In this document: positions 1 through 64,000 of the stretch, one piece after another | Numbering within the stretch: position 1 is the stretch's first letter | Layout of the letters: each line of letters starts with the position of its first letter | Assembly (NCBI GenBank): GCA_040285745.1 | Contig: JAUFOR010000008.1 | Span: 992,001-1,056,000 of the forward strand | DNA from: Barthelona sp. PCE | Lineage: Eukaryota | Length of the DNA stretch: 64,000 nucleotides | Reading direction: 5' to 3' | The notes under the pieces: generated by a model | Seen by the model: the letters and a program-made list of their open reading frames with translations, nothing else | Database searches by the model: none | Told to the model about the DNA's origin: nothing | Position numbers and translations under genes: made by a program

Positions 1-611
1 AAATAGCGTTTTCCAGTTATTTTATGTATAAACTCAAACGCATTACTATACCGAACAATCTTTTGACGATTAAAGTTACTTATGTGTTTTGTGTTATGCA
101 GTGCATCGACTGCACATGATAATGCTAAGTTACTTGGCATATCATCTATTATATCAGTGGTAACCCGGTTATGTGGGATGAAGTGATAGCATTTAAGGGC
201 AGAAAGCCCAGTCCTGCAGATAGGACACAGTTTGCTACCGGCCTCCACGCACGAGCGGATGCATCGTCGACAAAACGAATGACCACATTCAAAAAAAATG
301 GGATCGACAAAACGACTGTGACAGATTGGACATTTCACCTGTTCCAATGTCTCTTCATATGTGATTGATGATGTGCGTTCTTCTTTTGGCAACTTAATTG
401 CAAAGACACGCCGTTCATCTTTGGGAGAACTCAAGGAAAAGGGTGATATATCCAAACGATCTATGTGGTTTTCTACTTCTGTTGGTGCGTCAACACTACG
501 AATAAGTCCTCCCGAAAATGATGATTCTGAAACAGAATCCAATCCGCCACTGCTTAGGAAAGGATCTGCGCTCAGTCCAGCACTAAGGAATGGATCTGGG
601 CTTGGGAACAT
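1..611 (-). CDS. C3HC4 RING-finger protein (putative E3 ubiquitin ligase), 3'-truncated by the window edge
   Basis: Not in the ORF track. Manual translation from the ATG at 611 is open to the window edge and reads MFPSPDPF...CPICHSRFVDPIFFECGHSFCRRCIRSCVEAGSKLCPICRTG, a canonical RING-HC pattern. Confidence 0.85.
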   Translation of the reverse strand, partial: MFPSPDPFLSAGLSADPFLSSGGLDSVSESSFSGGLIRSVDAPTEVENHIDRLDISPFSLSSPKDERRVFAIKLPKEERTSSITYEETLEQVKCPICHSRFVDPIFFECGHSFCRRCIRSCVEAGSKLCPICRTGLSALKCYHFIPHNRVTTDIIDDMPSNLALSCAVDALHNTKHISNFNRQKIVRYSNAFEFIHKITGKRY

Positions 612-941
612 GGACTTTAGTTAAAAAAACTACTGTGTTACACAGTTATCCACTAAGAAAAGGTGAAAATAAAGAAAACAGTATGTTTGGTCAAAGCTCG
701 ATCTTACATCAGACATTTAAGCGAATTTACTGTACGTTTAGTTATGTGAATATGCTTTATGAATGTTTCCACAATCTTTTCCTTTTTTTGTTTTACAAGC
801 TTATCTATCAGTTAACAACAGTGTATAAACGGGTTATATGTGCTGTTAAGCAAATTATTTTTTGTTCTGAAGCTCAAAATAGGTTAACCGGTTCTCAAAA
901 AATTTGCAGGGTATTGTAAAACCTCTAAATTATGAAATGAT

Positions 942-1859
942 TTACTCCATGTGCTCGAACAATCCTGCGATGTCCGTTCCAGTAAGATAATACTTAACAG
1001 GTTTGGGTCCCTTAGAAGTAGTTCTAATGCATCTCATTAAAATCTTTTTACCCTTGTGCATGGCCTTGATAGCCTTTAGAGAAGAGTTAATCAAAACTTT
1101 CTTCGATTGCTCATCACGAATCACCATACGAGTGCTACCTTCAGCATCACGTAGGAGTCTGGCAGGGCCTTCACCACGCTCAATCCACTCCTTGATGTGT
1201 TGGCCATCAGCATCGATCTCATCCAAAAATTCAAAACACTGAACAACAGTTTCGAATACCTTCTCTTCTTCTTCTTCACCGCTCTTTAACTCAACCTTAG
1301 CAAGGTTAACAACTTTCTTTGCCTTAGCCTTGGTTTCCTTCTTCTCAGAAGATTTCTTGAATGAGAATTTGTTCTTCTTGTTCTTCAAGAAGGGGTTGGA
1401 AAATGACTTGCCAGATTTCTCTTCCGACTTCTCCTCACCCTCTTCATCCTTGGGAGTTTCAGTCTTTGATCCTGCCTTCTTGAAAGGATTGCTAAAACTC
1501 TTGTTAAAGCTCTTCTTCATTGTAAAACCACCCTTCTTCAAGGTCGTTTTCTTAGTTTCAACCTTCTCAACAGGCTTGGCCTCCTCCTTAGGCTCTTCCT
1601 TCTGAACCTCTTCAACAACGGGTTCAACAACCTCAACAATGGCGGGTTCTTCAACCACTGGCTCGGCCTTTGAGAACTTGTTCTTCGCCTTAGAGAAGTC
1701 AAACTTCTTTTGGCTGATCTTCATTCCACCGTATTTGCTGAAATTGTTGCTCTGTGTCTTTTCTTTAGGGTTGTGAGCAGATTTGAAACCCTTGTTTGGT
1801 ATGCCCTTGTTCTCGTCGAGGGCAGGTACCTCTGACGCTGTGCGCTTGTGCTTATCCAT
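942..1859 (-). CDS. Ran-binding domain protein (Yrb2/RanBP3/Nup2-like)
   Basis: C-terminal RanBD motifs (EWIERGEGPARLL, RMVIRDEQSKKVLIN) follow a disordered K/E-rich region with FxF/FSNPF-like repeats. Confidence 0.75.
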   Translation of the reverse strand: MDKHKRTASEVPALDENKGIPNKGFKSAHNPKEKTQSNNFSKYGGMKISQKKFDFSKAKNKFSKAEPVVEEPAIVEVVEPVVEEVQKEEPKEEAKPVEKVETKKTTLKKGGFTMKKSFNKSFSNPFKKAGSKTETPKDEEGEEKSEEKSGKSFSNPFLKNKKNKFSFKKSSEKKETKAKAKKVVNLAKVELKSGEEEEEKVFETVVQCFEFLDEIDADGQHIKEWIERGEGPARLLRDAEGSTRMVIRDEQSKKVLINSSLKAIKAMHKGKKILMRCIRTTSKGPKPVKYYLTGTDIAGLFEHME

Positions 1860-2094
1860 TTGTGAAAGGGAGTAAATATTTGGAAAGTGAAATCCTATGT
1901 TTTATTTGAATTTCAACCAACAAGAAGTGTGTTAGCAGCTTGATCAGATCAGTTTAGCTCACATCATGTTAGGAAAAACCAATTCTTTACATTGTTTTCC
2001 CATTTCTAAACCATTTCCAAATTACTGGAGCATAAATTGTACGCAACCCAGCTCTTATATCCACACACACTCATTTAACTACACATACACTACA

Positions 2095-2397
2095 ATGGAA
2101 TTAGACACAGCAAAGAACGATCTGGTTAATACTTTATCACGATTGGAGGCACATTGGCAGATTCTAGAGGCGGAACTCGTCGAAATTAACTCAGATCTCA
2201 AGCATCTGGATACATGTACTCTTAAATACGGCGAGCATTTCCAATCATCAATTTTATATCTTAAAGATTTAAAAACACAAAAGAAGAACAAGATGAAAGA
2301 AATACTAAGGACGATGGAGGCCTTCAATAAGAATCTGACAAATAGTAGACGTCTGGTTAAATTATTGGAGAAGGACTGTCCTATAGATCAAAGTTAA
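2095..2397 (+). CDS. Hypothetical 100-aa coiled-coil protein
   Basis: ATG at 2095 (MELDTAKND...) within ORF 1966-2397; heptad-like L/E/K pattern; fills the gap between neighbouring genes. Confidence 0.5.
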   Translation: MELDTAKNDLVNTLSRLEAHWQILEAELVEINSDLKHLDTCTLKYGEHFQSSILYLKDLKTQKKNKMKEILRTMEAFNKNLTNSRRLVKLLEKDCPIDQS

Positions 2398-2443
2398 AAC
2401 GAAACTGTGTAAAGCTAGATTGATTATTTTTTATTCTTTGGTA

Positions 2444-3415
2444 TTATTCAGTTGTAGTGTTAGTAACAACAGTAGGTGATCCATTCTTTGCTTTGTTCGA
2501 AACTACTTCAGCTAAACGTTGCTTTGTAGCAGGACGGGATGATAATGCAATAATTTCACTGGGGGTTTCAACAATAATGTCTGGGTAGACCTCAAGGGTT
2601 GATGGGATAGTGTTTTCTTCTTCAGTCATCTCATCAATTATGTTAATCATGTTCTCCAAAGTGTATGAAATGTATTCTCCTTTGAAACCAACTTCTTCAA
2701 CCTGATCATCATCAACGAGGCTGGGGAATCCCTTAGAAGCTCTCTTTTTAGGCTTAGGAGGGCCTCTTCTTGTCTCTTTGGGTTGTTTAGATTTGTTGCT
2801 CTTCTTCTTACCCTTGTTCTTCTTCTTATACTTCTTCTTCTTGTATCCCTTACCAGTAGGATCAAATACACGAACTGGTGGGTTGTCACTGAAATAAATC
2901 TCTTCATACTCAATTAATCTAGCTACAAATGTGGCCTTCTCTAATCCTTTTTCTTGAATCTCACCAATGAACTCTGTAGCCTTGTCTTCATCAATACATT
3001 CGACAAAGCATGTGGTCAGGTGGTACTTAAACCGAATGCAGTCACATGAAAAAGAGTCAAAAGTGTTCTTTAACTTCTGGCGAGAGTAACCAAAGGGCAT
3101 ACATTCCATAACAACAACTTTGAAGGGTTGTGGATTGTAATTGTGTACCTTAGAGCGAATCCTCAACATGTCGTAGTGTAGATCAACTATTTCACTATCG
3201 AGGAGGAAGAAAAAATCGGCAAATGTTGCATTCAATAACTTCATCCTATGGAAGGTGAGGATCGTTACGATCGGTACCCACCCGCTCTCGTCCATAAGGG
3301 ATCTGAGGTACTCATCTTTCTGGAGATTGGATTCTGAGAAATAGAATTCAACGCACTGCTTTAACTCGATCATTCTCATGATTTGAGGGTTTGCCACTTG
3401 TGGTTCTGTCGTCAT
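2444..3415 (-). CDS. La-related RNA-binding protein (La motif plus RRM-like domain)
   Basis: La motif LKQCVEFYFSESNLQKDEYLRSLMDESGWVPIVTILTFHRMKLL, followed by a degenerate RRM and a basic tail. Confidence 0.85.
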   Translation of the reverse strand: MTTEPQVANPQIMRMIELKQCVEFYFSESNLQKDEYLRSLMDESGWVPIVTILTFHRMKLLNATFADFFFLLDSEIVDLHYDMLRIRSKVHNYNPQPFKVVVMECMPFGYSRQKLKNTFDSFSCDCIRFKYHLTTCFVECIDEDKATEFIGEIQEKGLEKATFVARLIEYEEIYFSDNPPVRVFDPTGKGYKKKKYKKKNKGKKKSNKSKQPKETRRGPPKPKKRASKGFPSLVDDDQVEEVGFKGEYISYTLENMINIIDEMTEEENTIPSTLEVYPDIIVETPSEIIALSSRPATKQRLAEVVSNKAKNGSPTVVTNTTTE

Positions 3416-3545
3416 AGTTAAAATGAACTAAAACAACACGTGAAAGAGATAAAAAATTGGTTATAGAACGAAACACATTTATTTACAAAGTTATTGGCCT
3501 AAGCACCAATGAAAAGGCGATCATGGTGCTCCCGATACACAGATA

Positions 3546-3905
3546 CTACTCAAGCTGCTTTATAACTGAAAAATCTGCTGTGGTTGCTTGCATCTTTTGG
3601 GGAATACCTTGCATGTTTGCCTTCTCTTCGTGCATAGATTCGTTCAGTTTATCCCTCATTTGAGTGCGAATTTTCAGCGTACGATTCAAAATTTCATCTT
3701 TTGGTACTCCTTCGCTTTCTAATTCCTGTTCGATATCATATATGTGGGACTCGATCTGTTGTAGCTTCTTAAGCTTGATGAATTCATCATTCACGTACAC
3801 AATATGTGGATCGAGTGATTTACCGTGATCTGCCCTTCTAACACGTGATGCCCGACTTTTTTGGATGTATCCGCTCGTTCCTGACCCTCTAACCGAAAAA
3901 TTCAT
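3546..3905 (-). CDS. CWC21: Pre-mRNA splicing factor Cwc21/cwf21-like
   Basis: N-terminal RGSGTSGYIQKS resembles the Cwc21/SRRM2 RGSGTNGYVQRN motif; helical cwf21-like segment IESHIYDIEQELESEGVPKDEI. Confidence 0.75.
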   Translation of the reverse strand: MNFSVRGSGTSGYIQKSRASRVRRADHGKSLDPHIVYVNDEFIKLKKLQQIESHIYDIEQELESEGVPKDEILNRTLKIRTQMRDKLNESMHEEKANMQGIPQKMQATTADFSVIKQLE

Positions 3906-3957
3906 CTAAAAAACGTTTGAATTAGAGTTAATTACCGTAAACAGGTTTATTTTCCAA

Positions 3958-4365
3958 ATGTCAGATACTGAATTGCGTCAACGGCTTGCAGATGAGCCAG
4001 AGGTTCATGAGCCAAACATTGAAACACCAACGAACCATCCATTTCTCAAAAAGCGTTGGAAACCACGAACCAAGCTTCTTTTCGTTTCTTTATTGTTGCT
4101 AACTGTTCCACTCACCATGTTTTGTTTGTTTTACTTTAAATTTGGGATTAACGCATACATTGCCGGATTAGTTGCTCTTATCCTTGTTAACATTATTGTT
4201 TGGGTATTTGTTGTTAATGTTCTTCTTGAAGAGCGTGAGTGGAAGAATTACCTGGCGCGAAAAGACATGATTGAGAAAGAGAATCGTGGTCTTTCTTCAG
4301 ATGACGATCTTGATATGGGTATTAGTGAGCAACTAGCTCGTCTTGATGATTCAGACAGTAACTAA
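3958..4365 (+). CDS. Two-TM membrane protein, VMA21-like V-ATPase assembly factor
   Basis: KLLFVSLLLLTVPLTMF...AGLVALILVNIIVWVFV...EE hairpin matches the VMA21 pattern. Confidence 0.55.
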   Translation: MSDTELRQRLADEPEVHEPNIETPTNHPFLKKRWKPRTKLLFVSLLLLTVPLTMFCLFYFKFGINAYIAGLVALILVNIIVWVFVVNVLLEEREWKNYLARKDMIEKENRGLSSDDDLDMGISEQLARLDDSDSN

Positions 4366-4411
4366 TGAGTTAAAATATGTTAACAAGCTGCTATTTACAA
4401 AAGAGATTCAG

Positions 4412-4869
4412 TTAAAACATTCCCATACCACTATCATCAGAATAATAAGTAAGGTAGATGAATACTGAGATATAGAAACACACACAACCAATCAGAGAAA
4501 TAAAGAAGGGCTGAGAATCGGCAATGGCTCCAGAAATGAAAAGGATTGCAGGTAGAGCGAAACCGCCGACAAAGAGGAATCCGGTAAGCCACTGGCCAAC
4601 ACGCTTGCCATCAATTCTAAACATTAGTTATAACAGTCCAATTGCTTTTCCAAAATAGATTTCCGAAAAAGTATTTTTGATAAATCATACTCATCATCTC
4701 CATATGACTCATTATCTTTGCACATGAATTCGGGTACGGCAGCGAACAATCCAAAAAGAAGAGTCCATAATACGTGCCAACAGCCAGATTGGGCTGCGCT
4801 GACAATCATAATGATGAGACCGACGGCTGCAAAGAAGCTCAGAGCGATAATGTGCTTGGTTTCTGGCAT
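4412..4869 (-). CDS. VPS55: Vps55/OB-RGRP (endospanin) family protein, 2 exons (4869-4691, 4616-4412)
   Basis: ORFs 4624-4869 and 4412-4624 join in frame (...GDDE/IDGKR...) after removing a GT-AG intron. Four-TM Vps55 pattern: IIALSFFAAVGLIIMIVS...WLTGFLFVGGFALPAIL. Confidence 0.85.
4617..4690 (-). other. Spliceosomal intron (74 nt) in VPS55
   Basis: GTATGA...ACTAATGTTTAG; removal restores the reading frame. Confidence 0.85.
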
Positions 4870-5051
4870 ATATATGTCTATTGTGTGTTGAAAGGGAGAT
4901 ATTTGTTAAAGCACTTATTTGTTCATGTTTATTCATATTCGGATTACAGTTACTAGCTATTGAAGACTATTTATAAGTGTTTGACAAAATAAGTAAACTG
5001 CAATAACCTTATATGTCTTGTTTCACCAATTTACTTCCTTTTCTGTGATTT

Positions 5052-6374
5052 ATGGCTGAATTAGTCAATACACATAATATTCTCAGTTGGAGCGACGAGC
5101 TCCACGAGTTAGACGAAGAAAGAATCCTTTCTTTTGTTGAAAAAGTTAATGAAGATGCGTCTGACCCACTCTATGATTGTGATGAGAGCCTTAACTCTCA
5201 CATACACTTCACAACAGAGAGCCCATTGTGCCTAGAAGTCGATACGGTTGTTTGTCCGGTGAATGAGGTTTTGGATGTTGATTCCAGTTCCTTATTCACA
5301 GAAGTATGTGGTCGTGTGGGATATCCCATCCGTCAGGAAATCACAGAGGCATACAGTCACAAAACATTCTCAAAGAATAAGGTTATTCTCACAAGTCAAG
5401 CTGTTTATTGGCCAAGAACGGGTGATATTGATCATCTATCAAGCCTTATATTTTCTTGCGATCCCAAATACTACGAGCGCTTTAAGGTTGCTGCTGCTAG
5501 TAGTCTTATGTTTTGTTATCATAATGCTTTGAAAGTTTTGCTTGAGGAAGAAGAGGAGAAGGCAAAGACTGAGGGTCTAAAGGTAGCCATTGTGCCACTT
5601 TACACTGCTTCAAAGAAGTATCCCAGAAATAAGGGAGCGATAATTGCTCTCAATACAGTTCGCAGCTTTTTAAAGAAACTTCAGTCCACGGAGTATAAGA
5701 TGGATATTTATTTCTGCTTCCCCGAGGAACACTGTGAGGCGTCAGACTATGACCATCATATTGATTTAGCCCACGTATTTTTCCCAAAACCCAGTACAAC
5801 TTCAGAAGTTTTATTAAGATTATATCCTGATAGTATTAAGGGGAATAACAATGAACGTGAGATTCCAGTCAGTTCAATGCGTAGAACATGTAGGTTAAAC
5901 GCTGCTGAATTATCTAATACTACTCATACTGAGATAAGAGAAACAACTCAATACGGAATAGCATTTAGTTGGTTAAGAAAGATCAGGGAGTTGGAATCGG
6001 AGCTTAGTGAGTTCGCTCAGACAGAAGCAATCGTTCGTAAGGGTAAATTCATTCATATAGTTACAAGTCGTATTACAAATTCTGAGATTGCTTGGCTTTA
6101 TTTGTATAAAACCATTGAAGAATTTCAACAAGAATACTATTTAGTTGTTTATTATCAGAACGGATCAGATCCTGATTTCTGGTCGAATTTTGACGAATTA
6201 CCAGAGTCTTACAACGATATGTTAAAGAATATTTTGCTTATTGCACCTAGTTGGTGGACAAAGGTAAAATTCGGATTTAGATCATCAATTATCACTGATA
6301 AATTGAAAATATATAATGATTTGAACAGTTTAGGCGATTTTAAACAACAATTATATATTCCAGACACTTTTTAG
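5052..6374 (+). CDS. GDAP2: GDAP2-like protein (macro domain plus CRAL-TRIO/BNIP2-type domain)
   Basis: PKYYERFKVAAASSLMFCYHNAL and KKYPRNKGAIIALNTVRSFL match the GDAP2 macro domain; C-terminal IAPSWWTKV...KLKIYNDL..L.....QLYIP is CRAL-TRIO-like. Confidence 0.8.
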   Translation: MAELVNTHNILSWSDELHELDEERILSFVEKVNEDASDPLYDCDESLNSHIHFTTESPLCLEVDTVVCPVNEVLDVDSSSLFTEVCGRVGYPIRQEITEAYSHKTFSKNKVILTSQAVYWPRTGDIDHLSSLIFSCDPKYYERFKVAAASSLMFCYHNALKVLLEEEEEKAKTEGLKVAIVPLYTASKKYPRNKGAIIALNTVRSFLKKLQSTEYKMDIYFCFPEEHCEASDYDHHIDLAHVFFPKPSTTSEVLLRLYPDSIKGNNNEREIPVSSMRRTCRLNAAELSNTTHTEIRETTQYGIAFSWLRKIRELESELSEFAQTEAIVRKGKFIHIVTSRITNSEIAWLYLYKTIEEFQQEYYLVVYYQNGSDPDFWSNFDELPESYNDMLKNILLIAPSWWTKVKFGFRSSIITDKLKIYNDLNSLGDFKQQLYIPDTF

Positions 6375-6376
6375 TG

Positions 6377-7768
6377 TTACATATCTTTTTCTTCATCTTT
6401 CTCTTTAAGATCATTGTTGTAAACCTTAATAGCTTTTTCTATTTTATGAGCTGGTTTAAACATTCTCCATATCATTTGCACGAAAAAATTCGTAAGTAGT
6501 ATTAAACATAAAAACTTTCCGTAGTAAGGACCGCATGAATACGAATACTTCAAGCGGTCAACCAGAGTAAGTCTTTCTGACTTTAACAAAGTATCATATA
6601 CATTAAGAACGCGATCTCCAACATCGAACCAACAATAAAAATTCTTCGCCCGCTCATGCTGTTTAAATGGATCGACTGAAGGTGCTCGCTCGATAGCAAC
6701 GCACGCAGCTTCAACGAGATCAGAAACAACAGGGTCTGCGGTCGTCATGATATCAGGGGGAAGTACACTTGGGATTGCACCAACGTTACTAGACACGACC
6801 AAACATCCGCAAAGTGCGGCTTCGACGATGGAAATGTTGAACGCATCAGTTAGAGATGTGTTAAAAAAAATATGACTTTGCGATACAACATCACGAACTT
6901 GGGAATGTGGAATTACACCTAATAGGTTGACCCTATCATGTAGGCCGTGGTCCTCAATAATTTGCTGTAACAGTGCCATTTTTGGACCATCTCCAGCAAT
7001 AACAAAGTCAACATTATCATGACGATTGCAAATTTCAGGGATTGAATAGGCCAGCAGATCAATACCCTTCCTATACACCAGGCGACTCACAACTGATATC
7101 ACAATGCGCCCTTTTGGTTTGGTGGCAGGTGTGAAGTTTTGCGACTGAACAGCATTGGGTATCACTGAAACTTTCGACGGATCAATGCGTCCTCCCAACA
7201 CCATGCTCTCCTTGGTAGCCATTGACACGCCAATGATGTGGTCGAGGCAACAGGAGACGCCTTTCAGAGCTGCGTTGGCATACAAACAGTCCATGGAGGT
7301 CATGTCCATTAGTGAATGATTGGTTAAAACAGTTGGAATGCCCATAATACTACCATATGTGACTGCTTCTATGCCCGTGGCGGAGAGCAACTGGTGGTAA
7401 TGTATAATATCGATGCTCTCCCTGTTAATAATAGACCAAAAGTATGGGTAACTGGCGAGGAACGTAAGCATTGCCGCTGAGTTCTTAACAACGCTTGTTG
7501 GGAGATAGTACACCTTGACACCGTTGCACAGGTAGCGAACGCCACGTCGCTCCCCGTATTTATGTGTTAGAATGGTTACTGAATGTCCCTTTAATGCCAT
7601 AGCTTCTGATATACAGTGCATATGTGTCTCGACACCTCCGACGTTAGGGGAGCAGAAACATGAAACCATGAGGATGTTCAGAGATTTTTCAAGTGGGTTT
7701 CTGAATAATATTTGGTTTTCCTCACTCAAAGAGGACTGTGATGATGTAGATGATGAATTGGAGTTCAT
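6377..7768 (-). CDS. PIGA: Phosphatidylinositol N-acetylglucosaminyltransferase subunit A (GT4 family)
   Basis: ILMVS..CSPNVGGVETH, THKYGERRGVRYL.NGVKVYYLP, SRLVYRKGIDLL and FVIAGDGPK motifs. The first ATG is at 7768; the ORF-track start at 7852 is TTG. Confidence 0.95.
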   Translation of the reverse strand: MNSNSSSTSSQSSLSEENQILFRNPLEKSLNILMVSCFCSPNVGGVETHMHCISEAMALKGHSVTILTHKYGERRGVRYLCNGVKVYYLPTSVVKNSAAMLTFLASYPYFWSIINRESIDIIHYHQLLSATGIEAVTYGSIMGIPTVLTNHSLMDMTSMDCLYANAALKGVSCCLDHIIGVSMATKESMVLGGRIDPSKVSVIPNAVQSQNFTPATKPKGRIVISVVSRLVYRKGIDLLAYSIPEICNRHDNVDFVIAGDGPKMALLQQIIEDHGLHDRVNLLGVIPHSQVRDVVSQSHIFFNTSLTDAFNISIVEAALCGCLVVSSNVGAIPSVLPPDIMTTADPVVSDLVEAACVAIERAPSVDPFKQHERAKNFYCWFDVGDRVLNVYDTLLKSERLTLVDRLKYSYSCGPYYGKFLCLILLTNFFVQMIWRMFKPAHKIEKAIKVYNNDLKEKDEEKDM

Positions 7769-8220
7769 TGCGGCCGGGAAAACTCTATACGACCTGGAAA
7801 TGGGGATAAAATTTGTAGCACCTATACTGTGTGTATTATGGAATATAGACAATCTGGGTCGTTCAACTGTCTATTTATAGTTGTTTTGGCCTTTTAAATA
7901 TGCATATATGCTAAAAATGTAGTAAATACCGGCTCTTATATCTATGACATGTTTTTAGACTTTTAAACTGATATTGTTACTGGATATTATGTTTATATTC
8001 TCATTAAAGTGTGGTAATATGTTGTCAAGCTAATTAAAAGAAATCGAAAGTTTTAAGTTTGATTTAGAACATCAATTTCCAACTACCTACACATGTTAAA
8101 TTCAGGAGGAGCGTACTAAAAGGGAAATGAAATGATCATGATTTATCACACAAGCCATATACCAATTTTCACTTCTTTCATTCTGTATTTTGCTTATTTA
8201 CACACGCGCACTGCAGCTAA

Positions 8221-9006
8221 ATGAAAGAATACACATTCTCAATACCAAATATTGAGCAAGACACCGCATATGACGAGCTTATAGATACTCTAATGCACTT
8301 AAGTAACAAAGAGAACTATCTTAAAATCCCTAATCTGCCCCTACAGGCATCCAATCCTCACCTGAAGGATTATATGCGCTATAAACTGTTCAAATGGGGT
8401 TATGGACTTCTGGTGGACTTCATGAAGACTCCAATCAAAGTGTTTGCACTTGCAAACATGTATTTCGACAGTGCTGTTTCAACCTGTCACTTTAGAAAAC
8501 AGAGTTTACAGTTGGTTTATAGTGCCTGTATCTTACTTGCTCACAAATTCAGCATAGATCATATCACATTAAAACCATCAATGTTGGTTTCATGCTCGTG
8601 CAACACATTTGAGCTCGAGGATTTGCTTCATATGGAAAGCAAACTGTTCAAGTTATTTGATTTTCGACTAAATTTAACCACTGTTTTTGATGTTATTAAT
8701 GTACTATCTGTGATATATAAGGATCAATTCAGTAACAATACAAGGTTTATATCTGTTCTCAGTAGGATTCTTAGAAATTTTTTCAAAACTCAGTTTTTCT
8801 CTCATGTCAACACTTTCTATTGTGGTCTATGTTTTTTTAATCTTGCCTGTACGCTATCACATCAGAAAATCAAAGATTTAGATGTATTTCTGGAAGGATT
8901 CGTGCATAACAATAGTGATTATTCTCGTGTTCAGAGTTTTATCTGTCAAACTCTAAAGATTAACAGTTCAAGATCTAATCGTAGGTCGCCCAGATCAACT
9001 GCATAA
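8221..9006 (+). CDS. Cyclin
   Basis: Cyclin box MRYKLFKW...FALANMYFD...LQLVYSACILLAHKF...LLHMESKLFKLFDFRL. Confidence 0.85.
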   Translation: MKEYTFSIPNIEQDTAYDELIDTLMHLSNKENYLKIPNLPLQASNPHLKDYMRYKLFKWGYGLLVDFMKTPIKVFALANMYFDSAVSTCHFRKQSLQLVYSACILLAHKFSIDHITLKPSMLVSCSCNTFELEDLLHMESKLFKLFDFRLNLTTVFDVINVLSVIYKDQFSNNTRFISVLSRILRNFFKTQFFSHVNTFYCGLCFFNLACTLSHQKIKDLDVFLEGFVHNNSDYSRVQSFICQTLKINSSRSNRRSPRSTA

Positions 9007-9076
9007 ATTCCATCATTATATCCATTCATTAATCTATTCTTGTATAGCAATAAATTCAAATTGTGTTTATTTAGAT

Positions 9077-10447
9077 TTATTCTGTAGGAATCTCCTCCAT
9101 GGTTTCAGAATTGTCTTCATCATGTTCCTTATTGTGTTCAGTTGCTTCATGAATGTTCTCCTCTTCAACCTCTTCATCAGGTTGCTGATCTTGTTCATCC
9201 TCTTCTACAACTGGGACTTCTACAGTCTCGTTTAATGGAGCTTCTTCACCTAAAAATTCTAATATTAAATCATTTTTTGGCGTTAGTGCTCCCTTTTCAC
9301 AAAAACGCTCAAATAAAGACAGTGCTTCGGATATTTTGAATCTCTTATCGATGTTCTTACTATATATAGTCTTAAATTCCTTATGTGTATCAATCATATC
9401 ATCTAATTCGAACTTGTCAAAATTGCTTACCTGTAGCTTAGTAACAACATCACTCGTACCAATTGTAGTGCTGCTTATCGATCTTTTGTGTCCGTTGACG
9501 CTGTGTGGTAAACTAGTTTCTCCTTCAATATAAAGCTTTTTGTACAAATGCCCATCTATTATTTCAATGAACTTATGATTAATATGATTGGCTGATTTCG
9601 GCACAACATAAGGATCGTGCTTGGCTAACAATGCATCAATCTGTGTTTTAATTGATGAAAAATGTTCAGGAAATAAATGAAATGTTTTTTTGAAAAATTT
9701 AATCATTTTGACAACTTTTGCATAAACAAAGATCTGATCACTGACGTTTTCTGCACCAATCCTTAACAAATTAACATTATAACGACTTGAAATAGTTCTT
9801 TTCGTAATGCTTAAAATTTTCTCACAACCTTCTAAAAAAGATGTAAAACGACTGATACTAATACCCTTACCCTGGTTACGAGGCGTGTTCTCATGTATAA
9901 CATTAATTAATCGATCTCTTGGGAAATATTGAGGATCAGACACAACCTTTAAATAGCTGTCAATAAATGGTTCACAAAGATCAATCATTGATTCCAACAG
10001 ATCTTCGTGCTGGAATACAAATGATTCTTCTGATTTAGATGTGAAATAGCAATGAACCTTGTACGAAAATGAACAATATACTTCATCTAGTTCTGGAGTG
10101 CTAATTCTTTGTTGCAAAAGAACGAGAAAACGAAGAATACACTTGAGTAGAAGCATTTCATCATCAACACCGAAAAAGCGCGAAAAATTCTTACTATCAA
10201 TAGCATCTAGTTCATCTAAAACACTCTTAATCCCATCTTCTGACAATTGTAGTGCAATTTCAACAAATAGATCATCCTTGAAGTCCTCAGAGAAAACTTT
10301 CCCTTCGAACAAACCCTCAAATTTGCTTTGAATATACTCCTTGAATGTGTGGATGCCGTGCTCCCCTTCTTTGTCGACCGTGTTCATATTATTATGTGTT
10401 GAAAAGGTCTGAATTTCAAGAAACAATACAGGAGGTTTGGTATCCAT
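9077..10447 (-). CDS. Hypothetical protein with acidic C-terminal tail
   Basis: 456-aa ATG-initiated ORF, helical composition, no recognised motif. Confidence 0.65.
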   Translation of the reverse strand: MDTKPPVLFLEIQTFSTHNNMNTVDKEGEHGIHTFKEYIQSKFEGLFEGKVFSEDFKDDLFVEIALQLSEDGIKSVLDELDAIDSKNFSRFFGVDDEMLLLKCILRFLVLLQQRISTPELDEVYCSFSYKVHCYFTSKSEESFVFQHEDLLESMIDLCEPFIDSYLKVVSDPQYFPRDRLINVIHENTPRNQGKGISISRFTSFLEGCEKILSITKRTISSRYNVNLLRIGAENVSDQIFVYAKVVKMIKFFKKTFHLFPEHFSSIKTQIDALLAKHDPYVVPKSANHINHKFIEIIDGHLYKKLYIEGETSLPHSVNGHKRSISSTTIGTSDVVTKLQVSNFDKFELDDMIDTHKEFKTIYSKNIDKRFKISEALSLFERFCEKGALTPKNDLILEFLGEEAPLNETVEVPVVEEDEQDQQPDEEVEEENIHEATEHNKEHDEDNSETMEEIPTE

Positions 10448-10743
10448 ATTATCGTTTTGGAATGTTCAAGAGCGGTTTAAATCGGAACAATAACTCAATA
10501 CAACGACATTTGAAACCAAATATCCTTACTTTACATAATAGGTTAGAAATTTCTGATAATGAGGGGTTTAACGCAAAATAAATACTGTTATTGTGGTGCA
10601 TATTGTTTTTTGATGAGTTTCCCTATGTTAACTAGTGCAGGTATTGTTATTGCTTTTTTTTTCCTTTTCAAATCACCATAATACTTTCTGAAACAAGTAG
10701 TACCCAGGGGTCTGCACCGTTTATAGACTCGGTCGGTCCAAAG

Positions 10744-11866
10744 ATGGGCAATACTGTTTACAGACCAGCTGCACCGAGACCATCAAGCTTAGTGCTTGTT
10801 GCGTTGTACTTAAAAGAACTTATTGGAATTAAATTACTTTATGTGGTTTTGCGCATACTTTTGATTATAGGGCAAGTCATTACCATATTTGTTTGCATAC
10901 ACAAAACCACTATTCTTCATTATTGTGATATTATCCATGCTTTTTCCACTGCGATTTATATCAAGAAGGTATAGAAAGGCATTTTTTGATAATTTTAAGC
11001 TTATTTATTTTTTTGAAGCACTGGTTGAAGCACCCTTTGCTTTGTACGGTTATAGTATGTTTATAATTTATCCGATTGATATATGTGTTATACTTGCAGG
11101 TGGTAAATGGATTTTTGATGATAGATCTACATTTACAGATCCTTACAATCAATATGATTGGAATTTTGATCATTTCTTTATGATAATGCTTTTGGGTATT
11201 GCAATTATCCTTTTAATTATTAATATTCTTGTTGTATTATATATGTTTTTCTTGGGTAAATATCACGAATTATTAAAACAAATGAAAATACTGCGTAAAA
11301 AAATCGAAAATTTTTCAGAAGCAAATATAAAGGAGAAAAAAATAGCTAAAAGATTAATGTTGGCTCATTATATCGATTTCTTGCTTTTATTTTTACACAT
11401 TATAATTATAATAGCGATATTTAGCAATAATGTGAATGTTTTATTAGTGTTATATAGTATCACAACCATTTTTTATATTTACTATATATCTGTATGGGTA
11501 TATGTGTTACTTAAAGCACGTGAGCTCATTAAACCTGATCATATAGATGAAAAATATAATTATTATATCGTTTCAACTTATGTACAACAGGTTGTTTTTT
11601 CTGTAGTTCCTACTGGTTTTATAATGATGTTTTTATATTCATTGCTTCCAAGTAGTGATATAACCATGGATGATATAGTGAATTTGCTTAATATATTGTA
11701 TGGTTTCATAGCTTTTTTAGTACTCATTGTTGTATTATTCGTTTTAGGTTTGATAGTTTATGGAATTCGCCATTTATACAAAAATTGTCAAAGGAGCTAC
11801 AACACATTCGTGGATGGTCACCTTGCAGACTTGGAAAAAAAACCGAAAAGCAAGTTAATAGTGTAA
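10744..11866 (+). CDS. Hypothetical multi-pass membrane protein, either frameshifted (start 10744) or starting at ATG 10937
   Basis: Hydrophobic ORF 10889-11866 overlaps an upstream ORF 10744-10974 (MGNTV...) in another frame; very AT-rich. Confidence 0.55.
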
Positions 11867-12013
11867 ATAGAATTATTCTCGTATAGTGTAATTATGATGT
11901 TTTTTATTCTTACATGTGGGAGTTAATGGTGGGTTGATTCATCTTACATTTCCAAACAACTGAAGGCACAATTTTTGTTTGTTTTCTTTTTTTCGACTTC
12001 TTTTCGCTTAATT

Positions 12014-15000
12014 ATGAGTTCGATTCACGAGATCCGGTACTTTGAGTGTAAGGATCTCAACTTGAAGCTCTCGATACCCGAGAAGCAAACCAACGATAGC
12101 TTTGTTTTCAATCTTGATGAGATTTCGATTGTTGATCAAATCTCGGTGGGCAAGCACTTCATAGCAGCATCCGAGAATAACGAACTGATCGTTATTAGCA
12201 ATAAGGGACGAGTATTAAGGGTGGAGCTTTCAACCTCTATTAAACGTATTTGTCGTTTATTTGCCATTCCTTACCACTCCGAATTTGTGTCTCTCTCCCA
12301 AAACGCAAATGATGATGGTTTCGACATTATGTTGTGGTCAGTAACACCACACGGTCCAACTTGTTTATATTCTTTCAATTCATTACCGTTTAACGATGAA
12401 ATCCACGCAGTTGACGTCATGGACAAAATTATGTTGCTGCAGATGAAGGATGGAACGATTTATACAATGGATATGAGTAACCCACACGAATCAAAGTGTG
12501 TGAAGATGTTCAGGCACCAGACAATGGATGCCTACCGAACAAAGGAGGAGCTGGAGGACGAGGAGATGCCGCCTGTTGATGTTTTGTACGAAACTATCTT
12601 TCTGAAATCAAAAAACGTTTTTTTCTGTGTTACAAAGAAGCTTATTGTCCATGCTTTCCGCATTGGTGAGCAGCTCGAGTACCTAGGGTCGCAGCAACTC
12701 GATGTAGACCTCGAGAAGCAAGTGTTCAAACTTACTGCAAACTACTTCATTGGCATCGACGGTAAGTTAGTGAAAGCAATCAAGTGCTGTTCCATGTATG
12801 TCAGTGATGGTCACGTTGATGTTATATTCTATGAGCCAGAGTACAGATTGCGTCAGGGATCTCTGCTTGCCATGCTTAATATGATCAGAATACCTAATAT
12901 CAATGTTAACGCGTTAGAAATATTGGAGTTTTACGCATTCCATCAGTATGTTATTTTCCTTGTCCGCGACAAAAAGGTTGGCCATGTCTTTATTCGTATC
13001 TATGATCCCCGAGATCAACTTATGGTCTTTGATCAACGCGTGTTACAGCCTCGTTGTCTATGCATTAATCATCAATGCATATTCTTGGCATTTCCTATGG
13101 CACATAACTCTCTTGCGTTCAAATACTGCGACGAACTTTCGCTAAAGCAAAGAATGTTTAATGTTCAGAACGGTGGACAACAGGCTCTGAGTGATCGTGT
13201 CATCAAGAGTTACACAAGATATACTGAGCTGTTCAAGCATGTTGGTGCAAAGAAGCACCGCTCAGGCGCAGTGCAGAGGTTGTACAAGAACCATCGCAGT
13301 GAGAAGGAGCAGTTACAGAAGACTGAGGCTGATGCTTATGTCATATATGGAGACTATCTCTTTGAGAAGAAGAGTTACAGGGATGCGCTTGACGAGTATA
13401 AGAAGGCGCTGCACCAGGTCAGCGCTTCAAATATAATTCAGCGATATTTGCAGATCCAGGAGTTTGGTTTGCTCAGTGAATTGCTCTTCTTCTTACACGA
13501 GGAGAAACTTGCATCCGAGAAACATACATCACTTCTGATCAACACATATCTGAAGTTGAACAGTATAGATATGCTTAGAGCGTTCCTGTTGGAGACAGGT
13601 ACTCCATTCAACGAATTTACAGCCATTGATGCGTTGAGAAAGGCCGGACAACACGCTAAAGGCCAGCAACAGGGTCAGGAAACTGATAAAGTACTGTTGT
13701 TAGCAAAAGAGCTGGCAGCAAGAAGTGAAAAGACCAAAGAGATATATTTGGAGATCTTAATTGAGGAGCTTGAGGACTATGACGGTGCCATCAAGTGCTT
13801 ACTGGATGCAAGTATCGATGACAATGAACTGGTTCGATACCTCAAGAAGTTTGGTAAATCACTCGTAATGCACTGCACAGATAATGTTGTAGAGCTTTTC
13901 CATCACTTAATTGTCACATATCTCCCCCAGGAAACAAAGCAGGTCGAGACAGACGCGATGCTCGACAACACAATGGAGATGTACGACTTCAACACCGAGT
14001 CATTCCTTGAGACACAGACGATTTCTGTCATGCAGGAGGGCGGCGAGGAGCTTGTTGAGCTCGAGGAACTCGATGTTCGCATGGAAAAGAGTGATCAAGA
14101 GAGATTTTTTTACTTGGAAGATTTTCTTCACATTTTTGACGATGAGCCCAATGCTCTTCAGTTAGTTTTAGATTTCTGCGTCAAAGAGAACAGGGGCTCA
14201 CCTGCAATCCACAGTGCAACCATTGATCACTTTTTAATGAGATACACTGAGCAACGCGCACTTGTTTTGAAAGAAACAGATGCAAAGTTATTAGTGCAAC
14301 GTAAAACTCGCATTCAGCAGCTTGAACAGCGTATGCTCAAGTATCTTAAGGAGCACCGCGCTGGTATTGACATGAACCGTGTGCTCATCAGTTTCTACAA
14401 ACACGATTTCCACGCTGGTATCTCAAAAGCGTTGGATTCCTTGAAATACACTGCGTTACAATTTTCTTTTGTTGCAAATGGCACAGCTGACGGCGATCAG
14501 TTCCCCAGTTTCAGTCGAAGCGACAACGAGGTTCTCTTTGCATTGCTTGAGCTGCTTAAAACTGAGTGGTATGGCAAAAATAACAAGACTCATTTAGCAG
14601 ACAACTTTTTACATGAACTTGAAATGGAACATCCTCTTCTGAGCCCTATTCTCGTGCTGGAGACACTTGCACGTATCGAGGGTCTGGAATTGAGCCATGT
14701 CAAGGAGTGGCTACTAGATATTGTTTCTAGTGAGACGACCAAGATCGAAGAATTAACTGAACAGATTAGCTTCCTGGAAAATGAATGTGAGGACTTGGAG
14801 GGTAAGATAGAGCGTATGAATACACAGAATATTCAGTTCCAAAGTAGCAAATGTTCGGATTGTAGGCTCAAAATCGATGTCCCCTCAATTCACTTCTACT
14901 GTGGTCATTCATTCCATTACCGTGCTGAATGTCTGAAGGGAAACTTCGACCAGTGCCCGATCTGCATGTACGAGGAGAACAACGACGACCTTGAGGAGTT

Positions 15001-15106
15001 CCATGATATTATGAAATTTGAAAATAAGCTTAAACAGACAAATAACGGGTTCTATCAGCTATGTGATATGATTGGCAATGGTCTCATGCGCAACGACAAG
15101 TTGTAG
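12014..15106 (+). CDS. VPS11: Vacuolar protein sorting 11 (HOPS/CORVET core subunit)
   Basis: YGDYLFEKKSYRDALDEY...LHEEKLASEKHTSLLINTYLKL clathrin-repeat region and C-terminal RING CSDC...HFYCGHSFH..ECL...CPIC. First ATG at 12014. Confidence 0.9.
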   Translation: MSSIHEIRYFECKDLNLKLSIPEKQTNDSFVFNLDEISIVDQISVGKHFIAASENNELIVISNKGRVLRVELSTSIKRICRLFAIPYHSEFVSLSQNANDDGFDIMLWSVTPHGPTCLYSFNSLPFNDEIHAVDVMDKIMLLQMKDGTIYTMDMSNPHESKCVKMFRHQTMDAYRTKEELEDEEMPPVDVLYETIFLKSKNVFFCVTKKLIVHAFRIGEQLEYLGSQQLDVDLEKQVFKLTANYFIGIDGKLVKAIKCCSMYVSDGHVDVIFYEPEYRLRQGSLLAMLNMIRIPNINVNALEILEFYAFHQYVIFLVRDKKVGHVFIRIYDPRDQLMVFDQRVLQPRCLCINHQCIFLAFPMAHNSLAFKYCDELSLKQRMFNVQNGGQQALSDRVIKSYTRYTELFKHVGAKKHRSGAVQRLYKNHRSEKEQLQKTEADAYVIYGDYLFEKKSYRDALDEYKKALHQVSASNIIQRYLQIQEFGLLSELLFFLHEEKLASEKHTSLLINTYLKLNSIDMLRAFLLETGTPFNEFTAIDALRKAGQHAKGQQQGQETDKVLLLAKELAARSEKTKEIYLEILIEELEDYDGAIKCLLDASIDDNELVRYLKKFGKSLVMHCTDNVVELFHHLIVTYLPQETKQVETDAMLDNTMEMYDFNTESFLETQTISVMQEGGEELVELEELDVRMEKSDQERFFYLEDFLHIFDDEPNALQLVLDFCVKENRGSPAIHSATIDHFLMRYTEQRALVLKETDAKLLVQRKTRIQQLEQRMLKYLKEHRAGIDMNRVLISFYKHDFHAGISKALDSLKYTALQFSFVANGTADGDQFPSFSRSDNEVLFALLELLKTEWYGKNNKTHLADNFLHELEMEHPLLSPILVLETLARIEGLELSHVKEWLLDIVSSETTKIEELTEQISFLENECEDLEGKIERMNTQNIQFQSSKCSDCRLKIDVPSIHFYCGHSFHYRAECLKGNFDQCPICMYEENNDDLEEFHDIMKFENKLKQTNNGFYQLCDMIGNGLMRNDKL

Positions 15107-15204
15107 TTGGTCAATTGATAGTTTGTGTAATAAATGCACGTGATTTTAACATTTTTTTGTAGTTCACCCTTTTCACATATTTGGGCTTACTTTATTATTA
15201 GTTT

Positions 15205-17094
15205 ATGCCACGACCTATTGCGAAAGTCTCTGAAAACTTCTATATTGAGAACTGTTTTGACTGTTTAATTGTTAGCGCAGTTGATGATTCGCTCAACACT
15301 CAGTCACTCTGTCTCATGGGAAAATGCAATGAAAGGGTCATACGTGGTCCTGATCAGGATCGTTATTTCAGTGAAAATGGGGGTTTGGTTATGAAATCTT
15401 CATTGTTGGAACCTTCTTTACTGGAACCGAACATTTTTTATCGTACACTAGGATTAAGTGAAGGCAAAACCATGATTGAAATATTTGAATTTGTTAAGGG
15501 AGACTTTGTTTTCAAGAAACATTTTGAGATTCCTTTTTTAGCTGAGGTTAAGTTGTTGAACCGGCAACTTATGGTAGTTAAATCAAATACAGACAAGAGT
15601 GTTGATGTCGATGATAAAGAATGCAACTTCATTTTGGAAGTCATAAGTCTGGAGGAAGCTTTCACAAACATATTTTGTAGTTTAGTTAAAGAAACAGTGT
15701 ATTTTTCTGTTCAAAACAACAAAGTACATGTGGTATATGAATTATGTAATGGTTTCAAGGATGTTATAATTGACATTGAAGGAGCTACAGTGTCATTTGA
15801 AGTGAACAATCTTCCATTGAGGATACACGCATTCGATATGACACCAGGTGACCACCGCTTCATAGTTAAGCATGACAATTGCTTTTGTTCTTGTTCATTT
15901 GAAAGTGGACAAATCTTGTTCAGTCCCTTGAATTACCAAGTACCAAAATTCAGAAAAGTTACAAAAATAGCACGTGTACAAGATACAGTTATACTTGCAC
16001 CGGATTCACGGGTTTCTTCAGTTGAGTTAAAATGTTTGTTGTGGAATTTCGTTTTGCTCAATGGTGAAATTTTTTGTTCTGAGTATAATGCTGAAAACGG
16101 GCGTACTGAGTTTTTCCCGGTATTAAAGCGCCAATTTGACTGTTTTTTCACAACAAAATGTTCTTTTGGATTTGCTAATGTTAGTAATCTTGTTACGCTA
16201 AAGAATTTTCCGATTTTTTTTGATTTTTTCAATAATTCAATCAAAGTAATCAAACAATCAATTGATTTGAAGAGCAAGAGACATTTAAACACACAGGTTT
16301 TTTATAATAATGTTGTTGAAAAATGGCAGTATGGTTCTGTATGGCAAAATTTTGAAAAGTGCATTGTGTATATTGACGGTGTAGAACATTTTAGCTTCAA
16401 CAAACCCAACAAAGGCATGGATTGTTATGTTATATTTAATAATTATCATTTTGTGTCCATGTACCGATGGAGAAAATCGAAAAGCATGTATATAAACAAA
16501 GCGCATTTTAGAAGAGGTTGTTTGGACAGTGTACAAGTAGTTGGAAATCGTGTGTGGTTTTGCAGTGGTATGAAAAGAAATATTAATGTTGTATTATTGT
16601 CGGAAGTTGGAGGAGATGTCATCAGTCATACATCATATTGTTTTGGAAATAACTTGAAAGCGTTGGAGGTGATAACTAATCCTCAATGCCAAGATGAGGT
16701 TTTTGTACGATTGATGAATGGGAATTCAAATGTTGAAGTTGATATTGCTGTGATTAAATACAGTATTGCTGAAAATTCCCTTTGTGTAATCGAAATTGAA
16801 CTCCCTTTGAGAAAGGGCGCCACTGCTTGTTTCGTTGATGAGAGTGTTTTTGTTTATTCTGATTTATTATGCTTCTGCTCCTGTACAACAAATATTCCAT
16901 TGGATATACCTCAAAAATACAGTCATTGTTATTGTCCTATAACCGGAGTTGCTCTTTTTTACAGTGATGTGACCGATTTGCTTTTGGAATTATGTATTAT
17001 AACATTTTATGATAATTATAGTCGTTTTAATGTTGAATTTAGATGTGTAGATATTGCTGAGTTTTTATCGCAGTGTAGTTGTTCAATTTCTTAA
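15205..17094 (+). CDS. Hypothetical beta-rich protein, 'MPR' orphan family member 1
   Basis: 629-aa ORF sharing the MPR start and several motifs with 46862-48643 and 50762-52696. Confidence 0.7.
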   Translation: MPRPIAKVSENFYIENCFDCLIVSAVDDSLNTQSLCLMGKCNERVIRGPDQDRYFSENGGLVMKSSLLEPSLLEPNIFYRTLGLSEGKTMIEIFEFVKGDFVFKKHFEIPFLAEVKLLNRQLMVVKSNTDKSVDVDDKECNFILEVISLEEAFTNIFCSLVKETVYFSVQNNKVHVVYELCNGFKDVIIDIEGATVSFEVNNLPLRIHAFDMTPGDHRFIVKHDNCFCSCSFESGQILFSPLNYQVPKFRKVTKIARVQDTVILAPDSRVSSVELKCLLWNFVLLNGEIFCSEYNAENGRTEFFPVLKRQFDCFFTTKCSFGFANVSNLVTLKNFPIFFDFFNNSIKVIKQSIDLKSKRHLNTQVFYNNVVEKWQYGSVWQNFEKCIVYIDGVEHFSFNKPNKGMDCYVIFNNYHFVSMYRWRKSKSMYINKAHFRRGCLDSVQVVGNRVWFCSGMKRNINVVLLSEVGGDVISHTSYCFGNNLKALEVITNPQCQDEVFVRLMNGNSNVEVDIAVIKYSIAENSLCVIEIELPLRKGATACFVDESVFVYSDLLCFCSCTTNIPLDIPQKYSHCYCPITGVALFYSDVTDLLLELCIITFYDNYSRFNVEFRCVDIAEFLSQCSCSIS

Positions 17095-17147
17095 CATTTA
17101 AATAAGTACTAGAGTGTTTTTATTAATAAACTATGTGAAATTTTTGA

Positions 17148-17750
17148 TTAAAGTCCGCAGCAACCGCCACTCCTTATCCTACCTTCGTTAAACTGCAGCA
17201 CCTGATCTTTTTCCTTCGGTGATTGCTTATCTTGTGCCTTATGAACACATTCTAGAATTGCTACTTCAATATTAATATCTTCTTTGGCACTTGTCTCAAA
17301 AAAAAGCGCATGTTGTGCCTTTGCTAGCTCGATTCCCATGTCCTCGGTGATGACTCTATTGGGGAGATCAACCTTATTACCAATAACACACGTGACAGGC
17401 ATCTCATCATGATCATACATGTTCTTAATTTGATCAAACCAGTATTCCATTTCATGAAAAGACTTCTCGTCTGTGATGTCGTATACGCAGCACACAATAG
17501 CAACAGATCGTAACAAGGATGTGACAACGGATCGGAATCGTTCTTGTCCGCCTGTATCTGTGAACATTAAGCGAACCTTCTGGTCATTCACCTCAACAAC
17601 CTTGGATGCGAGGTCCAGTCCGATGGTTGATATTTGTTTTGAGTCGAAAGATTCAGAAATATATCTTGAAAGGATGCTTGTTTTACCCACACCGCTGTCT
17701 CCGATGATCGCAACCCTGAAGCTGTATGCAAATTCCTCTGTGTTCTCCAT
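17148..17750 (-). CDS. Rab family small GTPase
   Basis: GDSGVGKT, STIGLD, DTGGQERFRS, GNKVD, ETSAK and C-terminal GGCCGL prenylation motif; ATG at 17750 (MENTEEF). Confidence 0.95.
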   Translation of the reverse strand: MENTEEFAYSFRVAIIGDSGVGKTSILSRYISESFDSKQISTIGLDLASKVVEVNDQKVRLMFTDTGGQERFRSVVTSLLRSVAIVCCVYDITDEKSFHEMEYWFDQIKNMYDHDEMPVTCVIGNKVDLPNRVITEDMGIELAKAQHALFFETSAKEDINIEVAILECVHKAQDKQSPKEKDQVLQFNEGRIRSGGCCGL

Positions 17751-17971
17751 GAAAAGGGATGTAAAGGGGATGGAATTCAAAAAACAAGGATTCATGTTTT
17801 TGAACCTCTTTGTATTGGATAAATGATTACAAAATATACATGAACAACAGTTGTCAACAAAGAAACAACAAAATTTGAAAAAGTTTACTAAAAGAGCTAT
17901 GCCACAAAGTAGCAATCTAAGACGTTTTATCTTATTAATAGAGTAATAAAACGACAACAAAACACAGTGCC

Positions 17972-18532
17972 TTAAACATACGCATTGACAGTATCTTCAT
18001 TAGAAGTATCCTTAATGGTTTCAGGTACATTCTTAAAAGATGTTGTCTCACCCTTGAAAATTGCAATGGCCTTTCGCTTTTCAGGAAGGCGCTTACGGTA
18101 GAGTATAATAGAGTAGGCGAGTAGACCAAGACAGAAAAGTTCAGTTAGAGCGAAACCGAGTTGGGTGTATTCAAGACCAAAACCAAGTGACATATCACCG
18201 GTTTTAATGAATGGGATGCCGATACCAGGGTTCTTGAATGGCAAAGAGATGATGTCTAGGATAAGGTGGCTGAATACAACAGACCAAACAGTGAGGAAAC
18301 CAAAACGAGTACGCGCTCCTCGAATGTTGCAAGCTGCCATGATTCCTGCGTATACTAAACCCCATAGAATGATCTCGACAACACCATGAGAGAGTGCGAA
18401 ATCCTTATATCCACCGAGGAAACCGATGAGAATATCAGGAAGAATGCAGCCCACAATATTTGTCCACAGTGGAATCAAAACCTGGGGAAAGCTTGTAACG
18501 TAGACCGCTAATGCAAAGTGTCCAGCAAACAT
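17972..18532 (-). CDS. Membrane-bound metal-dependent hydrolase-like protein (YdjM/DUF457-like)
   Basis: MFAGH...LPD...SHG...SHLILD motifs set within transmembrane helices; ATG at 18532. Confidence 0.65.
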   Translation of the reverse strand: MFAGHFALAVYVTSFPQVLIPLWTNIVGCILPDILIGFLGGYKDFALSHGVVEIILWGLVYAGIMAACNIRGARTRFGFLTVWSVVFSHLILDIISLPFKNPGIGIPFIKTGDMSLGFGLEYTQLGFALTELFCLGLLAYSIILYRKRLPEKRKAIAIFKGETTSFKNVPETIKDTSNEDTVNAYV

Positions 18533-18849
18533 TGAACTCAAGAAAGATATAATTCTAAAACCGATGAATTGTCAGAAATTCCTATCATCATCAATGGAAA
18601 AGGGTTGTTTTGTTAATTTAATCGAGCTCAACTGTCCGAGTTATTCAAATTCTGCATTCTCACTGATGTTTTTTGATTCTCTATTTTGGAGCCTATTTCA
18701 GTTGTTTAGTGTGTTTTTCTCACGTCACTTTGTGTTATAATAGTGTTTTAAGATGTAATGTAACTTCATTCTAACACAAAGTCAGCATAAATACTGTTTT
18801 ACCAAATTATTCCTCTTTCTCTCCATTGTGAATTGTTGGGGATGTCCAA

Positions 18850-21800
18850 ATGGACGTAAATTTTTTACGAAATAATGCATCTAAGGCAACTGAAAATCTA
18901 AATCAGTTATTTGAAAGAAGGGTTGAAGAATTAGGTTTAAAATCAGATGACAGTCTCATTTTTGATTCTTGGGTATTATTAGACCTTGTCACAAATTCCA
19001 TTATTTTCATGCAAAAAGATCAGAACTTTTTGACTACTGATCCTTTCCAGTCTTTTAAGCTTGAGTTTAATACCACTGATACACATTCAATGTACTTGAA
19101 CGTCAGATTGCCGCCCGGTAAGCATCTGTTTGATTTCCAAATTGTTTTTGATAATCTTATTGAGAGAAATGAAAATCCAGGTTTGAGTTTTCTTCCTCCC
19201 AGTCTACCTGAGTCAACGACACCTTGGATCAGACATTATTTCCCAAACTTGATGAAAGGTGAATGGGAAAAGATCCTTATGCCTGATGAGAATAATCTGT
19301 TCTACTTTAAAGATTTTTACATGGTCGATGATTTCGCGTTCATTGTCAAATATTTTTGGCTTTTGTTTGGTCATCAGGATAAAGTTCTGCGTCTAATAGA
19401 AAAGGTTTTGAAATACAACACATTCTTGTTTGATGGAGTTGTGGAGAAACTGTTTAATGCATTCAAACATTTGGATATTGAAAGTAATGGATATACATAC
19501 AATCATGTTGCTATTATGCGTAAATTACAAAATTATGATGACAGAAAAAGTGTTTCTTCTGTTCATTTTAGCAATGACACTAAACATAAACTTTTTATTG
19601 CCAAATGTATTTGCTCAATAAGTTCTTTGCAAGATGATAAATATTTTGATTGGTTAAATCATGAGATATTGAGAAATATTGAAGGTAATTCGTATAATAG
19701 AAATTTTTTACTTGAGCATTGTTTTCAATCTTTAATCCTAGATTACTACAATAATGATAAAATTCTTGATATTTTCACTGAATTTCTTGACAGTGACAAG
19801 CAAGGATATTGGAAATCTGTCCAGATGGATGGATATAAACCTTTCATTGACTTAACTGCCCATAAATCACATTGGAAATTTTTTTTTGACAGATTCAGTT
19901 CCAATGATCTTTTTAATTGTATGCACAAGCAATATATTTTACCTATTTTGAAGTATTTTTTTGGAAGTCAAGATGATCGAGATCCTCATTTTTACTTTGT
20001 ATCTGACAGGAGTTATGATGAAAGCAGAATTCAAACATGGACCGAAGGTAATGAGCACACTGTTTTATTAGGTTTCGATGGTAAGTACTTTGTAACAAAA
20101 ACATTTTCACTTGGAGAAATTGGTGAATATGAACTAATACCTGGTGTCAATGAAAATTTGTCGAAATGCTTAACGAATGTTGAGGAGGTGAGCAACATAA
20201 CGCAACGAGAGAAAGAAGAGGTAACATGGTTCTTTTTTCATTCGTTTGGTCAGTTCTCTCGAACAGTTGAAAACGGTGAGAGATTTCGACAATTTTTAGA
20301 AAAATTGTCTGAGCAGGGAGTGAATTTGAGTGAATATAGAGCGGCACTTAAGGAGGAGCTCAAATACTTTGCTTCAGCAACATTTATTTTTGCACTACGG
20401 TATTTTTTTGAACATGACTACACAGATGAGGGTACTTGGAAGATGGATAGTTTCGATGCTCGTACTGAACTGTATTGTTTTGTAGGATCTGAAGACCATG
20501 TGTTTCTTCTCAATGTTTTAAATCCTGACATTGTTAATGAACCTTTTAAGGGATGTTATCAAAAGTGTTTGGATTTTTTCAAACGGTATTTTCATGATTT
20601 GAAAATGCATTTCAATGTTCTTGTAAGTTTGAGCAGACGTGTTATACTGGGAATTGTTAACATTTTTGATAAAAAAAAAGACAGTGGGCAATTTATCAAG
20701 TCATTGAATAATTTTGGAAGATTAAGTTATGATGAATGGAAGTTCATATTGTCTATAACCCATAATTATATTGTTTTAAAATTAGCTATATCCATTTCAA
20801 AGTTTAACGTTGATCCTGATGGTTTGCTATCATATCAACAGCTATCTTTTCTTCGTACAATTTGGGTAAGCTTTTATGGTGGTCGATACGTAAAAGATTT
20901 AATTGAGTATTGTAATTCATTGATTTATCAATTGTTTTGTTCATCACATGGACGCAAAATTATCACTGATAAAGGCGTTGGTGCAGGCGAGAGCTCAATT
21001 AATGATTTGGTCATGATGTATTCTGTTGAAAATGAGGATACTGTAGATAAGTATAAGAATGAGAGAATTAAAATTTTAAAGAAATTAGATCTCATCAGTA
21101 TAGAAGAGTTTACAATGGGACAAAATAGTTTTTCTGTTAAATGTGATAAGATACCTATTATGATGCCAGAAAACGTGGCCAAAACGGTATACAGAGACTA
21201 TATACTAGCACAGTTGTACCATTATTCTCAGTCTAGCATTATAATCCAAGGTTTGTGTTGTTCTGAAAATAATGAGTTTGATTTTAGCATAGAGTTTGAT
21301 GTTAATACAGAAGCATTTAGAATTGTGTCGAGTGTTTATGATCTTTTATCGTTTATCAACATTAGGACAACCAAAGATACCAATGTGTTGCATGAATTTT
21401 TTGAGCTACATGCATATATAGAGAATATACTACTCTATGTTGAAAGTTTGAAGCATCATGATTGCTTTTTTTCAATTATTAACTGCAAGAATGATGATGA
21501 TAAATATCCTTTAACAAAGTTTGTTGAAGAAAATAATTATGACATACTTTGCAAACTAACAGTGTGTTTTACTCCAGATTTCTTTAAAACACTAGATAAA
21601 AAGGAGAGATTGACCTTTGCAATTGTTGCTAAAAAGGCTGGTGTATGGGATAATTTGTCTGACGAAGTGAAAAGTTGCAAATGTGATGACACCAATACGA
21701 GCTCTCATATAACATGTTTTGCTGATTGTGCGTACACTGCAGAACATTTGTCAAATTTAAAGTATATTCAAAACAATATTGAAACTAATGGAGATTTGAT

Positions 21801-23673
21801 TTATTGTAACAACTCTGCTTTGATATCAGAAATGTATCCGATTCATAGTATGAACAAGGGTAAGTATCTGCCTGAAAGGAATGTGTCAATTATGTTACAA
21901 TCACTGTTAGTATTAATAGTAAGCTGTCTTTTCTTGTGTCTGTTTGGTGCTTTTGGAGTAACCAAAGCTTTAGATGATCCCATTGGGTCGGTTGACGGGG
22001 TTTGGTCAACTGTCTTAATAATTTTTCTAATATTCACTTTTCTGTCAGTGCCTATTACGATAGCTATCTCTGGTTGTGATTGTGATTCAAATTATTCTAG
22101 AAAGGAAAATATTATGATATTTTATGTTCTTTTCCTTTTTTTGTCAAGTATCATAGCTTCTTTTTATTTTTTTAACAATTCCAAAAATATAACATTTTTT
22201 GCCAAATTCTTGCTGTCCATATTGGGAATTTTGTTGATTTCAAAAGTATATGATGTGATATGTCGATTTCTAGATAATGTTAGTGTTGAAAAAAGAGTGT
22301 TGTGGATCAATTATACTGATTTTTTGCTATTTATTGTTTTTTTTATTATTATCAATGTTAAATTTTTTTCTTCAATTTGGAAACTATTTTGTATTATAAT
22401 TTTTTCAATATTTATACTGTATTTTATTCATTATATTAGGAAAGAAATAGATATTGTTGTTGAGCATATCTATATGGGTATAGTATTCATTATTATGATA
22501 GCAACCCTATCTACAGCTAATATACCGATCATTATCCATATCATTGTTATTATATTTACATTTTTTACATTACTACGTTGGGATGCTGTTCTAGAAATTG
22601 GATTTTTCTCATTCTTTACTTCATCAACAATTATATTAACTTATACAACTGCATTATTATTTGTGTTGCTTGGTATAAATGGTTTGGAGTTTGATGACGG
22701 TTATGAAAAGTTTTTATACTTCCTGCCTGGTTTTTTACTGGAGTTGATACAAGAATCTTTTGAAAGCACAGTTTCTGATTCATTTTACAAAACAAACTAT
22801 TGGTTTGTTGCCGTGTTTGGCGTGTTTTTCGGTATTTTAGGACTGGGTTCCAACTCTTTTGAAAACTTCAACTATTATTGGTGGTTTTGCTTACCAGCAG
22901 CTATTATTCTAACAGTTTTTTACATTTCTCTTTCTTTTGGCTCTGAAAAATTGGCGTTTAAACTAACTAAACTTGATGAAACCCTTGTTGAAAATCACTT
23001 CTTTCACACACTGTTTGATGATGACTACAAATGTTTAAAACTTAATAAGAATCACCAAAATCTGTTCACTCCATCGCACAGATCAGATGAGTTTCAGTTA
23101 ATCAAAGAAAAAAGGAAAGAGGAAGGTATTTATGAAAGAAATCTTATTTTGACTCCAATCCTTAAGATATTCGGGTTTAAACATGATAAATGTATAGTTC
23201 AGCAGTACATTGATCCAGTGAAATCGTTGGAAGCTGATGATCCGGATAGTGAAGTTTTTGCACATGACTTTTTTGGACTACATTCTATTTTTGAGCGTAT
23301 TGAGGAAGCAATATTTAAAAACAAAGATGATGTAGAGGTATTTTTATACATACATATCAATAGCGACGAAAATTTGGAAAAATTGAAAGCGAAGCTTTCA
23401 ATTTTCTTTTGTGCCTGCCAGTTGGATGATACTGAAGGTTTCGAAGGGGTCAACAAAAGCAATAGACGTTTTGAGATTGAGCATTCAAACTTTAATGGTC
23501 TTCAACTCAACAGCATGTTCAGTTTTTTGGTAACTTGGTCAAAGGAAAAAATATTTATACCATTTCACATATATATTGTTGGCAGTGATTTCAAAACCAG
23601 TACTTTCAATCAGAAAATGGAAGATTTTAATTCTAGAGAGTTTTATGGTGCACAAGCTGTTAAACAATTATAG
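18850..23673 (+). CDS. Large hypothetical protein with a C-terminal multi-pass membrane region
   Basis: 1607-aa uninterrupted ORF: about 1010-aa soluble N-terminus, a block of about 12 hydrophobic segments, and a soluble tail. Confidence 0.75.
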   Translation: MDVNFLRNNASKATENLNQLFERRVEELGLKSDDSLIFDSWVLLDLVTNSIIFMQKDQNFLTTDPFQSFKLEFNTTDTHSMYLNVRLPPGKHLFDFQIVFDNLIERNENPGLSFLPPSLPESTTPWIRHYFPNLMKGEWEKILMPDENNLFYFKDFYMVDDFAFIVKYFWLLFGHQDKVLRLIEKVLKYNTFLFDGVVEKLFNAFKHLDIESNGYTYNHVAIMRKLQNYDDRKSVSSVHFSNDTKHKLFIAKCICSISSLQDDKYFDWLNHEILRNIEGNSYNRNFLLEHCFQSLILDYYNNDKILDIFTEFLDSDKQGYWKSVQMDGYKPFIDLTAHKSHWKFFFDRFSSNDLFNCMHKQYILPILKYFFGSQDDRDPHFYFVSDRSYDESRIQTWTEGNEHTVLLGFDGKYFVTKTFSLGEIGEYELIPGVNENLSKCLTNVEEVSNITQREKEEVTWFFFHSFGQFSRTVENGERFRQFLEKLSEQGVNLSEYRAALKEELKYFASATFIFALRYFFEHDYTDEGTWKMDSFDARTELYCFVGSEDHVFLLNVLNPDIVNEPFKGCYQKCLDFFKRYFHDLKMHFNVLVSLSRRVILGIVNIFDKKKDSGQFIKSLNNFGRLSYDEWKFILSITHNYIVLKLAISISKFNVDPDGLLSYQQLSFLRTIWVSFYGGRYVKDLIEYCNSLIYQLFCSSHGRKIITDKGVGAGESSINDLVMMYSVENEDTVDKYKNERIKILKKLDLISIEEFTMGQNSFSVKCDKIPIMMPENVAKTVYRDYILAQLYHYSQSSIIIQGLCCSENNEFDFSIEFDVNTEAFRIVSSVYDLLSFINIRTTKDTNVLHEFFELHAYIENILLYVESLKHHDCFFSIINCKNDDDKYPLTKFVEENNYDILCKLTVCFTPDFFKTLDKKERLTFAIVAKKAGVWDNLSDEVKSCKCDDTNTSSHITCFADCAYTAEHLSNLKYIQNNIETNGDLIYCNNSALISEMYPIHSMNKGKYLPERNVSIMLQSLLVLIVSCLFLCLFGAFGVTKALDDPIGSVDGVWSTVLIIFLIFTFLSVPITIAISGCDCDSNYSRKENIMIFYVLFLFLSSIIASFYFFNNSKNITFFAKFLLSILGILLISKVYDVICRFLDNVSVEKRVLWINYTDFLLFIVFFIIINVKFFSSIWKLFCIIIFSIFILYFIHYIRKEIDIVVEHIYMGIVFIIMIATLSTANIPIIIHIIVIIFTFFTLLRWDAVLEIGFFSFFTSSTIILTYTTALLFVLLGINGLEFDDGYEKFLYFLPGFLLELIQESFESTVSDSFYKTNYWFVAVFGVFFGILGLGSNSFENFNYYWWFCLPAAIILTVFYISLSFGSEKLAFKLTKLDETLVENHFFHTLFDDDYKCLKLNKNHQNLFTPSHRSDEFQLIKEKRKEEGIYERNLILTPILKIFGFKHDKCIVQQYIDPVKSLEADDPDSEVFAHDFFGLHSIFERIEEAIFKNKDDVEVFLYIHINSDENLEKLKAKLSIFFCACQLDDTEGFEGVNKSNRRFEIEHSNFNGLQLNSMFSFLVTWSKEKIFIPFHIYIVGSDFKTSTFNQKMEDFNSREFYGAQAVKQL

Positions 23674-23721
23674 TATCAAGCCACATTAGAAAAAAAAACT
23701 GTAAATTAATCAAATACGTGT

Positions 23722-26700
23722 TTACTCATCTCTGATGCTCCTGAATGCCCTGATTGCATTCTCGACGGCACGGTTGCTGTAACACTTGCTCAGCTGATCG
23801 ATAAGGAAACCCTGCTTAGCAATCATGTGCTTGCACAAATCTCCGATTGAGTAGATCTTTGTCAGCTTAATGGTACGCAACAAAGGCTGCACGGTCGAAG
23901 GCACGTTGTAATCTGGCTTTAACAGATTAGCAACGCTGAACCTCAGCGATCTGGCGAACTCCTTCAACTGGGGGAAAATATCACCGTTGAGCAAACAGTA
24001 AACAAAGTACTTGACAAACTGCGAGTCATAGCGTGTGAGTGGTCTGTGGATGGCAGGCAGCTTGATATCGGGGTTGAGTCTGAACTGGGGTCGAACACCA
24101 ACCATGATCTGCTCCTCTTCAACATGTGGGGGTGGTGTACGGAGAGGTGGTGAGTATGAGCACATCTCCTCATCAAGAACGACGTGGTTTAGCCACTCTT
24201 CTTTGATCTCTGAGACACAAGAGAAGCGGTACGACGGCAGTTCTGTTATTTCATCGAGAACAGTGTACTGGTTGAGGAAAACAATCAGCTTGGGATAGGG
24301 AGACCGCACAAAACTGTTAGCAGTGATGCGCACCTCGTCCCTGATGGAACTTGAGAGATACCACTTTTTGCCCATACCACGTAACACACCGATTTGGTCC
24401 TTGAAACCATACAGGAACACCTTACGGAGCTCCTTAAACTGGGTCTTGCTCAGGGGCTGCAGGTGAGTGCGAATGCCCGAAACACGACGCAGCTGGTAGA
24501 GTACCTGACGGAATTCATTCAACGATTTCGAGTTGAGGTTGTAGAAGTTTGTGCCATCAAAAAGATAGGCTCCCAAAATGGCAATGATCGCCGAGAAGTC
24601 GCTCTTTGCGCTGGTCAGCGATTTAACAGAGTTTGTAATCTCAACGTACTCATCTTCATTGATTTTTGCGAGCAAATCACCAACCAGATATGTGTGAGAG
24701 ACTGCAGAGATGAGCACCAAAATGGCTGGGGCAAGTTCCTCGCAGTGCTGCAGACAGTAACTGAGCATGAAAACGAAACGCGGATGAATGGGCAGGTTTG
24801 TGTGTGCAAGAGGTGAAAGTGTGTCGCCGCTCAAAAAATGGAAGCGGCGAAGCGTCATGAGACTGGCACGAATGCGCTCCTGCTCTGGACGAACTAAAAA
24901 TGGGAACGAAGCAATGCTGTCAGCGCGGACACCCATTTTAAGGACACGCAACAGAAGCGTATCAAGTGGGATGCGCACGATCTCTGGCTCGTCATACTCT
25001 GCAAACTGGGACTCGAACACTGCGCTCGAGTAAAGACGCCAGCATTCACCGGCACATACACGGCCTGCACGGCCTGCACGTTGCTTGGCGGCAGCCTGCG
25101 ACGTCCACTGCGTTTCGAAGCGCTCAAGACGGGCGGTACCCTCATAAAGCTTGACCTTCTTGCGGCCAGAATCGACAATGTACCTAATATTCGGAAGTGT
25201 GAGGGAGGTCTCAGCAACGTTTGTCGCAACAATGATGAGGCGCGTGCCCTCATACTCCTTAAAGATACGGGCCTGCATCTCAGGTTCGAGCGAAGCATAT
25301 AAGGGGAAAACCTTGACCTTCAGATCGGTTGCGGGTGCTGGATCTGCTTCATCAGCGTCGAACTCGACGTTACCCTCGAGGATACGCACCTCCTCTTCCT
25401 CCTCGTGCTCCAGATATTCATCAAAATCATCCCATGTGAGATTATCCTTCTTATCATTCAACTGTTTCTCAAGATCATCATCAAGGGCTTTTTCCTTCTG
25501 CTGCTCCTCCTTCTCGGCGGCTTCCTTCTCTGCAGCCTCTTTAGCGGCATCTTTAACAGTTTCCATCTTGTCAGTTTTCTGGTCTTTTTCCTCAACTGCA
25601 GTGTCTATGTCAACAGCGTAGTCCTCTGATTCTGTCTTCTCGACCTCCTGTGCACCTTCCTCTTCGAGACCAAAATGCTCACACAGCGCACGGCACGTTC
25701 TCATGATTTCCCTCTTCGAATCGAGGAAAACAAGGATGTTGCCCTCGGGGCGGGTCCCGTGGATCATCCCACAGCGCCTCACAATCTCCTTTGACGCAGT
25801 TTCCTTGATGCCCACAGTTTTTCTCGCAAATCGCAGTGTGACTGGATACATGCGACCTTCGATCTCCAACAGACGGGGTTTTTCGGCCCATATGTCGCTG
25901 TCAACCAGCTCTGTAGTGTCCAATGTGGCGCTCATAAGAATGATCTTGAGTGGCTCCAATTTCAGTGAGCTTCGGGCCCGCATCATATTAATACGTGATG
26001 CAATACCAATGATAAGGTCAACGTTTGCATTCCTCTCGTGCACTTCATCGAGCACAAGCACCGCATAGTCCTGCAGACACGGATCTCTTTCCAAAATCTT
26101 AAGCAGCAATCCGTCAGTCATAAACCTCACCAGCGACTTGTCCTCGTTGATCTTTGTGTCGAAACGGGTCATGTAGCCAATGCCTTCACCGACGGTAATC
26201 CCCATCTCTTCACTGACACGGGAAGCACTGCTGATGGCTGCGAGTCGACGAGGCTGTGTGACCGCAATTAGGTTTCCCTTGGTTGCGGTCTTGTCCAGAA
26301 TGTCATCGCCGCAAAACCCGTTTTCGTAGAGAATTTGCGGAATCTGAGTGGTCTTTCCCGATCCAGTTTGGGCAACGACAACCACAACATCATTGTGACG
26401 GACGGCGTCAACAATTGTTGATTCGTGCTCCATGACCGGTAGTCGCATCCTGTGCTGTGTCATTTCTTCTGTTCGTTCAACGAACCTGTGTGTGTACTTC
26501 TTCTTGGTCTCGGGGAGTACAACCTCCTCCATATCCTGATGCTTGGGGATATCGGCGGCAGCTGGGGTGGAGGCCTCGTTTTCTTTATCTTCATCGGAGA
26601 AATCTTCATCATCGCTGATGAGATTTTCCTCAAAATCTTGGTTATTGACTTCCTCCTTCTCCTCCTCAAAGAAGACTGCTGTGTGCTTACGTGATGGCTT

Positions 26701-27021
26701 GACGGTGAGGGATTCCTTCATATCGTCCGTCAATGGTACGTTAGCCTTGACTAGCCGATCAGCCATTGTTTTCTCCTCACTACGTGTAAATTTCTGCCCC
26801 AATTTGCTGGAACTCTTGAATAAGCCCATGTGCTGTTTAGAAGCAGTTGATTTTTTGTGCTGCTCAAGCAAATCCTTGCGCTTCAGCATTTGTCGATCGT
26901 TAAATTGTTTTCGCTCGAAAGCTTTTCGCTTTTTAGCGGAGAGAGACCGCGTTCGCTGTGCTTTTCGCGGAAACTCGGGCATTGAATGGGGAATAATATT
27001 GTTTCCACGATTCTCTTGCAT
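23722..27021 (-). CDS. DHX37: DEAH-box RNA helicase DHX37/Dhr1 (SSU processome)
   Basis: AQTGSGKTTQ, TQPRRLAA, DEVHER, MSAT, ATNVAETSLT and QRAGRAGR motifs; RMRLPV N-terminal motif and acidic insertion typical of Dhr1. Confidence 0.85.
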   Translation of the reverse strand: MQENRGNNIIPHSMPEFPRKAQRTRSLSAKKRKAFERKQFNDRQMLKRKDLLEQHKKSTASKQHMGLFKSSSKLGQKFTRSEEKTMADRLVKANVPLTDDMKESLTVKPSRKHTAVFFEEEKEEVNNQDFEENLISDDEDFSDEDKENEASTPAAADIPKHQDMEEVVLPETKKKYTHRFVERTEEMTQHRMRLPVMEHESTIVDAVRHNDVVVVVAQTGSGKTTQIPQILYENGFCGDDILDKTATKGNLIAVTQPRRLAAISSASRVSEEMGITVGEGIGYMTRFDTKINEDKSLVRFMTDGLLLKILERDPCLQDYAVLVLDEVHERNANVDLIIGIASRINMMRARSSLKLEPLKIILMSATLDTTELVDSDIWAEKPRLLEIEGRMYPVTLRFARKTVGIKETASKEIVRRCGMIHGTRPEGNILVFLDSKREIMRTCRALCEHFGLEEEGAQEVEKTESEDYAVDIDTAVEEKDQKTDKMETVKDAAKEAAEKEAAEKEEQQKEKALDDDLEKQLNDKKDNLTWDDFDEYLEHEEEEEVRILEGNVEFDADEADPAPATDLKVKVFPLYASLEPEMQARIFKEYEGTRLIIVATNVAETSLTLPNIRYIVDSGRKKVKLYEGTARLERFETQWTSQAAAKQRAGRAGRVCAGECWRLYSSAVFESQFAEYDEPEIVRIPLDTLLLRVLKMGVRADSIASFPFLVRPEQERIRASLMTLRRFHFLSGDTLSPLAHTNLPIHPRFVFMLSYCLQHCEELAPAILVLISAVSHTYLVGDLLAKINEDEYVEITNSVKSLTSAKSDFSAIIAILGAYLFDGTNFYNLNSKSLNEFRQVLYQLRRVSGIRTHLQPLSKTQFKELRKVFLYGFKDQIGVLRGMGKKWYLSSSIRDEVRITANSFVRSPYPKLIVFLNQYTVLDEITELPSYRFSCVSEIKEEWLNHVVLDEEMCSYSPPLRTPPPHVEEEQIMVGVRPQFRLNPDIKLPAIHRPLTRYDSQFVKYFVYCLLNGDIFPQLKEFARSLRFSVANLLKPDYNVPSTVQPLLRTIKLTKIYSIGDLCKHMIAKQGFLIDQLSKCYSNRAVENAIRAFRSIRDE

Positions 27022-27037
27022 TTCATCATATTTGGGG

Positions 27038-27373
27038 ATGAGTAGACATCAACAGGATACGAAGCTGTGTGGGAAGCAGCAAGCGAACATATTTAGCGTT
27101 GTATGCCAGCGTTGCAGTGGGAAATGTATTGTTTGTGATTCACACGTTAACCTTGTCAAAAGAGCTAAAATGTGCATCACATGCGCAACAAATCAGAATG
27201 AGTCGTGTGTTGTGTGTTCAACGGACATTAAAGAGGGAGATCCAACGTTTCCCGGCGAGTATTGTCGCGAATGTGTACTTTTGGAGCGTGATAAGGACGG
27301 ATGTCCGGCAACTGGGTCAGTCAGCATTACCCGCATTGACGATTTCTACCACAAGCGTCGTGTGCAAAGGTAA
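27038..27373 (+). CDS. PHF5A: SF3b subunit PHF5A/Rds3
   Basis: MSRHQQD...C.KQ...CQRCSGKCIVCDSHV...C..C...CVVC...YCRECVLLERDKDGCP...DDFY; true ATG at 27038 inside ORF 26543-27373. Confidence 0.9.
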   Translation: MSRHQQDTKLCGKQQANIFSVVCQRCSGKCIVCDSHVNLVKRAKMCITCATNQNESCVVCSTDIKEGDPTFPGEYCRECVLLERDKDGCPATGSVSITRIDDFYHKRRVQR

Positions 27374-27776
27374 TTTCATATATGTTGAAGCTTTCATTTT
27401 TATGGTCTTATCTATCATCAGAAGCTTTTAATGTATACGATATGATCCCCTGTTGTGTGTACTATTGTTTTTCAGGTTGCCTTTCTGGAAACAGTAACTC
27501 CTTGTAAATAGAATTTTATTGAATTTATGGAGTGTTAAAGTGTTTATCGTATGTGGTAAGCCATATTTTACTTATGAAAAATCTCAATAGCAGAATATAT
27601 CACAAGATTCATGTTTTTAGCTTTCCGAAACGAATTTTCAGGCATCTAATCATGGTTGCAGAGGGTATAACCACAAAGCGAATTGTTACCGCCCACAATA
27701 ATCGGCTGTATATCCGGTTTTGACTTTTCTACTCTTTCTTCGCACATATCCACATAATTTTCGATTCACGCATCCC

Positions 27777-28127
27777 ATGTCGCTCACTACGTCCACAGAA
27801 CCGCAGGGGGAATCAGCAGCCGCGCCTCCAACTCCAGCATCATCATATTTCTCTTATAAGGGACAAAATGCAGCATTCTTTACAAACAGAGAGGGAAACC
27901 CACCCCCTGTGGAGTCAAATTCACCGTTCACAGGCCAGGCAGTCAATGAACAACAGAACATTCAGTTTAATACATCCGTAGATGCTATAAAACTTGTACC
28001 ACGGGCATTGGTATTTGCAAGCGATGATAACGTCAGGGACGAGAGTGACCAGCTCATCGACGTCATCCCTGTACCCAATGAAGATGTACTAAGTGAAGAA
28101 GATGATGATATCTTCCCAATTGATTAA
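27777..28127 (+). CDS. Hypothetical small disordered protein
   Basis: ATG at 27777 (MSLTTSTEPQ...), 116 aa, acidic tail. Confidence 0.5.
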   Translation: MSLTTSTEPQGESAAAPPTPASSYFSYKGQNAAFFTNREGNPPPVESNSPFTGQAVNEQQNIQFNTSVDAIKLVPRALVFASDDNVRDESDQLIDVIPVPNEDVLSEEDDDIFPID

Positions 28128-28149
28128 TTCGCAAAAAAAAATGTAAATA

Positions 28150-29802
28150 TTAAATATTGAGATAGTTGGTTAACCATGCAAGGAAGCGTTCGATGTCTTT
28201 GAAATCTGACAGATAACCTACACTGACACGAACAACACCATCAACAACCTGACTTTCAGCAAATCTGAAATACCTGTAATCGAGGCTTGCCTCACCACAA
28301 CCACAGTCGGGCACACCATACTGCTGCGGGTCCCACCTGTCGCTGGAGTCGATCCAGTACTTACGGAAAAGACAGAACTTCGTCTGTCCTTTGCAACCAT
28401 TCATATAAACTCTAGCAATTTCTTCCTGCTCCACTGCAAAGGCACGGCGCATGATGTTACACCCACCATAGTTGCAAAGACAGCCGGACCTCACCTTGAT
28501 GTTGTGCATTGCTGCGTCTTCCGCCACCTCTCTGCTATTTCGTATTGATCCATCAGAATTACGAACGATGAAGCTTACAACAGGACCAACCTCATCAAAC
28601 AGCTCATCTGCGTCGACGGGCTCGATGTCCAGTACATACAGGGCCTTCATTCCGGTCGAGTACTGGTATCTCTCAAGATGAGAACGTAAATAATTTGACA
28701 GAGCCTGTGTGTGCTTGTGAATGGCATCAAAAGTAAGCTTCCTCAGGTGGGAGAGACCAATGCGGATGGCTGGCATGAGGTCAAAGGCGGGTGTACCGTC
28801 TTGAAAACGGTTTGAAAAGTGGTTACGGAAGATCACATCCGTTGTGTTACTCCAAATAACCGTTCCACCGCCTGAATATGTCTTGACGAGCGTTGGTATC
28901 GCCTCCTTGCGAACAACCAGAGCTCCAGAACCAGTTGGATTACCGAACATTTTATAAAAAGACATGGGGAAGAAATCGCCTATCACATTGCTCAAATCCA
29001 ATGGAGAGTGTGGAACTGACGCAGCAACGTCCACCAACACGTACCAGTTGTCGGGGAGTTCCTCTTTGAGACGCTTTAAACGATCTACCGAGCTTCTGAA
29101 CCCGTTAAAGTTCGACTCAAGCGGGAATGCCAACAAATTCAAGGTACCAGACGGCTGGTTGGCGGATATGTCACGCGCTGTGTTCACAATTGTGGTTATC
29201 TGGGGTTCTACGACGGTTGATGATTTTGCATATACACGGATTGCAGTTACTGAGATGTGGTTGTTTTCAGTGTACATAAACACACCATTCTCACCAAAGT
29301 CAAACGATTCACCTACCAGTTTGATCGATGCAGTAGCACCAGAGGTGAAAACCACAGAGTATGCTGAGTAATCAGTGTTAAAAGCACTCAATAATTGATG
29401 AGCAGTCTTTGGGATCTCAGATGAGAACCCTGAGTGCGGATTGCCCATTAGATTGGAGAGCAAATACTCACCGTATTCATCTATTTGTGACTTAGCAGCT
29501 AAAGAACTACCTGTGAAATCTAAATACACAGGTGCTTTATGTCCGCTCAACATGGGGAACTGGAAATCTCTCAATCCATCAATATAAAGACGTGTACCGC
29601 TTGAATGAGCGGGATAACCATAGTCAGGGTATTTCTTAACGAAATGAGTGTATGAAGCATCGTTCTTCGGCGGAATGGCCACAAGTGCAAACGCCAGGGC
29701 ACATACTAAGCATAATAACGAAAGAATGACATAGCTTCCCCATCGCTTTCCCCAAAAAGACCTTTTCCTCATATAAAACCCAGTTTCAAGGTTCCTTGAC
29801 AT
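28150..29802 (-). CDS. Molybdenum cofactor sulfurase-like PLP enzyme (class V aminotransferase fold) with N-terminal membrane anchor and no MOSC domain
   Basis: YLDFTGS, GNPHS, FTSGATA, SFYKMFG (PLP Lys), GGGTV, FQDGT, RSGCLCN and VRVSVG motifs; TM segment YVILSLLCLVCALAFALVAI; ATG at 29802. Confidence 0.85.
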   Translation of the reverse strand: MSRNLETGFYMRKRSFWGKRWGSYVILSLLCLVCALAFALVAIPPKNDASYTHFVKKYPDYGYPAHSSGTRLYIDGLRDFQFPMLSGHKAPVYLDFTGSSLAAKSQIDEYGEYLLSNLMGNPHSGFSSEIPKTAHQLLSAFNTDYSAYSVVFTSGATASIKLVGESFDFGENGVFMYTENNHISVTAIRVYAKSSTVVEPQITTIVNTARDISANQPSGTLNLLAFPLESNFNGFRSSVDRLKRLKEELPDNWYVLVDVAASVPHSPLDLSNVIGDFFPMSFYKMFGNPTGSGALVVRKEAIPTLVKTYSGGGTVIWSNTTDVIFRNHFSNRFQDGTPAFDLMPAIRIGLSHLRKLTFDAIHKHTQALSNYLRSHLERYQYSTGMKALYVLDIEPVDADELFDEVGPVVSFIVRNSDGSIRNSREVAEDAAMHNIKVRSGCLCNYGGCNIMRRAFAVEQEEIARVYMNGCKGQTKFCLFRKYWIDSSDRWDPQQYGVPDCGCGEASLDYRYFRFAESQVVDGVVRVSVGYLSDFKDIERFLAWLTNYLNI

Positions 29803-29846
29803 ATAAAATTCTCGCTCACGAAGTTGGAAAACAAAAAAAGCGGTAA

Positions 29847-31013
29847 ATGCCTGCAAAAAAAGCGAAACAACAAACTCGAAGCACAAAACAGCATTTTAAG
29901 AGGGCTGCGCGAAGGTCCAGGTACACGAACGGCCCGCGCCCTATTGTAAGGGATACACAAGTCATCCTTTTTGCTATTGCTCAACTCTTGAAGCAGGGAA
30001 AACGAAAGTTTACTGCTCGTGAGGTTAAAATTGTCGCAACTGAAACGAAGGGGTGGAAACCAAAGAAATTAATTGAACATAACCTTATTAAGAAGGTGAA
30101 TAGTTCTACATATGAACTTACTGACTGGGGAATGAATCAATTGCACGATCTGGGGTATCTAACGAGCGTTCCACTGACTCCCACCAAAACAAATAAGCAT
30201 ATGATCTCAATAACATCATGTTTTCGTGAACAAGAAATTTTTGAGCGTCTAGTGAATTCAGGTGCTAAATGTCAGACAAGTCACCTCATCATTGCTGATT
30301 TTCTGTTCCAGCTATCTCCGTCAAAGGTATATGACTTTGCAATTGAGAGAAAAACTGTGTCAGATGCTATCTCAAGTTTTGGCAATGGTAAAGGTCGTCT
30401 TCTGGAGCAAATTCACCGCATGGAACAAATATTTACAAACATTTTAATTATACTTGAGGGATTGCCAAATGATGATGAGCAACAGAAGTTTTATGAAGTA
30501 TACTCTTATTTAGTTAATCATAAAATCAACGTTATATTGACAACAACGCCACAGAACACGGTGGACTTTCTCTGTGGCATCAGACAGGTTCTGTTGAGTC
30601 AGAGAATCAGACAATTTGATTTTGCTGAACTGGAGAATTGTTCCAAAGAAAGAGCTTTGAGCCATGTTACGATTACAGACATGCTGATGCGTATTCTGTG
30701 CGTGTGCCCCGGCGTTTCGGCTCGTACCGCAAAGATCATTGCTTATGAATACGGAACACTTGCTAACTTGTTGTCTGCACTTGATGATGATCCGAATATT
30801 TTAAAAGAAACTTATAAGACAACAATAAGTCGCAAAATATCGACGTTCTTTGGCTTTAGAAAAACAAAAAGAAGATTATTACCGGGAGAAAGATCAGATT
30901 TAAGGAATTCAGCCACTTTGTCTCAGGAATATGATTCACAGTCTCAAACATTCGGTACAAGGTCGCAGCAGTTCGATACTGACGTGAGCAAGAAGTTAAT
31001 CTATGTGGAATAG
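29847..31013 (+). CDS. MUS81: Structure-specific endonuclease Mus81
   Basis: Winged-helix segment (LIEHNLI...YELTDWG), ERCC4 nuclease (IADFLF, IERKTVSD, GRLLEQ) and C-terminal HhH (CPGVSARTAKII). Confidence 0.8.
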   Translation: MPAKKAKQQTRSTKQHFKRAARRSRYTNGPRPIVRDTQVILFAIAQLLKQGKRKFTAREVKIVATETKGWKPKKLIEHNLIKKVNSSTYELTDWGMNQLHDLGYLTSVPLTPTKTNKHMISITSCFREQEIFERLVNSGAKCQTSHLIIADFLFQLSPSKVYDFAIERKTVSDAISSFGNGKGRLLEQIHRMEQIFTNILIILEGLPNDDEQQKFYEVYSYLVNHKINVILTTTPQNTVDFLCGIRQVLLSQRIRQFDFAELENCSKERALSHVTITDMLMRILCVCPGVSARTAKIIAYEYGTLANLLSALDDDPNILKETYKTTISRKISTFFGFRKTKRRLLPGERSDLRNSATLSQEYDSQSQTFGTRSQQFDTDVSKKLIYVE

Positions 31014-31191
31014 AACTCTGTTTACGATTTGTCCTGCTACTATGCACAGGTTTTGGCGTTGCATTCATTTGTGTTTTTATACATTTGGATCACCGTTCTA
31101 TAGATGTAATCGGGACAATGACAGTACCTAAATAAAGAAAAGATGATAGTTTGGCAGATTTTTTGTTCTTGCGTTTTCTTCCTTTACCAAT

Positions 31192-33564
31192 ATGCTGCTT
31201 ACTATTGGAGACATCACGGTGTTATTTCCGTACGAGTATGTGTATCCAGAGCAGCTTGCATACATTAGGGATCTTGTTTTGCAATTGAACAACACGGGTG
31301 TTTTTGTTTTGGAGATGCCATGTGGCACAGGGAAGACGGTTGCGCTACTGAGTGCGCTTCTGTCATTTAAAATGCAGAAACCAACAGTATTGTCGACTAT
31401 TATTTATTGTACACGTACAATTGCCGAAATGGAACAGGTTGCTACTGAAATCGAGACGTGGGTTGAGGCAGCCTTACAGATCGACCAGTTTAGGGATTTT
31501 GCTGTCAACCTCCTTGCCACATCACTCAGCAGTCGTCGTACGTTATGTTGTCATGATGATATCAGTATTGAGAGCTACGAGAACTACCTGAAGATGAACG
31601 AAATTGAGTCATCCCGTCTTAGTATGCTGGACTATTACAATGCTGAGTGCCGTCGTCTTACAAGGCCCTTCTTCGGTGAAGCTATCGATATCGAAGACCT
31701 CGCTGACATCCCACATTGCCCCCACTACGACCCTGAGCAGACGTCTGAAACAGTGCCGCATAACGGTGTGTGGTCTCTCAAGAGGCTGTTTAAGAGCGGT
31801 ACTTGCCCATACTGGATGACACGTCATATGCTGCCGGAGGCTGATATCATCGTGCTGAGCTACCTTTACATGCTGGATCCGATGATTTACAGAAGCGTTA
31901 TGGGTTTCCTGCAGAGAGACAGTATATTAGTTTTTGATGAATGTCATAATCTTCCAGAGATGTGCACACAGAGTTATTCGTCGACTGTCACCAAAGAAGA
32001 CATCAATCAGGCGAAGAAGTGCATCGAAAATCTACAAGTGAGTGTTTTCCGTAATCAAGTTGGTTTACAACGGCAGAAGTTCGAGAAAGAGTACAAGAGA
32101 GTACTAGAGGTGGAGGCAATCAAGCTGTGTCTTCCGGATGAAGTCATTCAGGATATTTTGCAGAACGCCTACCTCCCTGAACAGGCAATGACGAAGCTTG
32201 TGCCAGGCTCGATGCGCCGTACGAGCCATTTCCTCAGATTACTGTTCCGTGCCAGCGCAGCTCTGCAGCAGGAGATCGACAGGCAAGACGAGCGCGTGAT
32301 GGACCTTGAAAGTCTCACTGTTTTTCTCGAGCGTTGCCGAAGAAGCATGAACGTGCAGTCGATCGATGATCTATTGTACATATCCATGCGCCTTAACCTC
32401 TTGTTTGAGAGCCTTGGTGTTACAGATATGCGCATGTACTTCCCACTAATCAAGCTAGCGCATTTCTTCACAATCCTCATTACCCTCGCACAGGGAACAT
32501 CCGGTAATGCCCGCCTCGCCCACCAGAAGGACCGCAACACCCCACACATCATATCTTCCATAAGAATTGAGTGCTTCGATGCCTCTATTGTCTTCTCATC
32601 TTTGAGGGAAAGTTTTGACCGCTTGGTTTTAACAAGTGCAACCCTCTCCCCGCCGTCTTACTTCTGCGGACTGCTGGGTATGACACCGGAGAGCGCCTTT
32701 GTGAAGAGTTACCCCCTCCTATCAAACGCTAAAAATTTCAGGGTTGTGAACGTGAGCGCCGTCAATGATCTTGGATTAACCACTGCGTTTAAGCACCAGG
32801 ACGATGAGAATCTGCCCTATCGTTACTATTCGCTGCTTTTCGACATATGCTCCGTTGTACCAGATGGTGCCATCTGCTTCTTCCCCAGTTACCGGTACAT
32901 GTTTAACTGCTTCAATATCTGGTCTATTGGTTATGAGAAGGAGGTCATGCAGCTCAATAGTTTGAGCACAAAGTTACTTTTCTTTGAGCCAAAGTCTCCC
33001 TCAGAATGTGATCAAACTGTCACAGCATACAAAACCGCGTGCGACTCCGGCCGAGGTGGTCTTCTTTGTTGCATTGCTCGTGGCAAAGTTTCTGAAGGTG
33101 TTGATTTTGAGAACCATTACGGGCGTATATCATACATGCTCGGTGTTCCATACAAAAATGTGGACGATCCACTTGTTGTGGCTAAGTTTGAGTATCAAGC
33201 CAACAAAATATCGCGCTTATTGAGTACAATGGGAACAGAGGTCAGCTTACAATGGACTGATCTGCTCAACTATGATGCGATGGCATGCGTTGCGCAATGT
33301 ATGGGTCGTATCATCAGAAGTCGTAAGGATTACGGTATGATGGTTTTGGCCGATCGTAGATTCATTAGACTACGTAAATTACTTCCTGAATGGGTTTTAC
33401 AGCGCTTCCCAGCTGACCATTGCTCGTTGATGACGTCAAATGTTATGTCAGTTGCAAGACAGTTTTTCAGAGCAAACTCACAAGCTCTATCACAAGAAGA
33501 ACTTAATAAGACGCAACTAAACGAGGAGGCTGCACAACATGCAGTTAACACAATGAAAGATTAA
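31192..33564 (+). CDS. ERCC2: TFIIH Fe-S DNA helicase XPD/Rad3
   Basis: FPYEYVYPEQ, LEMPCGTGKT, Fe-S cysteines (LCCH, ECRR, HCPHY, TCPYW), FDECHN, TSATLSP, RGKVSEGVDF and QCMGRIIRSRKDYG. Confidence 0.92.
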   Translation: MLLTIGDITVLFPYEYVYPEQLAYIRDLVLQLNNTGVFVLEMPCGTGKTVALLSALLSFKMQKPTVLSTIIYCTRTIAEMEQVATEIETWVEAALQIDQFRDFAVNLLATSLSSRRTLCCHDDISIESYENYLKMNEIESSRLSMLDYYNAECRRLTRPFFGEAIDIEDLADIPHCPHYDPEQTSETVPHNGVWSLKRLFKSGTCPYWMTRHMLPEADIIVLSYLYMLDPMIYRSVMGFLQRDSILVFDECHNLPEMCTQSYSSTVTKEDINQAKKCIENLQVSVFRNQVGLQRQKFEKEYKRVLEVEAIKLCLPDEVIQDILQNAYLPEQAMTKLVPGSMRRTSHFLRLLFRASAALQQEIDRQDERVMDLESLTVFLERCRRSMNVQSIDDLLYISMRLNLLFESLGVTDMRMYFPLIKLAHFFTILITLAQGTSGNARLAHQKDRNTPHIISSIRIECFDASIVFSSLRESFDRLVLTSATLSPPSYFCGLLGMTPESAFVKSYPLLSNAKNFRVVNVSAVNDLGLTTAFKHQDDENLPYRYYSLLFDICSVVPDGAICFFPSYRYMFNCFNIWSIGYEKEVMQLNSLSTKLLFFEPKSPSECDQTVTAYKTACDSGRGGLLCCIARGKVSEGVDFENHYGRISYMLGVPYKNVDDPLVVAKFEYQANKISRLLSTMGTEVSLQWTDLLNYDAMACVAQCMGRIIRSRKDYGMMVLADRRFIRLRKLLPEWVLQRFPADHCSLMTSNVMSVARQFFRANSQALSQEELNKTQLNEEAAQHAVNTMKD

Positions 33565-33587
33565 TACAATAAAGAATGCAATCCTTT

Positions 33588-34204
<617 letters not shown>

Positions 34205-34394
34205 CTTCTAGAATATCGTGTGAAAAGGGGTTGAAAAAGACTAGCAACTGGTCCAAACATTTCTGTGGTAATCTGCATATCGCAGTGGATATTTCCATGG
34301 GTATAAAGCTCAGATGTATCCTTTAAATTACTAAAAAGTTGTTATACTAATCCTACCCATTTTCACATCATTGAACCAGTGGTTCAAGCTTTAA

Positions 34395-35861
34395 ATGAGT
34401 TCTGTCTTTCAGACCTCAGGGGCTACCAAGAAGAAAAAGGCAGAGATTTGCACTGCTTGTGGCGATAGTCGATGGAGGTATGCTAATTCCTACCGTGTTT
34501 GTCTTAACTGTGATAACCAGGTTGCAGATGAGCTTGAAAACGCTCTAACATACGATTCCAATCGTTCAAGAGTGGGTAAATATCATAACAAAAGTCGTGA
34601 ACGTGTGAAAAGTGGTCATAGACCTAATATCAACGTACACAACACAGAGGCGTTCAATAGGGGTGACAACCACATCGTCACATTAACTAATTGTTTTGAG
34701 CTTGATGATAGTACCAAAGTTGGTATTAAACGAAAAGCCCAACAGTATTTAGAGATTGTTATTCGTGAGAAATTCGCACGAGGCCGTGACATCACCCACA
34801 TCGCCGCAGTATGTGTCTACCAAGCATGTCTTGACTACAAAAAACCATATCTTTTATTGGATTTTGCACAGTTTGAAAAATGTAACGTTTTTGCATTAGG
34901 AAACCTGTATATTAAACTGGCACGCATGTTCACAGAGTGCCCAATTCTGCTGGATCCATCCTTGTATGTGTTACGTTTTACGAGACAGATGTTCGAAGAT
35001 ATTGAAACGGTGGTCAAGGTTGGTATCACTGCATTACGTATAATAAGTGAGATGAAGCGAAACTGGATCGAGGTCGGACGTAGACCAACGGGTTTGTGCG
35101 GTGCTGCTTTGTTTTTAGCAAGTAGAATTCACGGTTTTAATTTTTCTCATGATGATATAGCAAAGATGGTTCGTGTTTGCAATGGAACATTGAACAAGCG
35201 TATCATGGAGACTGCCAACACCCCTGCAGCGAAGTACTCGTACGCGGAATTGGTAGAGCAAACGGCGGAGATTGGTGGAATAGAAATCTTCCACGATTCA
35301 GACCGTATGTTGTCAATAGGGTTTGACAAGGATACAGAAACAACACATGCACCACAGAGTTTCTTGAAACACATCCAAGGTATGAGTAATTTAAAGAGTT
35401 TTCAAGATGTGCTAGCTCAAACACAAGAGGCAATACAATTAGATGAAGAATTAACAGCAGAGCATGCGAATGATCCATATTCACGACCCATAGAAGCATA
35501 TCAAAACGAACACTTGCAAGAATTAGATGGAGAGATTGATCATTATTTTTGTAATGATTCAGAACGATTTTTACGTTATATATTATTTAATAATTATTTC
35601 TCAAACCATATTAAACAGAAAATCAAAAAAAAAATACTTCGTTTAGTACGTCCAAAAGTCAAAAGAGTGCGAAAGAAGAAGCAAACTGGTCGTGAGACTA
35701 GAATCGGTCAAACATCAAGAATTAATATGAAAAAGGTAAGTCAAGCTCCTAGCACTAATATTAATGAGTTGGCTTCAATAACAGATGAACGTCCTGAGCT
35801 CATTGAGCAGGAGATAGAGTTTGAAGGTGGTAATGATAGGATGCTAGAAGAGAATTATTAG
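34395..35861 (+). CDS. BRF1: Transcription factor IIIB subunit Brf1
   Basis: Zn ribbon CTACG...CLNC; cyclin repeats with FARGR, PYLLLDF, DPSLYVLRF and MKRNWIEVGRRPTGLCGAAL. Confidence 0.92.
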   Translation: MSSVFQTSGATKKKKAEICTACGDSRWRYANSYRVCLNCDNQVADELENALTYDSNRSRVGKYHNKSRERVKSGHRPNINVHNTEAFNRGDNHIVTLTNCFELDDSTKVGIKRKAQQYLEIVIREKFARGRDITHIAAVCVYQACLDYKKPYLLLDFAQFEKCNVFALGNLYIKLARMFTECPILLDPSLYVLRFTRQMFEDIETVVKVGITALRIISEMKRNWIEVGRRPTGLCGAALFLASRIHGFNFSHDDIAKMVRVCNGTLNKRIMETANTPAAKYSYAELVEQTAEIGGIEIFHDSDRMLSIGFDKDTETTHAPQSFLKHIQGMSNLKSFQDVLAQTQEAIQLDEELTAEHANDPYSRPIEAYQNEHLQELDGEIDHYFCNDSERFLRYILFNNYFSNHIKQKIKKKILRLVRPKVKRVRKKKQTGRETRIGQTSRINMKKVSQAPSTNINELASITDERPELIEQEIEFEGGNDRMLEENY

Positions 35862-36393
35862 TATCCAGTATTTAACAATCTTTAAGAGATAAGTTAATGT
35901 TAAATAAAATAACCTTATTCTTTATGCGTATTACAATGAAATGATGATGTTGACATGAGTGATAAAGAGTAAAAAACTAGAATTTCACATTTGCTTCCGA
36001 TTGAATACTTCAGCAAAATTCCAAGCTTTTCTCTTCTTTCTCTTCAGTTTCATTATCATAGATGCAGTTAATTTTGCTTAATGTGCCTTTAAATCAACTT
36101 CAAAAGGGCATATTGAAAAAAACTATTCAATAAAAAATGACTTAGACTTTGTTTCTTGTATTTACACGTTTACTATCTGTAGAATGATCTAAATATCACA
36201 TAAGTTGTTTGTATTTCCATAAGTATAAGTGAAATTTCAAGGTCATAGGTGGATTTTTTATATTGCAAATTGTTTGAATATGGAATACTCAATTGGATAA
36301 ATGTGTCATTTACTCGAGTATCTGCCGAAAACCAATAGCAAATAGTCTATTTCTCTTATAAAAGCATATTTCCTTTTTTTTACTTCTTTCAAA

Positions 36394-39300
36394 ATGTCTT
36401 TAAGTCTTTCCATGGAAAAATTTGAATTTGACACGTCCAAAAACTGCGTGTCAACCGTTGAGAAACGTGAAAGGGATCCAAAAGTTAACATTTCCTTGAA
36501 AACCGTCAGTGGTTCCTCGGTCTGTGCAACTGCCTCTGCTGCACTTGCTGACACGAGTGGTATCTTCCCTATTACCCCATCTACGCCTATTGCCCAGGAG
36601 GTTGACGAACTTGCAGCTACAGGCTACAAAAACTATGCCAACCAAAGCATCAAGGTTGTCACCCTTGAAAGTGAAGCTGGAGCTGCAGGTACTATCGAAG
36701 GTTTAGCCTCAACAGGTACAATCGCAACCACTTTTACCGCATCACAGGGTCTCTTCTTGATGATCCCCGTTCTGTACAAGCTCAGTGGTAACCTTTTACC
36801 CGCTGTTATTAATGTTGCTAACAGAACGATTGCCACAAACAGTCTTTCAATTTTCGGTGATCTTTCCGATATCACCGCTTGTCTGCACAGTGGTGTCTCC
36901 ATCCTTGTCGCTGATTCGGTTCAGGCCACCCACCACAACACTTTGATCGCCTTCATGTCATCACTTGTTGCTCGCCTTCCTTTCATCAACACCTTCGATG
37001 GTTTCCGTATCTCTCACGCCAACACGACCATTGAGATGCTGTCTCGTGAGGATATGATCTCTCTCTATGATGACGAGATCATGCCTTTCATCGACGCCCA
37101 CCGTATGCGTGGTCTTGACCCCAGCAAGCCCGTCATGCAGGGTACTGCCATGACTGGTGATACTTTCTTCCAAGTCACCGAAGCCGCCAACAAGTTCCAC
37201 GCTGCTGTCCCCGGTATCGTTGAGTACATGTATGAGAAGCTCGCCACAAAGACTGGTATCCGCTACCACATTTTTGATTACTTGGGTCACCCCGCCGCCA
37301 CCGACGTCATGATCATCATGGGCTCCGGTGCCAAGGTTGCTGAGGAGGCCGCCGCCTGGCTCATTGAGAACGAAGACCGCAAGGTTGGTGTTGTCAACGT
37401 TCGTCTCTGGCGCCCATTCTCCGTCTCTCACTTCCTCAACGCCCTCCCCGAGTCCGTTGAGCGCATCGTCGTCATGGATCGTGTCCGCGACGCCAACGGT
37501 GTCGGTGAGCCCCTCTTCGTCGACGTTGCCACTGCCCTCAAGATGGGCAACCGCAACAACATCAAGGTCGTCGGCGGTCGTTTCGGTCTTTCCTCGGCCG
37601 ACTTCACCCCTATGCACGTCCGCTCCGCCTTCGACAACCTCGCAGCCGAGACCCCCATCCACAGTTTCACAGTTGGTATCATCGACGATGTCACCCACCT
37701 CTCTTTGCCCAAGTGCCCCATCACTTTCGATACTCTCCCCAAGGATTGCATCCAGGCCGTTTTCTACGGTCTCGGTGGTGATGGTACCGTTGGTGCCAAC
37801 AAGCAGGCCGTCAAGATCGCTGCCCAGTACGGTGGTTTCTACTCACAGGGTTACTACCAGTATGATTCCATCAAGGCCGGTTCATTTACTTGTTCACACG
37901 TCCGTTTGTCCAAGCAGCAAATTTTCTCCCCTTACTACGTCAGTCTTGCTAACTACGTCGCTTGTCATCAGCCTTCTTACGTTAACCGTTTCGCTCTTCT
38001 GCGTAACGCTCGCCAGAACGCCGACTTCGTCCTTAACTGTTCATGGACCACTCTTGACGAGTTCAACCTCCACGTCCCCGCCGCTATCCGTCACGCCATC
38101 GCTGAGAAGAACGTTAACCTATACGTCATCGACGCCACCAAGATTGCTGATGAGGCTGGCATGCCTGGTCGTATCAACATGGCCATGCAGACCGTCTTCT
38201 TCAAGATTGCCGCCATTTTCCCCGATATGAATGAGGCTATCTCTCACCTGAAGGAGTTCATTAACAAGACCTATGGTAAGAAGGGCCGCGAGATTGTTGA
38301 GAAGAACTTCGCCATGGTCGACATGACCAATGAAGAAGGTCGTATCATCAAGCTCGACTATCCCCGTGATGAGTGGCTCAGCCTTTCTGGCAGCCAGCTC
38401 ACCAACAAGCACGTTGTCATGGAGAAGACCGAGTTCATCGAGGATATCTTTGATCCCTTCTTCCGTAACGAAGGTACTGATATCCCTGTTTCCAAGTTCA
38501 CACCTGGAGGTCTCCTCGAGATGAACACCACTGCATATTCCAAGCGTGGTATTGCCATTCGCGTTCCCCAGTGGGATGCTGAGAAGTGTGTCCAGTGTAA
38601 CTCTTGTGCTTTCGTCTGCCCTCACTCTGTTATCCGTCCCTTCTACCTCAACGAAGAGCAGGAGCAGAACAAGCCCAGCAGTATGAACACCCTTGATGCC
38701 AAGGGTAAGGGTATGGACAACCTCAAGTTCAGAATCCAAATCTCTCCTCTCGATTGTACCGGTTGCGGTTCTTGTGCTGAGGTGTGTAAGAAGGTCGTCA
38801 AGGCCGACGCACTTTCTATGGAGCCCTTCGAGGAGGAGGTTGAACAGGAGAGCGATCACTGGCGTTATGTTAAGTCTTCCGTTCCTCCCAAGCCCGAGCT
38901 CATGCTCCCCAAGAGCCCTAAGGGTGTCACTCTCCAAGAGTACGCTTACCAATTCTCTGGCGCTTGCGCTGGCTGTGGTGAGGCTCCTTACTGGAAGCTT
39001 ATGCTTCAAATGGCCCCCTATTCCATTGTTGCCCAGGCTACTGGTTGTGGTACCATTATCTCTTCATCATATCCTCTCAATGCTCACTGTTGCAACGAGA
39101 AGGGCGAGGGTCCTGCCTGGGCCAACTCTCTCTTCGAGAACAACGCAGAGTTCGGTTATGGTATGATAATCGCCACCAAGCACCGTCGTGAAGGTCTTAT
39201 GATGAGGGTCCAGGAGGCTGTCCTGAACATCTCCATGCCCGACGCCATGCTTGAGGCATTCAACGAGTGGCTTTCCATCTGGAACAACCGTAAGGCTACT

Positions 39301-41916
39301 GAAAAGATGTATGAGAAGGTTCTTTACGCACTCGATCACTACCGTGATGTCGTCAACGCCAACCCCGCTCTTAAATCTATTGATATTGATCGTGGCCTCT
39401 TCCGCAAGCCCGTTCATCTCATCATGGGTGGTGATGGTTGGGCCTACGATATTGGTTACGGTGGCCTTGACCAAGTTCTCGCTTCAGGTGAGGACTTTGT
39501 TGTTCTGGTTGCTGATACCGAGGTTTACTCAAACACTGGTGGCCAAATGTCCAAGGCTTCACATCTTTCTGCTCAGCACAAGTTCTCTTATGGTGGTAAG
39601 CCCACCTTCAAGAAGGAACTCGGCCTCATGGCTATGCAGTACGGTAACGTTTATGTTGCTTACTGTGCTATGGGTGCTTCTCCCGCTCAGTTCGTCCGCC
39701 GTGCTCAGGAGGCCCTCGATTTCGAAGGTCCTTCTCTCCTTGTCTGCTCATCTCCTTGTATTGAGTGGAACATCAAGGGCGGTATGACACAATCACAGCT
39801 CATTCAGAAGCTTGCCGTCGATACTGGTTTCTGGATTAACTGGTGCTATAACCCAACCCTTGAGGACAAGAACAAGAACCCCTTCAAGATTGATTCCAAG
39901 GCTCCTTCCAAGGACCCTGAACTCTTCCTTCAAGCTAACGGCCGTTTCCGTAACCTCGCACTCAAATTCCCTGAACAAGCTGCTGAATTGCAAGGTCAGC
40001 TTAAGACTTACCTCAAGAAGCGTTACAAGCGCTACACCAAGCTTATCAAGGCTTATGAGCCTGATGAGGAAGAGGTTGAGGTCGCCGCTCCCAAGGTAAC
40101 CATTGCCTACGCTTCTGCCACTGGTACTACCGAAGGTTATGCCCGTACTCTTGCTGAAGAGCTCAAGGCTGATATTGTCGAGTACAGCGCTCTCAACATT
40201 GCTAAGCTTAAGGCTATCAAGCACCCTGTTATTTTCCTGAACTCATCATACACTGTCCGTACTCCTGGAGATATTCCTGAGAACGGCGCTGCTCTCTTTG
40301 ACGAGCTCCAAGCTTGTGAGACCGAGGGTGCTCTCAGCGGACTCAAGTTCGCCCTGTACGGTTTCGGCGACGAGGCTTATGAGACTTTCCAACGCGCTCC
40401 TGGAATCATGTGGGATCGCCTCACTGCTCTTGGTGCTACTAACATCATGCCCCGTGGTATCGGCAACGAGACCGACGGCTACGATGAGACATTCAACGCT
40501 TTCAAGACTTCCCTCATGGCTGCTCTTGGTAGTGCTCCTGCCCCTGTTGCTAAACCCGTCAAGAAGGCTCCTGTTAAAAAGGCCCCCGTTAAGAAGGTCG
40601 CTGTCCAGAAGCCTGTCGTCACTGCTGCACCCAAGGCTGAAATCGCCGTCAACGATGCACCTGTTGCTGAGATTGAAGGCATCGAAGAGTGGGTCGCCAA
40701 GGGCGTTCCCCGCAACGAGGTCTTCGACACTGATGTCGTCTGGACCGGTGTCGTCGACTGGAATGTTCGTTCTTTCCACGGTTACGAGGCACGCAACGGT
40801 TCTGCATACAACGCTTTCCTTGTTCGTGATGAGCAGTCCTTCCTGGTTGATGCCGTAAAGGCTTCATTTGCTGATGAATTCATCAAGCGCATTGAAACCG
40901 CCATGCCACTTGAGGAGATCAAGTACATCATCATGAACCACGCTGAGCCCGATCACACATCTGCTCTTCCTGAACTCATGAAGAAGGCTCCTCACCTCAA
41001 GATCATTACCAACAGACCTTGCAAGATGGCTTTGAAGAGACTATTTGCTCATCACGGTTCAAATGATTGGGAGTACGAGCTTGTTAAGGATGGTGAGACC
41101 CGTACCTTCGGTCGTCACACCGTCAAGTTCATTACAACTCCTCTTCTTCACTGGCCTGATAGCATGATGACCTTTATGGAGACCACCGGTATCCTCTTCT
41201 CTATGGATGCCTTTGGCCAACACAGAGCTTGTTCTGCTCGTATTGATGACCAATTGGGTGCTCCTTCTATGGATGAGCACATTATGGATCAGAAGCTCTA
41301 CTGGGCCAACATTCTCATGTGCTTCGAGGCCCAGGCCCGTTCCGCAATGAAGAAGATTGCTCCCATCATGTCTGATGTCAAGATCATTGCTACAGCACAT
41401 GGTGTTGCAGTTCGTAAGTACATTCCCATTGTCATGGATCTCTACGACAAGTGGATCAACCACGGAACCGATAAGAAGGTTCTCATTGTCTACGATACCA
41501 TGTGGCAGGGTGCCCGTAGAATGGCAGAGGCCATTGCTAAGGGTGTCAATGAGTCTGGTTGCTACGCTGTTCTTATGAACGCTGCCTCCAGCCACTACAC
41601 CTACATTGCCACTGAGGCACTTGAGGCCGGAGCCATTGCACTTGGCACATCTCGCCTTAACGGTGGTATTATGCCCACAATGGCTGCTGCTTCCGAGTAT
41701 CTTGGCGGTCTTCAGCGCAACTTCAAGCGTAAGGGTATCGCTTTCAGCACTTTCGGATGGCAACCCAAGCCTGACCATCTGGAGCGTATGGCCGAAATGG
41801 CAAAGATCGATCTTGTCGATACGCTAATGGTTCGCCTTCATCCTGATGATTCTAACCTTGAGGCATGCTTCGAGGCCGGTGTCAAGCTTGCCCAGATCGC
41901 CCTTGAGCAGCAGTAA
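36394..41916 (+). CDS. Fusion protein: pyruvate:ferredoxin oxidoreductase + CPR-type flavodoxin + flavodiiron protein
   Basis: PFO aa 1-~1225 (FPITPST, ESEAGAAG, GLGGDGTVGANK, CVQCNSCAFVCP, CTGCGSCAEVC, GACAGCGE, GGDGWAYDIG, EVYSNTGGQ). Flavodoxin aa ~1234-1379 (YASATGTTEGYA, FALYGFGDEAY). A/P/K linker. FDP aa ~1440-1840 (NHAEPDH, LHWPD, SMDAFG, TAHG, YDTMWQG). One uninterrupted ORF with ribosomal-protein-like codon bias. Confidence 0.93.
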   Translation: MSLSLSMEKFEFDTSKNCVSTVEKRERDPKVNISLKTVSGSSVCATASAALADTSGIFPITPSTPIAQEVDELAATGYKNYANQSIKVVTLESEAGAAGTIEGLASTGTIATTFTASQGLFLMIPVLYKLSGNLLPAVINVANRTIATNSLSIFGDLSDITACLHSGVSILVADSVQATHHNTLIAFMSSLVARLPFINTFDGFRISHANTTIEMLSREDMISLYDDEIMPFIDAHRMRGLDPSKPVMQGTAMTGDTFFQVTEAANKFHAAVPGIVEYMYEKLATKTGIRYHIFDYLGHPAATDVMIIMGSGAKVAEEAAAWLIENEDRKVGVVNVRLWRPFSVSHFLNALPESVERIVVMDRVRDANGVGEPLFVDVATALKMGNRNNIKVVGGRFGLSSADFTPMHVRSAFDNLAAETPIHSFTVGIIDDVTHLSLPKCPITFDTLPKDCIQAVFYGLGGDGTVGANKQAVKIAAQYGGFYSQGYYQYDSIKAGSFTCSHVRLSKQQIFSPYYVSLANYVACHQPSYVNRFALLRNARQNADFVLNCSWTTLDEFNLHVPAAIRHAIAEKNVNLYVIDATKIADEAGMPGRINMAMQTVFFKIAAIFPDMNEAISHLKEFINKTYGKKGREIVEKNFAMVDMTNEEGRIIKLDYPRDEWLSLSGSQLTNKHVVMEKTEFIEDIFDPFFRNEGTDIPVSKFTPGGLLEMNTTAYSKRGIAIRVPQWDAEKCVQCNSCAFVCPHSVIRPFYLNEEQEQNKPSSMNTLDAKGKGMDNLKFRIQISPLDCTGCGSCAEVCKKVVKADALSMEPFEEEVEQESDHWRYVKSSVPPKPELMLPKSPKGVTLQEYAYQFSGACAGCGEAPYWKLMLQMAPYSIVAQATGCGTIISSSYPLNAHCCNEKGEGPAWANSLFENNAEFGYGMIIATKHRREGLMMRVQEAVLNISMPDAMLEAFNEWLSIWNNRKATEKMYEKVLYALDHYRDVVNANPALKSIDIDRGLFRKPVHLIMGGDGWAYDIGYGGLDQVLASGEDFVVLVADTEVYSNTGGQMSKASHLSAQHKFSYGGKPTFKKELGLMAMQYGNVYVAYCAMGASPAQFVRRAQEALDFEGPSLLVCSSPCIEWNIKGGMTQSQLIQKLAVDTGFWINWCYNPTLEDKNKNPFKIDSKAPSKDPELFLQANGRFRNLALKFPEQAAELQGQLKTYLKKRYKRYTKLIKAYEPDEEEVEVAAPKVTIAYASATGTTEGYARTLAEELKADIVEYSALNIAKLKAIKHPVIFLNSSYTVRTPGDIPENGAALFDELQACETEGALSGLKFALYGFGDEAYETFQRAPGIMWDRLTALGATNIMPRGIGNETDGYDETFNAFKTSLMAALGSAPAPVAKPVKKAPVKKAPVKKVAVQKPVVTAAPKAEIAVNDAPVAEIEGIEEWVAKGVPRNEVFDTDVVWTGVVDWNVRSFHGYEARNGSAYNAFLVRDEQSFLVDAVKASFADEFIKRIETAMPLEEIKYIIMNHAEPDHTSALPELMKKAPHLKIITNRPCKMALKRLFAHHGSNDWEYELVKDGETRTFGRHTVKFITTPLLHWPDSMMTFMETTGILFSMDAFGQHRACSARIDDQLGAPSMDEHIMDQKLYWANILMCFEAQARSAMKKIAPIMSDVKIIATAHGVAVRKYIPIVMDLYDKWINHGTDKKVLIVYDTMWQGARRMAEAIAKGVNESGCYAVLMNAASSHYTYIATEALEAGAIALGTSRLNGGIMPTMAAASEYLGGLQRNFKRKGIAFSTFGWQPKPDHLERMAEMAKIDLVDTLMVRLHPDDSNLEACFEAGVKLAQIALEQQ
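40555..40620 (+). repeat. Imperfect 15-nt coding tandem repeat (KKAPV) in the flavodoxin-FDP linker
   Basis: aagaaggctcctgtt aaaaaggcccccgtt aagaaggtcgctgtc cagaagcctgtcgtc, encoding PVKKAPVKKAPVKKVAVQKPVV. Confidence 0.7.
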
Positions 41917-42046
41917 CTGTTTAATAAACGTTTGTATTGTAATTTATTCAATTTTGGAAATTTTGAGCAGTTACCCTTTGAAAAACACAATGCAAAACAT
42001 ACATTCTCACATTCTGTTCAGCTTATCTGCTGGAATCAACTATGTA

Positions 42047-42088
42047 GCTGTCCCCCGGTATCGTTGAGTACATGTACGAGAAGCTCGC
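42047..42088 (+). repeat. 42-bp dispersed copy of PFO coding sequence (matches 37204-37244)
   Basis: gctgtcccccggtatcgttgagtacatgtacgagaagctcgc vs gctgtccccggtatcgttgagtacatgtatgagaagctcgc: one extra C and one C/T mismatch. Confidence 0.9.
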
Positions 42089-42385
42089 TGCCAAAATAAT
42101 GTTATGACAACATTGAACATTTTGGAACATTTTGAATTTATTTATCGGTATAACATTAGCCTAACATCCCGTAAAAGTTAGGTAAAAGTAAAAATTATTA
42201 TCATGTGTAAAGAAAAAGTTTTTCTCAACTGCATCTTACTTTAAGCTATTTAAAATAGTAGCAATGCGATGTATATAGAATAATTTGGTGACTTACGCAT
42301 TCCTCAGTTGGTAAATATGAAAGGGAAAACATATTTCACAGAATCCCTCTCTTTCATTTTTTTATCCCTCATACACGGACCAAGA

Positions 42386-43354
42386 ATGCTCGTTAAAGTT
42401 CAGCTTACCGAGAACGAAGTCGCTGCCCCCGCAGTCTTCGATGCTCCCATCAGACCTGATGTCGTTGCTCTTACACACAAGGGTATCGCCAAGAACAAGC
42501 GTCAGGCTTACGCCGTCAAGGCTGAGGCTGGTGAGGTTGTCTCCGCCCTTTCCTGGGGTACTGGTCGTGCTGTTGCCCGTGTTCCCAGAATTCGTGCTTC
42601 TGGTACCTCCGCAAGTGGTCGTGCTGCTCAAGCAAACTTTGCCACCGGTGGTAGAATGTTTGCCCCCACCAAGATCTGGAGAAAGTGGCACACCAAGGTT
42701 CCCCAAGGTCAGCGTCGTTATGCCGTTTGTTCTGCTATCGCTGCTTCCAAGGTTCAGGGTCTCGTCAAGGGCCGTGGTCACATCATCGATGATGTCCCCC
42801 AACTTCCTTTAGTTGTTGGTAACGCCTTCGAGGAAATCTCCAAGACTTCCGAGGCTTTCGAGGCTTTCGAGAAGATGGGTGTTGCTGATGATGTTCTCAA
42901 GATCAAGCAATCCCGTAAGATCCGTGCTGGTCGTGGTAAGGCCCGTAACCGTCGTTGGAGACGCCGCCGTGGTCCCCTCGTTGTTTACAAGAACAAGGGT
43001 GCCCCCGTTGTCGAAGCTTGCCGTAACCTCGGTGTTGAGACCTGTCCCGTTGACGCTCTCAACCTTCTTCAGCTTGCTCCTGGTGGTCACCTCGGTCGTC
43101 TCGTTGTTTGGACCCAGGGTGCTTTCGAGGCTCTTGATGAGGTCTTCGGTACTTCTACCGAGTTCTCTACCCAAAAGAAGGGTTTCAAGGTTCCCCGTAA
43201 CATCATCACCGTTACTGATATCCAACGTCTCATCAAGGCTGAGGAAATCCAGGCTGTTGTTCGTCCCAACAAGTCTCTTCGTACCTTCCGTAAGATTAAG
43301 CGTAACCCTCTTAAGAACCGTGAGGCTAAGAAGAAGCTTAACCCCGCTGCTTAA
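42386..43354 (+). CDS. RPL4: 60S ribosomal protein L4 (uL4)
   Basis: PAVFDAPIRPDVV, SWGTGRAVARVPRI, GGRMFAPTK.WRKWH, RAGRGKARNRR and LNLLQLAPGGHLGR motifs; ATG at 42386. Confidence 0.97.
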   Translation: MLVKVQLTENEVAAPAVFDAPIRPDVVALTHKGIAKNKRQAYAVKAEAGEVVSALSWGTGRAVARVPRIRASGTSASGRAAQANFATGGRMFAPTKIWRKWHTKVPQGQRRYAVCSAIAASKVQGLVKGRGHIIDDVPQLPLVVGNAFEEISKTSEAFEAFEKMGVADDVLKIKQSRKIRAGRGKARNRRWRRRRGPLVVYKNKGAPVVEACRNLGVETCPVDALNLLQLAPGGHLGRLVVWTQGAFEALDEVFGTSTEFSTQKKGFKVPRNIITVTDIQRLIKAEEIQAVVRPNKSLRTFRKIKRNPLKNREAKKKLNPAA

Positions 43355-43431
43355 ATGTTTGCTTGAGGTCTTGTTCCTTTCCTGCTTTTTACTCTGTAAA
43401 TTTGTTGGATGAATGTTAATTATTTATTCAT

Positions 43432-45105
43432 TTATTGCATTTGAGTTTTGTTTTTTAAAAAGTAATCGTATGCTAAGTACATAAAGAAGGTGTTAAAAAA
43501 TATGTAAATAAAAAATTGAACGTGTACACCTTTGACATAGTCCACTGAAAGGAAATTGAAAAATTGATAATGCAAATTTAATGAAAAATAAATCAGTGCT
43601 GCATTAACAAAGATTTGAGAAACAATTGCTAATTTCCAAGATTTAATCAGTTTTTTCCTCTTAATTTCACCTGTATTTTTCTTACTAAATGAACGAACCA
43701 TTAAAATTATTGCAGCAATGACAAATACAATAAAGAAAAGTACCAAAAATATCATCTCAATGTATACATCCGAATATTTTGATGCATACTTCCATGCTCT
43801 GTCATCGTTAATTCTGGCAAGTACAATATTACCTACTACCACTGCAGATATCAACATAGTAATGAAATAAATATTGTAACAAGCCTCACCATATTTCTTT
43901 TTAATTTTCTTTAATCCTGAACTGCATAAAGATTTTCCTTTCTTTAACTTAAGTAAATTTAGGAATGCCATAAAACTAGTTACAAGCGAATAAAACCACC
44001 AAACCCTTCTAAAAAATAACATTTCGGTTTGTAATCTGGATAAACGGAAATTGTAATATTCAGAGTAGTATAAATAGAAGAAGTAAACTTCGATAATTCT
44101 ATATAAAAATATGACTAACCATATAATATAATTATTTGACAGTGATAACAGTGAAACAATCACATTTAAAATACTGATACCCAAATATTTTGAAGTGTGT
44201 TTATCAATATTGCTTCTTCTAATTGAAGAACCGTAATCATTAAGCCTAGAATACACAAAAGATCTCTTTGCACAAAACAAAATCGCAAAGATAGTGAAAG
44301 GGTAATGAAGTAATGTCCACAAACATTTTTTCTTCAAATCAATTTTTGATACTTTTTCCCCATCTGTATTTGCACACAGTTCAAAAGGCGCATCACCCAT
44401 GCTCATAGAATATGAAGAAGAAGAAGGAAACAAAAAAGTAACTTCATCTTTTTCACCATTCTCCAAAATTTCAACACTTACGGAATTTGCCGATGGTTGA
44501 TGATTTGGTTTGTATTCTTTCAATTCATACGGTAAAACAGCCTGTTTGTCTGATACAGTATTAAACAGACCGATACTTAAACCATCTGAATTAATGGAAG
44601 CAAGAATCCAATCATTAGCGCAGAGAGTAAAAGAGTCGACTTCAAAAGGTAATGGATTGATAACCTCATCAACAATAGAGCCATTTGAAAGGATCATATA
44701 TGTGATTAATTCACTCTTATTATTGGCAGAAACAACACCCAAAGTCTTATCAAAAACACTACATGTGCAAACAGACTCGATTATGAACAGTTCACCAATC
44801 ATTTCAACGCTAGTCTTATCATAGTTAAACACGCAAATTACAGTATCTGTTTCTCTCACAATACTAATGATGACAAATTTTTCACTGCATGTAACACGGT
44901 GATTAATATCATCACATAACATTGCAGATATTTCAACAGATGTCTGAACTGTTGCCTCTGTGGCTTTGTTCTTCATCTGCAGTTGCCATTCATTGTCATA
45001 AAACAATTTGAAACTAATGTCGGATCCAAAATTGCATTCTGCTGTTTCAAAATCCGAATTCGTGGCAGGAGGGTACCCAATCATCTCGTATTGGTTGGTT
45101 GACAT
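43432..45105 (-). CDS. Hypothetical protein with a beta-rich N-half and a multi-pass membrane C-half
   Basis: 557-aa ORF; about 8 hydrophobic segments in the AT-rich C-half. Confidence 0.65.
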   Translation of the reverse strand: MSTNQYEMIGYPPATNSDFETAECNFGSDISFKLFYDNEWQLQMKNKATEATVQTSVEISAMLCDDINHRVTCSEKFVIISIVRETDTVICVFNYDKTSVEMIGELFIIESVCTCSVFDKTLGVVSANNKSELITYMILSNGSIVDEVINPLPFEVDSFTLCANDWILASINSDGLSIGLFNTVSDKQAVLPYELKEYKPNHQPSANSVSVEILENGEKDEVTFLFPSSSSYSMSMGDAPFELCANTDGEKVSKIDLKKKCLWTLLHYPFTIFAILFCAKRSFVYSRLNDYGSSIRRSNIDKHTSKYLGISILNVIVSLLSLSNNYIIWLVIFLYRIIEVYFFYLYYSEYYNFRLSRLQTEMLFFRRVWWFYSLVTSFMAFLNLLKLKKGKSLCSSGLKKIKKKYGEACYNIYFITMLISAVVVGNIVLARINDDRAWKYASKYSDVYIEMIFLVLFFIVFVIAAIILMVRSFSKKNTGEIKRKKLIKSWKLAIVSQIFVNAALIYFSLNLHYQFFNFLSVDYVKGVHVQFFIYIFFNTFFMYLAYDYFLKNKTQMQ

Positions 45106-45513
45106 TGTCTAAAAGAGAGAATAAGGGTAAAGAATGAAACTTGAATATGAAGGCAGGAAATTCTGTTATCCACCTTTCTTTTTCGTGTACAGAGACACGC
45201 AATCACATTTTCTCTCATAATTACGTAATAAGAAAGCTGAATTACCAAAGCATGAAGGGAAGATCTTTCCTCTAGATTCGGTAATTGCAGTACATTAACG
45301 TAAAAACCATGAATGGGTGATAGAAAACTTCATTTGCTCTCCTTTGGGCGAATAGTTCAGCCCAAATTAAAATGTGAAAAGAAATCACAAAATCAAAAGT
45401 TGGGCATCATTGATCTGGAAAACAGTCATTTTTCAAGGTTAAACTCAAAAGCTGAAAGGTTTTGTAACGATGTGCACAAGAACCACGAGTTTAGCACAAA
45501 TATCCTATTTCAC

Positions 45514-45568
45514 TAGATATGGAGCATGCAGACTGCACACTAGGGGGGTGGAAAGGTTAATGGTATGA
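45514..45568 (+). repeat. Left terminal inverted repeat (55 bp)
   Basis: tagatatggagcatgcagactgcacactaggggggtggaaaggttaatggtatga; exact reverse complement of 46795-46849. Confidence 0.95.
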
Positions 45569-45814
45569 GGAGACGGATCCAAGCTATAAACGTTGTCATT
45601 GTAAAAGCATAAAAGAAAAAAATTTGGCAGTAGTAGATTGGCTGCAGTTGTTCCGTTTTCTACTACCGTAATTTTCCAGTACAAATTTACAAACATATCG
45701 CAATATTAGAGTGCTCAGAAATACATGTGAAAGCTTTCATGTACCTTGTGAACCAGATACCCTACAATAAATCCACAAAAATGTTTCTCCATCATAAAAA
45801 TGAAAAAATTGAAA

Positions 45815-46636
45815 TTAGATAGTCTTCACTATTTCTTTCAATTCATCATATGTAATCATTGGGGCTGCAGAAGCTTCATTTAATAAAAACCAATTAAAAC
45901 GTGTACGAGTTGATAATTTGGTTTGATTCTTGGAATGCAGTCTTTTTAACATAGAAAATTCACGCTCAACTCCAGAATTGCTGGCAGATGCACTGCTGTG
46001 TTGTCTAATTATAGCTCGGAAACCGGGTAAACCCTTCACAGATTCGTGGGTGTGGCCATGAACAAGTGCTGCACGAACATCTCTTTCTCTAATACCTGTA
46101 TCATTGAAATCGAACTCATCGGCCACCCTTTGAGCACTTAAAGGGGGCTCATGCACACTTTGGGCACTTGGAGATAGTTCACTCTCTGTACGATTGGAAT
46201 AACTGCGACTAGGACTGTCTTTATCGAACTCAGGTTTTATCCAATTGTTCACCATAGCACTCCAGATGATCTTGATATGTTCATCGTTGAGTATCCTGCG
46301 AAGATAGTGTTTACCTGTGAAGATACACAAGCCAATTACATGACAAGAAGCTTTTGAAACCATATCACGTGATATACGAGCCTGCCTAGGCCCCTTAATA
46401 TTGTTATAAGTAGCTAAAAGCTCTTCGTGAGTTAATAACGCGTACTTAGAAGTATTAAAATCAGTAGAGTTTGGTAGAACACAGTTTTGTATTTCCAAAC
46501 AGCCTACTTCATGGTAATCTGAACGTAAGCCACCTTTAAGACTCACATTAGAGTATAAGTGAACACGGACATGATAACTTTCATTATTTTGTTCTTTTGG
46601 ATCACTTAGTCTTATTTTATCCATTGGAATACTCAC
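45815..46636 (-). CDS. Short or truncated hAT transposase-like ORF
   Basis: SASASNSGVEREFSMLKRLHSKNQTKLS matches the hAT C-terminal (S..VER.FS...L) motif; ASCHVIGLCI resembles the CxxH(V)LNL motif. First ATG at 46624, giving only about 270 aa. Confidence 0.65.
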   Translation of the reverse strand: MSIPMDKIRLSDPKEQNNESYHVRVHLYSNVSLKGGLRSDYHEVGCLEIQNCVLPNSTDFNTSKYALLTHEELLATYNNIKGPRQARISRDMVSKASCHVIGLCIFTGKHYLRRILNDEHIKIIWSAMVNNWIKPEFDKDSPSRSYSNRTESELSPSAQSVHEPPLSAQRVADEFDFNDTGIRERDVRAALVHGHTHESVKGLPGFRAIIRQHSSASASNSGVEREFSMLKRLHSKNQTKLSTRTRFNWFLLNEASAAPMITYDELKEIVKTI

Positions 46637-46794
46637 ATTGAACGATTGGAAAGTACCTACTTTGGATATAAAAGGGTAGTCGTTTTAGTCTTCCTGGAAA
46701 AAAAGTAATAAAATGTAATATGACGCTTCCTGATTCCACAAGAACTCTTAGTTTGTTTTAGTTTTTACACTACCCACAGTTGTGGGGTGGTTGA

Positions 46795-46849
46795 TCATAC
46801 CATTAACCTTTCCACCCCCCTAGTGTGCAGTCTGCATGCTCCATATCTA
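46795..46849 (-). repeat. Right terminal inverted repeat (55 bp)
   Basis: tcataccattaacctttccacccccctagtgtgcagtctgcatgctccatatcta. Confidence 0.95.
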
Positions 46850-46861
46850 TATTTCACAACT

Positions 46862-48643
46862 ATGCCAAGGCATATAACTGTTCAAACCGATTATGGTCAC
46901 ATTTTGCATTCTGAAAACAGTAAGATCATCACTTTTGCCGGGCAAATACTTGATATTCCAAAAATCGAGCTTGTTCTGGGCAAACCATTAATTTCGTCGA
47001 ATGAAATCATCAAGCAAATGAAATGGACGGCCATGGATGATGGATATTACACAGTTGATGATGAAAACTATCTATTTCACCAATTTTCTGAAAATGGGGA
47101 AATTCTCACTTCCGTAAGTAAGTATGGCAAACATCACTGGCGCCTATATTGCCCAGGCTTTACAATGGGTACAGGTCATCATTTTCTTTCCTTCTTTGAC
47201 TTAGAAAACCGTGAGTTACAAACCCCATTTAAAGGTCTTTACACTTTTAATAACATCCTATTTGAACGGACCAACTTCTTGTATTCATACTCATTTGACA
47301 CTGTTTCCGCTTTTTACTACAATCTCACATCAGCACAATTTTTAAAACAAGATTTTGAATTATTGAAGCTAATATTTGCGTGTCATGTATGTAATATGCC
47401 AAATACAGACATATTATCTGCGTCTAACGGTGTTTTTTTATTAACTCTAGAAGGGGACAGTTTGAAACTCATCAAAATACATGATGAAAGATTACCTTTC
47501 AGACCTGATTCTTGCTTTGTTGACGGCTCTGACTATTTATTTATAGGTTGCACTTCTGTGTATGGATTAATTAAAGGAAAGTTTGTGTATGGTATTGGTG
47601 GTGAAAGTATTCACTCTTTTATTGCTTCACAAGAGGGAAAGATGCTCTGTAGGACCATGGATGGGTCTTTGTATCAATTTTCGATGCAAAATGTTACACA
47701 CCCAAGTTTTAGAATCTCAAACAAGGCTCGTCTTGTTGGGAGAAGAGACAATGCATTAGTAGCCATTAAGTCACCCTTTTCCATCCTTTTCATGGATCTA
47801 TGGACAAAAAACGGAGCTTCATATCTTTTCAATGACAACAATGTCTTTTTGGAGATGAAATTACGTGAAAATGGGCTACAATCCCCTGTTTTAGCGGGAT
47901 TGGACAACATTCAGATACCTAAACATTGGGAGAATTACCCAATACCAACTACAACTATGGATAAATTGAATGATCTGACTTCCGAGCGCGCATACTATAT
48001 TGACAGTAATTCACTTTGTATAACAGGTACCAATATTGAACCACAGGAAGTATATGATGCTGAAACAGATATATACGAAGTCAGTGTTGTAAGAGATGTT
48101 TTATGGTTATTACTTAGTTCAGGTATCCAACGTTTGATCATGGAAGATGGAGATGAGTTGAAGTTGAAAAAAGAAGGTTTCTTTCCTTGTTCTGCTGATG
48201 CTTTGTATTGCAATCCCTTCAACAGTGATATAATATGTCTGGTTCAGTATTCTGAATATATGGAAAACGAAGTTGTTAATGTGCTTGTGTTCAAGGATGG
48301 AGAGCTGGAGCTGATAGAGTGGTCCTTGTGTTATTATGATGGAATACACTTCATTAATGAAAGTATGTGGTGTTTAAACAACAGACAGTTGTATCATCTC
48401 GATATAGAAAATAGTGAAGTTACAAAGTTGGTTGATGGCATTAATAGAAGAGATACTAATCTTTTTGTGATGGAGAGAAATACTGTGATTGAAATTGATT
48501 TACAAATTACTGAATACATTTTAAGTTACATAAAATCTGTTTTTGATCCAGAAACCATGAGTTTTGCAGTTTCTGAGCACGAAATTGATTTATATGAGTA
48601 TTTAAAGAATGCCAAGTGTGGATTTTTTTTGGGGAAACAATAG
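46862..48643 (+). CDS. Hypothetical beta-rich protein, 'MPR' orphan family member 2
   Basis: ATG at 46862 (MPRHITVQTDYG), 593 aa. The ORF-track extension from 46787 lies in the transposon end. Confidence 0.7.
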   Translation: MPRHITVQTDYGHILHSENSKIITFAGQILDIPKIELVLGKPLISSNEIIKQMKWTAMDDGYYTVDDENYLFHQFSENGEILTSVSKYGKHHWRLYCPGFTMGTGHHFLSFFDLENRELQTPFKGLYTFNNILFERTNFLYSYSFDTVSAFYYNLTSAQFLKQDFELLKLIFACHVCNMPNTDILSASNGVFLLTLEGDSLKLIKIHDERLPFRPDSCFVDGSDYLFIGCTSVYGLIKGKFVYGIGGESIHSFIASQEGKMLCRTMDGSLYQFSMQNVTHPSFRISNKARLVGRRDNALVAIKSPFSILFMDLWTKNGASYLFNDNNVFLEMKLRENGLQSPVLAGLDNIQIPKHWENYPIPTTTMDKLNDLTSERAYYIDSNSLCITGTNIEPQEVYDAETDIYEVSVVRDVLWLLLSSGIQRLIMEDGDELKLKKEGFFPCSADALYCNPFNSDIICLVQYSEYMENEVVNVLVFKDGELELIEWSLCYYDGIHFINESMWCLNNRQLYHLDIENSEVTKLVDGINRRDTNLFVMERNTVIEIDLQITEYILSYIKSVFDPETMSFAVSEHEIDLYEYLKNAKCGFFLGKQ

Positions 48644-48889
48644 TAAAACAAACAGGCATAATTACATGATTTTTAGTTCACAATTGTGGTGCACTAATAT
48701 GATAAAGTTCTTTCACCAGAAAGAATAGTATGAAACCCAATAAAAACAATACTCGTTTTCATTATCAACATGGAAGACCTTTTTCTATTCCGCAATTCGA
48801 GCAAACCACTTCTAACTCCATTTGTACTACTATGACACGAGACGCACAGTTGAAACTTGCTTTAAGGTTTATAACTCTTTTCTCTTGTA

Positions 48890-49228
48890 ATGGATCCCGT
48901 TTTACGTCAGCTTAACATCAAAACCAACGTCCTCAGACGTGCTGTTAAGGAGCTAGCTTCTTATGTTAAGGAAGTTGAGATTGAACAGTCTCGACTTTCT
49001 CAGTATGAGAATGATGCTGTAAGAACCCGTCAACAAATGCAGGTTATCCACGAAAGTCGTGAAATGGTATCTCAAATCGTCCATCAAATGGAAGATAAAA
49101 TTGCTTCTCTGGAAGCTCAACTTAAGACTGTTGCTGAAGAAGGTCTCTCAGATGAAGGTCTCCAAGCCGCTGCCAATTCAGAGATTGAAAACGCACGTGC
49201 TGCTCTTGCTGAACATACAGCAGAGTAA
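48890..49228 (+). CDS. TBCA: Tubulin-specific chaperone A
   Basis: RQLNIKTNVLRRAVKELASYVKE...QQMQVIHESREMV matches the TBCA signature. Confidence 0.9.
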   Translation: MDPVLRQLNIKTNVLRRAVKELASYVKEVEIEQSRLSQYENDAVRTRQQMQVIHESREMVSQIVHQMEDKIASLEAQLKTVAEEGLSDEGLQAAANSEIENARAALAEHTAE

Positions 49229-49282
49229 TTCTCTTAATAAATTTTTTCTACTCTTTTCATAACTTTTTTATCAGTTATTCCA

Positions 49283-49576
49283 ATGGTATTCACAAGTGAA
49301 GCTCCCAAGCTTATTACAATACGTGTTAAGGATCTTTTAGGACGTATACATACTTTACAATGTTCAGAAGATGATACTGTTGGGGATTTACATCAAAAGA
49401 TCATAGAGTATACACAATACCACCACCAATTTTCGATTGTTCATGAAAGTGGAACAATATTTAGAGAAGAAAATGAGATACTGGGCAATTTGAGCATTTT
49501 AGAAGAAAATAATTTAATATTAATAGCAAAACGATCGTGCTTTCACCGCAATGAAACAAATAATGAAAAGCAGTAA
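49283..49576 (+). CDS. Ubiquitin-like protein without di-Gly (Hub1/UBL5-like N-half)
   Basis: ITIRVKDLLGRIHTLQCSEDDTVGDLHQKI beta-grasp pattern. Confidence 0.6.
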   Translation: MVFTSEAPKLITIRVKDLLGRIHTLQCSEDDTVGDLHQKIIEYTQYHHQFSIVHESGTIFREENEILGNLSILEENNLILIAKRSCFHRNETNNEKQ

Positions 49577-49587
49577 TATTGTAGTTT

Positions 49588-50589
49588 CTAATAACCGTGT
49601 TTACTCACAACATTAATCAACGCTTGATTCGTCCTCAAACGCTGGATATTCTCACTGAATTGGGCAAACTTGTCGTCAGCCCAAGTCGGACTGTCAGCAC
49701 GATGAGGTGATAGAATAACCTTACCACGAGGTAAATCATGGAATGGAAAACGATAGGGATACTTTGGTTCGTTTTGAACACGAGGTTTGAGCTCATCCCA
49801 GAACACATCCATGGCAGCGCCTCTCAATTCGTTTTCCTTTAATGCTAGATATAACCCTTCTTCGTCAACAACACCACCACGACCAACATTAACAAAATAA
49901 CTTGTACGTCTTAGCAAATCTCGGGTGACAATGGCTTCAGTTGCTTCAGTGTGTGGCAATGAACAAATAACAATTGTGGATCGATCAAAAAACTCTTCCA
50001 AATCTGTAACGATCTCTTCACATAGATCAGTAGGTTTGTTAACCCTGCGGTACCCGATAAATCGAGCTCCTGGATAAATTGTACGAAAAGGAACAGAAAA
50101 ACCTCGTGCAATATTACCAACACCTAATAAACCAATTGTTACATTATCCAAGACCTCGTTCTCGTGAAAGCGCTCGTTCTTGCGCCAGTTTCCGTTGCGT
50201 ACTTCCTCATCAAAAAAACAGATATGTTGAGTGAGCGCTAAAGTTAAACTGAATGCATATCGACCAACTGCCAGTCCATTAGAGTGATTGTTACACAATG
50301 TGACGTCCGGAAACCCCAGAACTGCCCTGAGCACATGGGGTGGAACACCAGCAAAAGGATACTGGATAGTTACTGTAGGATTATGGGTTAAAATTGCTAT
50401 TAAATGGGATTCTTCTATCGCAGATATGATGAACAAATCAATATCGCCTGCAGAACTGATCTCAATAAGTTCCTCACTTGATGAGGGCTTTAGCAAAATA
50501 TCATCGCTAGTAACAACGTTCTCTATACAATTAGCTGTAATGCGGTCACGAATCTCTGCCCTGAACTCCAGATAGACAACAATTTTCAT
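49588..50589 (-). CDS. D-isomer-specific 2-hydroxyacid dehydrogenase
   Basis: LLGVGNIA, LPHTEAT, VNVGRG, AAMDVFWDE and LSPHRA motifs; ATG at 50589. Confidence 0.9.
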   Translation of the reverse strand: MKIVVYLEFRAEIRDRITANCIENVVTSDDILLKPSSSEELIEISSAGDIDLFIISAIEESHLIAILTHNPTVTIQYPFAGVPPHVLRAVLGFPDVTLCNNHSNGLAVGRYAFSLTLALTQHICFFDEEVRNGNWRKNERFHENEVLDNVTIGLLGVGNIARGFSVPFRTIYPGARFIGYRRVNKPTDLCEEIVTDLEEFFDRSTIVICSLPHTEATEAIVTRDLLRRTSYFVNVGRGGVVDEEGLYLALKENELRGAAMDVFWDELKPRVQNEPKYPYRFPFHDLPRGKVILSPHRADSPTWADDKFAQFSENIQRLRTNQALINVVSKHGY

Positions 50590-50761
50590 CAACAAAAGAG
50601 GTTAGAAAGGGCTAAAAAAATTTTTACAATCAATTTTAGAGATTCAAATTGTATTTTTGAATGCAGTGTGCGGACCCCCTTACCCGCTGCTGTGAGCACT
50701 CATCCAAACTTTCTTCTCTTCTCCTTTGTAAAACATTTTCTCACCATAACATGGCTGAATA

Positions 50762-52696
50762 ATGCCAAGAAGGGTACATAATTATTTCCAGACCGAAAGA
50801 GGGCTTCTTAACATTTCAAAATTTGCTGTTCAGCTTGAAAATGAAGATTATGAGAGGATCGATAGCATTAATATTGATAATAGAACTGATTTATCAATGA
50901 GATTAGGATCTCCAACTATTATTAATGACTCAATATCTGGGAATGAATTTTTGAAATGCTCAAACTGCGATCTATACTACACTTTTGATGATATTTTTTC
51001 AGAAGTTTTTATTGTTTACTTTTACCAGTTTTTAAATGAAAATTTTGAATACGTTGATAACAGATCATATGAATTTAAGTACACAGTTCGGCAATTTCAC
51101 GTGTTAGACCCAAATACCACAATTGTCAAATACAAAAGGAGTTTCATTTTGCTAACTTGGGATGATTTGGAGAACAGCAAAAGGCATGTATCGGTAATGT
51201 ATCAATATTTGGCAGCTATTGGTTTGTATATGTTCTTCAAGAATGGTAGGAAAATTGAAATATTTCATTTGCGCAAAAATAATGAAGAATACTCTTCTAT
51301 ACCAGTCGATACCGAAGTTTCTTACTTCAATGGGCGATGCAGACTTACAAATTGCTTTTATAATTGTCAAGAAAAACCCAACGAAGATAATCACGCAGGT
51401 TTTATAGTACATTTTTTGGATAATGGTTCATTACAAAAACTGGATATTTCTTCTCATTTTCCAATGATAAGTTTCCTTGACCGTCCTACGAAGGTTGAAA
51501 TTTGGGTATTATCCATTTCCAAACAGCAACTCGTTTTGGAAGCAACATACAAAAGAAAATATACTATTGTTTACATATACGATACTGGCACATGTGAGAC
51601 TTTTGAGCTCAACATGCGTTATACATTCTTGCCTGAACAACCTTTCTCAACAGAATTCAACTATTTATCTCGATTTTGCAAGCGTTTTGCACTTATTGAC
51701 AATCATCTATTACAATACAACACTTTAATACCACTGAACGGTGTTTTATTCACGATATCGAACATAAAACATGATTGGATTGGTTGCACAGGAAGCACTC
51801 TATTATTTTTAGTTAATAGGTTCTTTGTTGCAGTTGATATTGAACGGAAACGCACGATGTATCACAAGTTAAAGCCTTACAATCAAGAATTAAGGAGGAT
51901 AGTTTGGTCGGCATCGACAGATGCTTTCACCGTTCTTGACAAGGCTGATACATATATATATGGTTATATTATTGGTGAATTTGACTTTGAAAACGCCATT
52001 TACCCTGTTGTAAGTGGAACTAATGGAGCTGGAAGGACTGCATTCGTAATTAACAGGAAAGAGATTGCTTTTCTTAGTTTTTGTACTCATTCAGGTACTC
52101 ATTCTCTTCACATTCTTGACAGAGTGTCAGGTGAGGTTTCTGTTCAAGCTGTGGAATCTGAAGAAAGGCTAACACTTAACTATTATACAGGAAGTTCGCT
52201 TGTTTGTGAAGGAGATGAATCGAGTGTTGCAATTGGTTTTAAAAGGTACAGAAATGTGTGGAAGCAGGAGATATTGGTAAACTCTTGTTTTGAAAATCAT
52301 CACATTAATCAATACAACGAAACATTTGAAAGTATTGCTGTGCCGCTGCGTTTCCTACGTTTTTTATCTTCAGAACTTGCATTATGCACTACGGCAGTTT
52401 ATTATGTGACTGATATGACTGTTGCAATTGATCTTGTTAAGCTTGGCATTGAACTAGACTGGATTTACAGTCGCTATAGCATAACTGATAGTCTTCTGAG
52501 AATATTCAACTTCGATATGAAGAATGGAGCAATCAAAATGTACAGATTTGTTTTTAAAGAAGCGATGATAGAGCAAATTGATACCCTGACTATTTCATTT
52601 GAGGAATTCTTTTCTAGTTGCACATACCACGATCTTTCCAGTATCTGCTACCCACACGCTCATCATTCAGTGCGTCCTTTGCACGAATTCTGTTAG
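50762..52696 (+). CDS. Hypothetical beta-rich protein, 'MPR' orphan family member 3
   Basis: 644-aa ORF starting MPRRVHNYFQTERG and ending ISFEEFFSSC... Confidence 0.7.
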   Translation: MPRRVHNYFQTERGLLNISKFAVQLENEDYERIDSINIDNRTDLSMRLGSPTIINDSISGNEFLKCSNCDLYYTFDDIFSEVFIVYFYQFLNENFEYVDNRSYEFKYTVRQFHVLDPNTTIVKYKRSFILLTWDDLENSKRHVSVMYQYLAAIGLYMFFKNGRKIEIFHLRKNNEEYSSIPVDTEVSYFNGRCRLTNCFYNCQEKPNEDNHAGFIVHFLDNGSLQKLDISSHFPMISFLDRPTKVEIWVLSISKQQLVLEATYKRKYTIVYIYDTGTCETFELNMRYTFLPEQPFSTEFNYLSRFCKRFALIDNHLLQYNTLIPLNGVLFTISNIKHDWIGCTGSTLLFLVNRFFVAVDIERKRTMYHKLKPYNQELRRIVWSASTDAFTVLDKADTYIYGYIIGEFDFENAIYPVVSGTNGAGRTAFVINRKEIAFLSFCTHSGTHSLHILDRVSGEVSVQAVESEERLTLNYYTGSSLVCEGDESSVAIGFKRYRNVWKQEILVNSCFENHHINQYNETFESIAVPLRFLRFLSSELALCTTAVYYVTDMTVAIDLVKLGIELDWIYSRYSITDSLLRIFNFDMKNGAIKMYRFVFKEAMIEQIDTLTISFEEFFSSCTYHDLSSICYPHAHHSVRPLHEFC

Positions 52697-52839
52697 TAGT
52701 GTGAATAATACTTTATCAACATATTACAGATTAATAATAAATGAGGAGTATAACATATGAGCGCAAAAAAGCTGCATACGAACCGAAATATGAACAAATA
52801 TAAGTTATTTACTGCAATATCACAAAACATCTACTCCAA

Positions 52840-55800
52840 TTACCTGCGTTTTCTATTTCTTGAGGATCTACTTTCAAGTATATCATTCACGCTCATCCTT
52901 TTCTTCTTCGATCGAGTTCTTGATGATGCTCGCGATGTGGAGTGACCTGGAAGTGTTCCCATTGTCAGACCATTATCTAAAGTAACAACCTCCTTCTTGA
53001 AAGGTACTTTTTGCTGTGAGAATCCCATGCTAGTTTGAGGACGAGGTGGGAATAAACTAACTGATACAGCTGACTTATCGTATCTCCTCGAAGTCGACGA
53101 CAATGAATCAAGTGTTGCTGAAAGTTTCTGTTCCAAAATCCTGTTACCATACTTGTATGACATATCAGGGGTATCAGGTCTTTCAATCTTGTTAAATACA
53201 CTCAAACTTGCATCTGCTGTTTTTGGACGACGTGGGTAACTGTCATCAAAAGCAGTTGGAATGTCGTCTATCCTCAGTCGTGGCAGATCAACCTCCTGTA
53301 CATCCAATGTTAAGGGTTTTATACGTTGACGCTCAATTCGACGTATATCACTGATACCAACATTAGAAATTCCTCTAGTTGCTGCCATGTAAAGCTTTCT
53401 ACTCTTATCCAACTCCTTCAGCGTCTCCTTGCGTTTCTCCTCATCAAAGAACTCGTCCTGAAGAACAGGGTGCTGTCGGAGGTACCTACGTAAATATCCA
53501 GACAATAGATCAATGTTGCGATTGTTTGAATCGTTATGGCTCTGCGATACTGTTGCCAATAAAGCAAGAGCACGATTCTTGAACGTCGGGTCCTGTTTAA
53601 CAAAGAAAACAACCGTATTCACCATTTCACCCAGAGCATCCTTGTCGATGTCTCCTTCAACAAAGAAAGCGTATGATTCCAAGAGCACCGTTTCAATAGC
53701 ACCATCCTCAACGATAAACTGCTTGAACACACGGTAGTCGCTACAGACAAACTTGACAAGCTGCAATGACTGGGACCTTAACTCATTCCAAACTTCGTAA
53801 CACGTCGATTTCCTTGATACGTTGAGCACATCGTTGGTCTCTAGGACAATACACTTTGGGAGTGGTACCATGACCTTAGCAGGCTTGACTGAATCAAAGA
53901 ACCTGATGAAATCTATAAACTTATTTGATATCAGTCCTATAATACAATTTCTGCTGATATCTTGTGTAGAAAACATATTTAACATCTTAAACAATAAAAT
54001 ACATGTAAATTGCAGATAGTAGGGGATAGTTTTAGATTCCTTAAACGCACGAACGCATAAATTTAAAATTGGATTGATCAAATCAGTGACCAGTTTCGAG
54101 AAGACGTAAAAAAAATTGTTCACATGAAAGTCTATCGAAGAGGTCTTGATCATATTCCTGAATGAAATGTCCTTGAAGAAAAACAACAGATAACATGCAA
54201 CAATGAGCGGATAAGTTAAACTGTTGAATAGAGGTTTTGCAACAATCGTATTGAATGTTTCAGAGTCCAAAGCCGAATCAAAAACGCAAATGAAGTTGTT
54301 TAAATATGAGTGCAACGTGTCATCAATGAAATTTGTCTCAAACAACGCAACCAAGAAGTGGTATATCTGTGAATAATCAGCTGATAGCATCTTTTCACAA
54401 CACAAAACCAACATCTTCCACACAACACTAACGCGTTCAGTTGACATAGCTGTCAAAACCCAAAATTGATCTTCAGCCATGTCCTCATCATGAACATCGA
54501 TGATCTCCTTTGTACCAACACTCTTAACTGCGATCAATCGACGTGCCTCTGTCAACAACTCCGTTGACCTATCCGTGTCCAATAGGGTTGATTCGACGCT
54601 ACAACTGTTTAAATTACTAATCTTTCGATAATTGAGCGCAGTGCTACCTCCTCTGTTACGAATGATCCAGCTCTTTGTTCTTTTGAATTGGGAAGGAAGC
54701 TCGGTGAGAGGGACCTCCGGCTCGCTGGTATCGCTGGCCAGGCTGAGCACACTACTTTGACTTGCACGAAATCGCAGTCTCTTAGTCGCACGCGCCATCA
54801 CACTATTACAAAACAGCGTTGCGTTAACAACCTGTTTGAATTTGCTTTTCCCCTCTGTCATCGGCTGGTGCGGGGTAGGAACCCTCAGAAAATCTGGAAG
54901 AACTGACTTAAGTAAAGTCACAAATATAGGTGTGGGTTTTGGCGCCTTGTTCTGAAGCTTGAGCATGCCTGCCATGTTCGTGACGCTGTGCATACCTCCT
55001 GCTCTTATGTTACGCTTGTCGAGCACAGTGCTCTCCATACTGTACGACTTATTCAACAATGCGACAATAGTGCTACTATCCAAACGAGAGAAAACGTAGA
55101 CTAGGAAGTGCAGCATGCTCATAAGGAACTTTTGATTAATATCTTTTTTCTTCAGAAGCTCAACAAACCTTTCAACAGTTTTTTCCATCAACAACTTTGC
55201 ACCAGAACCGGATCCGCTCTCGGCAAAGAATTCAAGCGTCGCGGTAGTCGCAGGAAGCAAGTCAATGAGTTCGTGAAGGTGTTTGGCGTTCGGCATTACG
55301 ACATATGATGTCTTGTAAATGCTATACTCCAAATTCAACTTATCGAAAAGCCTAAAGACGTTGCCGTTCACATCTGAGTTCTCCTCCAACCGCTTGCATA
55401 TCATGCGTAAGATACGAACACTTCTTACGATCTGTCGCTTGAAATTATTGAATTCTGCTAATAAGGTCAAGGCATTGATGTACTCCGGCGTTACAAACGG
55501 TGATAAGAAGACAACACGGGCTGCGCTGTTAATGGTTGTGTGTGTTACACTCTTTGATATCATCCTTAAAACAACGTCGGACCATTTCTGGAACGAGGTC
55601 ATCTCCAAGTCATAGAAAACATTAACATTACTGTGTATGTCAATGTCGATGAACCCATCGTCGAGAAGAGTAAGACCACACGCTGCAAGAACAGCTTTGA
55701 GCCCCTTTTGGCTCAGTTGCAAATGCGTAATTGAACAAGAAAGCAAACGTTTAGTGTCGTACATTGCCAACAGCACAATGGCTCGAGATGGGTCCATGAA

Positions 55801-57006
55801 GCACAGCTGGGTGAACCTTTTCAACTGATCTTTGTAATTAAGAAAATGATTGACAATCTGTGAACTGATACTCTTCAAATTACACTTATCAAAGAAAATA
55901 ACTGTACTATACTTCTTCAAAAGCAGTCTCTTCTGCTTCTCTGTGATGCGTTTCTGTTGGGCTTTCCTCATTTCGTCTTGATACAATTCATAAAATACGC
56001 ATTTTTCCAAGAAAACATTGGAAATTGAGCCATTGAAAACGTCCGCTTCAATTAAAACGTCAATAAGGGCAATTAAGGAATTGATCTTTTCCAACCAATG
56101 ATCTTTCTTCATGTTCTCAGCAGATAATGCATCATTCAAGAGAGTTGAACAAAACCTGTTGAGCATATCCTTCACTTCGATCACCAAAACATCATTCACA
56201 CCATCAATTGAAAACAATGCAGTGAAATATGTGATGATAAGTGTTGAATCAACACAAAAACGCTGAAAATAACAAAGATTTTGTAACAATAACGAAATCA
56301 ACACTGTGTTCTCAAGCAAAGATGTCAGCAAAGATATATTCCTGATCGGATCAAGTAACAAGAACTCAAAAAATCCTAATGTAAAGACATTGGTGAATTT
56401 ATCAGCATCCCATTCGAATAGAAGTAGATTTTCGATTAAAAATGACAAACTTTCACTATTCTGTTCCTTGGTAATATACATCTGGGTGTCCTTGCTTAAC
56501 TTTTTATCTGAATTTATGAAAGAGAGAATATTATGATTGGAAAAACTATATTCAGGTAATATGAAAATTCGTTCTCTGTCAATAAAGACTCCCTGTGCTT
56601 GTAAAAATGCAATGATCCTGGACATAACAAGCCTGTAGTTGACGGCATTGCTGTGCAAATGAAACTCATGATGTTGATATGCAATAAAGATTTCAAAAAC
56701 GCTCCTGAAATCAAATTCAAAGAGACGTGGTTCGTCTGTAGGGTTGAATCTGCGTGTATCGAACACGGACAAACAAGACATGCATGAATTCATGAGTAGA
56801 ATAAATTTTTCATGCAATTGTTCCCGCTCGTCTTCTGAAGGTGTGTAATACTTTTCAAACGATTGGAAGACAACACATAGTCCATTGAGACCCATGAGCT
56901 CTTTGAGATCATCTTTGTTCAATTGTACAATGGATGATAGAGCAAATTGTAGGTTCTTTTCGCTTGTTTGCTTTAAACTTCGTAGTATTAATGGGACTTC
57001 TGTCAT
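52840..57006 (-). CDS. Large hypothetical alpha-helical (ARM/HEAT-like) protein with a disordered Ser/Arg-rich tail
   Basis: 1388-aa ORF, Leu-rich helical composition; tail contains RPKTA, RPDTP and RPQTS. Confidence 0.7.
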   Translation of the reverse strand: MTEVPLILRSLKQTSEKNLQFALSSIVQLNKDDLKELMGLNGLCVVFQSFEKYYTPSEDEREQLHEKFILLMNSCMSCLSVFDTRRFNPTDEPRLFEFDFRSVFEIFIAYQHHEFHLHSNAVNYRLVMSRIIAFLQAQGVFIDRERIFILPEYSFSNHNILSFINSDKKLSKDTQMYITKEQNSESLSFLIENLLLFEWDADKFTNVFTLGFFEFLLLDPIRNISLLTSLLENTVLISLLLQNLCYFQRFCVDSTLIITYFTALFSIDGVNDVLVIEVKDMLNRFCSTLLNDALSAENMKKDHWLEKINSLIALIDVLIEADVFNGSISNVFLEKCVFYELYQDEMRKAQQKRITEKQKRLLLKKYSTVIFFDKCNLKSISSQIVNHFLNYKDQLKRFTQLCFMDPSRAIVLLAMYDTKRLLSCSITHLQLSQKGLKAVLAACGLTLLDDGFIDIDIHSNVNVFYDLEMTSFQKWSDVVLRMISKSVTHTTINSAARVVFLSPFVTPEYINALTLLAEFNNFKRQIVRSVRILRMICKRLEENSDVNGNVFRLFDKLNLEYSIYKTSYVVMPNAKHLHELIDLLPATTATLEFFAESGSGSGAKLLMEKTVERFVELLKKKDINQKFLMSMLHFLVYVFSRLDSSTIVALLNKSYSMESTVLDKRNIRAGGMHSVTNMAGMLKLQNKAPKPTPIFVTLLKSVLPDFLRVPTPHQPMTEGKSKFKQVVNATLFCNSVMARATKRLRFRASQSSVLSLASDTSEPEVPLTELPSQFKRTKSWIIRNRGGSTALNYRKISNLNSCSVESTLLDTDRSTELLTEARRLIAVKSVGTKEIIDVHDEDMAEDQFWVLTAMSTERVSVVWKMLVLCCEKMLSADYSQIYHFLVALFETNFIDDTLHSYLNNFICVFDSALDSETFNTIVAKPLFNSLTYPLIVACYLLFFFKDISFRNMIKTSSIDFHVNNFFYVFSKLVTDLINPILNLCVRAFKESKTIPYYLQFTCILLFKMLNMFSTQDISRNCIIGLISNKFIDFIRFFDSVKPAKVMVPLPKCIVLETNDVLNVSRKSTCYEVWNELRSQSLQLVKFVCSDYRVFKQFIVEDGAIETVLLESYAFFVEGDIDKDALGEMVNTVVFFVKQDPTFKNRALALLATVSQSHNDSNNRNIDLLSGYLRRYLRQHPVLQDEFFDEEKRKETLKELDKSRKLYMAATRGISNVGISDIRRIERQRIKPLTLDVQEVDLPRLRIDDIPTAFDDSYPRRPKTADASLSVFNKIERPDTPDMSYKYGNRILEQKLSATLDSLSSTSRRYDKSAVSVSLFPPRPQTSMGFSQQKVPFKKEVVTLDNGLTMGTLPGHSTSRASSRTRSKKKRMSVNDILESRSSRNRKRR

Positions 57007-58075
57007 GAAATTATAGCTTATAGCATTTGCGTAAGCGAAAGAGAAAGATATTTGTTATAACAATTGAATTATGTTCAATCTATCTTATTGAACTTGTTAT
57101 CCAACTTTTACACCTTTAAATGGGAGTTAAAAACCAGAATACTCACCAATAAGCCATATTAGTGATTTATACGTGAAACTGCGTTAGCTTCTTTTCAAAG
57201 CAAACAAATCTATTATGCACGTCGCTCACATGGAAATAATATGTCAATTTAATCTTGATCTTAGCACGTAACAAAAGGTTAATCCTTTTCTGTAAGAGAA
57301 ACACAAAAATTCAATACATGTTTGGTTTATTTATTCGTTAATGCTTGTGAATGGGTAACTGGGTGAATTCAACCACTAAACAAAACATACTGTTTTGAAA
57401 TATGCTAAAATGTTGTGAAAAATATTTCACAAAATTTACAACAGTCCTGTCAAAAAAAAAACCCGAGATTCACTTACACTGAAACTAAAATTTCCCAAAC
57501 ATACAACAAACAAAAATTTCCCAAAAAAAAACTTAACTAAGCATTTTACCACAACACAATAACTTTAATCTCAATATTAATAGCCAAATCCTCTGTAAAT
57601 CGAATCAAAATAGCCATATAGTGCGATATCGTTGAAAAAAAAACAACACGTATTCAAAAAGTTGTTTCTTCAGATGCCGAGTGGAGCAGCGCGGCAGAGT
57701 ATCATTTCTAACGCTAGAGAAATGAATTTTTACTCGGCATTACTTGATAAAGCGCATAAAATATTTAGCAGCTGATAACTCAAATATAGCGTTCATGAGC
57801 CCTTAATCGCTTGATACGGCTTTTTTTGGGTCCGAATTTACCGCTCAATGCATCTAACTGTGTTGGATCTTATTTTTTTTATTATGCAGGAATTGAAAGT
57901 GTCGAGTCAAACCAAATCTTCCGGCTATAAGTACACAAACAGACAAACTATTCTATTCCCGCGGGTTGAGACATCCAAACACAGCATATAGCTTGTATTT
58001 TCAAATATCTTCTCTTTCTGAGTCTTTTATTCCGTTTTCTCACCTTTTTCATTTGCTTAGCCAATACCACTTCCA

Positions 58076-59098
58076 ATGAAATATCTCATTTTCACGGTTC
58101 TGGTCCTCCTTTGCGTTACCTCTGCGTTCAACAAGGATGATCTCAAGTTCAACAAGGACGGTACTTTTAAGGTTGTTCAGTTTACTGATCTCCACTTTAC
58201 AGATTACTGCCACAACGATACCAAGACACAAGAGCTCATGACAATGGTGCTTAATGAGGAAAAACCTGATCTCGTCATTATCACTGGTGATCTCATCTCT
58301 GGATGGCTCCTCAAACAGTCTTCTGTTGTCTCCTGGAAGCAAGCTGTCAAGCCCATCATTGATCTTGGTTATCCTTATGCCTGGGTCTTTGGTAACCACG
58401 ATCATCAGGGTGATCTTGACTACAAGGGTGTTCTTGCCTACGACAAGTCCCTTTCTGACTTAACCCTCGTCGAAGAAGGACCTGAGGACGTTGCTGGTCA
58501 CTCAAACTATCATCTTACGATTAAATCTGCAAAGTCCAATGAGCCCGCTCACGTTATGTACTTCCTTGATACCCATGCCAAGGTTCCCAAGCATTCTCAT
58601 ATGCAAGGTATGGATTTCATCAAGCCCTCTCAGGTTAACTGGTACTACGAGACCTCCAAACAATTAGAATCACAGCACGGTAAGATGCAGGGTTCTATGT
58701 GGTTCCACATCCCCATTCCCGAGTACGAGAAGCAGTGGTTCTGCCGCAAGTCCTACGGTCATATGGATGACTGGGATATTGGTGTTCCTTTCGTTAACGG
58801 TGGTATCTATGGTGCTGCTGCCGATCGCGGTGATGTCTCAAACATGTTCTGCGGCCACGCTCACATGTGTGATTTCCGTGGTGTCCACTACGATGGTATC
58901 CAACTTCTTTTCGGTCGTTCTACTGGTTTCTCTGGTTACGGTACTCTTCAGAAGGGTGCCCGTGTCGTTGAAATTCACGAGGGTGAGCGTAACATCAAGA
59001 CATGGTTGCGTTTAGCCGATAACACGGTTGTTCTTCGCCAGACTGAGCACGAGCCTGAGGCTGGTCGTTGTTACTTCAGACCCTACAAGCCATGGTAA
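58076..59098 (+). CDS. Secreted calcineurin-like metallophosphoesterase (Dcr2/PAP29-like)
   Basis: Signal peptide MKYLIFTVLVLLCVTSA; LKFNKDGTFKVVQFTDLH, TGDLI, FGNHD, FHIP.PEY, FCGHAH and GARV motifs. Confidence 0.9.
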   Translation: MKYLIFTVLVLLCVTSAFNKDDLKFNKDGTFKVVQFTDLHFTDYCHNDTKTQELMTMVLNEEKPDLVIITGDLISGWLLKQSSVVSWKQAVKPIIDLGYPYAWVFGNHDHQGDLDYKGVLAYDKSLSDLTLVEEGPEDVAGHSNYHLTIKSAKSNEPAHVMYFLDTHAKVPKHSHMQGMDFIKPSQVNWYYETSKQLESQHGKMQGSMWFHIPIPEYEKQWFCRKSYGHMDDWDIGVPFVNGGIYGAAADRGDVSNMFCGHAHMCDFRGVHYDGIQLLFGRSTGFSGYGTLQKGARVVEIHEGERNIKTWLRLADNTVVLRQTEHEPEAGRCYFRPYKPW

Positions 59099-59196
59099 TC
59101 ATATTCTTCGTTGAAGTTGATAATCTAGCTCAATAATAGTAAACCAATTTATTTCGATTTTATTTAATTGCAAACAAAAAATCCAACTCTTTACTA

Positions 59197-60204
59197 CTAA
59201 AACTCATCCTCGTCAAGCACATCCTCTGGGTTGATTGAAAACAGTTCAAACACATTAGAATACGTAAAGAGGAGATCTGAAACCATCGACAACCGATCAA
59301 TCTTAATAATCTCGTCTGTGAATATGGGGAGCGTAGTGACGTGCATTGTATCACAGTAGAACTCGAGGTACTGCAATATATACTTAATCTGCGATGCACG
59401 AATACTCTCACAGTGCTTACAACAAACATCCTCGTCCGGATATCTCACTTGATTAATAACAACATTACTGACATCAATATTCCTCTCCACGAGTGACATT
59501 ATGAGTCTCTCTGTCTCGTACAGACTCATTAACGTCGGTATTCCAACAGCGACGAATGTTGTCAACTTACTACTCTTCAACACCTTATCAAACGCCTCTG
59601 TGCTGTTACTAAGAGTATTTGCAAACTCCTCCTTGCTGTCCTCCTCCATCAGGTTCATGCTTCCCATCATATCCATGATCATCGATGATACTCCAGAATT
59701 GGAAATAGATGATATACCACGCGACATTGTTAAGAATTTCAACGCATGTCCGGTGGGTGCTGTATCGACAATTATCTTGTCATAATCTCCGATTGAACTC
59801 ATGAGAAATGTAAAAAACGATGCTTCGTCCATGGCGGGCATGAAATTCACAACTTGTGACATTAAACTATCAAAGAAACTGTTGCTACTGCTCTGTGCCG
59901 TCTCATTCAGCTTCTTTTCGTTGTCCTTCGCGGGATCAACCTCGACTGCTGACAGATTCTCAATGTGCTTCAAGACTGTTGGTTCATGAGATATGCGTTG
60001 TTTGAAGCAATCCTTTAGTGAGTGTGCAGGATCTGTTGACATGATCAATGTGTTGTACCCCAAGGATGCGAATTTAATTGCAATGGAACATGCAACGGTA
60101 GTTTTACCGACACCACCTTTTCCTCCCACAAAAATAAGTTTGAGTGACTCTCGTTCGACTAAATTGATGAGCGATTGCTCCAATACTCCATCTGGTAAGC
60201 TCAT
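59197..60204 (-). CDS. GET3: Tail-anchored protein targeting ATPase Get3/ASNA1
   Basis: FVGGKGGVGKTT, STDPAH, MDEA, DTAPTGH, SLYETERL and CKHC motifs; ATG at 60204. Confidence 0.92.
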   Translation of the reverse strand: MSLPDGVLEQSLINLVERESLKLIFVGGKGGVGKTTVACSIAIKFASLGYNTLIMSTDPAHSLKDCFKQRISHEPTVLKHIENLSAVEVDPAKDNEKKLNETAQSSSNSFFDSLMSQVVNFMPAMDEASFFTFLMSSIGDYDKIIVDTAPTGHALKFLTMSRGISSISNSGVSSMIMDMMGSMNLMEEDSKEEFANTLSNSTEAFDKVLKSSKLTTFVAVGIPTLMSLYETERLIMSLVERNIDVSNVVINQVRYPDEDVCCKHCESIRASQIKYILQYLEFYCDTMHVTTLPIFTDEIIKIDRLSMVSDLLFTYSNVFELFSINPEDVLDEDEF

Positions 60205-60365
60205 GTGTAGATATGGAATGAAAATTGTAATACTCAACTAATTCCTGTAATCATTGCTCTTCAAAACCCCAAGGTGCAAAAAACACCATTTTGCTGACAC
60301 CACACAGACTCAATGGGATTTAACTACTGTTGAAAAAAACCTGCCTCTCATCACAATAAAATTTA

Positions 60366-63300
60366 CTAAAGGGAGTTAAGGAGAATGGGGTGTAGTGCAC
60401 GCAACAGGCGCAACACGTATTCGCTATAGACATCGTCTCTATGTTGATTGAGAGACAGTAAAAGGGGGTAAGCATGAATGGAGAAGATGCGGACATGATT
60501 CTCAGGTAAATTCAATATTGACTGCAGAATGTGAGAAACCCTGTGCTTGATGATGACGTCCGGAGGCACAGGACTGTCTAATTCACACACAAAATCAAAA
60601 AACGGTTCCAGCAGCTGGTCAAGAAGATTCTGCCTGAAATCAGACCTTACAATGACATCCAGGCATGAAGTGATCATCTTATCTGACAGTTCAAATGATC
60701 CAACATCACTTAAACCGATCAAAAAGGGGATAATATCGTTCTCCAACTGCTTTTGCTCAAAATACTCAGAAACAATTGGATACAGTGCTGGTTCTACCTT
60801 GATGACATCTGCAATCGTTGAAATATACGTATCTGTTGTTGTCTTTGCCATAACAGGAAGCAGTATCCGCTTGATATCAAGATGAGTGTCAAGTAATGTA
60901 GGGTCTGGTAACATATCTACAGATATGTCTGCTTGTTCAACCAACAACTCAAAAGATTCGTGCATGAACTCGCGAACCTGTTTTGATCTCAAAGAGGTGC
61001 GCTTCTCTGAGAACGGCTCAAGCAACTCTTTCAAAAAGAATGAGGCCAGCTGGTTATGAGCATCAATTGCACTCTCTTCCGCAATCATGTCATCGATGGG
61101 CACAATGCCAGGAACAGAATGGGGATACACCGTCTTAAGCCGAAGAGACTGAAACAGCATGCTGAACAAACACTCAACACCACGAGAAACGGTAATATAT
61201 CCACCACAAACTTCATCAACCACCCTAATAAAGTGACTGAGAAGGTACACGAAATTCATGGGGGTGTCTGTGTGTTCTGCTGCAGCAATACTGAACACTT
61301 CCAGCAAACGCAGAGCGTACTTAGAAGAAAGTGACGATTTCAACACAACCAATAGTTTCTCGAACTCGGCGCATGTGCACTTTATCAATTGGAGCATCAT
61401 AAGACACACTATGGCAACTAGCTCATCAGAGTCGTGTTCAATCGCATTTTTGGTCAAACTCAAGGCGTTTTCAAACAGCAAACTCCGAAACCAATCTGAA
61501 TCATCGAGCTTACGCAGCGGGAACAGTCCCTCGATGAGCGCTACCGTGATTCCCTTCTTTTTGTTTGAAAGAGAAGTATGAGCGAGCTCAACCGAGAGAG
61601 TAATGTATTGTCTCTGCATTTCTTGTGTTAAAACCGAGAAATGTGTGTTAAAGAGGGAACAGAATGTCTGCGCGATACTTTCCAAGAGATCTTCATCAAG
61701 CTCGTTATCTCTGATTATTTCTAAAAATTTTGACAAAATCCTCTCCATCATGAGCTGTAATTGCATTGAATCCTTAACCAACATTGTACTCAAGCTGTCT
61801 CCGAGATCCCACATATGACTTAACAACGAAAAAATGACATTTTTTGTTGTTTTTCCATCAATCAGGTACAACAAAAAAGATGTAAAATTATCAAGTGTTG
61901 AGATATCCACTTCCTCAATCCTGTTCAGAACGATGCTAATGAGAGGGAGAGGATCAACCCCGTGCACACTATGCTTTTTAGTGAGCATATTGGTATACTC
62001 CATGAACGTTGGGAAGAACGACCACAGTCCCTTGATGAGCATACGGTGGAAGAAGCTCAGAAAGACACGGACGGGGGATGGAAATGTCTCGCATAATTCA
62101 ACAAGATGTTGCCCAACATGAAAATCAAAGCTACATATACGGTCGGGACTATGGAGTGGAGTGGAAATTCTGTTAACATTAATAGCTTTACGGTCTTCCG
62201 CGGAGAGTATGACGAACATCAGAGGAGGCATATCTAATGCCCTGTAAAGGGTCTCGCAATGTGAGAATATCGTCTTAGTATTATTGGGATTCTCCTCGAA
62301 AACACGAAACTTCCTTGCACCCATATCAATCAAGCCCAGGAAGCGCTCTTCGTCGCCAACTGTAGATTTTCGGGTGGGTTCAACGGGGTTTGCCTCAAAA
62401 TTGAGTAACGGAAAATAAACCTCTTCGAGGAAATGCAAAAAAACTGCTTCATTCTCACAACTTCCAAAGAGCTGCAGTGAAAGGCTGTGTAAAACATCAA
62501 TGAAGATATGAGATCTGTCCAAGTTCGCTTGTAAAACGTCAAAAAGTGCTGAGAATACATTGTAACCGGACAAACTGGTCTTTTGGAAGAATCCGTCCAT
62601 GTTGTCACGCTGTTTCCCCACCAGGGAGCACAGAGCGATGGACATATGGGTAAAACTGGAATCGTTTAGTCGGTGGGTCGATGAAAAAAACTGAGAGTAT
62701 AAAAGCACCCTAAACTTATCATTTCTGTAATCTCCGTTGAATAAAACGTCTAGAACAACCGTCCATACCGTCATTATCCAGTCAGGGAGGCAATGCAACA
62801 CGAAAAGAATGATGTTGACTGTCTTGTGATGAGAGCATCCCATTAGCACTGTGAGGCAAGTTGTTAACAACTCCATGTCCTCCTTTAGCACGATGCAGAG
62901 CATCAGATGCATGAAGCAGAACGAGAGCGTGTCAAGGGAGTAGGATGCAATAAGGTCGATCATGCCATTCGTAAAGGTGCGCAAAACAGTTCCGGAATAA
63001 TCATCAGCAATTGAGGGATTGCAGCTCATGTACACGATTGAGTTGCTCAGTATCTCCAGCGTGTAGACGCACGTTGATATAAGAGAAGAAGTGGTGTACA
63101 TCGATGGGTCACGAACAGTAAAAACGTTAAAAATTTTGTGCTTAAAAACCTCATTTTCAGCTTGAAGTGCAGTCTTACAAATGGATAAAATCTGCACTAT
63201 TCTCTTAATTGCGACGTGAACTGAACGCAAAAAGAAGCAGCGATCAATAACTGTGAAAACACAGCAAATACCATATACTGCAAGACCAGTTCTCAGTAAA

Positions 63301-64000
63301 TTTAACCTTTTAGTATTTGCGTTGAGGATACTGACCAGCCCATCGAACAGTTTATCTGCCATTTCATTTTTACCTTTCGAAGAAAAACCAATAATTGCAC
63401 CACTAACCAACTTGATATAACCAACGAATAAATCATTAGGAATATTTTTTGAAGTGATGACACGAATTAACTTTCTATATAACATATGATCAAAGTCACT
63501 TTGGAAATCAATCATCGTGTCTCCGAATCTTAGAAATATATTACTCAACAATGTTAATGCTAATACAGGTGTAAAAGGTCTCGAAACATTAGGGTCTATG
63601 ATGCTTGTTGTGAGTAGTACGAATATTTCATAGGCGTAATCCTTACTTTCGTTAAAAAAGTGATCAATAATTTGTTCCAAAACAGCGAGTGCAGTATTCC
63701 TGCTAAACCCGCTATAATTTCGATCACATAGTCCTAGGACGACCAGCATCATCCTCATGTACTTTAAGGAGATGTTTTCTGACGGTACAGTGGTGCCCAA
63801 CAAAAGAGTGAGTTGAGAAATACGAAGAATTACTTCTTCCTGTGCACGACCTCCCGAAACAATCTCATGGAGTTCACTAACGATGGTCCCAATGGCAGAT
63901 GACGGGTATGCGTTGTGCTGAACGAGAAGTTGAAGACTATTGAGCACTGGAATGTGCACCTTAGAATACTTTGGGTGCAAGCATAGCAAAAATGGACGAA
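60366..64000 (-). CDS. MON2: Mon2-like ARM-repeat trafficking protein, 5'-truncated by the window edge
   Basis: Frame is open to the window end (RPFLLCLHPKYSK...). DCB-like motifs EVILRISQ and NTALAVLEQII; Mon2-like QANLDRSH and NVIFSLLSHMWDLGD; no Sec7 catalytic motif seen. Confidence 0.6.
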   Translation of the reverse strand, partial: RPFLLCLHPKYSKVHIPVLNSLQLLVQHNAYPSSAIGTIVSELHEIVSGGRAQEEVILRISQLTLLLGTTVPSENISLKYMRMMLVVLGLCDRNYSGFSRNTALAVLEQIIDHFFNESKDYAYEIFVLLTTSIIDPNVSRPFTPVLALTLLSNIFLRFGDTMIDFQSDFDHMLYRKLIRVITSKNIPNDLFVGYIKLVSGAIIGFSSKGKNEMADKLFDGLVSILNANTKRLNLLRTGLAVYGICCVFTVIDRCFFLRSVHVAIKRIVQILSICKTALQAENEVFKHKIFNVFTVRDPSMYTTSSLISTCVYTLEILSNSIVYMSCNPSIADDYSGTVLRTFTNGMIDLIASYSLDTLSFCFMHLMLCIVLKEDMELLTTCLTVLMGCSHHKTVNIILFVLHCLPDWIMTVWTVVLDVLFNGDYRNDKFRVLLYSQFFSSTHRLNDSSFTHMSIALCSLVGKQRDNMDGFFQKTSLSGYNVFSALFDVLQANLDRSHIFIDVLHSLSLQLFGSCENEAVFLHFLEEVYFPLLNFEANPVEPTRKSTVGDEERFLGLIDMGARKFRVFEENPNNTKTIFSHCETLYRALDMPPLMFVILSAEDRKAINVNRISTPLHSPDRICSFDFHVGQHLVELCETFPSPVRVFLSFFHRMLIKGLWSFFPTFMEYTNMLTKKHSVHGVDPLPLISIVLNRIEEVDISTLDNFTSFLLYLIDGKTTKNVIFSLLSHMWDLGDSLSTMLVKDSMQLQLMMERILSKFLEIIRDNELDEDLLESIAQTFCSLFNTHFSVLTQEMQRQYITLSVELAHTSLSNKKKGITVALIEGLFPLRKLDDSDWFRSLLFENALSLTKNAIEHDSDELVAIVCLMMLQLIKCTCAEFEKLLVVLKSSLSSKYALRLLEVFSIAAAEHTDTPMNFVYLLSHFIRVVDEVCGGYITVSRGVECLFSMLFQSLRLKTVYPHSVPGIVPIDDMIAEESAIDAHNQLASFFLKELLEPFSEKRTSLRSKQVREFMHESFELLVEQADISVDMLPDPTLLDTHLDIKRILLPVMAKTTTDTYISTIADVIKVEPALYPIVSEYFEQKQLENDIIPFLIGLSDVGSFELSDKMITSCLDVIVRSDFRQNLLDQLLEPFFDFVCELDSPVPPDVIIKHRVSHILQSILNLPENHVRIFSIHAYPLLLSLNQHRDDVYSEYVLRLLRALHPILLNSL

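What the first reader, a model, noticed from the sequence alone, without database searches (positions are those of the whole stretch)
36394..41916. PFO-flavodoxin-flavodiiron triple fusion: candidate single-chain pyruvate:O2/NO oxidoreductase
Seen: one 1840-aa ORF with no stop or intron. It contains a full PFO (TPP-binding GDG...N, catalytic Glu in ESEAG, two ferredoxin-type CxxCxxCxxxC motifs, proximal-cluster Cys in CAGC/ATGC/SPC). Next is a CPR-type FMN domain (about 40093-40530), then a complete class A FDP (about 40711-41913) with all diiron ligands (H-x-E-x-D-H, LHWP, MDAFG, AHG) and its own flavodoxin. Codon bias resembles neighbouring RPL4, suggesting high expression. Established: PNO of Euglena/Cryptosporidium is PFO + FMN domain + FAD/NADP domain, and FDPs reduce O2 to water or NO to N2O, normally fed by rubredoxin/NADH reductases. 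Inference: the NADP module is replaced by a terminal oxidase, wiring TPP > 3x[4Fe-4S] > FMN > FMN > diiron. This would let acetyl-CoA production continue under microoxia while scavenging O2/NO beside an O2-labile enzyme. I am not aware of this architecture being described, but could not search.
Basis: partly seen in the sequence, partly recalled or inferred. Interest (0 to 1): 0.92.

Follow-up and report, generated by a model that had tools for sequence, protein, structure and literature searches.

The report
Pyruvate oxidoreductase fused to oxygen reductase
An anaerobic protist encodes one giant protein that joins a pyruvate-oxidising enzyme, a flavin shuttle domain and an oxygen-reducing flavodiiron enzyme, so it can probably burn off oxygen directly with electrons from pyruvate; the same fusion lies unrecognised in a few other anaerobic eukaryotes.

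Summary
Window 36394-41916 (+) is one uninterrupted 1840-aa ORF with three modules: a complete PFOR (residues 36-1218), a CPR-type FMN domain (1230-1373) and a complete class-A flavodiiron core (1445-1836). An Ala/Pro/Lys/Val-rich linker, predicted disordered, joins the last two. All cofactor ligands are intact. Codon bias is strong and uniform across the modules. The neighbours are ordinary eukaryotic genes.

The architecture is rare but not unique. Five other full-length PFO-FDP fusions turned up:
- a complete Barthelona sp. PAP020 transcript;
- a Pelomyxa schiedti protein deposited as "pyruvate NADP oxidoreductase";
- three metagenomic proteins, two of which lack the middle FMN domain.

No FAD/NADP module is present, so it is not a PNO. 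I found no paper describing the fusion. One paper (PMC6397501) proposes the same PFO > flavodoxin > FDP > O2 chain, with separate proteins, in Spironucleus salmonicida.

Best reading (about 0.6): a self-sufficient pyruvate:O2 oxidoreductase. Activity, junction-spanning RNA or protein in this organism, O2-versus-NO preference and descent from a PNO are all untested. FDP trees allow either two independent fusions or one fusion followed by fission.

This is a new variant of known kinds (multidomain FDPs, PFO fusions).

The parts
36394..41916 (+). Whole coding sequence of the triple fusion (1840 aa plus a TAA stop)
   Evidence: One open frame, standard code, no stop and no unaligned insert other than the linkers.
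36394..36498 (+). N-terminal extension, residues 1-35, ahead of the first residue that aligns to solved PFORs
   Evidence: It is absent from, or much shorter in, the 5 fused homologues. It contains acidic residues. No targeting prediction was run.
36499..40047 (+). PFOR module, residues 36-1218 (domains I-VI). It ends where the Moorella PFOR ends, so it has no Desulfovibrio-type C-terminal domain VII.
   Evidence: Pfam; 6cin E=0; 1b0p 1.3e-300; residue alignments.
38566..38793 (+). Ferredoxin-like domain carrying two [4Fe-4S] motifs (C732/735/738/742 and C788/791/794/798)
   Evidence: All eight Cys are invariant in 6 of 6 fused proteins.
39430..39534 (+). TPP/Mg-binding GDG...N stretch (G1013-N1047)
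   Evidence: it aligns to the same stretch of 6cin and 1b0p, differing in a few residues. Its core residues (G1013, D1014, G1015, D1041, T1042, E1043, N1047) are invariant.
40081..40512 (+). CPR-type FMN (flavodoxin) domain, residues 1230-1373
   Evidence: Flavodoxin_1, 6.5e-28; CPR FMN domains about 2e-11; alpha/beta fold in the model, pLDDT mostly 50-86.
40513..40725 (+). Linker, residues 1374-1444, rich in Ala/Val/Lys/Pro. Residues 1380-1422 are predicted disordered. It contains a 15-nt tandem repeat (40555-40597, 2.9 copies) encoding the KKAPV repeats.
   Evidence: composition: A15 V13 K10 P9 of 70; pLDDT below 50, no secondary structure; tandem repeat.
40726..41901 (+). Class-A flavodiiron core, residues 1445-1836. 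The diiron metallo-beta-lactamase domain spans about 1473-1670 and its own flavodoxin domain about 1693-1839.
   Evidence: 2q9u 7.8e-77. Ligands H1516, E1518, D1520, H1521, H1586, D1605 and H1669 are invariant; pLDDT mostly 75-97.

Best explanation
The gene encodes a self-sufficient, soluble pyruvate:oxygen oxidoreductase.

Proposed mechanism (inferred, not measured):
1. The PFOR module oxidatively decarboxylates pyruvate with CoA on TPP, giving acetyl-CoA and CO2.
2. It passes single electrons along its three [4Fe-4S] clusters to the surface of the ferredoxin-like domain.
3. Instead of a free ferredoxin or flavodoxin, the covalently tethered CPR-type FMN domain picks the electrons up. It swings on a disordered linker of roughly 45-70 residues.
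4. It delivers them to the FMN of the flavodiiron core, which reduces O2 to water at the diiron site.

The net reaction would be 2 pyruvate + 2 CoA + O2 > 2 acetyl-CoA + 2 CO2 + 2 H2O.

The fusion would keep acetyl-CoA production, and hence substrate-level ATP, running under micro-oxia. It would also remove O2 next to an O2-labile enzyme. PFOR and FDP are each homodimers, so a dimer of the fusion is the likely working unit.

Shown here: the domain content, the intact ligands, the recurrence of the fusion and the disordered linker. Inferred: every electron-transfer step, the substrate and the oligomeric state.
For: 1. Complete modules in one frame. Residue-level matches to solved PFORs and FDPs.
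2. All Fe-S Cys, TPP-motif and diiron ligands are invariant in 6 of 6 fused proteins despite 40-47% overall identity. This points to purifying selection on all three activities.
3. The fusion recurs. Among the best 120 rows listed (7340 hits among 7997 scored candidates), the query and 5 others carry PFO plus ODP/FDP domains; the other 114 are plain PFORs. The 5 are P0122, a complete-ORF transcript of Barthelona sp. PAP020; P0123, Pelomyxa schiedti KAH3763500.1; and P0124, P0125 and P0126 from metagenomes. A transcript carrying all three modules shows that one mRNA encodes them in a relative.
4. Two of the five (P0125, P0126) join PFO to FDP without the FMN domain. The constant pairing is therefore PFO with FDP.
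5. Other anaerobic protists fuse the FDP core to its presumed donor: Pygsuia has FDP plus CPR (flavodoxin and FAD domains), Cantina has 2Fe-2S ferredoxin plus FDP, and Stygiella has FDP-ferredoxin (PMC4989108 passages).
6. PMC6397501 (passages) independently proposes PFO > CPR-N-terminal-type flavodoxin > FDP > O2 in S. salmonicida. It quotes potentials of -500, -280 and +163 mV, all downhill.
7. The linker is low-complexity and predicted disordered, while both flanking domains fold.
8. The nearest solved FDP is the O2-scavenging Giardia enzyme. Second-sphere K1489 matches Giardia K58. W1704 is aromatic like Giardia Y267, not Ser as in the NO-selective E. coli enzyme (residue roles from PMC13133992 passages).
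9. Codon bias is second only to RPL4 and is uniform across modules, with ENC 36.6, 37.5 and 37.9. This fits one long-resident, highly expressed gene.
Against: - No activity, RNA or protein data exist for this organism. The only public run holding any of the stretch covers small pieces and neither junction.
- The selectivity residues are weak predictors. Swapping them did not change selectivity in E. coli FDP (PMC13133992). Moorella FDP (PDB 1ycf), titled a nitric oxide reductase, also has Trp at the W1704 position.
- Two fused homologues dispense with the FMN domain, so its role as an obligate relay is not established.
- The fusion may be cleaved after translation.
- The PFO surface cluster could still reduce free ferredoxin, making the FDP a side branch rather than the main sink.
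- Homologue sampling is thin: 6 full-length proteins.
Confidence: 0.6

Rival explanations
1. Same architecture and wiring, but the physiological substrate is nitric oxide. The protein would be a pyruvate:NO oxidoreductase making N2O, for nitrosative-stress defence.
For: FDPs as a family reduce O2 and/or NO with identical ligands (PMC13133992 abstract passage). E. coli and Moorella NO reductases score almost as well as the Giardia enzyme (about 1e-70 against 1e-75). Trp at position 1704 is shared with the Moorella enzyme.
Against: The characterised protist FDPs named in the papers I read are O2 reductases: Giardia, Trichomonas, Entamoeba and Histomonas (passages in PMC12528894, PMC6856725, PMC13133992). 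K1489 matches the O2-selective enzymes. The relatives with a fused gene whose habit the papers I read state are free-living or grown in oxygen-poor culture (Pelomyxa: title of PMC8887013; Barthelona: PMC7542792 passage), and nothing read here gives them a stated NO source.
Confidence: 0.1
2. The fusion is mainly a guardian. The PFO module still hands most electrons to free ferredoxin or hydrogenase. The tethered FMN-FDP arm only bleeds off a small share to keep the immediate surroundings of the Fe-S clusters free of O2, or works with other donors. It would then not be a bulk terminal oxidase.
For: The PFO module lacks the Desulfovibrio-type C-terminal domain; its alignment ends at 6cin residue 1169 of 1171. 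My recollection, not checked here, is that this domain shields the clusters. BaSk metamonads keep several PFO and hydrogenase copies (PMC11316075 passage), so plain fermentation persists beside the fusion.
Against: Strong codon bias suggests an abundant enzyme rather than a minor safeguard. A tethered acceptor at high local concentration should outcompete free carriers; this is inference.
Confidence: 0.15
3. The diiron module is a sensor, not a catalyst. Like ODP-type oxygen-binding diiron proteins, it would report O2 and switch the PFO module off or on.
For: The Pfam family that matches is named ODP (PF19583).
Against: The match extends over the whole two-domain FDP, including its own flavodoxin, and is far stronger to FDP enzymes (1e-75). 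A redox-active FMN relay between PFO and the diiron module makes sense for electron flow, not for sensing.
Confidence: 0.04
4. Artefact: two or three neighbouring genes were joined by a misassembly or a sequencing error at a junction, or the polypeptide is cleaved into separate PFO, flavodoxin and FDP proteins.
For: No read, cDNA or peptide evidence spans the junctions in this organism. The linkers are low-complexity and one holds a 15-nt tandem repeat, the kind of place where assemblies slip.
Against: The frame stays open for 5.5 kb. Codon use is uniform across modules. The same order and the same PFO end-point (...YEP) are seen in 5 independent sequences, including a complete transcript. The contig is 2.17 Mb long and the flanking genes are ordinary eukaryotic genes.
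Confidence: 0.04

Closest known systems
Pyruvate:NADP+ oxidoreductase (PNO) of Euglena, Cryptosporidium and other eukaryotes
   Same: A full PFO is followed directly by a CPR-type FMN domain on one chain, so the enzyme needs no free ferredoxin (PMC6732389 and PMC6856725 passages).
   Different: PNO continues with FAD- and NADP-binding domains and makes NADPH. Here those domains are absent and a flavodiiron O2/NO reductase follows instead. The Pelomyxa homologue was deposited and discussed as PNO, but its Pfam content shows PFO + flavodoxin + FDP and no FAD_binding_1 or NAD_binding_1 hit.
Proposed PFO > flavodoxin (FLD) > FDP oxygen-clearing route of Spironucleus salmonicida (PMC6397501)
   Same: The same three components in the same order, including a flavodoxin homologous to the N-terminal part of CPR. 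The same purpose is proposed (passages).
   Different: There the three are separate gene products and the route is a hypothesis drawn from expression data. Here they are one polypeptide, which acts as 'Rosetta stone' support for that route.
Multidomain flavodiiron proteins, classes B-H, e.g. the class F FDP-rubredoxin-NROR of Trichomonas vaginalis, Histomonas and Clostridioides difficile
   Same: An FDP core is fused to its own electron-supply chain, giving a self-sufficient soluble terminal oxidase (PMC12528894 passages; PMC9364112 title and abstract start).
   Different: In the class F enzyme described in those passages the extra domains follow the core, and they draw on NAD(P)H through rubredoxin or flavin reductase modules. 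Here the extra modules precede the core, the donor is a 2-oxoacid oxidoreductase with TPP and three Fe-S clusters, and the reductant is pyruvate. That no described class contains a PFO is my recollection plus the searches listed under Tried and rejected.
FDP-donor fusions of other anaerobic protists: Stygiella FDP-ferredoxin, Cantina ferredoxin-FDP, Pygsuia FDP-CPR
   Same: The FDP is tied to a one-electron carrier domain. In Pygsuia this is a CPR-type FMN domain 26-34% identical to those of the PFO fusions (Stygiella in PMC4989108).
   Different: None of them includes the primary dehydrogenase (PFO). Pygsuia draws on NADPH through an FAD domain.
BOOR, butyryl-CoA:oxygen oxidoreductase of Fusobacterium nucleatum
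   Same: A catabolic acyl-CoA-level oxidoreductase is coupled directly to an FDP, so a fermentation intermediate reduces O2 to water. It has no NO reductase activity (PMC12288474 passages).
   Different: BOOR is a non-covalent complex of two bacterial gene products and uses butyryl-CoA with flavins and rubredoxin. It is not a single eukaryotic chain using pyruvate, TPP and Fe-S clusters.

Membership tests
Single-chain homodimeric pyruvate:ferredoxin (flavodoxin) oxidoreductase (PFOR/PFO) | Domains I, II, III, EKR/IV, V (ferredoxin-like) and VI in this order on one chain | tested here: met
   Pfam order POR_N, PFOR_II, POR, EKR, Fer4. End-to-end match to 6cin (4-1169 of 1171) and 1b0p. PF02775 (the TPP C-terminal domain) was not listed for this protein, but the stretch aligns to solved PFORs with only a few residue differences.
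Single-chain homodimeric pyruvate:ferredoxin (flavodoxin) oxidoreductase (PFOR/PFO) | Twelve Cys ligands for three [4Fe-4S] clusters, the TPP/Mg motif and the conserved Glu of the SEAG motif | tested here: met
   (aligned to the same motifs in 6cin and 1b0p). Invariant in 6 of 6 fused proteins. The structural roles of individual residues are recalled, not computed.
Single-chain homodimeric pyruvate:ferredoxin (flavodoxin) oxidoreductase (PFOR/PFO) | CoA-dependent oxidative decarboxylation of pyruvate | not testable with these tools
   Needs an enzyme assay. Specificity for pyruvate over other 2-oxoacids is assumed from the close match to pyruvate-specific enzymes.
Pyruvate:NADP+ oxidoreductase (PNO) | C-terminal FAD-binding and NADP(H)-binding domains after the FMN domain | tested here: not met
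   No FAD_binding_1, FAD_binding_6 or NAD_binding_1 hit at E up to 0.01. Residues 1445-1836 are an FDP core. The same holds for the Pelomyxa 'PNO'.
Flavodiiron protein, class A core | Metallo-beta-lactamase-like domain with the diiron ligands H-x-E-x-D-H, H, D, H | tested here: met
   H1516, E1518, D1520, H1521, H1586, D1605 and H1669 align to the ligands of 2q9u, 4d02-type and 1ycf chains. They are invariant.
Flavodiiron protein, class A core | C-terminal flavodoxin domain binding FMN, directly after the diiron domain | tested here: met
   Second Flavodoxin_1 stretch. The alignment runs to residue 403 of 414 of 2q9u. The model shows an alpha/beta fold with pLDDT 75-97. FMN binding itself was not tested.
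Flavodiiron protein, class A core | Head-to-tail homodimer bringing the FMN of one chain next to the diiron site of the other | not tested
   Not modelled as a question of its own. The one complex job gave no verdict and is reported only under Tried and rejected.
Flavodiiron proteins of the described multidomain classes (B-H) | Extra rubredoxin, NAD(P)H:rubredoxin or flavin oxidoreductase, or related modules attached to the core | tested here: not met
   No rubredoxin, Pyr_redox, Flavin_Reduct or FAD/NAD domain. The extra modules are a PFO and a CPR-type FMN domain on the N-terminal side. The class definitions come from passages of PMC12528894 and from recollection.
CPR/CysJ-type FMN domain | Flavodoxin fold most similar to the FMN domain of NADPH-cytochrome P450 reductase, with the phosphate-binding T/S-x-T-G-x-T loop | tested here: met
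   Best solved matches for residues 1230-1373 are CPR FMN domains, 2e-11 to 1e-9. The SATGTTE loop is read directly from the sequence. The significance of the loop is recalled.

The most novel reading that the evidence does not exclude
PFO-FDP fusions form an unrecognised class of flavodiiron enzyme: soluble, carrier-free pyruvate:O2 oxidoreductases. They would give amitochondriate eukaryotes a one-protein 'respiration' that still yields acetyl-CoA for ATP. The class would have been assembled at least twice, in BaSk-type metamonads and in a Pelomyxa-type lineage, with and without the FMN relay. Some proteins catalogued as PNO in anaerobic protists would in fact be this enzyme.
Probability: 0.5. 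Interest if true: 0.85.

Novelty: new variant of a known kind. Interest (0 to 1): 0.7.

Why it matters
How anaerobic protists without rubredoxin feed electrons to their flavodiiron oxygen scavengers is an open question. PMC6397501 offers only a hypothesis.

A natural fusion of PFO, a CPR-type flavodoxin and an FDP names the donor chain. It also supplies a single expressible protein with which to test that chain.

If active, it links the central ATP-yielding step of anaerobic pyruvate metabolism directly to O2 removal. That would help explain the micro-aerotolerance of 'anaerobes'.

It would also add a class to the FDP family, and it would correct at least one database and literature annotation (the Pelomyxa 'PNO').

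Finally, it would be a compact, self-sufficient water-forming oxidase driven by a very low-potential substrate, which may interest enzymologists.

Tried and rejected
1. The word-index protein search with residues 1225-1840 among long proteins found only the query. This was a false negative of the index: the whole-protein search found five fused homologues. One search is no evidence of uniqueness.
2. The same region among shorter proteins: the best 120 of 1425 hits are all 345-422 aa stand-alone FDPs at 34-42% identity. No FMN-FDP intermediate is listed.
3. No whole genome is held for the window. Other PFO, FDP, ferredoxin or rubredoxin genes of this organism could therefore not be counted.
4. 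Sequencing runs: no RNA holder is listed. One DNA(?) run holds a 0.06 share of the words. Its six small contig pieces cover parts of 6 of 30 bins and neither junction. This says nothing on expression or on the junctions.
5. ESM Atlas: no usable hit for the whole protein. The FMN part gave only generic flavodoxin clusters at 0.85-0.86, leads only.
6. Complex prediction (FMN domain against two copies of the FDP core): no verdict, score 0.02, alignments not used. It counts neither for nor against.
7. Metagenome contigs. With the protein as query there were no relatives. With alignment A3, 80 FDP loci were kept of 526 relatives. tblastn of the three modules against them found 0 of 80 fused to a PFO, 0 of 80 with the FMN domain, and 1 of 80 (L078) with a separate PFOR gene upstream. 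P0124, which comes from that source, was not among the 80, so the scan is not exhaustive.
8. The PFO tree (the 6 fused proteins plus 38 of the 114 unfused hits, every third one) puts the six on one side. All the other rows are prokaryote-type PFORs and long branches meet. With no unfused eukaryotic PFO or PNO in hand, it cannot test a single origin or descent from PNO.
9. Alternative code: table 6 lets frames run on, but the gene ends on TAA and the neighbours are intact under the standard code. Rejected.
10. Earlier findings of this scan: none for this genome or sequence.
11. Literature. Searches tried combinations of PFO/PFOR, flavodiiron/FDP, fusion/fused, PNO, Barthelona, 'PFO-FDP' and 'pyruvate oxygen oxidoreductase'. 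Passages read. No description of a PFO-FDP fusion was found. Supplements are closed. Supplementary Data 2 of PMC11316075 (PFO copies with 'ferredoxin or flavodoxin-like' domains), Table S2 of PMC8887013 and Fig. S6B of PMC7542792 may list these architectures.
Full report
**What is there**

Window 36394-41916 (+) is one open reading frame of 1840 codons with an ATG start and a TAA stop. It is read by the standard code and has no interruption.

Pfam finds the full PFOR domain series: POR_N 49-278, PFOR_II 304-395, POR 461-643, EKR 674-721 and a 4Fe-4S dicluster domain 731-799. It then finds Flavodoxin_1 at 1237-1370 (two stretches in all) and the ODP/flavodiiron metallo-beta-lactamase domain at 1473-1670. 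There is no FAD- or NAD(P)-binding domain.

Against solved structures:
- Residues 36-1218 match the Moorella PFOR 6cin end to end (4-1169 of 1171, E=0) and the Desulfovibrio enzyme (1b0p).
- Residues 1230-1373 match the FMN domains of NADPH-cytochrome P450 reductases (about 2e-11).
- Residues 1446-1836 match the Giardia flavodiiron protein 2q9u (15-403 of 414, 1.2e-75).

**Is it a real single gene?**

Direct read evidence could not be obtained. The only public run holding any of the stretch gives six small contig pieces that miss both junctions, and no RNA run is listed. The case therefore rests on four indirect lines.

1. Codon usage is strongly biased and uniform. ENC is 38.0 for the gene, with 36.6, 37.5 and 37.9 for the PFO, FMN and FDP parts. 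RPL4 next door has 32.5, and the other 26 ORFs measured have 38.9-58.2 (9 of the 37 ORFs were left out as truncated or overlapping).
2. The neighbours are ordinary eukaryotic nuclear genes: a protein with TFIIB repeats, RPL4, an XPD-type helicase, ERCC4, Rab, cyclin, VPS11, PIG-A, GET3/ArsA and others. Of 27 ORFs scanned, 15 have a Pfam family. The contig is 2.17 Mb long.
3. The segment between the FMN domain and the FDP core is an Ala/Val/Lys/Pro-rich stretch with KKAPV repeats encoded by a 15-nt tandem repeat. An AlphaFold2 model of residues 1222-1840 leaves 1380-1422 without structure (pLDDT below 50) while both flanking domains fold. That is what a designed-in flexible tether looks like, not an intergenic spacer read through.
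4. The same architecture exists elsewhere, as set out next.

**Relatives**

A first index search with the C-terminal third found only the query. That was a false negative.

The whole-protein search lists 120 rows. Six of them (the query and five others) carry PFO plus FDP domains; the other 114 are plain PFORs of about 1130-1220 aa. Pfam and the source names show two forms.
- **Type A**, PFO + CPR-type flavodoxin + FDP:
  - the window protein;
  - P0122, a complete-ORF transcript of Barthelona sp. PAP020 in EukProt (47% identical overall);
  - P0123, Pelomyxa schiedti KAH3763500.1, deposited as 'pyruvate NADP oxidoreductase';
  - P0124, from a JGI metagenome.
- **Type B**, PFO + about 100 residues + FDP with no middle flavodoxin: P0125 and P0126, from metagenomes.

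The exhaustive HMMER search of 1.84 billion representatives with residues 1150-1840 gave the same picture. Among its best 150 rows, only the query, P0122 and P0126 exceed 1500 aa. P0247 and P0257 begin inside or at a flavodoxin domain followed by an FDP, so they may be contig-truncated type A proteins.

In the six-protein alignment all twelve Fe-S cysteines, the core residues of the TPP motif, E94 and the seven diiron ligands are invariant. All six PFO modules end at the same ...YEP.

None of 80 metagenomic FDP loci is fused to a PFO. The fusion is thus rare, apparently confined to anaerobic eukaryotes as far as named sources go, and under selection in all three parts.

**Origin**

Two FDP trees were built: 69 rows with a quick search and 36 rows with a careful search.
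- The window and Barthelona FDP modules group together (98 UFBoot / 92 SH-aLRT).
- That pair groups with the stand-alone FDPs of two 'Eukaryota sp.' records, TZLM3-RCL and GEM-RC1 (99/99). I take these to be skoliomonads of the BaSk metamonad group treated in PMC11316075 (my identification, no tool result) and call them 'Skoliomonas' below.
- The Pelomyxa-type proteins, both type B proteins and P0247, P0257 and P0269 form a second clade (100/99).
- The backbone between the two clades is unresolved.

An AU test disfavours all fused-type modules forming one clade with the Skoliomonas FDPs outside (p=0.019; the group was named after seeing the tree, so this is weak). It does not reject one clade that includes them (p=0.28). 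So there were either two independent fusions, or one old fusion later split or lost in skoliomonads.

The PFO tree contains only prokaryote-type PFORs as outgroups and cannot decide.

The FMN domains of the two clades are 26-32% identical to each other. They are about as similar (26-34%) to the CPR FMN domain of a Pygsuia FDP-CPR fusion.

The tree placement suggests, as an inference only, that the window comes from a BaSk-type metamonad or a relative.

**How it most likely works**

PFORs hand electrons from TPP through three clusters to ferredoxin or flavodoxin. The database names say so, and PMC6397501 cites flavodoxin reduction by PFO. FDP cores take electrons at their FMN and reduce O2, or NO, at the diiron site.

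Placing a CPR-type FMN domain on a flexible tether between the two gives a plausible intramolecular chain: TPP > 3x[4Fe-4S] > FMN > FMN > Fe-Fe > O2.

PMC6397501 (passages) proposed exactly this chain with separate proteins for S. salmonicida. It quotes -500 mV for pyruvate/acetyl-CoA, -280 mV for flavodoxin and +163 mV for FDP. The fusion is Rosetta-stone support for that proposal.

Parallel fusions tie FDP cores to ferredoxin (Stygiella, PMC4989108; Cantina) or to a whole CPR (Pygsuia). In bacteria, BOOR couples butyryl-CoA oxidation to an FDP (PMC12288474).

O2 rather than NO is favoured for three reasons:
- the closest solved relative is the Giardia O2 scavenger;
- K1489 equals Giardia K58;
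- an aromatic residue (W1704) sits where Giardia has Y267 and the NO-selective E. coli enzyme has Ser (with residue roles from PMC13133992).

That paper also shows these residues do not switch selectivity in E. coli, and the Moorella enzyme has Trp there too. The preference is therefore only mildly supported.

Every electron-transfer step, the stoichiometry (2 pyruvate per O2), the dimeric state and a cytosolic location are inferences.

**Comparison with known families**

- It is a PFOR by every sequence criterion tested.
- It is not a PNO, because the FAD/NADP domains are absent.
- Its C-terminal part is a class A FDP core.
- It fits none of the described multidomain FDP classes. The class F enzyme described in PMC12528894 (passages) carries rubredoxin and NADH:rubredoxin oxidoreductase domains after the core; that no described class holds a PFO is partly my recollection.
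- The Pelomyxa paper counts its copy as 'one copy of PNO' and never mentions flavodiiron.
- The BaSk paper notes PFO copies with 'ferredoxin or flavodoxin-like' extra domains, with the details in a supplement I could not open.
- The barthelonid paper mentions three PFOs without domain detail.
- Eight literature searches found no description of a PFO-FDP fusion.

**Verdict**

This is a real and well-preserved gene. Its function is most probably a self-sufficient pyruvate:O2 oxidoreductase (confidence about 0.6).

It is rare but not unique: six full-length examples, one of them mis-named PNO. As far as I could search, it is not recognised in print.

It is a new variant of known kinds, not a categorically new system. 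Interest is high for specialists in anaerobic eukaryote metabolism and flavodiiron enzymology, and the idea is directly testable with one recombinant protein.

Noticed in passing
window 42047-42088 (intergenic, between the fusion gene and RPL4): A 42-nt stretch is 95% identical to nt 811-851 of the fusion's own PFO coding region (window 37204-37244; E 3e-14). It stands alone in AT-rich spacer. It could be a leftover of a duplication, a gene conversion or repair filler. Unexplained.
   Followed up: partly
window 40555-40597: A 15-nt tandem repeat (2.9 copies, 78% matches) encodes the KKAPV repeats of the linker. Such repeats could vary in copy number between strains and tune the tether length.
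   Followed up: no
P0125 and P0126 (metagenomic PFO-FDP fusions without the FMN domain): The roughly 100-residue segment between PFO and FDP holds a conserved ITSCIHCHPE motif, which is CxxCH-like. It may be a small metal- or haem-binding relay replacing the flavodoxin. Both proteins also carry Lys/Asp/Glu-rich low-complexity inserts.
   Followed up: no
P0123 (Pelomyxa schiedti KAH3763500.1): It was deposited as 'pyruvate NADP oxidoreductase' and counted as PNO in PMC8887013. Its Pfam content is PFO + flavodoxin + FDP, with no FAD or NADP domain. This looks like a mis-annotation.
   Followed up: yes
P0242 (Pygsuia biforma transcript, 1083 aa): An FDP core is followed by a CPR-type flavodoxin and an FAD_binding_1 domain. 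That would be a putative self-sufficient NADPH:O2 oxidoreductase of a kind different from class F FDPs. I did not check whether it is described.
   Followed up: no
L078 1064-4780 and 5030-6244 (metagenome contig): A 1238-aa PFOR gene is followed, after 250 nt and on the same strand, by a separate 404-aa FDP gene. It was the only such pairing among 80 FDP loci. It may be an unfused prokaryote-style counterpart, or chance.
   Followed up: partly
window 58076-59098 (+): A 340-aa calcineurin-like metallophosphoesterase has codon bias (ENC 38.9) nearly as strong as the fusion gene and RPL4. This suggests high expression.
   Followed up: no
window 28150-29802 (-): A 550-aa class-V aminotransferase (cysteine desulfurase/NifS-like fold, Aminotran_5 6e-30) with long extensions. 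It is of possible interest for Fe-S cluster supply in an organism with many Fe-S enzymes.
   Followed up: no
window 18850-23673 (+), 52840-57006 (-), 60366-63758 (-) and nine others: Of 27 neighbouring ORFs, 12 have no Pfam family at E up to 1e-4, including proteins of 1607, 1388 and 1130 aa. The lineage is poorly covered by family libraries.
   Followed up: no
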